DNA from: Antedon mediterranea
Lineage: Eukaryota; Animalia; Echinodermata
Reading direction: 5' to 3'
Assembly: GCF_964355755.1 (NCBI RefSeq)
Contig: NC_092678.1
Location: forward strand, 20,849,365-20,913,364
Length of the DNA stretch: 64,000 bases
A program made the position numbers and the translations under genes. This document shows positions 1 through 64,000 of the stretch, piece by piece. Each line of letters starts with the position of its first letter. Position 1 is the first letter of the stretch. The notes under the pieces are model-generated. The model was not told the origin of the DNA. It did not search any database and worked only from the letters and a program-made list of their open reading frames with translations.

Positions 1-121
1 TTCAATCTTGACATAGTGCCAGGGTTGTTGTAATTCACAGATCTTTCTATTCTTCCTAAGCCTAAAGCTCTGTCTACACTATCAAACTTTATGGTTCAAA
101 ATAATATAATTTTTTTTTTAG

Positions 122-3100
122 ACTAACAATATGGATCCGTCAGTGAAGGGATGGTTTCAGTCAATTGGAGTGACGGAAGCCTTATTGAAAGACAAGAACA
201 CAGCTAAATTCATTAATGACTTTATTGAGGAACATGGAGGAATTGAAGCCGTCAAAAAGGAAGCAGAGCGTGCCAAACCAGGTCAGTTTATTTTTTGATT
301 TTCTTTATTATTTCTTTTTTTATTTTATTTATGTCTTTAGGCACATGTGCCCAAGAATTACCATAGTAAATTAATCACTGTCCTGTCAGATAGATTCATT
401 CCTTAAGTATCTTAAAATTATTAAAAGTATAAGATTGATTTTTCAGAAATCAAATACTAAACTAACTATTTTAAATGTGTTGTTTGATGCGCAGAACTTT
501 TACAAATATATGTATATATCGTAAATCTATTTGATCCTTATGTACTGTAACTATGAATATTCTACTTTTTTATCTTTACAGAATTGCCACCCCCACCACC
601 ACCATCAGATCGGCACCCTCGTCGAGACGGTGGAATGCCTCCTCCTGCACCACCATCACGCCGAGACTTACCTCCCCCTCCTCCCCAGAGAGACACCAGA
701 GCTAGCCCAAGACCCCAAAGAGCACCAGCTCCACGTCCACCTTCTTCATCCTCAAGAGGGCTTCCTCCTTTACCACCACCAAGCATGAATCAACCTCCCC
801 CGATCACAAGACCATCACGTGGACCACCACCTCCTTCCGGTGGTGGCGGCGGTCCTCCTCCACCACCACCACCGCCTCCACCATCTGTTGGAGCAGCACC
901 TCCACCACCACCTGTACCATCAGCAGGAGCACCATCTATGGGTGGTGGTGGTGGCGGCGGCGGAGGAGGAGGAGGCAGAGGTGATCTCTTGAGTCAGATT
1001 CAACAAGGCAAAGAGTTAAAAGCAGTAGAGCCTAACAGTAGTACACCTAGAGGAGCATTACTTGATCAAATCAGAGGTGGAAAGAAGCTAAAGAAGGTAA
1101 GAAGTTCATTATGTGTTAAATTTATTGCTGACCCATACAATTGAATTTGGGCCTGCTGTTAATGCTACAATGGGGTCAGTTGAAACTAAGGACGATCGCA
1201 GCATCCTCTGGTTTTAAAACGTTTATTGCACAAGGTTTTTAATCAAAACTTACAGATTTATGTTGATGACCTATTTGAATGCCAGATGATCTTCTAGCGT
1301 TTAAACCATTTATTTATTTATTATTTGACCTCTTCAGTCAAAGACTGGTCTCCCAGATACGATCGGTAACTGTGAGGGACAGTGCCTGTGTGTGTGTGTA
1401 CACTTGGATAACCCCTACATGTCTCGAAAGATGTACATGAGGTAGATGTGTACACTGGTCCTACTGTTTATAGTCCTTATCTTAGAAGACTCGTTCTACC
1501 ATCAGAACCATGAAGTGAGTGAGCCTCGAACCCTTGCCGATGTTATGGCTACGTAATTAAGGTTCCACTTTCTTAAACGCTCTGCCACTCACTCGCTCAT
1601 TGACTATTGTATACAATTATTGATTTAAAAAAATAAATATTTAATTTTACTTGAAAAAACTTGCATCGTGTCAGGTGACTGACGACCGAGCTTCAGTGGC
1701 CAAGTCACCGCTTGAGTCTATCAATGATTTAGGCAGTTTGTTGAGCAAAGCTCTTGACGACCGAAAGAAGGCTATTCAGTCAGGTAAACTAAGCGGTATC
1801 ATCGCGTCGATGTTGTTCCACCCTCATACTGCTAGCTTACGCCACGCTTTTTACATTTTTACTTTGTCACATTGGTGTTTGTTTCTGCTTTAATCATACA
1901 ATCATGAAATTCATCATATTTTTATCGTGTTGTGGTATTAAATTTATTGTAAATGCCTTACTGGTGTATATATATATTATAGCCTGCTGTGGTGGGCGAT
2001 GTAAATTTTCTGTTTTTATATATTTATTTAATATACAGGTCTTCTTTGTTTAATAGCCATCCAGACATGAACTACTCAAAGGGAGTGTAATGATTTTTAA
2101 ATTGTCAAAAAAAAAAATGTCTTCTTCTATGTAAAATAAAATTCCGTTTTCAGTGTGAGGTTGAAAAATGTATTGAAATTTAGTTGTGGAAGAACACATT
2201 CTATTTATGAAAAAGCCTCTGTCACAACATTTTTTTTAATTATTATTATTATTCAACATTTAAAACTATTGACGATTTAAATTTGTTTAAATTGAGCTTA
2301 AATGTGTGGAAAGCCTGTATATCTTGTATTTATTAGTATGGCACGCTTGTTGTGACAAATCATCTCATTGTATTGTAAAGTATAATATCATGGTATCATG
2401 CAGGTCGATCCATCTGAACAAAATAACGAACCTGTAATTGAAGACGACTCAGGCCTAGGTGCTGCCCTCAGAAAAGCCCTAGAGCTGAGGTCGAATGTGA
2501 TTCGCTCAGGTAGGACATGTCATAAAAATTATACATATATATATCTGCATATCTGCATACATGCTTAAGCTCTGTCTACACTTATTAAACTAACAAAAAA
2601 GGTGTGATGTGCCCAGATATGATAGTGATATGACATCATGTCAATATATAGGCACATCACATTTTGTTGTCACATAATATTTGATAACGTAGACAGAGCT
2701 TTATACAGTAAATAGAATAGCTTTACAAATAGCTCTACTAACAGTGGTTACGGGATTTTAGCTATTGAATATTTTCTCAAGCATGTTTAAAACTTAGAAA
2801 ACCAAAACTAACCATTTACCTAAAACTATCTCTGGGAATATATAAATTTACTAATTTTTGATAAACTTGGAATCGTTTATCATTTAATCATAATATAACA
2901 ATAGGATATTCATATGTAAAATATGAATTATTTTAATTTCTAAAAGTGAGGAAATAAATGAAACCTTTCTAAACCTTACAATAATGCATGAAATATCAGA
3001 AATTAAATAACGGAGATTCAATATGCAATGTTATAAGAAACATTAAACATATTTGAAATGTTTGTATATTATTATGTATTTATTCATACATAGTACTTCA

Positions 3101-3955
3101 CACATTTACAAAATTACATCATTCTTATTTTAGGGTGGCAGATGTCAACCATGTTCTATAATAAGATAGCTAATTTCAACTTGTTTTATCCGACCAAGTT
3201 TATTCATAGAAAAAAGGGAGTGGGGGTGGGGAGAAATCTGTTCAGTCAGAACCTAATTTAATTGGTCAAATGTTTGCCAGACTAGGGCATAAATCTGACT
3301 AATTAGCTTAAGTCTTAGATGTAAAGCAGAACCTAAATGACATCTGCTCCCAAATTACACGTGGCTTCACTGACGCATAAATCTCTAAATGGAAATATGT
3401 GTATTAGTTCATATAACACAATAGTAGCATGCTGCATGTATTTTCAAAGCTTTTGCATAATATCTTCATATTGCATGACTTTTGATCCTCCGCCCATTTT
3501 CCCTCTATAGAGTAGAAGCCCTCTATTTAGACTCAACTGCTCAAGGGACACTCCTAAGGGGACACTTTCTCATGGAACGAGTGAGGAGAAACTTAACACT
3601 ATGACAAACACCTATTCAGAGGGCACTCCTTAAGGGGACGCTTTACAGGCCCTGAAAGTGTCCCATACTAGAGGCTCTATTGTAATTTTCCATACTCTGT
3701 AAATGTTAAATATCAATTTTGAACTCTTTCAACTCTATGAAAACCAGTATCCATTCCAGAAAGACCAGTTTTTGAAACAAAATCTAAGACCTTAAGCAAA
3801 GTCTATGGGAGTTGTATGAGTGTCCCATTTTCGTAAAGCTTTACCTTCCCCACGACTACAGGCTAACAACAAGATTAAATATCACATTTTCAGATGATAG
3901 TGAAGGGGATGAAGATGATGAATTTGAAGATGAGGACGATGAATGGGAGGACTAA
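122..3955 (+). CDS. WASL: WASP/N-WASP family actin nucleation-promoting factor, 3' part (5' exons lie upstream of the window)
   Basis: Exon 122-281 encodes the GBD C-terminal helices (DPSVKGWFQSIGVTEALLKDKNTAKFINDFIEEHGGIEAVK). Exon 582-1096 encodes polyproline plus two WH2 motifs (RGDLLSQIQQGKELKAV, RGALLDQIRGGKKLKKV). The C-region exon is 1675-1783 or 2404-2509. Last exon 3894-3955 is the acidic tail DDSEGDEDDEFEDEDDEWED*. All introns are GT-AG with compatible phases. Confidence 0.93.
1308..1594 (-). mobile_element. tRNA-derived SINE, copy 1
   Basis: The reverse complement has an A/B-box tRNA-like head (GAGTGAGTGGCAGAGCG...GGTTCGAGGCTC) and a (TAAA)n tail; homologous to 15655-15950 and 35721-36074. 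Confidence 0.8.
1675..1783 (+). CDS. WASP central (C) region exon, variant A
   Basis: cag|GTGACT...TCAG|gtaaac; 109 nt, phase 0 to 1; VTDDRASVAKSPLESINDLGSLLSKALDDRKKAIQS. Confidence 0.85.
2404..2509 (+). CDS. WASP central (C) region exon, variant B
   Basis: cag|GTCGAT...TCAG|gtagga; 106 nt, phase 0 to 1; VDPSEQNNEPVIEDDSGLGAALRKALELRSNVIRS. Confidence 0.8.
2567..2702. mobile_element. MITE family A (TIR AAGCTCTGTCTACACTATCAAA)
   Basis: Terminal inverted repeats aagctctgtctacac...gtagacagagctt flanked by TA; other copies at 65-90 (partial), ~19185-19280 (partial), 20477, 26476 and 31221. Confidence 0.75.
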
Positions 3956-5519
3956 TACAACAACAAAATAAAGACAAAATTTATTTTATCTTCTATTGGT
4001 AATCCAGGGGAAGGGGATTCAGCTAAAAAATTGTAATAAAAGATCAGACCCAGTCGTGCGAAACTATTCTAAAAATGTTAATATTTTGGAATTATTTCAT
4101 AATGATTTTAAAGTATAGAAATCTATTAAAGTGACCTGTAGGCCAAACAAAAGGTCATTTTCGGGATGGTCAAATATTATTATTTCTGAAGTATTAGAAT
4201 AACATGGTATCAATTGAGATACACATACAGTACGCTTCTGTTGATACTAGCTGGAATCTTACAATAATGTTTTAATTTCCTTTTTATGGTTTTGTACTGT
4301 TTAATCGTTAAAAAATATAAGAGAAATTTATTTATATTTAATAAAGCAGCTATTTGGATCCAAAGTTTAAATATCGGTATCTAGGTGGGGAATCTGTACA
4401 GTATTATTTTTAGCAAGTCTTAAGTAATTGGTGGGTGTGGTTGGGTGGAGATGGGAGTGTCCTTTCACATACCGTCGGGTAAAACATTTTTTTTTCAATT
4501 TGAATATGGAGCCAACCAAAAACATTTTAGGTTTCAATAGCTAATTATGTATATTTTATTTGAAAATATTTCAATTTATAAAGATAAAAAATAGACAAAG
4601 TTATGTTAAAAATTTCCGGTATCATTGCAAATTATGAAATACAGTGTCACATATGACGTCTGTATTATTTTAGAAATAAGTTTATGGCCTATGATACAGG
4701 CGGCACATGTGATACATATATTCACTGTATCACAGAAATTGCCTGTGATACGGTACAAGTTATAGATACATAGGATCGTATAGGTATTTCACGGAGATTC
4801 TAAAATTCTTTATATGAAATACAGTATATATCTGCGAAGTGTATTGAACTCGGACATATACGAAATAGCACATACAGTACTGTATATAATATTTAATTCT
4901 TTGACTGAAGCCAATCGCAGTATACATTTTTTCATAGTGGTACATTGGAATATTATTATGTATATTATTGTTTTGTCAATATATATAAAAAAAGAAAGAA
5001 AATAAAATGTACATTATCATTAATATTTGTAGAATGTTTTACTTTTTTAAAAAAACATGGTCGGCAATATCAAATGTTTCGAATCGTGTGAGAAATTCCC
5101 AGTCAGCGTTTATTTTAAATAGAAAGTCATTATTACTTTCAATTATGCCGCTGACCGTGAAAAAAATACTCGAATTAATTAAACACCGTATACAAAAAAT
5201 CTAATGCGGTATTGACATACATTATTTATTTTTAGAAAATTATATTTTTATTGTTTTTGTCATTTGAATAATAATAATTTAACACCTCCGACGAAATACA
5301 TTTCTGAGTCATTCAGCCATAGCCTATACTTTTTCATTTAAATCCTTTATAATACGTCATATTTTAATCTGTTGATTAAGGCTCATATTACTTATGATTG
5401 TATATCTGGTGACTTGGTCAATGCCAAAATATTTATGTATTTGGTTTCAATACAAACTGATTAAAAATGATCACCAGTACAAATAGAAAATCCCAATTAT
5501 TATCTAATACATCGTTTCT

Positions 5520-5600
5520 TATTGGTGGTTTGTAAAACTCCGGAACACAATGCCTTTGAGTCATCAACGGAAATGTAACTAAGCGCAGCCAATAAGTAAC
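5520..5600 (+). promoter_or_regulatory. Candidate proximal promoter of the GIMAP gene
   Basis: ATTGG and CCAAT boxes (~5521, ~5589), AP-1-type TGAGTCA (5557-5563) and ETS-type CGGAA cores clustered within ~170 bp upstream of the ATG at 5685. Confidence 0.3.
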
Positions 5601-5684
5601 TCAAGTTCAGGCATCTGCTCGACATTTATTGTCTTATTCAAGTAAAATAATTACAGGCGCACTCGACGGTTTAAGCCTGTAAGA

Positions 5685-7127
5685 ATGGGTATAAACGAAG
5701 AAAGTGGAAAAGAGAAAGCTGGTAAACTGGTGAAGCCAACGCCACTGAAGAAAGAGAAAAATATAGTGCCATCCAGCGAAGCGTATGCGCTACAAACAAT
5801 AGGTGAGGCAAATTGCGGACTCTCTTTAGACACTAATTAAGAATATACCGAACTATTGTTTCTTGTTTGAGAATATATTGTAGCTGAAAATGTTGTGGCC
5901 TACTTAAAGGGAATATCCACGGACAAGACATGTATGTTTCCCATCAAACGTCTTCCCGTGTGTAGGCCTACACAGATGTTTTAGTGTCTTTCTGGTCATA
6001 TTCAATATGGTCACATGAAATAGATGATAATTTGTGGTATAATGTAGGCTATATTAATAGGAAATGTGAATTGTCAAATGACTTATGATTTAGATAAGAT
6101 AAGTAGGCCTAAGGTCATCCAAGCTTATTACTAGAAACTACAAACTTTTTGAGAATCCATAACGTTACTTTTTACAGAACAAGACTTTCCAGAAAATGAA
6201 GTTCGAATTCTTCTCTTAGGAGTTGATGGCTCTGGCAAAAGTTCTGTGGCACAACTGATTACAGGTGGTGAGGTTTTACAGACGGCTAAGAAGTCAAGTA
6301 AAAGGATAAGCGCGTACTATCCGTGCATCAGGAATGGCAGACGATATGTTGTAGTAGACTCGCCTTGTTTGTTCCATACCCGAATCGCGCCAAAATTTGT
6401 CATTACTGAAGTTAATAAACTGATAGGCTTGACAGCCCCGGGGCCTCACATTTGCATATTCGTAGTCCCAGGTGTTAAGTTATCCTCTGAAGAGAAGCAG
6501 GCAATGTCAAGGATTCAAAATGCGTTCTTTCCCGGCGCTATAGACAATTCGATAATTGTTTTGACAAAATCTGATATTCTGAATTCAGATGGAACGTCTA
6601 TTGAAGACTTTAAATCAAACGCTGCTCCTGTTGTACAAAATATCATGACAAAATGCAATAATCGCGTAGTTCAAGTTGACAATGTATCTGGCGATAAAGA
6701 CACTCAAAGGAATCAAATATTTGATATGATACAAGATGTTCTTCAAAGCAATACAGACACATTCTACACAAATGATGTTTACACATTGGCTCAAGTAAAT
6801 CTCAGAGTACATAAACAGAAAGCCAAAGAAAAATACATGTCTAGTGATGAAGGAATACCGTTACTTGATAAAATAAAAGAGGTTGAACGAGTACGGCCAC
6901 TGAATGATACTACGAGAGAAAATGAAACAGCCGCAGCGTCACAAGATATGATGGAAACGGAGTTAGAGAGGTTGAAGGAACAGATGCTGCAAGTGGTGTG
7001 TGATCAGGTTCGTGATGGCATTCTCCAAGAATCGATAACTCCATTCGAGCTTAATTTACGAAGATTACTAACTTCTGGAACTAAAGCCATTGGAAAATTC
7101 TTGTCATTTATGTGGTTTGTGCCATGA
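5685..7127 (+). CDS. GIMAP / AIG1-type GTPase (GTPase of immunity-associated protein family)
   Basis: Exon 1 is 5685-5802 (MGINEESGKEK...QTI, donor G|GTGAG) and exon 2 is 6178-7127. Motifs: RILLLGVDGSGKSS P-loop, GRRYVVVDSPCLF (G3), PGPHICIFVV, LSSEEK, IIVLTKSD (G4), KCNNRVVQVDN, then a coiled-coil-like tail. Confidence 0.88.
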
Positions 7128-8129
7128 TTCTCTTAGGAATCCATAAGTTACTAATTGGATGCCTTTTGGAAATATTCTCTAAAACAGGCCAACGTATTAT
7201 AACATCCCATGAAGACTCTAGGAATCAGTACAAGCATTAAACTCACTATTTTCAATCAATTTATAATGTATGTCAATCTGTAATGTTAGTCTAGAAACTT
7301 AAGTAAATATAGAATAACAGTTTTAGTTTTAGTTTAGTATTTAAGTTTAAATGTACACCGTTCTTTAGTTATCAATTGTATTATAGTGGCGTTTCATAAA
7401 TTATTCAATAAATTCACTACTTATAAAATGATTGGTTATTATTTTATTTACAGATTTTAACAAAAATTTGATTATATTAATTTATTAGTAGTTGGGCTAT
7501 TCTAGACCTTTTACATATTTACTTTTGTTTCCTCGTGGGTGACTCAATATATTAGGTATTGCATCCAAACAATGGTGGAAACCATCTTTGCCGATAGCAA
7601 TTCCTGTATTTCAGCTATTTAAAAACAAAAAATCCCTGTTACGAGGAGAAATGCAATTGTTGTCTGTTCATTTTGAACACTACATGAATTAATAAATATT
7701 GGTATTTATTACATTCAAATGAATATAACTTTTTACATTACATTATCTAACCAAGCAAACCTATTTTATTTTATTCGAAAATTTGCAAACTATTGGGATA
7801 ACCCCTTACTGCCATGGCCTAGTACTGTACTTTAGTATTCCTTTATTCCTGTCAGGAGACCGATAAACTGGTCCTACTTGTCTATCGGAGTATTGTACAA
7901 TTACTTTAAAGAAATTGTATTAAGACAGTGTTTATGAACATGCTAATTAGATCATAGAACAGTGTTGAGTTTATCAAGAGCTGCAGTAACACATATCAAG
8001 GCGAATTTACACAGACGAGCGGTAACGGTAATTGGAAAACCGCGTGCGTGTCCCACGTATAGAATAATGTCTGAGCGGGTTTCCGCTTTACCGCTAGTCG
8101 TAAATGGACCTTTATTAGTTTCTCTTTCA

Positions 8130-11100
8130 TTACATGGCGGTGCTGAACATGTCGGACCGTGTGTAGTCCGTATAGTGTCCCTGAATTAAATTCAAACCAT
8201 TCTTTTCAACTTTCCAACATTCTTTCTTATGTTTTCTTAAACTATCCGTTCTTCCGCTTAGTTTAGTATGGATTTGATGTCCTCTGATTGTTAGTGTTCC
8301 CCGTTGTTCTTCATCTTGCACAGTTTTAGGATGAACTTTGACATCAACAGTTGCGTGCTCAAATTGCCCTGAAAAAAAATACCATTAATTTTATTTAAAC
8401 TTTATGAATGAGCATGCTCAGAACAGGTATAACGGTATTAAACTTTGCCCTTACCCATAAGTCCATGTAGTCCGTCCGAGAAACCTCTAGCGTCTTCCAT
8501 GTAAATGCCAAAGTACGCCGATGGTGAATCTTTTGGAACATGACGTCGTACAACAAAGTTGACTCCAGTAGCCAATGTGACATTTGCCTTTTCACCCTTG
8601 ACCTCTACTGTAACACCATTTATCGTTATTTTTCGAGATTTTCGCCATTTTAGTTGGATCGCATTGTTGATTATTATCTCGTTTGGACTTATTAGAATGT
8701 CTGAGTATTTAGCTGTTGGGTCATTAGGAGGATCTTTCACAAATGCTATTTGACCAAAATAGGTCTTTCTTTGCTTGTCACTTTTAACGTTTTCCTCACC
8801 AACTATAAGTCCGTTAACAAAAATACCTAAAAAGAAAGCAAACTTTGATTAATTTATTCGGAAATTTCAAAAGCCATCTTTACGAATTTTTAAGAACTAG
8901 GCCTAAATCAATGGTTTAAAGCAAACATCAATCATTTTAATAGTGTTATTTTTATCTGCGCAATTTGAAATTGCGCAAGTCATGAATCAAGATGTCTTTT
9001 AAAGACTAGCCCGAATTCAGTCAAACTTAGTTTAGTTATTTCATATAAAAATAATAATGTAGGCCTACATACCTTTAGCAGGATCAGCGATTAAATTAAA
9101 TACGTCATCCGGGTCACCGTTTATGTCAAAACATACACTGACATTGCTCCTAGGAACATGTACAACAAAATGTGGATCATTGTCACCTATTAAAAACAAA
9201 TCAATAATAAATTAATAATAAATGTTTTAAATACAACAGTACAATACTGTTAGTTATTATTATTCAAGGTAGTTTTATTTTCTGTGAAGTTAAATTTGTT
9301 TAATGCAGTGAATTATGGGAAAATGGAATAACTTTAATTTTAAAAATAATTGTGGTTGAAGCTTCTACAACCTTGCTTTTGTTAAATTAATATTGCTACT
9401 ATTGTCATTTAAGTGATCATTTCGGAGAAATAAGTGGTGGTTGACAGAAAATTTGTAGGCCTAGATGGTAACATGGTATCTTTAGGATTGCATGATATAG
9501 GTCTACTTACACCAAGATCTTCCGCTTCTGCTATTTTCACATGTTTTGTAAAGGGGTGGTCTAGGCTGCAAATCTCCATACCCTCTCTCAACAATTCTCA
9601 TAACTTTATCCTGGTCGCTGTCTTGCTTCACGTGATAGAACGTAAAGTTGTTAGATGTGAGGAAGTTGTATCTTTCTGCTCTTGACGTTATTTCTCTTCT
9701 TGTGAAAGTTCCAGCTCCTTGTTCTTCAAGATACGATTCAAATAATTCTAGTAAGGTGTAGTAAGCCCAGGCACGAGACATCATGTCGTCCGGGTAGCGA
9801 GCGTTGTACTGGAACTCATCTGGTGGTCTCTAGTTAACATAAAAAAGATTGTATTAGATTATCAATTATAACTTTAATAGGAAACGTTCTTCGTGAGCTT
9901 CTTTATCTCTACCTATATTTTCTACAAATTGTGTTTCTGCTTTATTGTCTATAGATATTCAGCTCAAGTTAACTTGTGTCCAAACAATTGGTGAATATTT
10001 CTACTAGATAGTGGTGCAAATATTGACCAACCTTTGCGTCAGCTCTTGCTTCAAAGTCAGTGTCCCGACTGATGGTCTTAATTCTGGATATAAGAATATC
10101 TCTTTGACGGAATTCATTTAGTCGACCAACCACCACAATCTCCGATCCATTGAAGTAATTCTTGAAAACTCTTGTACTCAGATCAGCAGCAATGCCATCA
10201 AGGTAGAACACCTGGATGTCGTACAGTAATGGCGTCGCGACCTCATCATAAAATCCTTCAAGTAATTCCACAGCATTAGAAGAAGCCGGGATACTTCTTG
10301 CGATACCGTAACTCGTCAGAGCTAGTCGATTCAAGAAGTCCATATCGACATCATTTCCAAAACCCAGACAGAAAATCGAATACTCTGGTTGTCCTCTTCC
10401 GGCGTCTTCGACATTTTTGATGATCGTTTCCAACACAATCTCACCTTGTGTTGGTGTGCCATCAGTGAGAAGAATCAGAAGACCAAGAACATCTTCATTT
10501 TGTGTTCTTTGTTCGTTCTCTTTACGAAGCTGGTTAATTCCATCAAGAACAGCTCTGTTTAAATTTGTACCTACAAGATAATGTCATATTATTAAAAACA
10601 ATACTATAACTTGTCTACAAGCAGTGGCAGTGGCGGGGAACAAATAGGAGAGTTGTTGATTTGCTCTTCTTTTTTTGAGAGAAATAATAATTAATTATGT
10701 ACAACTGAGAAATCATGTTTGTACGAACTATGACCTTACCATCAAGTGGTTTCAAATCCTCCACGAATCTCTGCGCATCTTGGACATTCTGTTGTGTCGC
10801 ATCCACCATGTCCGTTCGGAATGGCATCACTGTGTTGGAGAATGCAAGTATATTAAACCGATCGTTTGGTCGGACATCATTTAGAATGGTAGTAAAGGCT
10901 TTTTTCACTTGTTGGAGCTTAAGACCGTTCATCGAATCACTGACATCAATAACGAATACGACGTTTTTCCGAAGAGCTTGGAGAATGTTTGGCGAAAAGT
11001 GATGGATGAAGTAGTCATTGTAAAGCTGGAAAACGAATAGGGATATGTAATGTAAGCAATGCTAGTTGTTCTTTCGGGTTTCTTTTATTATAAATTATTA

Positions 11101-14100
11101 GATCATGCCAATGTATAATTTATCCAAAGAGGAAGAAATTATTAGCAGTAGGTTGCAGTTACACGACTGTAAGCAAGTATGTAAGTTACTGTATACAAAC
11201 CTGTATATCACCACCGTCATTATTATGTACGACGTCATATTCTACGACAAACTCGCCTTTAATTCCTGTGTTACTGTAGGCAGATTGTTCTTTTTCACTT
11301 GGACTGAACTTTACCGAGGTGACTGTAGATCGCTCTTGAGTAATGGTTCCCGGTAGGTTCCTACGCTGAGGAACAGTTTGACTGCTTGTGAACATAATAC
11401 TGGCATCAGTGAAACGTATACCAGCAGGCTCAGCGATCCGCACGTCGATGTTTAAATCTTCTACTAACTAAACACAAAAATCACCAGTTGTTAAGGTATA
11501 GGAAAATACTGGTTGGTGGTGATGGGCACAAATACGTTTATCGTATGAGAATATGAGGTTAATGAAGATGATCGATAAAGAGAGAATCAGTAGGTTTGGA
11601 TTTGATCACGAGATTTGATTGTATGTTAATGATGACAATGACGACAACCAGCTCTTACCTCTCCTGGATAAAGTTTAATCACTTCTGCATATTTCCCTTT
11701 CGATCTTCTTAGTAGACGTTCGTACGTCACTTGGAATTGAGCTCTTCCATTTCCATTTATAGGTACAGATACTACCAGCGTCTTTGATCCTCCCCTATAA
11801 AGCAAAATCAGCTTTTGCTCATACAAGTTGCTATATTACCTACCTAAGTATGGTATAAGCCATTACTAGTCGGTCAAGACACTGAAGGACTAGATTGTTA
11901 GGAAATATCGTAACCACATATCTTCTGCCCTGTACTTTATATTTTTGGTTCTTTTGAACTTTACTTACCAATGTTCTACAAAACCTCCATTGCCATTTAT
12001 ATCTAATGGTCCTTGGTCAGTATTGGGGAAAGTAGACATGTCAAACGCGTCACTCGAGTACGTTGAACCGTCAATATCCCTACAAAAGTTAAGATAAAAT
12101 ATATCACAATGACCGTGTGTACTTTACTATTATGTATGTTTTTTATAACTAAATTAATAGAGTTAGCAACATTTTCAATCTTCATGCTGAAGCTTGAGAA
12201 TACTGTATATAGTTAGGCATAATCATTTGTCGTTCGTTCATTCAGTCAGTCAGTCATACCGACTGGTTAGGGCCTACAGTTTTCTTTAGTTGTCGTTTGG
12301 AAATTCTAGGCCTAGACCTGCCCAGCACTCTGGTGTTACTTACATCCTAAACGCTGAGATGACGGCATCACCAGGCATGTCAAACCGGAATACCACTCTA
12401 CCCTTACGTGCGCTCAAATTATCAAACAGCTTAAATGCTTCTGTGATCGAGTACCGGGCTCCAATTGTACACTTGATGGTAAACTGACGTAGGTCAATTC
12501 CATCCTAGATAAAAAAAAATTTAAAAATAAATAATAATACAAATTACATGATAATGCACTGGTATAAAATAGGTTGTGCTCAAAAGGATTGGCATAAATT
12601 ATCGTTTAAATGCGTATAAAGAAGTATTTATAGAGGGGTCATGTCACTTACTGATTCTTTTAATATAATCCCTGATGGGATAGCTGGCGGTGAGTCAGTA
12701 ACTGAAAAAAAAATTACACAAAATAATTATTTGTATACTCATTTTTTAAAGAAACAAGACCAACTTTGGACTATAAATAACAAAATAGTGTATGGCATTT
12801 GAACTAAATCTTTCTCAGCCTTTGTACTATACTGCTGCTGTATAGAAATTGACCTCTGAATTACTTGAAGGTTGTATTTGAACGTGTCTTCAAGTAGTTT
12901 TTCAACGGTTAGATGGAAATAGCGTTTATCAAGCAACTGGCTTATGGAAACTAATTACGAAATATTCTTTGAATCTACGTTCAGTGAGTATAATAGTACT
13001 TACCAACAGTAGGTTTATAGTCTTTCACAAGAGTATTATACAAAGCAAAGTCATCACTGCTAAACGTCACGAGTGGATGAGACAGAGAGCCATCATTTAT
13101 TTTCTTCTGTGACGTCGGATCGACGAACACAAGAGGTGTCAGTGGCGTAAAGAACTTGTATTTCTGCGCAACGTCTATGATTTCTGCTGCAATCGTCGGA
13201 TCGTCTGTCCTTGCGTAACGATCCAAGAGGTGTCTGACTCGTAAATAAGCCCATATCCTTTCAACAACATCATTTGGAACGTACTGCGAGTTCATCTCTG
13301 GTGAAGGATTCTGGGAAACAATGTTGTTGATAATGTTATTTTTTAGACATTAGTTTTCATGTGTATTTTTTTTATATCTAGAGAGTACTTTAGACAAATC
13401 GAGTTCTAAAGATATACTTATTTTTAAAGAATGTTTCTCTTTATATTATTAAGTGTTATGAATTTCGAACATTTATGGCTGTGTGTTGTCACTACCAATG
13501 TTGCCATATGTAGTCTATATATATATATTTAAATAAAACGTTATGCTTACTCTAATTGATGTATCAGCTTGGAATGTTCTCAATCGTCCCGTATCTGATC
13601 GTCCAGTTACTGTTCCTCTTAAAACACCAGACGCGTCATCTGTCAACTTCCCTGCAGACGGTATCTCTGACCCTTCAAAGTACGGATACGTCATGACTGC
13701 TGTGAGTGAATCCGGGTCAATTTTGTCGCTTGAATATTGGAAATTCGTATCCATCAGCAACGCTGCTGATATTTCTCCATATAAGTCTTCAAGGCGTTTC
13801 GCAGCATCATCATCTACGTAAATTTTAGTAGCACGACCGCTATTCTGTGCAGCTAGTCTCACCAGAAACTCAAAATCGGCATCAGGGCCAAAACTGACTG
13901 CGTACAAAGAATGCGCACTGTTGATACCGTTTGTTACCTGCTGGACGAGCTGATCAGTGTCTGTGATGCCGACGCTGGGCTTACCGTCCGTGAATACTAC
14001 GATCATTGAGTAGATTTCGTCATCATTTCCAGATACATCACGTGCACCTCGGTCAAGAACTTCATCAGCCTTAGTCAACGCCGAGAACAGATTTGTATCT

Positions 14101-17100
14101 AGAAAGTAATATCCATGTGTTTTACCTTAACCTCTTTGCATATTGTTTAAAAATTAAACTTTGTTTATTTCATAATATATACAATAGCTTTAAAAAGAAG
14201 TAACACCTACCTCCTCCATCTGTCAACCTGTTAATAAAATTCTTTGCATCAACTTTGTTGTTTGTGTAAGCTTCTGCCAATCCTCTCGGACGCCATGCTT
14301 TTGGTTGATCGGCGAAACTAATAACATTGAATCTGTCGTTTCGTCCCAGATCGTCAATGACTGACTTTACAGCTTCTTTAGTCTGTCGTAGCTTCTCACC
14401 TAACCCCATCGATGCGCTTGTATCAATCACGAACACAACGTGTTTGGCCACTTCTCTCAGTCCATTTGGAGAAAAGTAGTGAACGAAATAGCCATCTTTA
14501 GCCTGTACAAGTGTAACTACTTTAATGGCAATCTTCATAGTACAGTACAGTAGTATAAAACCTATGCCTATTCTGATAGTCATTCATAATTAATAGGCTT
14601 TTAAACAATGCGAAATAACTCCTAGGGAAATAATTTGTGTTCGCTGGTGTAAATGATTGTAACGATTGTAAACTAAGAGGAATTTGAACTTTGACCTACC
14701 TCCATGTAACCGCCAGAAGTATCATGCTCTACGTCATACCTCACTACTATGTCTCCTTTGATTCCACCCGAGTTGTCAATGTGATTATTTTGTTTGTCGA
14801 CGGTGAAGTCGTAAACTAACTGTCTGGCTGTAGATCCTCTACGCGTCAATTCATTGGTCAATACAATATCTTCTCCATCCTCTACATGGTTATCAAACTT
14901 GGCGTCTATTGAGTCTATTTCCTGAGGTTCTGTTACGTATATGGCAGTTCGAAGATCACGAACAATCTGAAAATGATACGTGTCGCATTTAAACATACAT
15001 GTTGGTTGTTGAATGAGTCAGCAGGCGCACTGGAACATATAGCGATACAGCACTGCCACACACAGCCACTACTTAAAATAGGCCTTCTAGTGGGCCTACT
15101 AGTTGCAAAATCTTCAACTGGTTGAAGGCGACAAGGATTATTGAAGCCCTTCTATAGCTCTAGTGGGGGAATAAGTCCTCATGGATAACGGCTTATACAT
15201 GAAGGTTCTGTGTACACACACATTGCTTGGTAATACTTTAGGCCTAATTGTTCTCCCAATTTAACCTCTATTATTGCTGAACTAAACAAACATGTCCGGT
15301 TCATTTTACAATTAACACAAATGTAAAATAATTCCTACCTGTCTTGGATATAGATTAAGTCGATATTCAAATAGTCCATCAGTGCGCTCAAGTAGTTGTT
15401 CGTACGTAATTTCAAACGTAATTGGGACATCTGGTGGTGCCAGCGCTGATACTGACACGGTCTCCATTGTAGGAATCCTAAAGAATAGCGAACATGTTAA
15501 TTTATCTACACACAGGACATAAGTTATGTATAGAGTATTTGCTAGAATTCTATCTGGTCGGTCGACACTATACGAATGTATACATCATCAGCCATTCCTT
15601 TAGCAGAGACGTAGTTCCATATGCTTTGCTTGAAATATTTTTTGAAATATATATTTATACTGGGTAACCTCTTCAGTCAAAGACTGGTCTCCCAGAGGGC
15701 CCAGTTGGTGATCAGTGGCTGTGATGTACTAATACACCGGGGTAACCCCCTACTCGTCTCGAAAGATGTACTAGGTTCTTTAAAGTGCACACGAGCTAGA
15801 TGTGTACACTGGACCTACGGTTTATAGTCCTTATACGAGAAGACTCGTTCTACCACCAGAACCATGGAGTGAGTGAGCCTCGAACCCCTGCCGATGTTAT
15901 GGCTACGTAATTACGGTTCCACTGTCTTAACCGCTCGGCCACTCACTCACTTGACTCACTCGCTCGCTTGAGATATCTTACTTAAATAGACCGAGATTGA
16001 GCTTCAGAGTACTGCCTGCCCTGGATCTCTTCTTAACTAGTAATTCTATACATGCAATACATAGACATCGAGAAAGTAAAAGTAACATTGACTATTTTAC
16101 ATAGAAAGATACAAATGACCTCTTACCATCTGGGTATTCTGCCTTTAGCATCAAGAACAATTTTCTTAGAGTTGTCATCATGCACAATTGTCGTGTCATA
16201 CGTTTTTCCTCGGCTCGTACTGTAATTGAAGAAAGTATACACACGATTATCAATTAGTTTATTGGTGTTTGTCTTCGTGCCTTCCATGCCTATCACCTAT
16301 GGCGTGCGAACGCTGCCATAAATGCCATAATACTTACGCAATAACGTTGGTGACAAATGCGTATCTTGGAATCTGGAAGCTGAACCGAAGATTAACATTG
16401 CCTTGGTTCTCGTGCACGAGTCGAGCGGTAATTTCTGTACGTGCATATCTTAGAGCAATTTGTGTTTCAATATCGATCAATTCTATGTCAACTCCTTCCT
16501 GGGTCTGAAAAATAGCATTTTTGTATATATTCCTTAATACATATTTGTGTTAGAATTGTGAATTAATTTTAAAATTATAATAAGAAAATATTGAATATTT
16601 ACCTCGACACCACCTAAAACCGGTTCATCTGAAAAAAAAACCCAACAAATCATGTCATTAACAGGATACAAACACAATGTAGCCTTTTAAACAGTCATAA
16701 TAATTACGAACGTTTTTATATAGAGTTTTGTTTTGTATTAATTACCTTCTCTTACACAAAACTCAGACTCGGCTCCGAGTTTATCCTTCTCTGCCGTGTT
16801 ATATCTTGAGCCAACCAACTCCCATCCAAATCCATCGGGCACTTTTGATTGGCCTTTATTGTTGATGAAATTGAATGACGTCACAGGAGTAAGAAGGTTG
16901 TAACGTTGGGATAGATCAAACGCACTTTTAAGATACAGTTCCCGTTCTTTCTCATCTTCTGTTATCTCAAGGTTTCTTAGTGTTTCCTCTAACGTATGGA
17001 TTGCCCAAGACCGTTCTACAAAGTCTCGAGGTACGTGTCGAGTAGAGCTTGGAGGATTCTATAAAAGGGAAATGAATTATATCAATAAGTATACTTCGTC

Positions 17101-20100
17101 TGAATATGACGTCACATATTCCATCGGCCTTCGATATTAAAGTGTGACGACAGTGCAGACGATATATTGCCAAAATAATTATTTGGAGGAAGTTTGAATA
17201 GAAAATGTTGAAATACTTACAGCTATATTCAACCTTTCTTCCATTGTGACGTCACCAACACCAGTAGATCCTGTTGCGCTAACACGAACAGGAATTTCTG
17301 TCAATTGTGAGTCAGCTAAGAGACCAGCCACCGACAGCTCGGATCCGTTGAAAAAGTTCTGAAATTGAGTTTGTGTAAGCGTTGCAAGATCCACACTATT
17401 CTCCAAGTATGATATGGATACGTCACGAAGAAGAGGAGTAGAAACTTCATCGTAGACTCCTTTGAGCTGCGATGGCACATCCACACCGTCGAAGATTCTT
17501 CTAGCTATGCCTTTATTTGCTAAAGCGATTCTTGTTAAGAAAGGAAAATCCACGTCGGAATCGCGCTTTCCAAAGCCTAGGGTGATTATGGAACAGTCGT
17601 TTTGGTTCTCTGTTCTTGTGTTTTGAAGGATAGTTCTTGGATTGGTTTCGCCAATAGTTGCCGTTCCATCAGTGAGCAAAAACAGGATGCAGACCGACGT
17701 ACGCCTACCTCCAGCAGCGTTGTTCAGTAACTTCAGTCCTTCCACCAAAGCGCCATTTATATTCGTACCTGCAAGAAATATGCATATTATAGTTTTAAGT
17801 TTTGTTTTGGACTTATTTACCATAATATGAACACCACTGATGACATCTTGTTGGATATAGAAACTATTAATGATACTTACTAGCAACACTTTCAAGATTT
17901 TCCACATGTATCTTGGCCCTGTCAATGTTTGGTTGGTTTGCTTCTAGGAGTCTATTTTCTTCCCAGAGCTCCACTGTTGTGGAGAAGGTTAATATGTTAA
18001 AATGGTCGGTAACACTAAGATCATCAAGAATTGTCTTTAATGCCATCTTTGTTTGATCAAGTTTTCTTCCATACATCGAAGCACTGACGTCGAATGCAAA
18101 GACAACATCCTTTGGTAAAGCTTGCAGTCCGCTCGGAGAGAAGTAATGTACAAAGAAATCATCGGACACCTTGAAAATACGAATAATATAATTATAAATG
18201 TTTAAACGATAACATTTTGGCCACAACCAGTTTGAATAGGCCTAGTATCTTGGAACATACCATTATATCGCCAGGGCTAGCAGCTTCATGCTCTACGTCG
18301 TATGTCAAGACAAATACACCATACATCCCCACATCTTGGTTGAACGCCTGCTGCTCGGACTTAGAAGGACTGTATTTAAAACTAGCTCTAGTATTCTGAT
18401 TGTTCTTCTTAGTGATATACTGTGACAGAAATACCCGATTGACGTCATCTCCTAAAATGGAGTCTATGGCTGTATTCTGGCTGTTGAGAGTTTCTCTCCC
18501 ACCATAAAATACCGACGAGAATAGAGATAAGTCAGATGATCGTGCGGCCGCTGACGTCGAGTAGTTAAAGAACCCAGCGTTTATATAAGAAATACCCTGC
18601 GCTTCGGTTACTTGAATATCAATGCCGAAATCTGACACGACCTTTAAAAAATACAGTGGAATCAACATAAATATCAACGTATTAAGTCTGCATATATGAC
18701 GTAATGATGTTTTCCAGTTTATAATACAGTATGTATATTGTCGATTAATTTGATTGCATATAAAAATACTCACATGTCCAGGTTTCACGCTTATTACCAA
18801 AGAGTAACTTCCACGAACTCTCTTCAATATTTCTTGGTACGTTACTGTATATGTTACATGTCCTCTTGGTCTCAGGTAAACAGCGGTTGTGAAATTGTTC
18901 CAAAGGGGATCACTAAAATTATTAAAAGAACAATGTTATTGGCTGGTTTAATTGACTTTTTCTTGTGTGAAAATGTGAGATTCTATTAATTATCAATTAA
19001 TCTATTTTTCTAAGGATTTTAATTACTTTTACTTTTACATTGCTTTTCTTCTTTTTTTTGGATTTTTTTTGTTCTATTATTTTTTAATTGAATAATTTGC
19101 AGGCGACATTTTATTGGTGGTTTTTTCTGTCGAGAAATAATACTGTGGTTGTCAATATTTCCTTGATACTTACACACCTTGATTAAAGCTCTAACACTAT
19201 CAAACTTTATTTGACAAACAAAATGTGATACATACATATAAAAATGTATGCCCATATATGGACACGATGACGTCAACAAGCTTGGCTACTTACGCATCAG
19301 GTGGCACATCTCCAGAAGCACTGAAAGTGTACTGATCTGAGTTCTCGCATCGATCCCTAACCTCGCCATAGTATGTCTCATCGTCTCCATCAACAACCCT
19401 ACAAAACACGAACAAATCATGAAACTAGAAGAGCAATCAGAGAGCGTAAACTTCTGCTTAGGAATATGAACATTTTATCACCTGTTCCCATACAGCTATT
19501 AAACCATTATTTAAAATCTTATGAAAATCGGGCAATAACTTTTTGATTAATAATGCTAACACTGAATTGATCACAACCTCTCGCTATTCTGACGGAGATA
19601 AATATACTATGCATAAGATACGGTACTTTTTTCATGTAGAGTCAATGACAAAATGGAAAATTATGTTCTTACACTGTGAACTCTGTAACATACGCACTAT
19701 CTGGAAATTCAAGTGGAAAGGTGATTCTTTCGGAGCTGTCGCCTTTATTTGTTATTCTGCATACGATTCTTGTGCTAGCAAATCTCATAGCAACTTTAGA
19801 TTCAATATCTAGGAGTTGTACTTCACGAATTCTTCCTGCATTCTAACGACAAGTATATTACAATTTGAATGATTACCGGTAGTATGTGTAGTGAAAATTA
19901 TTATTATGGTCATTATCTCTTTATTTATATTATCTTTTGACCTCATTTTATTCGAATTTTCCAATAAAATTTATAAAAAAAATACTTTGGAAAAAAAGAA
20001 GAAAGGTTTTCTTACATCATCGGCTTGTCGTCTTTGTCTTGATCGAAACGATTTTAATCCCTGTAATTAAATGGAATTTAAAGTTTTAATAAAAGATGAA

Positions 20101-23100
20101 AATTAAATTGTTGTTATTACGATGACTAGTGACACTATTCCCAAGAAACTGGCAGAAATACGACAAATACAGATAGAGGGCGCGCTATTTAAAATTTGGC
20201 CCATGTTGAAGATATAGATAACTCGAGATTTTAATAATCGTTGTGACGTCAGTAATATACATTTTTTAAAGATGTATTGAATCAACAGGTATGTAGGTAT
20301 ATAGCTATTAAAATTCGGCACGATAACTGTTGACATTATTGTGAAAACAAACAAAACAAGTAATAATACAATATGGGTTGGAATTAAGATTTTAATCTAC
20401 ATATATCTAACCTGAAATCTACTTTTAGCTAGCGTGCTGCTACAGAAGAATCAAGCATTGTAATAATCTGTATCTTAAGCTCTGTCTACACTATCAAAAC
20501 ATGTGATGTGCCTATATATGGACATGATGATGTCATATCACTACCATATTTGGACATATCACTTCCATATTTGGACTAGTTTGATAGTGTAGACAGATCT
20601 TAACCAGGTTTATCTGCATGGTTAATGAAGAAAAACAATCTTTATAGAATCAGAATTCACACGGATTCACACTACAGATAAAACGTGTGTGCATTCAAAT
20701 ATAATATTTTGATCGTTAACGAACAGTATCGTTTATTATAATACTTAGTGTATTCACAGACTACAACTAAGCTAATGAAATGTAGGCCGTTGCAGTGACA
20801 AAGAATAAAAACCGAGAATTACTGCTGACAGCAATTTATCAGATGCATCCTTGTATATGTTATAGTGCGAAATCATTTTGATCACCAAAGGTTTCAGTTT
20901 AATATTATTTTCAGTTTCAGTTTCATTAATTTTATTCATTAAAAACAAAAATATCATTAACAAATATAGAATAAAATACATTAAAGCCGATTTTCCACTA
21001 GGCGAATTTGTTCGCGCGAATCGAACGCGCCAGCTTGTACGCATGTGTATTCATGTTTACATCTTCCAAATCCTTCTCGACGCATGCGTATTAGCTGACG
21101 CCTTCGATTCGCGCAAACAAATTCGCCTAGTAGTGGAAAATCGGCTTTAAAGCAACAAAAAGCCAAAAGCTCGTACGTGGTTGATGACCTAAAACTAAAC
21201 AAAAACATAAATACAGTTAATTATGCAATAATATGAATCTTGTTACAAAATACATAAGAAAAGGTTACAATAGAATCAGGCAGAACTTAAGATGTATACT
21301 TATTAATTATATTCAACTTTTATTATATTTACTTAAACATTTAATAATATTTGATGTTGTAATTTGTAATTCTTATTGTAAGCTGAGGTAATCCATCTCC
21401 TTCTTTTGTTAAATTCCCCATGAAAGATGAATAAACATATATACTGATACAAGGGAGTGAAATTATCACTCTGCTCTTATTCCCTGCTGATACTGATATA
21501 ATTTGTTAAAGTGTATGACTAAAAATCATTCAATTTGTTAAATATTTCTGTAAATTAAAATTTAAACTAGAAAAAACGCACAAGTTTGCATTTTAATATT
21601 GGTAGGCCTAAAAAACAGGCACAATTGTAAGCCTATAAACGGAAGATTTAATTACGATACCGACAACAAACTGGTAACAACCCTTTAAAAACTTAGTTGT
21701 GATTTATTATAGGGCCTAAACGTTTTAAAAAAGGAATAGTACTACTAAAGTGAGAAAAAGAAACCAAATACTTTAGTATGTAGGTTTTTAACCCTTTCAT
21801 TGAGTAGGTTGGTTGTCACCGAGTCTCTAGAAAAGCCACAATAATACAACCAGCCTAGCATACAAAAAGCGAATAATCTCTTGAATACCATTGGTGTGAA
21901 TTAAACGAGTAATTTGTATAGCATACCGCGCCGCTCCCCGCGCGTGAGTGTTTACTTAATATCCACAAGTCAAGGGCATGTAAACAATTTAACCTGAAAA
22001 ATTATGATTCATTAACACTTTCATATGATTTCCATTCGTTGAATAACTTTCTTTAATTTTTAGTTTGTCCTGTGGCACTGACAGGAGATGAATGCTCGCG
22101 TTTTAATAGCTAATAACTAACATCAAGTGACCGATGTGCGTGTTAGTGGTACTACCTTGAAAACAAAACAAATTTGACTTTTGATACATTTGTTTTGCCT
22201 AGTATTCTAAATGAAAAATACTAAGAGTGTGTGTATCTTCTGAGGAATAATCAGAAATAATAATTTTTAGAAGGGATATATATATTTGTTACAGGGGTGT
22301 ACTCTGTCATCATAGGTGGCCAAACAAGGACCGAATATGATTTTGGGGAGATGTCGAATCTTCCAATTGATATCTACAATAACCGTTGTACATAGAAACG
22401 CTTCATGTGCGTAAGCCTAATTGGTATCATAATCTTTTGCAAAACTTATATGGCCTACTTGATGCTTTCTAAGAAAACTATATTTTCAAAGGGAAGATTG
22501 AACCCGGAACTGTCTCCCTGCCATGATTCCAAGACAAAGTCACAACATGAAAGAATAATCTATTGTCTGTTAAGAATCACAGCACTTCAGGCGGGCATTG
22601 TCAATCACAGTTGACTATTCATCATTGAAGGAATGTAAATTGACATTTGGTATATACTTCCGATCATTGTATATACCTTTAATAGTACAGTACATGCTTG
22701 AACTACTGTATAACGCAAGAGGCCTACGTCACCATATCAAGGAGGAGCTGTTGTAGAGTGATCTCAGACAATTCACGAGGTGTGTCTTATAAGATGTCAT
22801 GTTTTTACTTTGGTGCATGCTGTGGTCCTCCTTAAATTACCAGAATAAGAGACTATACAGATCCCTGTTATCATCACTCTTTTGTAGTTTTGAATCGAAC
22901 AAACCGTGGTGAAAAGTTTATGGTTAACGCTTAAAATAATAGGAATTTTAATTTAGTCCAACCAAGGCTATACCAAGGGTTAACGTTATCATATACTCGT
23001 TTCATTGAAGAGGGTTAAGTTAAAATCCCATAAGCCAAACTTTTTAAACGAAAAATAATTTTGGCCTTGAGCTGATTCTATGATACTCAAGTTAAGATGG

Positions 23101-23255
23101 CTGTTTATGGTTAAAAGTACATTTTTAGGCTGTCTCTAATTCTCTAAACTAGACTTATCTCTTACCTCGTCAGCTTCCTGTCGGACAACAGCTCCGTAAC
23201 CACAGACGAAGAAGACGACGGTAAATATTAATACTCGCAACCCTCCTTTACCCAT
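8130..23255 (-). CDS. Inter-alpha-trypsin inhibitor heavy chain (ITIH)-like secreted protein with three tandem VIT+vWA modules and one C-terminal ITI-HC domain (~28 exons)
   Basis: Signal peptide exon 23255-23166 (MGKGGLRVLIFTVVFFVCGYG) and exon 20060-20016 with RQRR. Module 1 spans ~19842-16746 (MIDAS DVSAS), module 2 ~16504-13003 (DTSAS) and module 3 ~12504-9511 (DVSDS). Each module has (Y/F)F(V/I)H(Y/H)FSP, TDG, FG and ERxWA-type motifs. C-terminal exons ~9186-8130 start with DNDPHFVV..VCFDING; stop at 8130. Confidence 0.9.
15655..15950 (-). mobile_element. tRNA-derived SINE, copy 2 (ITIH intron)
   Basis: Near-identical to 1330-1594 (ctcttcagtcaaagactggtctccc...agtgagtgagcctcgaaccc...ccactcactc). 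Confidence 0.8.
20477..20601. mobile_element. MITE family A
   Basis: aagctctgtctacactatcaaa ... tttgatagtgtagacagatctt with internal atatcactaccatatttgg units. Confidence 0.75.
20983..21148. mobile_element. Foldback MITE (long inverted repeat)
   Basis: aaagccgattttccactaggcgaatttgtt... pairs with ...aacaaattcgcctagtagtggaaaatcggcttt over ~65 bp; TTAA at both outer ends. Confidence 0.75.
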
Positions 23256-24545
23256 GTCTCTCCGTATTCTGTCGTATTCTTGTACCACTATATCTCCTAT
23301 TAAAATCCACTCTCAATCGCTTATTTTAAAAGAAGCTTCGATTTAGTTCTAACGCCAGTCTTTACTTTACTAACGTATTATGTGTACTCGACTCTCCCTA
23401 ACAATTGGATTTTGTTCTAAAATCTGGTTCCGCTTGCCTGAAGATTATATACTTTTCTCGAAAAGAATACACTATGTGGGTTCAATGCTTTTTAAAGTGC
23501 TCTTTGTTATGTTAATCTTCTTCTTTGTCAATAGACTTCTTTTCTACTTGTTTGGTTTCTGTGTCAATTTATAAAACGAAAGAAAAAATATTCAGAATTT
23601 AGCTAGATATGTTTAGTACTATAGCTTAACTAATCGCTAGGCTTGCCAGTTTAAAATAAAAAGGACAGTGACTATATATTATGTATGCATTAGGCGATGG
23701 TAGTTAGCGGGGAAGATTCCAGTTTTCCAACTTTTAAGCTTAGGAAGCAAACTTTAATAAACAGTTAACGTGGTTCCCAAATCATATTTGCGCGACACAT
23801 GCTGATGTGAAGGAAATTGGAGTTTAAACGTCACGACGCGTCGTATGTACACGCGCGCGCCGGGATTTGTTGTCGGTTACTTTCGTTCGCAACTCCAAAT
23901 TCCCACATGCAATGACGCTCCACACGATCCAATAGTTGTAGTATGTTATACATAAAATGTTGTATGTTTTTCTAAACGCAAGGTCTGTACAGACTTCAGT
24001 CAACACTGACGTCAAAGAATGTCTACATAATGTTCAAGAGGTCTAACATGATTATGTTACCTATCACCGCGGTAACGGACTATTACCCTTTAAGAATGTC
24101 CAACAACCACATTATATATTTAAATGACAATAAGTCACAAATTGGTGGTTTTGAGAGGTGTGTTGTTTGGAGGAGACACATATTTTCCACGAGTTATAAC
24201 AACTTGAAAAAATGGTAATTCACATAAGATTCGCCGGAGGTCACTATTTTAAAGCATTAATTATGAGTTGTATAATAAGTTGTATTTTCCTATACATTTT
24301 GTGTTTAAAACATTTAAAATATCATTATCATTTTATTACTGAAAAAAAAATAGACTTTCTGATTTAAAAACGAAACCTAAGTGGTACACAGTAACTGAAC
24401 GTAGTTTGGGCACAAATATTTGGAAACCCGAGCATATTAGTAGGCTTCTTTGACGACGACGATGACGTAATGAATTTTGCAGAAACACACGAGGGCGCTC
24501 AATTAATTCGCGTTTTTTTTAATCGTCCAAAGATAGTAAGTAATT
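23256..24545. promoter_or_regulatory. Head-to-head intergenic region (candidate bidirectional promoter) between the ITIH-like gene and MBD4
   Basis: Divergent start codons at 23255 (-) and 24546 (+), ~1.3 kb apart; locally CpG-dense patch at ~23825-23890. Confidence 0.45.
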
Positions 24546-26358
24546 ATGGAGGAAAATCAAGATTCTACGAATTCTAGACGAAGGTACAGTGTCATCTTTA
24601 ATCAAGGATGCAATATTACATTTGGTTAATTTGTAGATTAATTCAATATTCGTCTGTGTTTGAAAGTTTTAGACAAATATAACTTGGCGAAGGTCCATCC
24701 TAGGCCTGGCTGGTAGTCGTGATACCTGCTTCACTGAAACCCCGCAGTCGTGTCCGGCCGAGTAGCAGCCGTCAAGCCGAGCAGTAAATCGCCTACTGAA
24801 CTGTGTATTCCTTGGCCTAGCCTTGGGGTAGTGTAGGCCTTAGTGCAATTGGTCCAGACCATAATGCCTAGTTAGCTATAGTTACTGTGCTAGCTAGGTA
24901 GGCTAGCTAGATGACTATAGCTAAGCTAGGTCTAGGCCTAGTAGTACAGCTAAAATATAGCCTAGCTAGGCCTAGGCCTAGTAATATAGTATAGATAGTA
25001 GGCCTAGCTAGCTGTGCCATGTGATAATACTGTAGGCCTATTATAGCCTATGTAGATAGGCCTAGATAGAATAGATAGGAATTTATACACATTACTACTA
25101 GGAGTAGAAGACTAGTTATAATAATATATTTTTAAAAGCGTCCTAGGATTCATTTTTCAAAAAGTGGTTTTTTACTCAAATGATGATTATTGATTAAATT
25201 AAATTTTCTTAATTATTTTCAGCTCTTCAAGTGCTGATGAAAGTATTGGAGAAGTTTGCAAGATAACACCATTGACTCCTTCGCAGTCACCAGACAACAA
25301 TGATAGTGAATCTGACAATGGCATTAAAGCAGCTGATAAAACGGAAGCAGAATCGCAGAACACTTCAGAGTCGGAAGATGGCGGCAACAGCTGTGATTCA
25401 AAGAAAGACACAAAAAATGAAGAAGCACAGAAAGAAGAAGAGGAAGTGAGTTCTCAGGATGATGCTAAAGAAACAGAAGATGAGGAGGAAGGAAACAGTA
25501 GTTCAAAAGATGAAAATAAAGAGTTAACTAATGAGGGTGATGAGGACAAAGAGGATGGTGGGAAAAAGGATGAAGCTGGTGTTCTTGAGGAGGATAATAG
25601 GTTACCAGAAGGATGGAAAAGAAAAGTTACTCAGAGACTGACCGGAAGATCTGCAGGAAAATTTGATGTGTATTTGATAAGGTAATGATATTTATTTTGC
25701 TATTACAGTAGAACCCCTCTTTGGTACAACACCCCCACCCCCCCCCCCCCCCCCCCACCCTTCCCATTTCTGTGTTCTAAACAAGGGACAAATGTCAGAA
25801 GAAGCTTTGAGAATCTGTTCGCTGCAAAATGACGCACCTCCAAAGAACTTGTACTGTAATACTAGTAATCTTGTTTAGTATAGTAAGCCCTTGATTAATA
25901 ATCAAATATAATATTTGTTCTTTTATTTACATTTTTGTTCGTTTAGCCCAACCAATAGACGTTTCCGTTCCCGGAACGAATTAGCAGCTTACTTTAAAGT
26001 AAATAAATCTGAATATGATGCGGATGATTTTGACTTTACCGTTCGTGGAACCGGAAATAAAGCTGCCACAAAAGCCAAACCGGCAACACCGAAAAGAAAG
26101 ACACCGGCAAAAAGGAAAAGCACAAGTAAGACAAAATCAACACCAGAAAAAAAGACTAAACAAAAACCAAACAAGTCTCCCGCAGGTAAGAATATACGCA
26201 AAGTTGCTCAACCGTCAACCGATAAGAGCAGTAAAAAGTATAATAAAGAACAATCAATGAAAAAATTGCTTGTAAAGATTAATTTTAAAGGAAGGGGGGA
26301 TGATGGAGAGGCGGAAGAGCAAGCAAGTACACCAAAGCGAGCCAGAAAGGAAAAATAG
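24546..26358 (+). CDS. Short MeCP2-like isoform (MBD + basic region + KLLVKINF motif) made by read-through of the donor at 26185
   Basis: The frame stays open past G|GTAAG at 26185/6 to TAG at 26358. It encodes KKLLVKINF, resembling MeCP2 GKLLVKMPF, and ends in the NLS-like TPKRARKEK. Confidence 0.65.
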
Positions 26359-29300
26359 CGACACTGACCAAATCTCTAGTATTTTCTAAAGCCTTAATAT
26401 TGGATTTTAATTCTTGATTCTACTGTAATAATAGATTTATTTTAGTTTTTAGTTTCATAGAGTATTTTTAATGTAAAGCTCTGTTTACACTATCAAACTG
26501 GTTTGACAAAAAAGATGTGCCCAAATATGGTAGTGCTATGCTTCAATATGGTCGTGATATACTTAAATATGGAAGTGATATGCTTAAATATGGAAGTAAT
26601 ATGACATCATCATGGTCATATATGGGTACATAACATTTTTTTGTCACATAAAAATTGATAGTGTAGAGAGAACTTAATAATAATATACATATTTGTATTT
26701 AGGTCTCAAAATAATGATTATATTTTTAACCAATTTGTGGTGAAAATCATATAATCCATTACAGTAGACAAGGGGACACCTTGAGGACCAAACAAAATGT
26801 CTACTGAATAGAGGTTGGTCATACGTGTAAAGCCTGGTTTCCATTAAAATCGCTACAGTGTTTCCATTAAAATCGCTACACGCGCAGCTGTCGCCGACGC
26901 AATCAGGAAGGCTCCCCGATTCATTGCAGTAAAATCGGCAAAGTTCAACCATGTTCAACTTTGCCGATTTTGTTGGCGATGAATCGTATACGCGTACCAA
27001 AGAATATTTAATACTCGTCGCGTACTAGATCCCCGATAAATTCTAGCGTTTCCATAGAATCGCTACGCTCTGTCGTGTAGCGATTTTATGGAAACCAGGC
27101 TTTAGACAACATGTTTCCCCTTGTTTGTTTCACAGGAAATGGTCCCTTAAAAGGTGTACCCTATGTAAGGGTTCTACTCTAGTACTCTATCACTGTGTGT
27201 TGCTTTTAACAATATTGAAACTATTTTGTGGGTGAACATTATTATGCACAATTCAGACTTATAAAAAGAAATTGATAATCATATTTTCAATTAAAACTGT
27301 ACAGTATAATAATAATTATAATCTATATAATGATTTCTTTGAAATCTATTGCCTGACAACTTACAGAAAACAATAGATTACTTTTAACAATAATGAAACT
27401 ATTATGTGGGTGAACATTATTATGCACAAGTCAGACTTGTAAAAAGAAATTGGTAAGATTCATATTTTCAATTAAAACTGTACAGTATAATAATAATTAA
27501 AATCTATATAATGATTTCTTTGAAATCTATTGCCTGACAACTTACAGAAAACAATAGATTGCTTTTAAACAATAATGAAACTATTATGTGGGTGAACATT
27601 ATTATGCACAAGTCAGACTTGTAAAAAGAAATTGGTAAGATTCATATTTTCAACTAAAACTGTACAGTATAATAATAATTATAATCTATATAATGATTTC
27701 TTTGAAATCCATTGCCTGTCAACTTACAGAAAACAATAGATTGCTTTTAACAATAATGAAACTATTATGTGGGTGAACATTATTATGCACAAGTCAGACT
27801 TGTAAAAAGAAATTGGTAAGATTCATATTTTCAACTAAAACTGTACAGTATAATAATAATTATAATCTATATAATGATTTCTTTGAAATCCATTGCCTGT
27901 CAACTTACAGAAAACAATAAATTTAATAATTGACCATGCAATGTCTGTGGTTGAAACTTTCTATGAAAATTCATTGATCTAATATTGATGCAAGTCTAAT
28001 TTATTACCATTTTAAATCATTTATTATAACAAAAAGAACATTATATTTTATCTAGAGGCTAAATAAATCTCCTTGGCAAAAATAAATTAAAAGGAGACTA
28101 AATGCATTGTTAAATCAATTTAATAATTAAAAGAATCAATGTAATAAATTCTTTTAAAGTCTCCTTAATTTACGACTTATGTAGAACCAGTACTTTAGTG
28201 ATTTTAGCAGCTTTCTCTGTTTCATTTTGAAAGATTTGTCTTTTGTGTCTTTTTTGCTCTAATTTTTGTATTTTACTGCAGAAACTTTTTTTATCACAAG
28301 TTAAGTATAAACATGTTTAAGTATATAAACATATTTAACTATAAACATGTTTACGTATGAACACGTTTATAATATCTTGAATAAGTTTAAGACAACCATA
28401 AATTTAATGGAACTATCACCGCATAAATTTGTTTCCAGGCATTTGCAGATGCTTTGCTTCATAGTCTATGCAAGTCCCTAGGCCTAAACAAAATAGGATT
28501 GACTATCTGCCAATCAAGATTTAAAAACAACTCGATGCTAAAGGTCTGAGAACATTAATCCAGGAACAGTTTTACCAACTCCACCTGCCATAACAGGTCC
28601 TTATATGAACGATGACCCCTGTACTGTTCTTTAGAATTGATCACATCTCTTCAACTTTTGTAATGGTAGAGAACAACAAACCTGTCTGCAAAATTTCAAT
28701 AATATAACTACTTTAATGGTGATGTGTAATTGGACCTGTAGTAGATAAGTTATTTTAAGGAACTGTATCTAAACTACTATGGTACAATATTTTTAGTCTA
28801 TGGTACAATATTTCTACTACAACTTCCATAATATTACTGCAGTATTTAAACTTTTCTCCCAAAGTTAAAATGAATTTCAATCAACTTGTTTCTTCTTACA
28901 AACGTTTTTCCTTTCAGAATTTAGTACTTTGATGCATTTTAAGATAATATTGTTTTAATTTATTGAGATTAATTTGGCTTCTTAGTGTTCGCTAAATACT
29001 TCTTCCTAAAAGTTGTGCATTTCAGATTGAAAATGTGCATACCTTATTAATGAAACAGATAATCTTTAGGACGCACTTTAAAGACATTTAAGCTTCACAA
29101 TTAAAATGAGCAGAGTCTCTTATTTAATTATTAAGTAATTAATAATAACTCGTCTTTTCAGATATTTAGTCCTCAACTTTTTAAACAATCATAATATGGG
29201 TTTTATTTTTTGTCAATTTTTATATGTTTTTTCAATAAAAAGTTTAAATGTCCATATGTGGATTTTTTTTGTATTATTTACGCATAAGAGTGAGTCAATT

Positions 29301-31613
29301 TGGGGAAGAAGACTGGATTATTAATCAATCATGTTGAAACTTAATTAATAAAAACATATTTGAGTTTCTTTTATTGTAGGTACCGGCTCAAAGATACCAA
29401 TCAAATCAAGTCCATACTTCGGAAATCTCAGAAAGAGACAAATGTCACATGGTACCCTAAAGAAAGAGAAAAGACTGACACGAAAGACTGACAATGTGCA
29501 GACGTATTTTGGAAACTGTGCACCAGATGAATCAAAAACAGCTTCATGTCGTGAGAACGCTGCTAAACCTAAAGAGAAACAAATATTTTGTCTCAGGAAG
29601 AGAAGAATATCACGAAGTGAAGACTCTGATGGATTACAAACGGAGACAAATTCTCGATTACAGAAGAAGCTAAAGTCTGATAGATTGCAGAAAGAGCTAG
29701 ACTCTGGTGGATTGTGGGAACAGCTTGACTCTGATGGATTGCAAACAAAGCCAAATTTTCGATTACAGAAGGAGTTAAAGTCAGATAGATTGCAGCAAGA
29801 GCTAGACTCTGATGGATTGCAAACAGAGGCAAATTCTCGATTACAGAAGGAGTTAAAGTCTGATAGATTGCAAGAAAAGATAAAGTCTGATGGATTGCAG
29901 GAACAGTTAGACTCTGATCGGTTGCAGGCTGAACTGTTATCTGAAGGATCTGAAGGATCGCAAGAGGAACTAAATTCTGATGGATTGCAAGAGGAGCTAA
30001 CATCGAAAGAATGTCAGAAAGATATAAATCTTGATGGATTGCAGATTGAGCTGACATCAGATAGATTTCAGAAGTCATACGACGTTTCAGTTTCATGTAA
30101 AGAAGTCGAAAATACTGAATCGGCAAAGAGACCGATGGCAAGTTATAAAACGGAAACTAATATGTTAATTGGAACCAATTTAGATAGACGAGTGCTATGG
30201 ACACCACCAAAGTCACCATATAATCTTGTACAAGAATCTTTATTTCATGACCCGTGGAAGTTGCTGATTGCCACAATGTTTCTTAATAAAACAAGAGGTA
30301 AAACCGTGTTTTATGAGGGTTTTTATCAGGTTGATCGTGCCATCAAAGTACTGTATTGTAGGCCTAAATCCGCTGGATACACTATTGCACTGTATTCATT
30401 TTCTTTACCCTGATCTAACCGAATGTTGTTTTTTTTTTATATTTATATAGGAGTAGTGGCTATTCCTATACTATGGCAATTCTTTGAATTGTATCCTACT
30501 GCTGACGTAACGCGGAAAGCCGACTGGCAACCGATTGCGAACCTTCTTCAACATCTCGGGTTACATAAAAAACGCGCAAAAATGATCATCAGATTTTCTG
30601 GTATGATATTTTTTTAATCGGTTTCACACAGCCATTCTGCTACATACGGGCTATGATCCAATATTTGCCTTCTATTACAAAAATGTTAAAGTATGGATTT
30701 ACAAATAAATATGTTTACATCTACAAACAGATAAGTAAGATGCATTCACTTAACGAACTGTAGGTCCACTGTTCTGTAGTTTAATTGCCGTATTTATTGA
30801 CACGACTTCCTGTATACACTGTGGTTATTCTAGAAATTATATTGTAGTTACGAAAGTATAGGCCGATGACCTATTTTGTATAGACTACGAATAATTCTTA
30901 GTATTTCGTAACTTGAAACAACATTTTGATTTATCCTTTTGGTGATCATGTTAAAGGAGGCCTAATATATTATTTTTGTTTAATGAAATGGCGAAATAAT
31001 TGAAATGAACTCTTTAAATATTTTTTTTTATTTCTATATTTATTTTTGATGTAGATGAATTTTTAGAGAAAGACTGGGAAAATGCTGATGAATTACATGG
31101 TATTGGGAAATATGGTAATGACTCATATAAAATATTTTGTCTTGGAAAATGGAAAGAGGTATAGTGAAATCTTGCATTTTGTCGTACGCTACGTGCTAAT
31201 CGCTGATTTAATAATAGATAAAGCTCTGTCTACACTATCAAACTTTATATGACAAAAATGAATTTATGGACACGATGATGTCATATTATTTGAGCATATC
31301 ACTACCATATTTGGGCATATTACTACCATATTTGAGCATATCACTACCATATTTGAGCATATCACTACCATATTTTGGCATATCACTACCATATTTGGGC
31401 ATATTACTACCATATTTTTTGTCAAACTAGTTTGATAGTGTAGAAAGAGCTTTATAGTAGATGTTTAAATTAATTCAAGTTAACATAATGTTATATTACA
31501 TAATAATAATTTTATTGGTTGTAATTTATTTTTAGGTTCATCCAAATGACAATTTTCTGAATAAATATCATGATTGGTTGTGGACCAAATACAAGGAATT
31601 AGGCTTGGAATAA
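24546..31613 (+). CDS. MBD4: MBD4-type methyl-CpG-binding DNA glycosylase (long isoform of an MBD4/MeCP2 gene)
   Basis: Exons 24546-24583, 25223-25681, 25947-26185, 29380-30297, 30451-30600, 31055-31158, 31536-31613, all phases compatible. MBD: [39 protein letters not shown]...DFDFTVRG. Glycosylase: [32 protein letters not shown] and the HhH motif [12 protein letters not shown] with the catalytic Asp. Confidence 0.92.
24690..25115. repeat. Low-complexity CTAG / AGGCCT palindrome-rich tract in MBD4 intron 1
   Basis: Dense taggccta, ctagctag and gcctaggc motifs. Confidence 0.6.
26476..26674. mobile_element. MITE family A
   Basis: aagctctgtttacactatcaaa ... ttgatagtgtagagag with internal ~21-bp repeats. 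Confidence 0.7.
26828..27104. mobile_element. MITE (TIR AAAGCCTGGTTTCCA..AAAATCGCTACA), nested in a CAGTAG-type MITE remnant
   Basis: taaagcctggtttccattaaaatcgctaca ... tgtagcgattttatggaaaccaggcttta; the flanks tacagtaga (~26760) and gggttctact (~27170) resemble elements at ~3510-3683 and ~25705. Confidence 0.7.
27200..27920. repeat. ~180-bp tandem repeat, about 4 copies
   Basis: tgaaactatt(a/t)tgtgggtgaacattattatgcacaa...cttacagaaaacaata recurs at ~27216, ~27394, ~27576 and ~27757. Confidence 0.9.
29620..30070 (+). repeat. Coding ~27-nt degenerate repeat (SD[G/R]LQxxLx) in the MBD4 linker
   Basis: The translation shows repeated SDGLQ/SDRLQ/SRLQ units inside exon 29380-30297. Confidence 0.8.
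31221..31452. mobile_element. MITE family A with an internal 21-bp tandem array
   Basis: TA|aagctctgtctacactatcaaact ... agtttgatagtgtagaaagagctt|TA; internal (atatcactaccatatttg(a/g)gc)n. Confidence 0.8.
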
Positions 31614-31923
31614 CTATATATTGCTAATTCCTGGTTTGTGTATTCTGTGGAATATGTTATTACGTCACGGAAGATTGTGTATCCTGCAGCAACCCAATCG
31701 TCATGATCACCAGAGCATTGTGCAAATCCCAAAATGTTTCCCTTCCAGGAACACTACAAATTGGTTTCAATTGTGCGTTTTAAGATATTTTACAGTAGCA
31801 CTACCGTACTTATCTACATTATCTATCTATCTATTTATATATAAATCAATGATGTTGCGTAGCACTGTGTAAATTATATATAAATGTATCTGGTGGGTGA
31901 AAATCTGTGATAATACCATACAT

Positions 31924-31995
31924 GGCTCTGTGGTCTAGTGGTATGATACTCGCCCTGTAAGCGAGAGGTTGCAGGTTCGAATCCCGCCAGAGACA
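31924..31995 (+). tRNA. tRNA-like sequence (tRNA-Pro-like body, anticodon loop CCTGTAA); probable pseudogene or SINE head
   Basis: GGCTCTG/CAGAGAC acceptor stem (1 mismatch), A box TGGTCTAGTGG, anticodon stem CTCGC/GCGAG, B box GGTTCGAATCC, T-stem with one A-C mismatch, followed by a T-run. Confidence 0.55.
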
Positions 31996-33748
31996 TTTTT
32001 TCATACAACTAAAAAATACGGAACTTTCGCCAATGAGCTATGCTCGACGCGATTGTGAGATCATGTTCCGAATATGAGCACTGTTTCTATAATTTACAGT
32101 ATGATTTATATCTATTTATATATCTGTCTGTCTGTTCACATTATGTGCGTAGCCATCAATATGACCATTAGAGCATGACACAATGTTTTGTACTTACCGA
32201 TATAATATCCTACAAAATCTTTGAATATGTTTTCAATATCAAGAATTTTATTCAGTTACCATTTTGGATTTCAATATGGCTAACAAATATATTATTATAC
32301 TACATTATTAAGGGTCTACATAATTCATTCAATAACATTGACAGTATTTAGAAACAGTTCGAGAAATAAAAAAACATACATTAAATTAAATGGTAACAAT
32401 AAAAAATAAGAACTGTTGTTTGAGGGATCGGAAAAGGAAGTGACATGACAAATCATTTGCAAATGTTAGATATATAAAAAATTATAAAATATATTTCATT
32501 TAACAAAAATAACTACGGACAGTATAATTGTATTTAGAAATATATGTTTTTTTTACATATCACTATGAATCATTTATAGGCCTACCTATATTTACTGTTC
32601 ACTGTACTATCAAGTTCGGCCGCCGTCAATCTAACGATCGGTTATAATAATAAAATTGTTTTTAATATTATCGCCATATTAGATGTAGGAGCAGGACTCC
32701 TGAACAATTATTTTATTGTTTTATTTCTTAGAAAAATATTGATAAATATAATATTATTTCATATTTTAATGCTTCCTTATATATGTTGTAAATAATACAT
32801 CATTGTAATTATTTTATTTCATTTTTTCTTTTAAAAACACCCCACTTCCGATCTGGTCGGAAAAAAACAATTAGAAAAAGAAAACAAGTAATTTGATAAT
32901 TCTGTTTACTGTATTATAACAAAGATTGCTACATTCTGTTATAAAAGATTATTGTATTTCTTACAATTTCATCATAACAGAAATGCATAATGTAAACATA
33001 ATCTTAAGATCGGAGCCTTAAGTTAGTTTTCTTTTAAAAATGATATCTTATTATTTTATATTATTTTAAATTTTGGAATTCAAAATGATGGATTTTAAGA
33101 TATTCCCTGCTATTAAAATGTATTTTAGTTATCACTAGATGTGTATAAAGAATTATAAAGAAATGGACTAAAATTGTATAAGTTTGCGGCCATCTTTAAT
33201 TTAGAGATAGCGGCCTTATTTGGGGGCTATTTTTTAGGACCTACTTTTAATTTAAAATTTGATCAGAAATATTTTAAATCCATTTTAGGCCTATAAGACC
33301 AAAATACCGTAATATATTGTTTATCTTTTGAGGAATATGGGAAACTGTATACAAGAGTTTGAAATGAAAAATATAGTATGGAACTTTCGTAGATTCGAAC
33401 GATTTTCATCCCATGACTAAACGGTGTTGATTTATCTTGTCAGGCACCTCTGTGATATTGAGTAAAAAAAACAGGCCAATTGTCGGATGACCTAGAAAAG
33501 ATATTTTGCATAAGTGTAAATATGTTTGATGTTACTGTTAAGAATGAAATGAAAGCAAAATGTAATTAACCTATCAACTGCGTACTGTTTATTATATATT
33601 TCCTGAGAGTACAAGCGACCATTGTATGGGTTTACGGATTTCCTATCTATATAAATTGTACAATGAATAATACATTCCTACTAATCGGACAGACCTCTTT
33701 CTGAGTGGTACGCTGCTGATACTGTTGTGATACTTTTCCAAATGCGAA

Positions 33749-36700
33749 ATGGATATGTCAAATAAGAATAGGTCTATCTTTATTCCATCCGATGAAATTG
33801 ACTTCAGAGAGGTGACTAAACTCGGAAGAGGTTCAACTTCGATTGTCTATAAAGCCATACGAAAAACGAACAATGAAACGATTGAAGTAGCCGTGAAGAT
33901 GTATGACGAAGTATGCGAGAGAGAGATTACCATTCTTAAAGGTCTTCATCACAAAAATATCATAAAATTCTTTGGTCTTCTTGATAGGAAACTGACAGTT
34001 GGTGTTGTCTTAGAATTAGCATCTGATGGTAATTTAGGTCAGTATTTAGCTAGATTTGGACAAGAACGTAAAGATGCTGAAATTCCATCGCGATTACCAG
34101 AATCACAATTTGTTCAGTGGAGTTTAGACATCGCTTCTGCCGTTCAGTACTTACATAAGAAGTACATAATCCACAAAGACATCAAATCCTTGAATTGTTT
34201 GTTAAGTGATAATAAGGAAAACGGGATGAATGTGCTTAAGTTGTGTGATTTTGGGATTTCTAAACAAGTAGATGGTACAAGTACCGTAATTGGGACTGTT
34301 GGAGGGTGTACAAAACGCTGGTCTGCCCCTGAAGTTATCATAGACTCGAAATTGGTTTGTAAAAAATCTGATGTTTATTCACTGTGCGTTGTTTTATGGG
34401 AATTATGGACATGTCAGGCACCATGGGAAGGTGTAGGAGAGTTTGAAATATCATTGAATATAGTAAATGGGATTTTACTGAAGATACCAGAAGACTTTCC
34501 GGATGCATTGCGTCCAATGATTGAAACATGTTGGAGCACAGCAAGAGAACTACGTTACGATATCGATAAAGTGCTAGATTACCTAGGAAGTTTTAAAAAT
34601 TCTTCGATCGACAACGGTAATGTTTTTCATTATTTCATCTGCAGTAAATCGTTGAATATTTAAATATTATGGCCATAAGCCTACAAGAAAGTAAGATCTT
34701 TGTACCACCTTGTATTCTTGCCATTGTTTGGTTAATTTTGATTACATTTCTTTCAGATCGCATAAGAACAACCAGACCAGACCAGTGTTCAAATGAAAAT
34801 CATCATGTAGGCATATCTACAACAGATATCGATGATACACTTCAGAGCAGAGAAGTTATTTCAAAGCCTCTTGGAAATGATACAGTTGAAACGATACCGT
34901 TAACTATTAGCAGACCAGAGAAGAGCCATTCTTTAAATGGGTGTAATTTTGAAAAAGACGAAGAAAACAAAAAGAGTTTTGTACAATCATCAGAAAACTA
35001 TGACGTAGTACCTTACACGGATGAAGTAGTTTATTCATTTGAAGAAATGAATGTTCCTGATTTTGAGCATTTTGAAAGTTTAAATACGTCGGATGTAGAG
35101 AAGGTCACTGATAGCGTTTGTGATACCTATACAAACCACGTCTATGGTATGAATTGCAAAATGTTCCTACGGTTATCTGTAATAACAAGAACAACATTAT
35201 TTTCAATAAATTAATTTCATTTAGATCCAAATATTATGGGAGAGAATTTTGTTTTTCTAACCACGACGAAAGCAAACTGAACATTTGCGAAATGTCGTAA
35301 GTACCATATTTAGTACTTTTCGATCTATTGGATCAAAAAAAGAAAGTAATTCTCTCCTTAGAACAACAGAGAAATGTCTATCACACCACGTCAAGTATTA
35401 TTTTATTGGTAATTCAAATTTAAAACAAATTAAAGTGTTAGAGTATTTATATTGTCTGTTTGTTTAATTTCAGAACGGATACACCCTAAAATAGAAGAAA
35501 TGGAAAGTACAAAGATGTAAGCGTCTTTTTTTTACATAAAAGAGGCCTATAAATTATAAACACTCACACATTTCCAATTTAATTAAACATTTTGTTCTGT
35601 TTTTAATTCACATAGTTTTTTTTATTCGAGAAATAGTATTTCTCGTTATAAGCACGAATTGCAACTCTTCTTAATCCATCAGCATTTTGATATTTAGAAA
35701 GAGAGCCTATAATATCATAAAGTGAGTGAGTGGCCGAGCGGTTAAGACAGTGGAACCGTAATTAAGTAGCCATAACACCGACAAGGGTTCGAGGCTCACT
35801 CGCTCCATGGTCCTGGTGGTAGAACGAGTCTTCTCGGATAAGGACAATAAACCGTAGGTCCAGTGTACACATATAATAGCTCATGCGCACTTTAAAGAAC
35901 CTAGTACATCTTTCGAGACGAGTAGGGGGGTTACCCCGGTGTACTAGTCCACACAAACACAGCCACTGTCACACACAGCCACTGTGCAAATTGGGACTGG
36001 GCCGTTTTAGAGGTGTTTACCAGATCCTTCACTAACTGAGTTAGTGAGAAGTCGAATAAATAAATAAATAAATAGATAGTAGGCCTACATTTTGTTGATT
36101 GATTGATTGTCGATTGATATAAAATTATATTTAGTGTTCAAGAGCATGCCGTTATGCCTAACCTGAAAACACCCGTACCAATAGTGGATGACAATTTTGG
36201 TATGTATTTGGTAAAAATAAAATTTGGTAAATAACTGACTTTTGTTTACTTTAGCAGTCCCTTGTCAATTCTCCAACATTATTAACAAATAACTGTTTCC
36301 ATTCATTTAAAATTCTAAATTGAAACCGATATGTTTATTCTTAAATCTATATTGTGATTATTTTTTGTTATTACAGACGGTATTTGTTCACCACTTACTG
36401 GAAAATTGAATGAGGTAATTTCACATTTCTTCAATTATGGTGTCTAGTAATATACATAAAAAGTACTATTATTAATTTTTTTAAATGTTTCTCATTCCAT
36501 AATGACGATTCTGTCCCACCTTAAATTGTTTTATATCCTCAGGAAATTAATTAGAGAAATCGAAGCAATTGTTGCTATTTATTACTCACTCTGTGTCTGT
36601 TTATTATTTAGGCATTTTCCAAATTGTATGAACATATCGAAGAAAGCTACTCCACTCTAAAACTGGTCAAGGAAGAATTTTTCGATAAAAAGCGGTTTCA

Positions 36701-39700
36701 TGAGTTTTTAAGTGATAGAGAAAAAAGGCATTTGATGATAAATATTGTTGATGTAGAACGTTCAACAAAGAGGTGATGTCTATACAAATAATATGTCTAT
36801 ATAAGATACAATAATATGACTACATTTATTATGAAAGCAGATTTGTATTAAACACTATTGATCTAGATACAATGCCATTGAGTTGGTGACATGGGTTATA
36901 CTGTATCTATAATAACACTAATCCAAAAGGTGTTATTATATCTCCTTCTAAACCGCATGACCAAAAATTAACAACGTTTTTACGATGAGGCACTGGCTTT
37001 TCATTCCCCTCCATGTGTAATGATGACATTTGTTTACCTAGCAGTAGGACTGTAGACCTATTTAAATAAGCTTCGTTAGGACTGGTGATATAAGCCTATA
37101 ATGTAAAAGATTGGTTAACTTACTTCTCTTCATCTTGGCGGAACAGGTGCTAATCTCCACTTTATAATGTAAACATATTTACATTATTATTACTATTGTA
37201 TAAAGCCTCGTGTTAGGCAATAGTGAATTGTTATTCAATCTTTGTTTTTGGCAGACTGTACGATTCGTTCAAATCATGTCGGTGCCGGATTGATGTATGC
37301 AAATTAATAACCGACATCCTTGATTATGATTATCTTCAGCCAATGATGAACTTTGCGGTATATTCTCATATCCAATTGAACATGATTGAATCAATTAGGT
37401 AATTTCTTTATAAATGTATTGGTTTTAATATAATTTTATCACATGCTTGGTAGGCCTACTGTATACACGTACGGCGTTTGCTATGTTTAAGTCATGTAAT
37501 TGAATTTTGCAAGAACAAACGTGTTAAAAATAAAATGTATTAATGTATTAATATGGTAACATAATTCCGTAAGTTTAGACATGTTATGTTCTATAGTATG
37601 GCCTATGGCAATTGCTTTGACATAGGAATTGATTGTTAAAGACCTAACTTATGCCTACCACTGACCCTACTTTCAACTGTACTGCTTTTGTGGATTCACC
37701 TTATTATACTGTTGTCTGGTTTGTGAGCAGTTTAACTACAAAAAATACAATATCAATATAGCATAAAATGGCACTGCTATAGAGAACATTTCTGAATATG
37801 TGGATGATTTACTTATACCATATTTGACTGATCTCCTTTTATACATTCAGGACTCCGCCACGGACTTTATCCGCAAAATTAACCAAATTCAAAATGTACC
37901 TAATAATTCTGTCCTGGCTATATTAGATGTTTCATCGTTGTATACTAATATCCCGCCACATGTATTTTAAATTACAAACCATTCCAGGCAAAACGCCTAC
38001 TAAAGCTCATTTACGAGAACTGGTCATGTTGATTTTAACCAACAACAATTTTATTTTTGGAAATGATCATTACCTTTAAATTCATGGTACAGCGATGGGC
38101 ACAAAAATGGCGCTGTCTTTTGAAAATTTATTTATGGGAAAAATTTGAGGCCAATTTTCTGTCCCTCCAACCTAATAAACCACTTGTTTGGTTTAGATAC
38201 ATTGACGACATCTTCATGATCTGGACCCATGGTGAAGATAATTTGGAATCTTTTCTTCTCAATATTAATTCAGCCCACCCAACTATCAAATTTACAGCTA
38301 CCAAATCCAGTAGTAGCGTAGTATTTTTTGGACACTATAGTGACCATAGAAAATGGTACACTCAAAACTGACCTATTCCGTAAACCCATGGATTAAAATA
38401 TGTACCTTCTCCCTAGCTTGTCATCCCCGACACTGTACTAAAAACGGGTGTCACGAAACCTAAGACCACGAAAGCTAAGACCCCCTAAAACCTAAGATCA
38501 CGAAAGCTAAGACCCAAGACCTAAGATTACAAATTCTAAGATATACTACAGCTTAAAAACAATACTTGTTTATCCATACATAATTTTAAACACAGTAGGT
38601 TTCATTTATTACCATAAATATAATTTAATAGGCCTACTACCGCAAAACATAGATAAACTCACATTATTTTCGCCCGTTGAGTAAATATATATTTTTTCTT
38701 TACAACAAACAAACTTGACGGGTTGTTTGTTGGTATATATTTACTCCAATGTGTTGGTTCAGAGGATGTTTTTCTTACGCACCTGCCTTTCTTGTATTTT
38801 GACTCCAAATTTGTTGACTAACTTTATCCTGAATACCACACTTTAAAATTAGGACTTATAAGTACTTTCAGAAGGAGAAACACATAATAACAAATAAATA
38901 AATCCTTTAAATTTATGATTTTACAGACGTTTCTTTGTGTACTGTAATGTAACTCCGCTCCCCATGCTCAATGTTTTTGTTTCTATGGAGCGCCAAAAGA
39001 GCAACAATAATAGTACAAGTATAAAAACAGAAAGAAAACGAAACAAAAAAACTTATCATGATTTTTTAGTTAAAATTTATTTGCCAGTATTTATTTCTTC
39101 GTACTTGCATGATTATACTATTATCATTACAATTTTAATTTTACATTATGTGAATTATAAATTAGCTATTCAAATGATAATAATATGTATAAATCCATTG
39201 TTTAATACCTACCACAAATAATTGCCGATTATTGTATACATCAAGTTCATGTTTATTAGGTCAAAGGTCAATAACTTTACTTCCGGTCATTTTATAATTA
39301 TAAATTATTATTATTATTATATTATTATTAATAATTATTGTTGCATTACAATAAATATAAATATGTATGGTCTCAGCAATTTGAGACCATTTTTAAATTT
39401 CAATGACCAACCGTTTTTTAGATACAATGCAAGTCAAGGTCAAAGGTGAATAGTGCAGAAAAATAGCATTTCCTATTACATTTCGTCAAAATGTTCCATT
39501 ACAATGAATATAAATATATACGCTCCGAGTATTTTGATACCAATATCTTGTTGATAGACCAAAGGGATACGGAGATAGGACCAATTAATCGTGGGGTTGT
39601 TACCATGGTTACGGGATCGTGAAAATTGGTTACCTAGCATTTTGGTATCCTACCACCATATTAAAGAAGTGAAATCTCACTTTGGGCATTAAAATCCTAC

Positions 39701-42700
39701 GGAAATACACGAAGACCCTGACTATAAAATGCATACATTATATACGTTTTTAATGGCGGCCATCTTGGAATTCAATATGGCTGCCATATGCTATTATTAT
39801 AAATTGTACCATTGGACTGATTTATCATAATATGTAAGATTTATCACACAAATTACGTTCGTACGTTGTTTAAAATAGGAGCTACTATCAGTTTTGAGTA
39901 AAAAATGGGGGCCATTTTGAAATCCAAGATGGCGGCCAAAATAGGGTCTGAAAAAATTGGCCCCCAGTTGCAATGAATTCTGCTGGTCCCAAGGATTCCA
40001 AAAACTGCCAAGAACTCAACTTGAGCATTAAAATCTCACGGAACTGATTTTTGGAACATTTATACTAACAAATATCTTTTTATTAATATAATAATAATAA
40101 TATATCAAAAATTTATTAAATAATATTTATCGCATAATATGCAATCTACGATAATTTAATTAATTGATATAACAAATTTATTAAATACATAACATCATTT
40201 GAATAAAAAGAACAAAACCGTTCTATGGCCACCACCAGGTAGGCTTACTTCATCAAAGCTTCTATGAATGGATGTACTGGTTGGGAGCAGAAAAACTAGT
40301 AGACCATACCCAGTACCGTTTTGATTACGATCAATCGGGAAATTACCTAACGACGTTATATATGTTCTTCAGATTTAGATTTTCAGAATCGTACACCGAA
40401 GAACTAACCGGACATCTCCGGAACAGAAATTACAAGAAGGAATACATCGAAACTACTATAAAGAAAGCAAGAGATATTCCTCGATGTCAAACACTGACGT
40501 ACAAACCACGTCAGCCAAATTCGACCAGAATGCCATTGGTCACAACCTATTACCCGAGGTTGCCTCCATTACGGGCTATTATTGAGAAACATATGCCCAT
40601 TCTACAGTTCATAGAACGTCTCGGGACTGTTTTTCCGGAACCACCCATTATTGCAATTCGTAGACCCCCAACCTTCGTGATATATTAGTCAGATCCAAAT
40701 TTAAGAGTGAAATTAACTCTCATGGCAGCCAACATTTGGGAGTCACCTTTGCGGCAAATCTTGCAAAACTTGTTCATTGGTTGATTCTACTAAAAAATTT
40801 AAGAGTAACCAAACTGGCCGCATTTTTTGGATAAGACAATCAATTAATTGTCTAACCAAAAACGTCATTTATCTCATATACTGTAATATTTGTGGGAAAC
40901 ATTACGTCGAGGAAACAAAAAACACTCTCCGTATGAGAATGACACAACACAGATCAGCTATCAAAACATTAACGCTTGATCAACCTGTAGCCGAACATTT
41001 TAATTCAGCTGGTCACCATGATGTAAAATGGAGCGACAAAACTCGCAAAGACAAAGAAAATCACTGGGAATTACAACTTAAAACCACAAAACCTTTTGGA
41101 CTTAACATTAGGAACATACTCCCAGATCGGTAAAATTATTCCATTGACTACCAACATTTAAGTTTCGATATTAACCACCATTTAAGCTGTTTTTTAGTTT
41201 CATTCCAAAATTGTTTATATCTCTACCAAGCTACCTTCTTTGTTTTCTACTCTTATTCAGACTCCACCCTGTCTCCTTTTGTTGTATTTCTTTCATTCCT
41301 GTCTATCCAGGCAGCACTTGCCAGTTCTTATACTATGAAGTTATCCAAATTCATTCACCTTCAAAATCATAAAAGTATATAATATTTCATTCAAGTATGG
41401 TTGTCTGTAACGGCATGCATCAGTGCGTGTCATCACGTAATTTTGAACTAACTCTTCTCTATTAGTCGTCATGTTTTCTTATTACAGACATTGCATCGAT
41501 AGCGCAGGAAGCTTCATACATCAAGAGGATGAAGACAGCACACAACATACTTTGACATTTACAGATATCCAAACCATTCTTATGAAACAAGCTAATTGGC
41601 TGAAAAAACTTCAGAGCATAGTACAAGTAATTCGAATGCTAAATATCTGAAAAACAGCATTGCCTGACGCCTAATTATCTGATAATTGTCCTTCATTTTA
41701 TTTAAATTTCTAAACTGGTTTAGCATTATTAATCTTATTAATATATAGTTGTTATCACCGGCGCAGATCCTAGGGGACCCCTACACCCCCATATTTTTTA
41801 ATAGGGGATTTTCAACAGCAAAATTATTAAATTGTTGAAATGAAATAGAAAGACTTCTATGACACGCGTATCGTATGTGATTTTAGGAAGTTTCTATGAA
41901 GAATAGATTTTGCGTGAGTATAAGCAGTGGCGCATAATCAGGAAGTGCGTAACCCAAAATAATTGTATTCTTGCGGACGGAATTTTTATCTACTCAGAAA
42001 TTGATTGAAACGACTTATAAATTACTGCTTCCATGGGACTTCGCTCGCAAAGTATTTCCTTTTTATACGTCACCACCCCATAACTATTAAAAACGAATCT
42101 GCACCGTTAGTTGTTATTGAATATTATTAACATTATGATTTTGTAAATCATTTTAGAGTATCCATGGCGCTCTAGTTGCTGAGCCGACGACCATAGAGGG
42201 AGAATCGATCATTCAAGACTGTGAACAATGGCGTTACAAACTGAAGCAAATTGTTGATATTTGCAATGAACATGAACATCGAATAAATAAAAACATGGAA
42301 GATCACAGTACATCTTTGATACACAAGCTGACATTTTCGCCAGACGAAAAGAATAACAAAACAGTCCAAGTATTTTGTTTATATTAAATTTAAATTCTTT
42401 ATTTCTATTTTATTGAATTAGATTACAGACACAAATATAGCAGTGTTGTTTATTATCTTTCTATTTTGGTAATTATCTACATATTTTTAATCCCCAAAAC
42501 CTAAGTTCAAAAGAATGGTGTGTGGAGAAAGTTGGGTTAAAAAGAGAGGCCCCGTTACCGTTTTAGAGGACTCAGTGCGAGGAAAGAAACAAACAACAGA
42601 GAAAAAGGAATACACAATGATTGCTTTTGTTACCACCGTTCTAATTGTACAACCGAAAGGGTAAGATTATTTGCGTACGGCCACTTAAACAAGTTTTTGA

Positions 42701-45382
42701 TTCTCCTTTTAAGAAAACCAATTTTAATTATTGTTATGTAATCTGAGGTATCTTTCATAAAAAGCTTCCAGATTTCCTGAGACCCCCATTTCGCATTATT
42801 TATATATAATTTGTTTTCACATTATGATTCGATGAATAAACGTATTTATTTTTGTATTTGTACAAAAAATAATATTGCAATTATTTTGTTTAATGTTGTT
42901 TTCTCAGAAACTATTACAAGATGATAGATTGTATTCACAAGAAAGATATAAGATTTCATGGAGGTTACAATGTTGAAAACAACTTCAGAATAGAGGGAGA
43001 GCACACAACCGGAGAAAGAGTTGTATTGACCAAATTGGATCCTATTCGAAGGAATTCTGTTCAAAACTATGTACTTTATTTTGAAGACAGGTAAAGCATT
43101 TATTGTGTCATGTTTAAAAAAAAACACTGTAGAAATATAAACATGTCACTTCTCCCTCATAATCAGACATTGTTTAATAATGCAAGCTTCGTAACTTCTT
43201 AAATATGGAGGCATTCTCAATGATACAGTTCATATTAATTTTTGACTGCTCTACCATGTTGATTGTCAATTGGATCTTCCATACGTTTTTAACCGTTATT
43301 ACAGATCTGAAATTCCTGAATGGTCTACAGTATTGAAGTTTTCAGAAGAAGAAGATTTAGCACAGGAAATGGAATATTATAGTAAGCTTTAGCCTACATT
43401 TTAAATTAATAGAATGTAAAATGTTTCATGTAAAGAAAGAAGAAGGAGGTAAAAGTGGTACGGTATAATATAGCTCAAAAGATTAACAATGATATGATTT
43501 ATTGTCAATACAGATAGTGAATGTTAAAGATTTTGTTTACATAGTTTAATATTTTTATTTACTTTTTTAGATCCGTCTAACACAATATGTATAATTCTAA
43601 TTCTTAGGTACAACTTTGGAGATACTGGATAAAACAAAGGAACATTCTCCGTCTGAATGTCAACTGAATCATAGAATAGGTACTGTTGGCATAGCATATT
43701 GAATATTCCTTTTGTAATATGTAGTGATTATGTGTCACATTGTCTTCTAATATTTACTGTAGGCCTACTATTATTTAGTTAGTGTGTGTATTATTTTCTG
43801 TTGCTCAAAAAATGTTTTTTTTTTTTATAGAAAAGAAAGATCTTGAAGTGGAAGTTAGTATTTCATTTTTTTTTTCTGGTTAATGAAGTTCTTATAATAA
43901 GACTTAATAACTAACTTAAGAGAAAATGTTCTTCCCTCAATAGAAACAAAATATAAATTACATACCGTCTGAATAAATATTCTTTTGTGAATTCTTAATT
44001 TGAAAAATATATATTTTTAAGTACTAATAATATTGATTACGGAATGATAAATGCTAATGTAGTCTGTAAACGAGTTTACCAGATTTATTCTGCATGCTTT
44101 TATTTAAAATCTTTTTTTAGTTTCTTGAGTTTTTAACTTCAGCAAAAATTATCTTTAAAAAAAATACGTTTATTATCCATACAGTAGAAAACGTGTACCA
44201 TTGCGGACAACATTTTAATTGTACCATTGTGCATTTGTGGTTGATTATGTAGTTCATATACTTCTTCAATACATACAAATGCTATAATACAACATGTGCT
44301 TTTATTTATGTTCTTTTTCTTTTTTTTTTACAAAGAAATTATTAGGTATTGCTGATCTGAACAAGGCGACCATTAAAAGTCTTTCAAAACTTCATGAATT
44401 ATATATCATGAAGTTCTGCAGTCAAATTATTGAAGAAGGAGTAAAGTATCATATTTTCCGTAATATAATGGAAGTCAAAGACATGATTGAAAGGTATTAA
44501 TTCGATAATGAATAATAAAGAAGATTTATAAAGACAAGTTTATTACTTTGGTATTCACAAATATTTCATATCATTAACAATTATACCGAATTTAATTTAA
44601 ATTTCATTTTGCGTTTATGATCAAATTTAAAAATACCTCTATGAATCGAATCTTTTCACTCATATATTGTGATAAGATATGTAATTGACGCAACTCAATG
44701 CTACAAAATAACGTTATCTTCTCTTAAAGTTTTGACAGTGTGTTAGAAGGTAATCGTCTAGACAGTTTCGCATACTTTACTGAACTAAATAAACGATTGA
44801 AGGAAGGTTCGTTTAAGCCAATTGTTGAATATCAAGCCAACTTGCCTTTTCAACGGAATATGCTTCAATTCCAAAGGTACAGTATAGTGTAATAGACTTT
44901 AGTGATGAAAGCTTACGTAAACATAGGCTATTTTACGATTAGGGTACGGTGCGTTAAAGAAACCCATTTTGTTATCACTCCTAAAGATTTCTATAAACAC
45001 ACAAAACAATGCTTCCTTACTGATATTTTATTTTGTTATAGTGATTAGTAAATGATTTTCTAGTTTGTTTTTTGTATTGATTTCTATTTTGAGATGCTTG
45101 TACTTTGATTTACATGTTTCTTTTATCTCGTGTTTATGTAAGGGCTTCTTGAATGTCAACATTTGCCGTTTTTCTTTAATAAACAAAAAACAAGTTTTTA
45201 AAAAAATATTTACTTTTAATCAGAGAACATAATAGAGCACTTATACAAGTGCTTGGAAATTTTGAGCGAAATGTCAAAACAAAAAGCCGTATTTCTGAGA
45301 TGGACTTGCAGTTACGGATTTCGAAACCTCAGGAATGGCTAACGTCTCTTTATAGAAAGTCTAAGGTAACATTTATTTAATA

Positions 45383-45436
<54 letters not shown>

Positions 45437-48400
45437 ACAAGAGGCAAAGAACATTAATTCTAAACCGCCCTGTGATATACTGAAATTTAATTAATTAATT
45501 TGAAACGATAAAGATGAGGTAGCATTTATTTATATATATATATATAAACACATTAGGCAATGAACATTAATTCGAAAACGGCTAGGGTTATAGTCAGTCA
45601 GAGGTGGAGCAGCTAATGTATAACTTTATAATGATGTTGTAGCTTGAAATACCAGAACAAATCATCATCTTTTCAATATTAAAGAAACATGATATTATCA
45701 TATTATAGTAGCGTCACTAGCTGCTGATTCGATTTATTGTTCCTGCACTATCCATTTGTATGTTATTGATTTAATTGATTGATTTGTCCAGGCTCTAAAC
45801 AAAGCATTTAAAGGTCCAACCGACCAGCCTAACCATCGGTTGCAAATACATACAATTCATATGCTAGAGAAACTTATTCAAGAAGAACAAGAACTCACGA
45901 AAAGTGTAGAAAAAGACTTACACATGACGTCAGTGCTGCTCAACTTACCAACTGAACTGGTATCAAAAGATCGTCAATTATTATACGTAAGTTAAAGTTT
46001 GTTCGGTTGATTCTTTTTTTATATTTACCAATTTAAAGTTACTTGATTTACATATTATAATTATGTATGTCTCAACATATTTAGGATGTCGCCCAAAATA
46101 CACGGGTAGGTCCGTCAGTATATAATGTTATAGTGTATTGAATAGCTTGAAATAGGCCTACCCGAAAACTGCCTCTTTTCCATATTAAAGAAACACTAAA
46201 TTACTTTTAACTGTTAATATTTTAATATTATTTTATTTGATTTTAATTGGTTGCTAGTTTGTGCATAATAATGTTGATGCCTTTCTCTCTGTAAAAAAAG
46301 TTACGCACTTAGCTACCATTATTTTTAGTCGCGTGCAACGCTACTCTACAGCTCACTATGTCGGTCGGTTGGTCGGTAGGTAAACACTAACTTGAGCACG
46401 CGACTGCCGCTATGTATATGGCCTTGTTTTTTATGAGGGGCATTTGACAATCCTACTCCTACTTAAGCTAGGTAAATGACGTACAAGAAGACGGATACAA
46501 AGCTTCTTATGTTACTATTCTCTTTCTAAACTATAGAAACTATCACAAATAAAAGATGATTGGTTAAAAAAGCACGGTTGTTTTATGTTATATACCAAGA
46601 GAAAGACTGACGACGGAAACCCACTGAAGAATATTAGAAAGAAATATTCACAAAAAGAGATTCATATTTACGCTTCAGCCTCAGTCATTATTTTGACATC
46701 GTAAGTAACAATATTTTTATTTAAACTTATAATTTTTTTTAAATAAAATTGATTGTAAAGATTTCGTTTTAAAACTAAACGCTTTGACCTATAAACTTAC
46801 ATACACTTTGTCATTAAAGTTTTGGACTAACAATGGTAGTTTAATTTAAAATCTGTCTTGTCTACACCATTCAAATTAAATCAATTAAAAGTTGATTGTT
46901 TCAGGAAACAATTTTGTAATTGCTATGATCGAAATTATACTGATATTGAAGTTGTTGACGCAAGAAACAGAAAAAGTTGGATGCCTGAAAAAGGTTTTTT
47001 GTTTAAGTTGTGGATATATAAGAAAGTAGGCCTCGTAGACGATTATCAGCCAGTGGAATACCTTCTTGGATTTACCTCAGGGAGTGACCAAATTGAGTAA
47101 GTGTCAGAACCTTTTATTGACGCGCCACACGCAGCTTTCGAGTAGGAAAATGCGCATGTTTAGAAACATAATGCAAAACATTTACAAATCAAAGTGCGAG
47201 AAAAAATTATGAGATCTTAAGCAATCTGTACTTGTGTGTTTGTTAAGTTTTTTTGTAATAACGACTTCATTTACTGTATGTTTAGGAAAGATTTCAAAGA
47301 ATGGAAAGCAGCACTCGTCGTGGCTACTGGTGAATCTGGAAAATATGATGATTATAGTAGGCAATTATTTTTTTTGAATTTATATATTAAAATAAAATGT
47401 CTCATAATATACATTAAAGATGTATTGTCCCTTTGACTAATTCCAAAAAAATAAAAAATAATAGATTTCGAAAAAAGGTGGGTCATTTTGAAGTATCATA
47501 ATAGTTATTAACTATCACCAAAAATTTTTCGAAAAAAAAAAAATTTAACTGAAATACAGACGTTTTTTTGGTAAAAAAATAACTTTGACTTCCAGTCAAA
47601 GTTTTCAATCAAAACATATCCCATAATGAAACGCGCTTGTTTGGCTACTCTGTATGCATAATCATAAAACTTCCTCATGATCTGTGTGAAAATACCTTCT
47701 TAACCGTGACGAGTTGTAAACAATCCTAATTTAGCAATATATGCATAATGCGTACTCATGGTTTGAAATCTTTGTTTACTTTCGCTCGTGACGATTTTCC
47801 AGATGAAATGTAATCAAACTAATTTACCTGTTAATTATGTAAACTTGTTGTTTTTGGCTCAAATTTTCGACTTAAAGTGAATAACTTTAATATTACTTTG
47901 ATATGGCCACTTTAAATTTAGAATATTTTGACCTTCATTTTTTTGTGTTTCAAGGGACAATACATCTTTAAAGAGTACTATTATGAGTAACCAATTTCGA
48001 GATGAAAAAAGGTATATCAATTTTTTTTATTTTTAGTAGGCCTATAAGCATAATCCTATGTTAATAATACTACTGTATATTTTTCTATCAAACGGTAAAA
48101 CAAGTAGTGTGTCACAAATTGATCTTTAAATGGGCGAAGACGTTTTACTTTTATATTAGGCTATGAATATTATACTGTTAAGCAATTACTTAATCAGAAG
48201 GTTTTTATTTATAGGTCGACCAATACACATTGTAACAACGGTTTTTGTCACTAACAAAGACGACGAACTTCAACTGGATGTGAATGACTTTGTGGAACTT
48301 CTTGAAAATCGACAAGTCAAGAATGAAAGTAAATATTTGACTGGAACTTGTATTCTTGCATTCTATCGAGGAATGTTTATTAATGTCTAATTTGGAGAAG

Positions 48401-49068
48401 ACAACAAAAACATGCCTACATAGAGTGATTTACAAATGAATGATTTACATTAAGTGAACTTGAATTCATGATTTACATAATTCCTGTTATATTTTTATTT
48501 AGTTTGGGTAAGAGGTATACGTCAACGTGACGGAATGTCTGGGTGGTTTCCAAGCACAATTTTAGGATCACAACGGGATGAACAATATAGCTATGGCCAG
48601 AAAATAAAACTTCGGTGTAAAAAAGAAAGAGAAAATGAATATGAAGACGACAAATCAAGCTATAAGTAAACATTTTTTTTTGTATCTCAAAGATGTTATT
48701 TTATTGAATATGTATTCGTATCTTGTTCATTGTAAATAATTATTAATTTATTTTTTTATTTTAGCAACGATGCCATCCAAGTTAGAAAGAAAGACCGTGA
48801 CACAACTACTAGAAACCCCAGGAAATCGTCTAAAGATAAATCAAAACGATTATCATTTTATTTTAGGCCTATCAGTAGGCTTCTGATGAATCAGAATGCA
48901 TGTATTGCACCTAAGGACACAGACTTGTATCAAGAAATACGTGTTGGTAATGTGGAAACATCTTGCAGCGTATTAGACCGAACCTCCCACTATGACTACA
49001 TTTGTTCTGACATTGAGTTTGATGACGGCGGGTACGTTAAGGTTGCTCCGTATAATAAGAATAATTAG
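33749..49068 (+). CDS. TKL-type (non-RD) protein kinase fused to DH-PH-DH-PH-SH3 (ephexin/SGEF-like, degenerate), ~1406 aa
   Basis: 24 phase-compatible GT-AG exons totalling 4221 nt: 33749-34616, 34757-35146, 35474-35516, 36135-36199, 36377-36414, 36612-36772, 37255-37398, 41488-41626, 42157-42369, 42506-42660, 42908-43090, 43305-43381, 43608-43679, 43831-43853, 44336-44493, 44730-44876, 45224-45365, 45792-45986, 46537-46700, 46905-47096, 47286-47356, 48215-48328, 48503-48665, 48765-49068. Kinase motifs: GRGSTS, VAVK, HKDIKSLN, DFG, APE. DH-like: EKRHLMINIVDV, IVDICNE, YHIFRNIMEV. PH-like: WVKKRG, WLKKHG, VEYLLG, EWKAAL. SH3: DELQL...WVRGIRQRDGMSGWFP. Confidence 0.8.
35721..36074 (+). mobile_element. 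tRNA-derived SINE, copy 3
   Basis: A box TGGCCGAGCGG, B box GGTTCGAGGC, shared body (gtccagtgtacacat, ctttcgagacgagtagggg), (TAAA)n tail. Confidence 0.85.
37740..41133 (+). mobile_element. Decayed Penelope-like retroelement (RT + GIY-YIG endonuclease), split by an ~2 kb insertion
   Basis: RT remnants LDVSSLYTNIP, GTAMGTKMA, WFRYIDDIFMIW, HPTIKFT (~37740-38443). It resumes at ~40390 with MPLVTTYYP and the GIY-YIG region CLTKNVIYLIYCNICGKHYVEETKN...RMTQHR..VAEHFN. Frameshifts and stops are present. Confidence 0.85.
38444..40390. mobile_element. Composite insertion inside the Penelope-like element (DNA-transposon-like remnants)
   Basis: Begins with cgggtgtcacgaaa followed by repeated (c/g)ctaagacc subterminal units (38444-38542); ~39750-39940 carries ggcggccatcttg / caagatggcggcc hairpin motifs. 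Confidence 0.5.
45387..45432. repeat. (TA)n microsatellite
   Basis: Uninterrupted AT dinucleotide run. Confidence 0.95.
47418..47967. mobile_element. Non-autonomous DNA transposon with TTAA target-site duplication
   Basis: TTAA|agatgtattgtccctt ... aagggacaatacatct|TTAA; a similar right end lies at ~59866-59883. Confidence 0.8.
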
Positions 49069-50500
49069 CATAATGATGAGTACTTTAAGATCGGTCCGTA
49101 TAATAAGAATAATTTGCATAATGATGAGTACCTTAAGATTGGTCCGTATAATAAGAATAATTAGCATAATGATGAGTACCTTAAGATTTGTCCGTATAAT
49201 AAGAATAATTAGCATAATGATGAGTACCTTAAGATTTGTCCGTATAATAAGAATAATTAGCATAATGATGAGTACTTTAAGATCGGTCCGTATAATAAGA
49301 ATAATTTGCATAATGACGGGTACCTTAAGATTGGTCCGTATAATAAGAATAATTAGCATAATGATGAGTACCTTAAGATTTGTCCGTATAATAAGAATAA
49401 TTAGCATAATGATGAGTACCTTAAGATTTGTCCGTATAATAAGAATAATTAGCATAATGATGAGTACCTTAAGCTTTGTCCGTATAATAAGAATAATTAG
49501 CATAATGATGAGTACATTAAGATTGGTCCGTATAATAATAATAATTAGCATAATGATGAGTACCTTAAGATTGCTCCGTATAATAAGAATAATTAGCATA
49601 ATGATGAGTACCTTAAGATTGCTCCGTATAATGAGAATAATTAGCATAATGATGAGTACCTTAAGATTGCTCCGTATAATGAGAATAATTAGCATAATGA
49701 TGAGTACCTTAAGATGGGTCCGTATAGTAAGAGTAATTAGCATAATGATGAGTACATTAAGATTGGTCCGTATAATAATAATAATTAGCATAATGATTTT
49801 ATTTATTTATTTTATGTCTTTAGGCAATGATGAGTACCTTAAGATTGCTCCGTATAATAAGAATAATTAGCATAATGATGAGTACCTTAAGATTGCTCCG
49901 TATAATGAGAATAATTAGCATAATGATGAGTACCTTAAGATTTGTCCGTATAATAAGAATAATTAGCATAATGATGAGTACCTTAAGATTTGTCCGTATA
50001 ATAAGAATAATTAGCATAATGATGAGTACCTTAAGCTTTGTCCGTATAATAAGAATAATTAGCATAATGATGAGTACATTAAGATTGGTCCGTATAATAA
50101 TAATAATTAGCATAATGATGAGTACCTTAAGATTGCTCCGTATAATAAGAATAATTAGCATAATGATGAGTACCTTAAGATTGCTCCGTATAATGAGAAT
50201 AATTAGCATAATGATGAGTACCTTAAGATTGCTCCGTATAATGAGAATAATTAGCATAATGATGAGTACCTTAAGATGGGTCTGTATAGTAAGAATAATT
50301 AGCATAATGATGAGTACATTAAGATTGGTCCGTATAATAATAATAATTAGCATAATGATGAGTAAGTATTTAAGATTAGTCCGTATAATAAGAATAATTA
50401 GCATAATTACGGGTACCTTAAGATTGGCCCTTATAATAAGAATAATTAGCATGATGATGAGTACCTTAAGATTGGTCCGTATAAGAATAATTTGCATAAT
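49021..50500 (+). repeat. 48-bp minisatellite (~30 units) derived from the last codons and stop codon of the kinase-GEF gene
   Basis: Unit aatgatgagtaccttaagattggtccgtataataagaataattagcat; the first unit is the coding DDGGYVKVAPYNKNN*. Confidence 0.95.
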
Positions 50501-50900
50501 TGAAAATAATTTTCAATTAAATTATTTAGCATTATTGTAATTTAGAACTGCAACAACAACAAAACCAATATTATTACTAATACACGGCGTTATTAGACAC
50601 TGAATTTTGCAATTGTTAGTCCGTAAATCAACTAGTTTGTTTCGATTTTGTTTAGGATTTGTATTATACATAAAAACAATTTATAAAAAAACAGTTTATG
50701 CGCACTCTCTTTACATTCTCCTTTTTTGTCAGCAAACTATTAATAACTGTATATATCAATATAGAATAAGTTGTAGATCTACTGCCCTATATACCTCAGA
50801 CAAAAATGAAGAGACCGGTCCTTCCTTAAATATATCATTAGCGCTTTCCTGAAATCTTGAATCCATCTCCTGAGGGCGACTGATTAGCATTTTCTTTTTT

Positions 50901-51360
50901 AAATTAGAAATATCGGAATATTTGTGTTTATCCAAAATATCGGAGGGAAATTGCATTTTATCGGGAGATCGGGAAGTGACTAAAAAGAGACTCCCGCCAT
51001 TATAGGGAGAATTGGGGTTTTTTTGCCAAATACATTTGTTTCTGACCGCAATACGTCACTGGTCTTTTGTTTGTTACATTCCATGCATTTTATTTATGGT
51101 ATTCTTTGTCGTGTCGTGCCATTGAATGGTAATGTTGTTTAGTCTATATACATACATTCATAACGTTTGGGTTTTTTTTATAGAGAGTTTAATGCTGTTA
51201 ATACTGTAGATTGGTTCTAGTTATTATAGTTTTTTTTTTTATTCTTTCTATTTCTCCTTCAATTGTGGTTGTGGTCTTCATCGAGTTTGTGTATCCCCAT
51301 AAGAGTTATTCGAATTTTGCATCTACAGCTGTTCCTTAAATAGAACAAGCAAAGGTACTG
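50901..51360 (+). repeat. Duplicated flank of the 24-bp satellite (copy 1)
   Basis: Near-identical to 62016-62477 (aaattagaaatatcgg...gaacaagcaaaggtactg). Confidence 0.9.
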
Positions 51361-54300
51361 TATACTTAATATGTACACAGTATGTATACCTAATATGTAC
51401 ACAGTATGTATACTTAATATGTACACAGTATGTATACCTTAATATGTACACAGTATGTATACCTAATATGTACACAGTATGTATACCTAATATGTACACA
51501 GTATGTATACCTAATATGTACACAGTATGTATACCTAATATGTACACAGTATGTATACTTAATATGTACACAGTATGTATACCTAATATGTACACAGTAT
51601 GTATACCTAATATGTACACAGTATGTATACTTAATATGTACACAGTATGTATACCTAATATGTACACAGTATGTATACCTAATATTTTCACAGTATGTAT
51701 ACCTAATATGTACACAGTATGTATACTTAATATGTACAAAGTATGTATACCTAATATGTACACAGTATGTATACTTAATATGTACACAGTATGTATACCT
51801 AATATGTACACAGTATGTATACTTAATATGTACACAGTATGTATACTTAATATGTACACAGTATGTATACTTAATATGTACACAGTATGTATACTTAATA
51901 TGTACACAGTATGTATACTTAATATGTACACAGTATGTATACTTAATATGTACACAGTATGTATACTTAATATGTACACAGTATGTATACCTTAATATGT
52001 ACACAGTATGTATACCTAATATGTACACAGTATGTATACTTAATATGTACACAGTATGTATACTTAATATGTACACAGTATGTATACTTAATATGTACAC
52101 AGTATGTATACTTAATATGTACAAAGTATGTATACCTAATATGTACACAGTATGTATACATAATATATACACAGTATGTATACTTAATATGTACACAGTA
52201 TATATATTTAATATGTACACAGTATGTATACTTAATATGTACACAGTATGTATACTTAATATGTACACAGTATGTATACTTAATATGTACACAGTATGTA
52301 TACCTAATATGTACACAGTATGTATACATAATATATACACAGTATGTATACTTAATATGTACACAGTATATATATTTAATATGTACACAGTATGTATACT
52401 TAATATGTACACAGTATGTATACCTAATATGTACACAGTATGTATACTTAATATGTACACAGTATGTATACTTAATATGTACACAGTATGTATACCTTAA
52501 TATGTACAAAGTATGTATACCTAATATGTACACAGTATCTATACATAATATATACACAGTATGTATACTTAATATGTACACAGTATATATATTTAATATG
52601 TACACAGTATGTATACTTAATATGTACACAGTATGTATACTTAATATGTACACAGTATGTATACTTAATATGTACACAGTATGTATACCTAATATGTACA
52701 CAGTATGTATACATAATATATACACAGTATGTATACTTAATATGTACACAGTATATATATTTAATATGTACACAGTATGTATACTTAATATGTACACAGT
52801 ATGTATACTTAATATGTACACAGTATGTATACCTTAATATGTACACAGTATGTAGGCCCTATACCTAATATGTACACAGTATGTATACCTAATATGTACA
52901 CAGTATGTATACTTAATATGTACACAGTATGTATACCTAATATGTACACAGTATGTATACTTAATATGTACACAGTATGTATACCTTAATATGTACACAG
53001 TATGTATACCTTAATATGTACACAGTATGTATACCTAATATGTACACAGTATGTATACTTAATATGTACACAGTATGTATACTTAATATGTACAAAGTAT
53101 GTATACCTAATATGTACACAGTATGTATACTTAATATGTACACAGTATGTATACTTAATATGTACACAGTATGTATACTTAATATGTACACAGTATGTAT
53201 ACCTTAATATGTACAAAGTATGTATACCTAATATGTACACAGTATCTATACATAATATATACACAGTATGTATACTTAATATGTACACAGTATATATATT
53301 TAATATGTACACAGTATGTATACTTAATATGTACACAGTATGTATACTTAATATGTACACAGTATGTATACTTAATATGTACACAGTATGTATACCTAAT
53401 ATGTACACAGTATGTATACATAATATATACACAGTATGTATACTTAATATGTACACAGTATATATATTTAATATGTACACAGTATGTATACTTAATATGT
53501 ACACAGTATGTATACTTAATATGTACACAGTATGTATACTTAATATGTACACAGTATGTATACTTAATATGTACACAGTATGTATACCTTAATATGTACA
53601 CAGTATGTATACTTAATATGTACACAGTATGTATACCTTAATATGTACACAGTATGTATACTTAATATGTACACAGTATGTATACTTAATATGTACACAG
53701 TATGTATACCTTAATATGTACACAGTATGTAGGCCCTATACCTAATATGTACACAGTATGTATACCTAATATGTACACAGTATGTATACTTAATATGTAC
53801 ACAGTATGTATACCTAATATGTACACAGTATGTATACTTAATATGTACACAGTATGTATACCTTAATATGTACACAGTATGTATACTTAATATGTACACA
53901 GTATGTATACCTAATATGTACACAGTATGTATACCTAATATGTACACAGTATGTATACTTAATATGCACACAGTATGTATACTTAATATGTACACAGTAT
54001 GTATACTTAATATGTACACAGTATGTATACTTAATATGTACACAGTATGTATACCTTAATATGTACACAGTATGTATACTTAATATGTACACAGTATGTA
54101 TACCTAATATGTACACAGTATGTATACTTAATATGCACACAGTATGTATACTTAATATGTACACAGTATGTATACTTAATATGTACACAGTATGTATACT
54201 TAATATGTACACAGTATGTATACTTAATATATACACAGTATGTATACTTAATATGTACACAGTATGTATACTTAATATGTACACAGTATGTATACTTAAT

Positions 54301-56988
54301 ATGTACACAGTATGTATACTTAATATGTACACAGTATGTATACCTTAATATGTACACAGTATGTATACCTAATATGTACACAGTATGTATACTTAATATG
54401 CACACAGTATGTATACTTAATATGCACACAGTATGTATACTTAATATGTACACAGTATGTATACCTAATATGTACACAGTATGTATACTTAATATGCACA
54501 CAGTATGTATACTTAATATGTACACAGTATGTATACTTAATATGTACACAGTATGTATACTTAATATGTACACAGTATGTATACTTAATATATACACAGT
54601 ATGTATACTTAATATGTACACAGTATGTATACTTAATATGTACACAGTATGTATACTTAATATGTACACAGTATGTATACTTAATATGTACACAGTATGT
54701 ATACTTAATATGTACACAGTATGTATACTTAATATGTACACAGTATGTATACCTTAATATGTACACAGTATGTATACCTAATATGTACACAGTATGTATA
54801 CTTAATATGCACACAGTATGTATACTTAATATGCACACAGTATGTATACTTAATATGTACACAGTATGTATACCTAATATGTACACAGTATGTATACTTA
54901 ATATGCACACAGTATGTATACTTAATATGTACACAGTATGTATACTTAATATGTACACAGTATGTATACTTAATATGTACACAGTATGTATACCTTAATA
55001 TGTACAAAGTATGTATACCTAATATGTACACAGTATCTATACATAATATATACACAGTATGTATACTTAATATGTACACAGTATATATATTTAATATGTA
55101 CACAGTATGTATACTTAATATGTACACAGTATGTATACTTAATATGTACACAGTATGTATACTTAATATGTACACAGTATGTATACCTAATATGTACACA
55201 GTATGTATACATAATATATACACAGTATGTATACTTAATATGTACACAGTATATATATTTAATATGTACACAGTATGTATACTTAATATGTACACAGTAT
55301 GTATACTTAATATGTACACAGTATGTATACTTAATATGTACACAGTATGTATACTTAATATGTACACAGTATGTATACCTTAATATGTACACAGTATGTA
55401 TACTTAATATGTACACAGTATGTATACCTTAATATGTACACAGTATGTATACTTAATATGTACACAGTATGTATACTTAATATGTACACAGTATGTATAC
55501 CTTAATATGTACACAGTATGTAGGCCCTATACCTAATATGTACACAGTATGTATACCTAATATGTACACAGTATGTATACTTAATATGTACACAGTATGT
55601 ATACCTAATATGTACACAGTATGTATACTTAATATGTACACAGTATGTATACCTTAATATGTACACAGTATGTATACTTAATATGTACACAGTATGTATA
55701 CCTAATATGTACACAGTATGTATACCTAATATGTACACAGTATGTATACTTAATATGCACACAGTATGTATACTTAATATGTACACAGTATGTATACTTA
55801 ATATGTACACAGTATGTATACTTAATATGTACACAGTATGTATACCTTAATATGTACACAGTATGTATACTTAATATGTACACAGTATGTATACCTAATA
55901 TGTACACAGTATGTATACTTAATATGCACACAGTATGTATACTTAATATGTACACAGTATGTATACTTAATATGTACACAGTATGTATACTTAATATGTA
56001 CACAGTATGTATACTTAATATATACACAGTATGTATACTTAATATGTACACAGTATGTATACTTAATATGTACACAGTATGTATACTTAATATGTACACA
56101 GTATGTATACTTAATATGTACACAGTATGTATACCTTAATATGTACACAGTATGTATACCTAATATGTACACAGTATGTATACTTAATATGCACACAGTA
56201 TGTATACTTAATATGCACACAGTATGTATACTTAATATGTACACAGTATGTATACCTAATATGTACACAGTATGTATACTTAATATGCACACAGTATGTA
56301 TACTTAATATGTACACAGTATGTATACTTAATATGTACACAGTATGTATACTTAATATGTACACAGTATGTATACTTAATATATACACAGTATGTATACT
56401 TAATATGTACACAGTATGTATACTTAATATGTACACAGTATGTATACTTAATATGTACACAGTATGTATACTTAATATGTACACAGTATGTATACTTAAT
56501 ATGTACACAGTATGTATACTTAATATGTACACAGTATGTATACCTTAATATGTACACAGTATGTATACCTAATATGTACACAGTATGTATACTTAATATG
56601 CACACAGTATGTATACTTAATATGCACACAGTATGTATACTTAATATGTACACAGTATGTATACCTAATATGTACACAGTATGTATACTTAATATGCACA
56701 CAGTATGTATACTTAATATGTACACAGTATGTATACTTAATATGTACACAGTATGTATACTTAATATGTACACAGTATGTATACTTAATATATACACAGT
56801 ATGTATACTTAATATGTACACAGTATGTATACTTAATATGTACACAGTATGTATACTTAATATGTACACAGTATGTATACTTAATATGTACACAGTATGT
56901 ATACCTTAATATGTACACAGTATGTATACCTAATATGTACACAGTATGTATACTTAATATGCACACAGTATGTATACTTAATATGTAT
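51359..56988. repeat. 24-bp satellite array (~5.6 kb) with higher-order repeat structure
   Basis: Unit taatatgtacacagtatgtatac(t/c); identical ORF-track translations recur at a 1791-bp offset (53179/54970, 53711/55502, 53838/55629, 54031/55822). Confidence 0.97.
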
Positions 56989-57780
56989 ATATTAAAACGG
57001 AAAAACACTCTTGTATGGAGAGGTTCGATCCATACAAAATGTTTACAAAATAGTCAAAAGTTATTGTTACATTGTATAGATAGTCAAGTTAAGATTCACA
57101 GTTACAATAACATAACTTGGAAGCAATACATTTGAATAGGCGTGAGACCAAAATAACGTGAGAATGGAATACATCACAAAATACTAGTGTCATATTTTGC
57201 ATATTACTTCGCGGTCGGAAACACATGATTTAACATTCTATTCAAAGAAAATAAGCCGTATATAATTAAGAGAAGAGAGTTCGCCAGTAACCTCCGTAAA
57301 TCTCAGACTAGGTCACGAGATATATAACATGCTGTGTCATTTCACCACCGACTTTTTGAATTACGATTACAAGGAGGGGACTCTATGGTTACCGATATCA
57401 AATATATAATATAATCTATATTATAAGTGAGAGAGTTTGTACGTTTGTTTGTGTGTTTGTTTGTTCGTTATACAGATTTTTTTTACTGCACATACTTTGA
57501 ATCTTAACTTGTCTATCTATACAATGTAAAAATAAACATAATCATTTTGTATGAATCGAGAGTGTTCTTCCGTTTTAAAGGTCAGCATGGAGGATATAAA
57601 AATACTTTATTTCCTTCATGAGGAGAACAAACAATACATCTGTCGATCAGTATACGTAACGAAAGGTAATCATGCATAAATCCAGAGTCAATACACAGAA
57701 TATGAGTCTGCAGAAACTAATGTAGGAACAGTTTGATCTATCCGTGATTGTTTAATTTTTTATTTCGATCTTAATTTGAA

Positions 57781-58669
57781 ATGAGTGAGTCAAATTGGGA
57801 GTTTTTTATTCCAAAGGATGAAATTGAGTTCGGAGAGTATATTGTGCTTGGGGAAGGCTTCGCTTCGGTTGTGTATAAAGCTACACGTAAAACGGTTAAC
57901 AACAACATTGGAGTAGCCGTGAAGTTTTATCAAAGACTAGAAAGCCAGCGTGAGGAAGCCTGTATTCTTAAAGATCTTGATCACAAAAATATCATAAAAT
58001 TCTACGGTCTTTATAAACCACATGGTGGTGTGATGAGCTTACATGGCATTGTCCTGGAATTGGCATCTGAGGGAAATTTGTCAAATTTTTTAACCAGAAA
58101 TAGAGAGCAAAGTCAAACTGCGGGAATACTCTTCAGATTACCAGAATCTCAGTTTGTTCAGTGGAGTATTGACATCGCTTCTGCCCTTCAGTACTTGCAC
58201 AAGAAGAACATAATCCACAAAGACATTAAATCACCAAATGTTCTATTAAGCGATGTCAAGGAAAACGGGTTTAACGTACTTAAATTGTGTGATTTTGGAA
58301 GTTGTAAAGAACTACAAAATGCATGTACCACAGTGACTGCCATTACATCTGCAGGAGGCTTTACAAGATGTTGGGCTGCACCTGAAGTTCTCCAACATCC
58401 AAGAATTGTATCTAAAACATCGGATGTTTACTCGTTTTGTGTTGTTCTATGGGAATTATGGACTTGCCAGGAACCGTGGAAAGGCTTTGGAGAGGTTGAA
58501 ATGATAATGAATGTAATTAACGGTACTTTTCTTGAGATTCCAAACGACTTTCCGGAGGTATTGCGTCCAATGATAAAACAGTGTTGGAGCAGCGCAGGGG
58601 TACAAAGGTGCGAAATTGACGAAGTGCTAGAATATCTGGAGAAGTTCAGAAGGTTTTTGATAGATAACG
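57781..58669 (+). CDS. Second TKL-type non-RD kinase exon, paralogous to 33749-34616
   Basis: Motifs GEGFASVVY, VAVK, HKDIKSPN, DFG, WAAPE, SDVYSFCVVLWELWTCQEPW. It shares RLPESQFVQWS and ends at the same DN-G|GTAA donor. The unspliced ORF stops at 58698. Confidence 0.85.
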
Positions 58670-61564
58670 GTAAAAGTTTTTATTCTACAGTCATTTAGCT
58701 GGGGTATACTGTAATGTAATAAGCCAGTGTTTTTCCAAAAACATCTGAGTAAATAAGTTCTTTACAAAAAAACGTAAAAGTAACAAAAAATTCAACAACA
58801 TAATGAAGATAAACAAATAAAATTACAGTATGTATTCAATGTGTTGTATTAGACTAGAACAACTTGCAACAGATTTTTTCTGGTTTATTTAGTCCAAAGG
58901 AATGTCATTTCCAAAGTTGACCAAAATCGGACATCAGGAAGTGGGCTAATTAGCATAAAATCAAGATGGCCGCTATTCACTGTACCATTTTGAAGCTCCT
59001 TATCGGTTGGTTTTAGACCAACTAAGTGCAGTAGAAATAAATGTGATTTTAAAATGATACAATTAGCATATTTAAAGAACTATATGACATACCTACAGGG
59101 GCGGATTTAGGGGCCGCCCCGCCCCTTTTGCAAACTATAAAAAAAAAATTTTGTTGACACGTGACACGTTTACGTATTCACGCACAGCAGTTTTTATAAA
59201 TAAAGAATGATTAATTTCAAAGTGTTTCTATCATTCCATCGGATCGAATATTTGTTATTGCCATTAGGTCTACATCTACATTGTTTAACCGCGGCCGACG
59301 TTGTCTTCCTACGCCATTAAATATTTCATGAGTTGAAAAACTTCACTGCTCTGCATAACAAGAGACGAGTTAGGCCTAAATAGAGCAGTCAACTCATCAT
59401 CCAATCACCATCCAACATTCACTATTTTGTATAATAAATAATTTCATAGGCCAATTTTAAATTATTGATCATTATTATTAAAACAGGATATATAACAACA
59501 AATATTTCTTACAAAAAACGCCACTCGCTTCTTAACTTAACAGTTTTAAAGATATATTATCTCCCTAAACATATTTTTTTCAAATTTGCTTTGGAATGTG
59601 TCATTATAATGTCACATAATAGCTTTTCACTTTAACCAAAAAATGGATTGAAAAAAAATATTATTTACCTGAAAAAAATGTAATTTAAAGCAAAAAAATA
59701 TTTAAATTGTCTTTCAGACAATGGTTTTTGGTAAAATTAAACGTTTCTTTACTCTTTTTATAAATTAAATAATGTTTTTTTTTTACAGAAGTAAATAACT
59801 TTATTAAAACTGCAAAATTACCTACTTAAAGTCTGATTTTATTAATCTTCAATTTCATGTTTTTAGGGGACGATACATCTTAAATTATTGATCTTTCTTC
59901 AGAAATAATGATTTGTTATCAATTATTTTGTTTAAAAATCAGTAGTAAACATTTTGTGTAACGTAAATATATAGTCTGGCCCACTTTACAGAACAAAAAT
60001 ATAAGCATAAACTAAACTATAGTACTGTAGCCTACTTTGAGTAGATAGTAGTTCACTTAAACACACAAAAATAGAAAAAAAGTATCCTACTTTGAATTTA
60101 TTTAATTCAAATCACTTTAAAAAGAATTTACAGATTACCGTCTACATGCATCTCAATAATACTGTATTATCCGCAAAAGTTTTCATAGACTCTCTTCTCC
60201 CAGACGTGCTTTAGGGCTTGTAATTTGAGAATGACCCGTCCGAGTTTACAAAATTACAAAACTGTCAGCCTCTAGAACTATAGCTTCCGCTTGATATAGC
60301 TTCTGAATGAGTAGTCCTCTGGGAATATAGCTGGCTAAAGCCGCGGCGCAAAAACAACAAAAAGCATAACAAAGTAAGTTCGTAGAAAAGGGGTAGTAAA
60401 TTCATTTAATTTAATTTATTTCCCTTTAAAGTTTTACAAAGTAAAGGAGCCTAAAAGAAAGCAAAGCTTGTAATGAATAGGCTCCTCAAAACAAAAACAA
60501 AAACATATAAGAGTACAGTAGGCCTATGTGTTCCCTCGCTAAGTAAACTTATTTCTTACTTTGTTAGCAGTTGGCTGTAAATTAATGTTGCAGACAGTAT
60601 TTTGACTCATAACAGGGGCGGACCCAGGAGTGTTGCCCTAGTGACCCGGGCAACACCCTTAATTTCATACTAAATGTTGATTCTGCCACTAAATTAAAAT
60701 TGAGTCCCATTTCATCAAGACCCGGAACTTGATAGGCCTAGTCATAGAGTTGCAGGGCATTTTATCATTGTTGAATGTTTTGACGTTAGCTTAATTGTTA
60801 AAATTGATAAAAGAAGTAATGCTAGCGCCAACGAAATTAACGACCTTCACAACCAAAATATTTCTATGTAACAAAATTTATTGTAAATGGAACGCTACAA
60901 AAATAATCCTCCGCTTCATCACTACATGAATACCTAATAACCAGACAAGAACGTATCTTTGTTACGTTTTACTATCAATCCATTTTCATATCACGCAATC
61001 CATTTTTCAACAATATAGTAGTATAATAATATTTTGATTGAATAGTGAGAGATTAGTTACAGTGTTGACTTTGAATAAACCATTGGTAATTTACTGAAAA
61101 TCCAATATGAACTTGTGTTATAATACAAACAAAATTATTCAATCAAAGAAACGCTAAAACATGACAATAGATGTCGGTCGATAAACTTCTGACGACGACT
61201 AAAACAACGACAATCAGCTAAATAAATGTATTCGTGATTTTATTTCATCTCTGGCTTTTTACATTATCATGACACATTACCGGACTCTCCCCTCCTCTCG
61301 CAATGATCGGCAGTAGATATCGTCCCTATCTAGGCTTGTGTATGTAGCCTACAACGTCATTCACAAATTACTCACGCATAGCAGTTTTACTAGCGCCATC
61401 ACAGATTACCTCTAATGAATTCAAAAATTCATCGACAAACGAAATATAGCCTATATTCATTCCTTTTAAATATTAGGCATATAGCCAAAGCTAATAATCG
61501 ATTTGTCCATAATTATTGCGTTTTGCCAGCTTTATACTATGACGTTAACCAAATTCCTTCACTT

Positions 61565-61601
61565 GCACTGATGAAGGGCTAGTGTTGCCCGAAGGCTCTG
61601 C
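61565..61601 (+). ncRNA. Minimal type I hammerhead-ribozyme-like motif (one core substitution)
   Basis: GCA-CTGATGA-A-GGGC(TAGTGTT)GCCC-GAAG-GC-TC-TGC. Confidence 0.55.
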
Positions 61602-62015
61602 TAACTTTTCTGTTTAGCTTTTCGCTTTTATTTTGTATCTCCATTGAGATCCAGCCACTGATACCCACCACAGCATTGTCATTATTTTCAGTAATTTGCC
61701 TTTGGATTTATATATATATTATATGTTATATAAATTAAATTATATATAATACAACAATTTCTTGTTAATTCTGGAAGATTTGACTGATGTTTCTGTTAGT
61801 TGTTTTAAAATGTTGTTTTTGTTAATCTGAGGCGCCTTGAAGCTAAGGTGGTTCCGTCTTGTAAGGCGCCTCTGTGTAATATACTGCCAATGACTGAAAA
61901 TATAATAACAAATCATTTCAAATTTCAAACAATGGATGGGGTTTTTTTTTATAAACATCGATATTAGCATTTTCCATTTTCTTTTTTCCCTCTTTAGCCT
62001 ATATAGGTATAGTAT

Positions 62016-62477
62016 AAATTAGAAATATCGGGATATTTGTATTTATTCAAAATATCGGAGGGAAATTGCATTTTATCGGGAGACGGGAAGTGACTAAAAA
62101 GAGACTCCCGCCATTATAGGGAGAGTTGGGGGTTTTTTTTGCCAAATACATTATTTTGTTTCCGACCGCAATACGTCACTGGTCTTTTGTTTGTTACATT
62201 CCATGCATTTTATTTATGGTATTCTTTTTCGTGTCATGCCATTGAATGTTAATGTTGTTTAGTCTGTATACATGCAGTTATAACTTTTGTTTTTTTTATA
62301 GAGCGTTTAATGCTCTTAATACTGTAGATTGGTTCTAGTTATTATAGTTTTTTTTTTATTCTTTCTATTTCTCCTTCAATTGTGGTTGTGGTCTTCATCG
62401 AGTTTGTGTATCCCCATAAGAGTTATTCGAATTTTGCATCTACAGCTGTTCCTTAAATAGAACAAGCAAAGGTACTG
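62016..62477 (+). repeat. Duplicated flank of the 24-bp satellite (copy 2)
   Basis: Near-identical to 50901-51360. Confidence 0.9.
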
Positions 62478-62483
62478 TAGGCC

Positions 62484-63840
62484 TATACTTAATATGTACA
62501 CAGTATGTATACCTAATATGTACACAGTATGTATACCTAATATGTACACAGTATGTATACTTAATATGTACACAGTATGTATACTTAATATGTACACAGT
62601 ATGTATACTTAATATGTACACAGTATGTATACCTAATATGTACACAGTATGTATACCTAATATTTTCACAGTATGTATACCTAATATGTACACAGTATGT
62701 ATACTTAATATGTACACAGTATGTATACTTAATATGTACACAGTATGTATACTTAATATGTACACAGTATGTATACTTAATATGTACACAGTATGTATAC
62801 TTAATATGTACACAGTATGTATACTTAATATGTACACAGTATGTATACTTAATATGTACACAGTATGTATACTTAATATGTACACAGTATGTATACTTAA
62901 TATGTACACAGTATGTATACTTAATATGTACACAGTATGTATACTTAATATGTACACAGTATGTATACCTAATATGTACACAGTATGTATACTTAATATG
63001 TACACAGTATGTATACTTAATATGTACACAGTATATATACTTAATATGTACACAGTATGTATACTTAATATGTACACAGTATGTATACTTAATATGTACA
63101 CAGTATGTATACTTAATATGTACACAGTATGTATACTTAATATGTACACAGTATGTATACCTAATATGTACACAGTATGTATACTTAATATGTACACAGT
63201 ATGTATACCTAATATGTACACAGTATGTATACTTAATATGTACACAGTATGTATACTTAATATGTACACAGTATGTATACTTAATATGTACACAGTATGT
63301 ATACTTAATATGTACACAGTATGTATACTTAATATGTACACAGTATGTATACTTAATATGTACACAGTATGTATACTTAATATGTACACAGTATGTATAC
63401 TTAATATGTACACAGTATGTATACTTAATATGTACACAGTATGTATACTTAATATGTACACAGTATGTATACCTAATATGTACACAGTATGTATACTTAA
63501 TATGTACACAGTATGTATACTTAATATGTACACAGTATATATACTTAATATGTACACAGTATGTATACTTAATATGTACACAGTATGTATACTTAATATG
63601 TACACAGTATGTATACTTAATATGTACACAGTATGTATACTTAATATGTACACAGTATGTATACCTAATATGTACACAGTATGTATACTTAATATGTACA
63701 CAGTATGTATACCTAATATGTACACAGTATGTATACTTAATATGTACACAGTATGTATACTTAATATGTACACAGTATGTATACTTAATATGTACACAGT
63801 ATGTATACATAATATATACACAGTATGTATACCTTAATAT
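62484..63840. repeat. 24-bp satellite array 2 (~1.35 kb)
   Basis: Same unit as 51359-56988. Confidence 0.97.
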
Positions 63841-64000
63841 TTAAAATTTAAAATGGCGGATGGAAAAGACTGGACTAGTTCACCGACATCTTGTCTTGCA
63901 ATCAATAATATAATGATTAATATAGATTTTATTATGTGAAATGGGCCGGAGGCCATTGTTTATTGAAATAAAATAGAGAAAAGAAAGATTTCATTCCATG

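Follow-up and report, generated by a model that had tools for sequence, protein, structure and literature searches.

We found that one gene of the crinoid Antedon mediterranea appears to join an N-terminal kinase to two DH-PH units and an SH3 domain. The reading we favor, to which we give a probability of about 55%, is that a GEF scaffold without catalytic activity steers the kinase: a ZAK/MLK-like kinase would be combined with an SH3 domain and two DH-PH units of ephexin origin that have lost the exchange residues and would likely act as its platform for docking or sensing. On sequence grounds, the gene appears to be a crinoid-restricted, undescribed fusion of known parts. It would be a case in which, within a single animal class, a GEF fold was attached to a kinase and put to new use as a predicted module without catalysis, in a family that escapes the standard RhoGEF profile.

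Gene structure and exon support

The gene occupies 33749-49068 (+) of the window, i.e., the whole stretch of 64,000 nucleotides that was analyzed. It was rebuilt from 24 exons (4221 nt, 1406 aa) with a single terminal stop, and all introns (23/23) are GT..AG. The features are listed below, in positions of the window.

33749..34616 (+): exon 1, whole TKL kinase domain, aa 1-289, with a phase-1 donor at its end
34757-35146, 35474-35516, 36135-36199, 36377-36414 (+): exons 2-5, acidic, poorly conserved linker, aa 290-468
36612-36772, 37255-37398, 41488-41626, 42157-42369 (+): exons 6-9, degenerate DH domain 1, ~aa 469-665
37800..41130 (+): repeats of high copy number within intron 7, containing decayed frames of reverse-transcriptase and endonuclease-like type
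42506-42660, 42908-43090, 43305-43381 (+): exons 10-12, PH domain 1, ~aa 688-820
43421..43448 (+): exon with which the coding part of RefSeq XP_071959974.1 begins instead, within intron 12, 39 nt past the exon-12 donor
43608-43679, 43831-43853, 44336-44493, 44730-44876, 45224-45365, 45792-45986 (+): exons 13-18, degenerate DH domain 2 preceded by a short linker, ~aa 844-1051, identical to P0126
46537-46700, 46905-47096, 47286-47356 (+): exons 19-21, PH domain 2, ~aa 1080-1200
48215-48328, 48503-48665 (+): exons 22-23, ephexin-type SH3 (aa 1217-1275) and the next helix
48765..49068 (+): exon 24, tail (aa 1306-1406) that carries Tyr motifs and is predicted to be disordered
49032..50500 (no strand): 48-bp minisatellite, whose first unit encodes the end of the protein, stop codon included
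57781..58698 (+): another HKD kinase of the same family encoded by one exon, with 58% identity to exon 1

As exon selection was guided by the frame, the open frame is by itself no test. A tblastn search with the full-length relative P0122 matched exons 1, 6-12 and 15-23 in order, or 17 of the 24; the match of exon 12 had an E of 0.06 with P0122 and of 2e-5 with P0159. In exons 13-24, 580 residues are identical to the Antedon RefSeq protein XP_071959974.1 (P0126). Together with the rebuild, these matches bear out the proposal of the initial annotation that 24 exons splice in frame. Partial support only was obtained for linker exons 2, 4 and 5 (23/66 to P0164; 5/13 and 7/12 to P0124), and exon 3 had no homology support in the same comparison with relatives. 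The intron-7 repeats, whose frames gave no Pfam match, are presumably Penelope-like, going by their motifs.

A crinoid family with the same domain order

The order kinase-DH-PH-DH-PH-SH3, which had been put forward for this gene together with a search of its relatives, recurs as one protein in three other crinoid models (P0003, P0121 and P0122/P0163), which come from A. mediterranea and Anneissia japonica. At the exon 9/10 junction, the site of an additional Phe in this gene, a single residue distinguishes the two P0122 isoforms. Degenerate units occur in 15 named proteins among 37 profile matches, and 15 of the 15 are crinoid, in agreement with the earlier suggestion of a lineage-specific module. 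In a tree whose outgroup consisted of ephexins only, none of them crinoid, unit 1 and unit 2 formed separate clades (100/99 each), both containing Antedon and Anneissia rows; the double unit therefore appears to be older than the split between them. The family is expanded and variable, with one or two units and with the kinase present or absent, and relatives are often modeled in halves or truncated (P0164/P0124, P0128/P0129, P0002, P0123); a neighboring locus is seemingly split too (P0164 and P0124). Most members are 'uncharacterized' in RefSeq. No paper on this family was found in the literature on crinoid kinases and RhoGEFs, echinoderm ephexins, feather-star gene-family expansion, and the Antedon mediterranea genome and immunity (including PMC11310086), although supplements to such papers could list these genes.

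Kinase domain and sister kinases

The first exon matched the Pfam PK_Tyr_Ser-Thr model (E 3e-48), and its best PDB sequence match was ZAK/MAP3K20 (E 1.3e-30). It carries the VAVK lysine, the alphaC Glu, HKDIKSLN (non-RD), DFG and WSAPE. Among ten family kinases, the catalytic motifs (Lys, Glu, Asp, Asn, DFG) are intact in nine, P0001 being the exception, and all ten have an HKD instead of an HRD catalytic loop; the residue before the catalytic Asp is thus Lys, not Arg, and still basic. Judged from these motifs and matches, which uphold the N-terminal TKL-like kinase first noticed here, the domain is a ZAK/MLK-like, TKL-type kinase with an intact active site. The paralogue P0164 is named 'MAP3K20-like' in RefSeq. 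On full-length relatives, Pfam placed the kinase and the SH3 alone above its cut-off, with no SAM or CRIB domain, N-terminal SH3, Ig/FN3, Sec14 or spectrin repeats.

The second kinase of the window (57781..58698) is annotated as a solo 305-aa protein and ends, like exon 1, in this phase-1 donor motif. It is sister to the kinase of P0001, a protein in which the latter kinase is fused to Roc-COR-Death-Death. In the best trees, where an Amphiura kinase served as the closest outgroup row and named animal ZAK/MLK sequences were not among the rows, the Roc-COR-Death kinase was nested among the DH-joined kinases (98, 100/99, 95/99). The first AU test of the direction of this kinase shuffle gave p 0.02, but two unassigned kinases were also forced out; the clean test gave p 0.16. 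Tree nesting favors a putative move from the DH-joined kinases to the Roc-COR-Death kinase.

Ephexin origin of the DH-PH units and SH3

Neither DH-PH unit was detected by the Pfam RhoGEF and PH models. In profile-profile comparison with ephexins (hhalign), however, the probability was 93% for unit 1 (E 3.5e-7) and 98% for unit 2 (E 1e-13), whereas five column-shuffled unit-1 controls reached 0.1-0.7%. Ephexin4 was the sole DH protein in 15 PDB profile matches (E 1.9e-11) and the top fold match of the gene's own 3' half (E 1.7e-19). The good fold model, which is biased in that its alignment included 13 ephexins, matched DH2 to the second DH domain of Kalirin (190 aligned, rmsd 2.3, Z 18.5). For PH1, a PH fold was recovered in its counterpart in P0121 (94 residues, rmsd 2.5, Z 12.3). 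A model from four crinoid sequences alone had a pLDDT of 36.6 and clearly recovered PH1 only. The SH3 was found by Pfam on P0126 (E 3e-5), and unit 2 and the SH3 reproduce the ephexin DH-PH-SH3 order at the C-terminus.

Both DH-PH units are, by these profile, fold and PDB matches, of ephexin derivation. The two DH-PH-like units and the ephexin-type SH3 of the initial annotation therefore hold, though the former are missed by Pfam. Of the checks it had proposed, the domain search recovered the kinase and SH3 but not RhoGEF or PH, and structure prediction recovered the DH/PH folds with ephexins in the alignment, though little beyond PH1 from crinoid sequences alone.

Loss of exchange residues

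The CR3 Gln-Arg motif is presumably the one affected by the Ephexin5 'LQR' mutation. CR1 and CR3 are described as Rho-facing regions (PMC8305018), and the Ephexin5 'LQR' mutant as GEF-dead (PMC11939064). We found the CR1 Glu in 12/12 ephexins vs 0/22 crinoid units, and the CR3 Gln and Arg in 13/13 vs 0/22. In DH1 of this gene, the CR1 Glu is replaced by I477 and the CR3 Gln-Arg by N606-W607, with the alpha6 Asn653 retained; in DH2, the replacements are N866, E996-W997 and, for the alpha6 Asn, Q1039. A Trp stands at the CR3 Arg position in all unit 1 and unit 2 copies, and the alpha6 Asn is kept in 6/22 crinoid units. Because the CR1 Glu and CR3 Gln-Arg occur in none of the 22 crinoid units and in every ephexin examined, both DH domains are predicted pseudo-GEFs.

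In DH1, 6/14 sites of the patch that once faced the GTPase are invariant, vs 29/177 elsewhere (nominal p 0.025); the same patch of DH2 had no special conservation (4/14 vs 50/177, p 0.6). Unit 1 of this copy is off-consensus at 8/95 invariant columns, compared with 10/97 and 12/99 in two paralogues, and thus appears to be free of decay. The alpha6 Asn of DH1 leaves room for residual activity.

Proposed mechanism and alternative explanations

We propose that this copy would be spliced as a single transcript, and that through its PH and SH3 domains the protein would reach the membrane cortex and proline-rich partners. Its DH surfaces, chiefly the re-conserved DH1 surface, would engage a partner, which may be a Rho GTPase that undergoes no exchange, and binding or clustering would turn on the kinase. 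ZAK and MLK kinases have a p38/JNK-type stress output, and by this analogy the output here may be stress or defence signaling of the p38/JNK type. Duplication, loss and the shuffling of exons appear to drive the evolution of the family.

The RefSeq model at this locus contains exons 13-24 only, behind another first exon. The exon-1 kinase was present in no database protein of 158-2000 aa, and single-exon read-through forms of exon 1 were absent from the protein collection. It is conceivable, if rather unlikely, that the fusion is real in the family while, in this copy, transcription of the 3' half starts within intron 12 and the kinase-DH1 half is either a separate unit or not expressed. The start of XP_071959974.1 at 43421, the lack of exon 1 in any annotated protein and the frequent modeling of relatives as halves or truncated would fit such a split; yet only 39 nt separate the alternative ATG from the exon-12 donor before it, which is a good one, the frames of exons 6-12 stay open and in phase, with conservation at paralogue level, and P0124 and P0159 each cross the exon 12/13 junction in one model, with P0159 also linking the kinase end to the DH part. 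The 43421 first exon is likely a prediction artefact, and this copy, judged from its relatives, is likely made as one piece. For 33749-37400, no RNA run was listed as containing the sequence, which speaks neither for nor against expression. Run X5 is RNA, as one of its contigs joins the upstream MBD4-like gene across its intron (25680-25944); the run contained 0.03 of this gene's words and none of its listed joints, a result in which an absent allele and silence look alike. Another view, which we consider improbable, is that at least one of the two DH domains is still an active GEF whose catalytic surface has changed, giving a Trio-like GEF and kinase with the kinase at the opposite end. The modeled DH fold is preserved, and DH1 keeps its alpha6 Asn and has conserved replacement residues, but the CR1 Glu and CR3 Gln-Arg are missing in 22/22 crinoid units, a Trp occupies the Arg position, and Pfam RhoGEF detects no crinoid unit.

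More room, though still with considerable doubt, may be given to integrated decoys, i.e., dead host-RhoGEF copies that would bait microbial or parasite effectors directed against ephexin/Rho signaling, their binding or modification firing the non-RD kinase. Non-RD kinases have been tied to innate immunity (PMC8463890), and HKD rather than HRD is found in 10/10 family kinases; but the Arg to Lys change is conservative, so this link may not hold. The sister kinase joined to Roc-COR-Death-Death and the expanded, variable family would also be in keeping with decoys, as would the state of this copy, which looks hemizygous (half read depth and no variants). In mussel, dispensable genes are reported to be enriched for immune and Death-domain functions, but protein kinases are under-represented among them (PMC7653742), which argues the other way. 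Moreover, a decoy might be expected to preserve the GEF surface, and the surface here is altered. A wider form of this idea, which we hold to be just as doubtful, is that of modular intracellular immune sensors of crinoids, in which a mobile single-exon non-RD kinase cassette would sit on varied sensing arms (dead ephexin GEF units; Roc-COR-Death-Death), with presence varying between haplotypes and the dead GEF units serving as decoys for Rho-attacking effectors.

Comparison with known systems

The closest sequence and fold match is to the ephexin RhoGEFs (NGEF, ARHGEF5/15/16/19/26; Ephexin4 structure 7CSO), which share the C-terminal DH-PH-SH3. Ephexins have a single DH-PH, no kinase and the exchange residues kept, whereas this gene has two DH-PH units, an N-terminal kinase and those residues lost. 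Five relatives (P0003, P0121, P0122, P0123 and P0128) carry YQNL before DH1, a YQ motif that resembles the LYQ inhibitory motif of the ephexin N-terminal inhibitory helix (PMC4954681) but is missing in this copy. ZAK/MAP3K20 and MLK/DLK gave the best PDB matches of exon 1; this gene differs from them in having HKD not HRD, no SAM by Pfam, and a fusion to predicted pseudo-GEF units.

The kinase of Trio and Kalirin is C-terminal. These proteins combine two DH-PH units and a kinase in a single chain, and their kinase is described as derived from SPEG/titin-type kinases with Ig/FN domains (PMC5499878). Set beside them (and obscurin), our gene has the two DH-PH units in common with Trio and Kalirin, but their GEF units are active, whereas our gene has ephexin-derived units and a TKL-type kinase at the N-terminus. 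A TKL kinase of the LISK family in Dictyostelium, DDB0229867, has IQ and RhoGEF domains in one chain (PMC1420674). Compared by description alone, it is like our gene in joining a TKL kinase to a RhoGEF, but has one RhoGEF and an IQ motif; because it belongs to another lineage, the two fusions are likely independent.

Pseudo-GEF function is directly testable, since an active ephexin can serve as control. Given that the kinase has also been swapped onto Roc-COR-Death and that this copy is apparently hemizygous, the family is a concrete candidate for defence signaling of a variable kind within echinoderm cells. Plant kinase-fusion resistance proteins carry integrated decoy domains. By analogy, they may be likened to the crinoid family in combining a kinase with a host-domain copy in a variable, fast-changing family, but the fused domains are not homologous. 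If the decoy reading were true, this would be an animal case of a kinase fusion with an integrated decoy and a counterpart of the plant proteins.

C-terminal tail

The initial annotation had also listed a tyrosine-motif tail. Tyr motifs are present in exon 24, but the tail is poorly conserved and the excess weak: acidic YxxPhi motifs number 2 vs 0.5 expected (p 0.087), and other segments had an excess in 4/7 (nominal p 0.006-0.04). As the tail is absent in full-length P0003, P0121 and P0122, being loosely matched in P0124/P0159, we rejected it as a defining signaling part. Its last Tyr motif is the first unit of the 48-bp minisatellite, the units of which each repeat the Tyr motif and, mostly, an in-frame stop codon.

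Gene structure and domain order

The exon list of the gene was reconstructed from the window sequence, which recovered the in-frame structure proposed in the initial annotation: 24 exons, separated by 23 GT..AG introns, form a stop-free frame of 4221 nt that encodes 1406 aa.

33749-49068 (+): 24-exon gene; exon 1, kinase; exons 6-9 and 10-12, DH1 and PH1; exons 13-18, linker and DH2; exons 19-21, PH2; exons 22-23, SH3; exon 24, tail
57781-58698: solo single-exon kinase

Of the 24 exons, 17 were recovered in the right order by tblastn of a full-length relative, and among the linker exons partial homology support was found for exons 2, 4 and 5 and none for exon 3 in the comparison with relatives. 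The complete kinase-to-SH3 order was present in single chains of three related protein models with 40-46% identity to this gene: P0003 (1404 aa) and P0121 (1399 aa) from Anneissia japonica, and P0122 (1421 aa) from Antedon. The two isoforms of P0122 differ in a single residue where exons 9 and 10 meet, a position at which an extra Phe is present in this gene.

The claim of one intact gene held securely for the kinase-DH-PH-DH-PH-SH3 architecture of the crinoid family; for this copy it was complicated by the RefSeq model XP_071959974.1 (P0126, Antedon mediterranea), which covers exons 13-24 alone (580 identical residues) and begins at 43421, within intron 12. This model would fit a split transcript, as would the search of the protein database with exon 1, in which no protein of 158-2000 aa carried this kinase. 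However, in addition to the three single-chain relatives, the close paralogues P0124 and P0159 continue from exon 12 into exon 13, and P0159 also connects the kinase end with the DH part. Unit 1 is also as conserved here as in these paralogues (8/95 invariant columns altered vs 10/97 and 12/99). The alternative ATG used by RefSeq lies 39 nt 3' of the exon-12 donor, and we read the start at 43421 as a prediction artefact. A split transcript is thus unlikely, and, judging from sequence, this copy likely carries the complete architecture in one gene (about 80-85%).

At window 46906-47030, exon-20 variants occurred in DNA contigs at several times single-copy depth, and an RNA contig of run X5 showed 10 differences, together pointing to more paralogues.

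Kinase and DH-PH units

The N-terminal kinase had been described as TKL-like, and its closest solved structure was indeed ZAK/MAP3K20 (E 1.3e-30); the catalytic Lys, Glu, Asp, Asn and DFG were all intact, with HKD in place of HRD in 10/10 family kinases examined. Pfam detected the kinase and SH3 alone on these proteins, leaving the RhoGEF and PH units undetected. A four-sequence profile against PDB gave 15 matches, among which Ephexin4 was the sole DH protein (E 1.9e-11), and language-model features, taken as leads only, assigned unit 1 to RhoGEF-PH (0.92) and unit 2 to Ephexin-1 (0.93). Comparison by hhalign with 13 ephexin-type proteins over 301 columns gave 93% for unit 1 and 98% for unit 2, whereas five shuffles of unit 1 scored 0.1-0.7%.

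The 3' half was modelled with pLDDT about 90 over residues 31-490, from an alignment that included ephexins. The top Foldseek match of this predicted fold was Ephexin4 DH-PH-SH3 (E 1.7e-19), and its DH resembled Kalirin DH2 (Z 18.5, rmsd 2.3 over 190 residues). The domains of the model are not arranged as in the crystal (rmsd 11 over 315). The model from crinoid sequences alone recovered PH1 (Z 12.3, rmsd 2.5 over 94) and was otherwise poor. Structure prediction bore out the expected folds for the DH and DH-PH-SH3 of the 3' half and for PH1; of the initial annotation, the two DH-PH-like units are backed by hhalign, and the second unit with its ephexin-type SH3 by Foldseek.

Loss of exchange residues and a possible mechanism

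CR1 and CR3 are GTPase-facing regions of the DH domain (PMC8305018). The CR1 Glu was found in 12/12 ephexins, and the CR3 Gln and Arg in 13/13, vs 0/22 crinoid units for each; the alpha6 Asn was present in 12/13 ephexins and 6/22 crinoid units. We take the 'LQR' mutation of Ephexin5 to hit the CR3 Gln-Arg motif. This mutant is described as GEF-dead in PMC11939064. Both units are therefore predicted to be catalytically dead, and a still-active GEF appears improbable given the absence of all three residues from crinoid units. Because these residues are missing, the gene is considered ephexin-derived rather than an ephexin.

In DH1, the replacement residues were themselves conserved, 6/14 sites of the former GTPase-facing patch being invariant vs 29/177 elsewhere (six related sequences; nominal p 0.025), a hint of a new binding surface; those of the DH2 patch had no special conservation (p 0.6). 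It is somewhat better than an even chance that an active kinase is positioned and switched by a dead-GEF scaffold: the PH and SH3 domains would set protein location, the DH surfaces might bind a partner, and the kinase output could be of stress-MAPK type, by analogy with ZAK/MLK. That the units act as an integrated-decoy immune sensor seems doubtful.

The tail, predicted to be disordered, had been described as a tyrosine-motif tail. It loosely matched P0124 and P0159 and was absent from the three full-length relatives, and its motif excess was not significant in this gene (p 0.087). It is an optional part of the architecture; its last codons belong to a 48-bp minisatellite, of which they are the first repeat.

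Family distribution and evolution

A profile search over 1.84 billion representatives gave 37 matches, 15 of which were named crinoid proteins with degenerate units. Among the other 22, the 14 domain-scanned comprised 13 ordinary RhoGEF-SH3 proteins and one multi-SH3 protein, with a kinase in 0/14; the remaining eight matched at the SH3 stretch. Kinase-less crinoid members (P0130-P0135) contained one or two degenerate DH-PH-SH3 units, and neither they nor P0137 had the exchange residues; five members of this group lie on one Antedon contig.

A tree of the units separated the 23 crinoid rows, without exception, from the outgroup of 13 ephexins, a set containing no crinoid ephexin (100/100; long branches). 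Units 1 and 2 each formed one clade with both genera; therefore, the double unit predates the Antedon-Anneissia split.

In P0001 (XP_071959976.1), an N-terminal sister kinase, in which DVG replaces DFG and the catalytic-loop Lys is a Thr, is fused to Roc-COR-Death-Death. Its sister is the solo HKD kinase at 57781-58698, which has the same phase-1 donor motif as exon 1 and zero further family exons downstream within the window. Both adjoin this gene's kinase in trees. Shuffling of the kinase exon is well supported, and its direction was left undecided by a clean AU test, in which alternative kinase placements were unrejected (p 0.16). Arrays of one same 24-bp satellite (51359-56987 and 62484-63840) flank the solo kinase exon and could promote unequal crossing-over in this cluster.

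Likeness to Trio is confined to two DH-PH units plus a kinase (PMC5499878, in part), and Dictyostelium also has a protein that combines a TKL kinase and a RhoGEF domain (PMC1420674, in part); ephexin architecture and regulation are covered in PMC6406967 and PMC4954681. The initial annotation knew of no protein with this order, and literature searches aimed at this family, covering listings of papers and passages of PMC11310086, likewise found no description. The architecture is a real, crinoid-restricted and apparently undescribed fusion of known parts.

Possible hemizygosity and neighboring features

For one sample, sequenced in three DNA runs, median contig depth over the gene was 0.55, 0.52 and 0.36 of that over the upstream MBD4-like region, a rough measure from unique contigs among the longest listed in one individual. 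In run X1, contigs covering about 10.8 kb of the gene were identical to the window, whereas five upstream contigs showed 15 differences over about 3.7 kb; their GC ranges overlapped (0.29-0.37 vs 0.27-0.39). Either the gene lies on just one haplotype, or its second allele is very divergent; both would fit these data. Among hemizygous dispensable genes of mussels, immune and Death-domain functions are enriched and protein kinases under-represented (PMC7653742).

The window also contained:

557-1144: WASP/WIP-like frame, rich in proline and containing two WH2 motifs
6153-7127: frame for a GTPase of AIG1/GIMAP type (Pfam AIG1, E 3.5e-35), a family with frequent links to immunity
8400-19000 (-): several gene pieces in tandem that resemble inter-alpha-trypsin inhibitor heavy chains (VWA)
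25200-31610: MBD4-like gene; one coding exon carries a 27-bp repeat, and run X5 has a spliced contig
31923-31996: tRNA-Thr (TGT), called by ARAGORN
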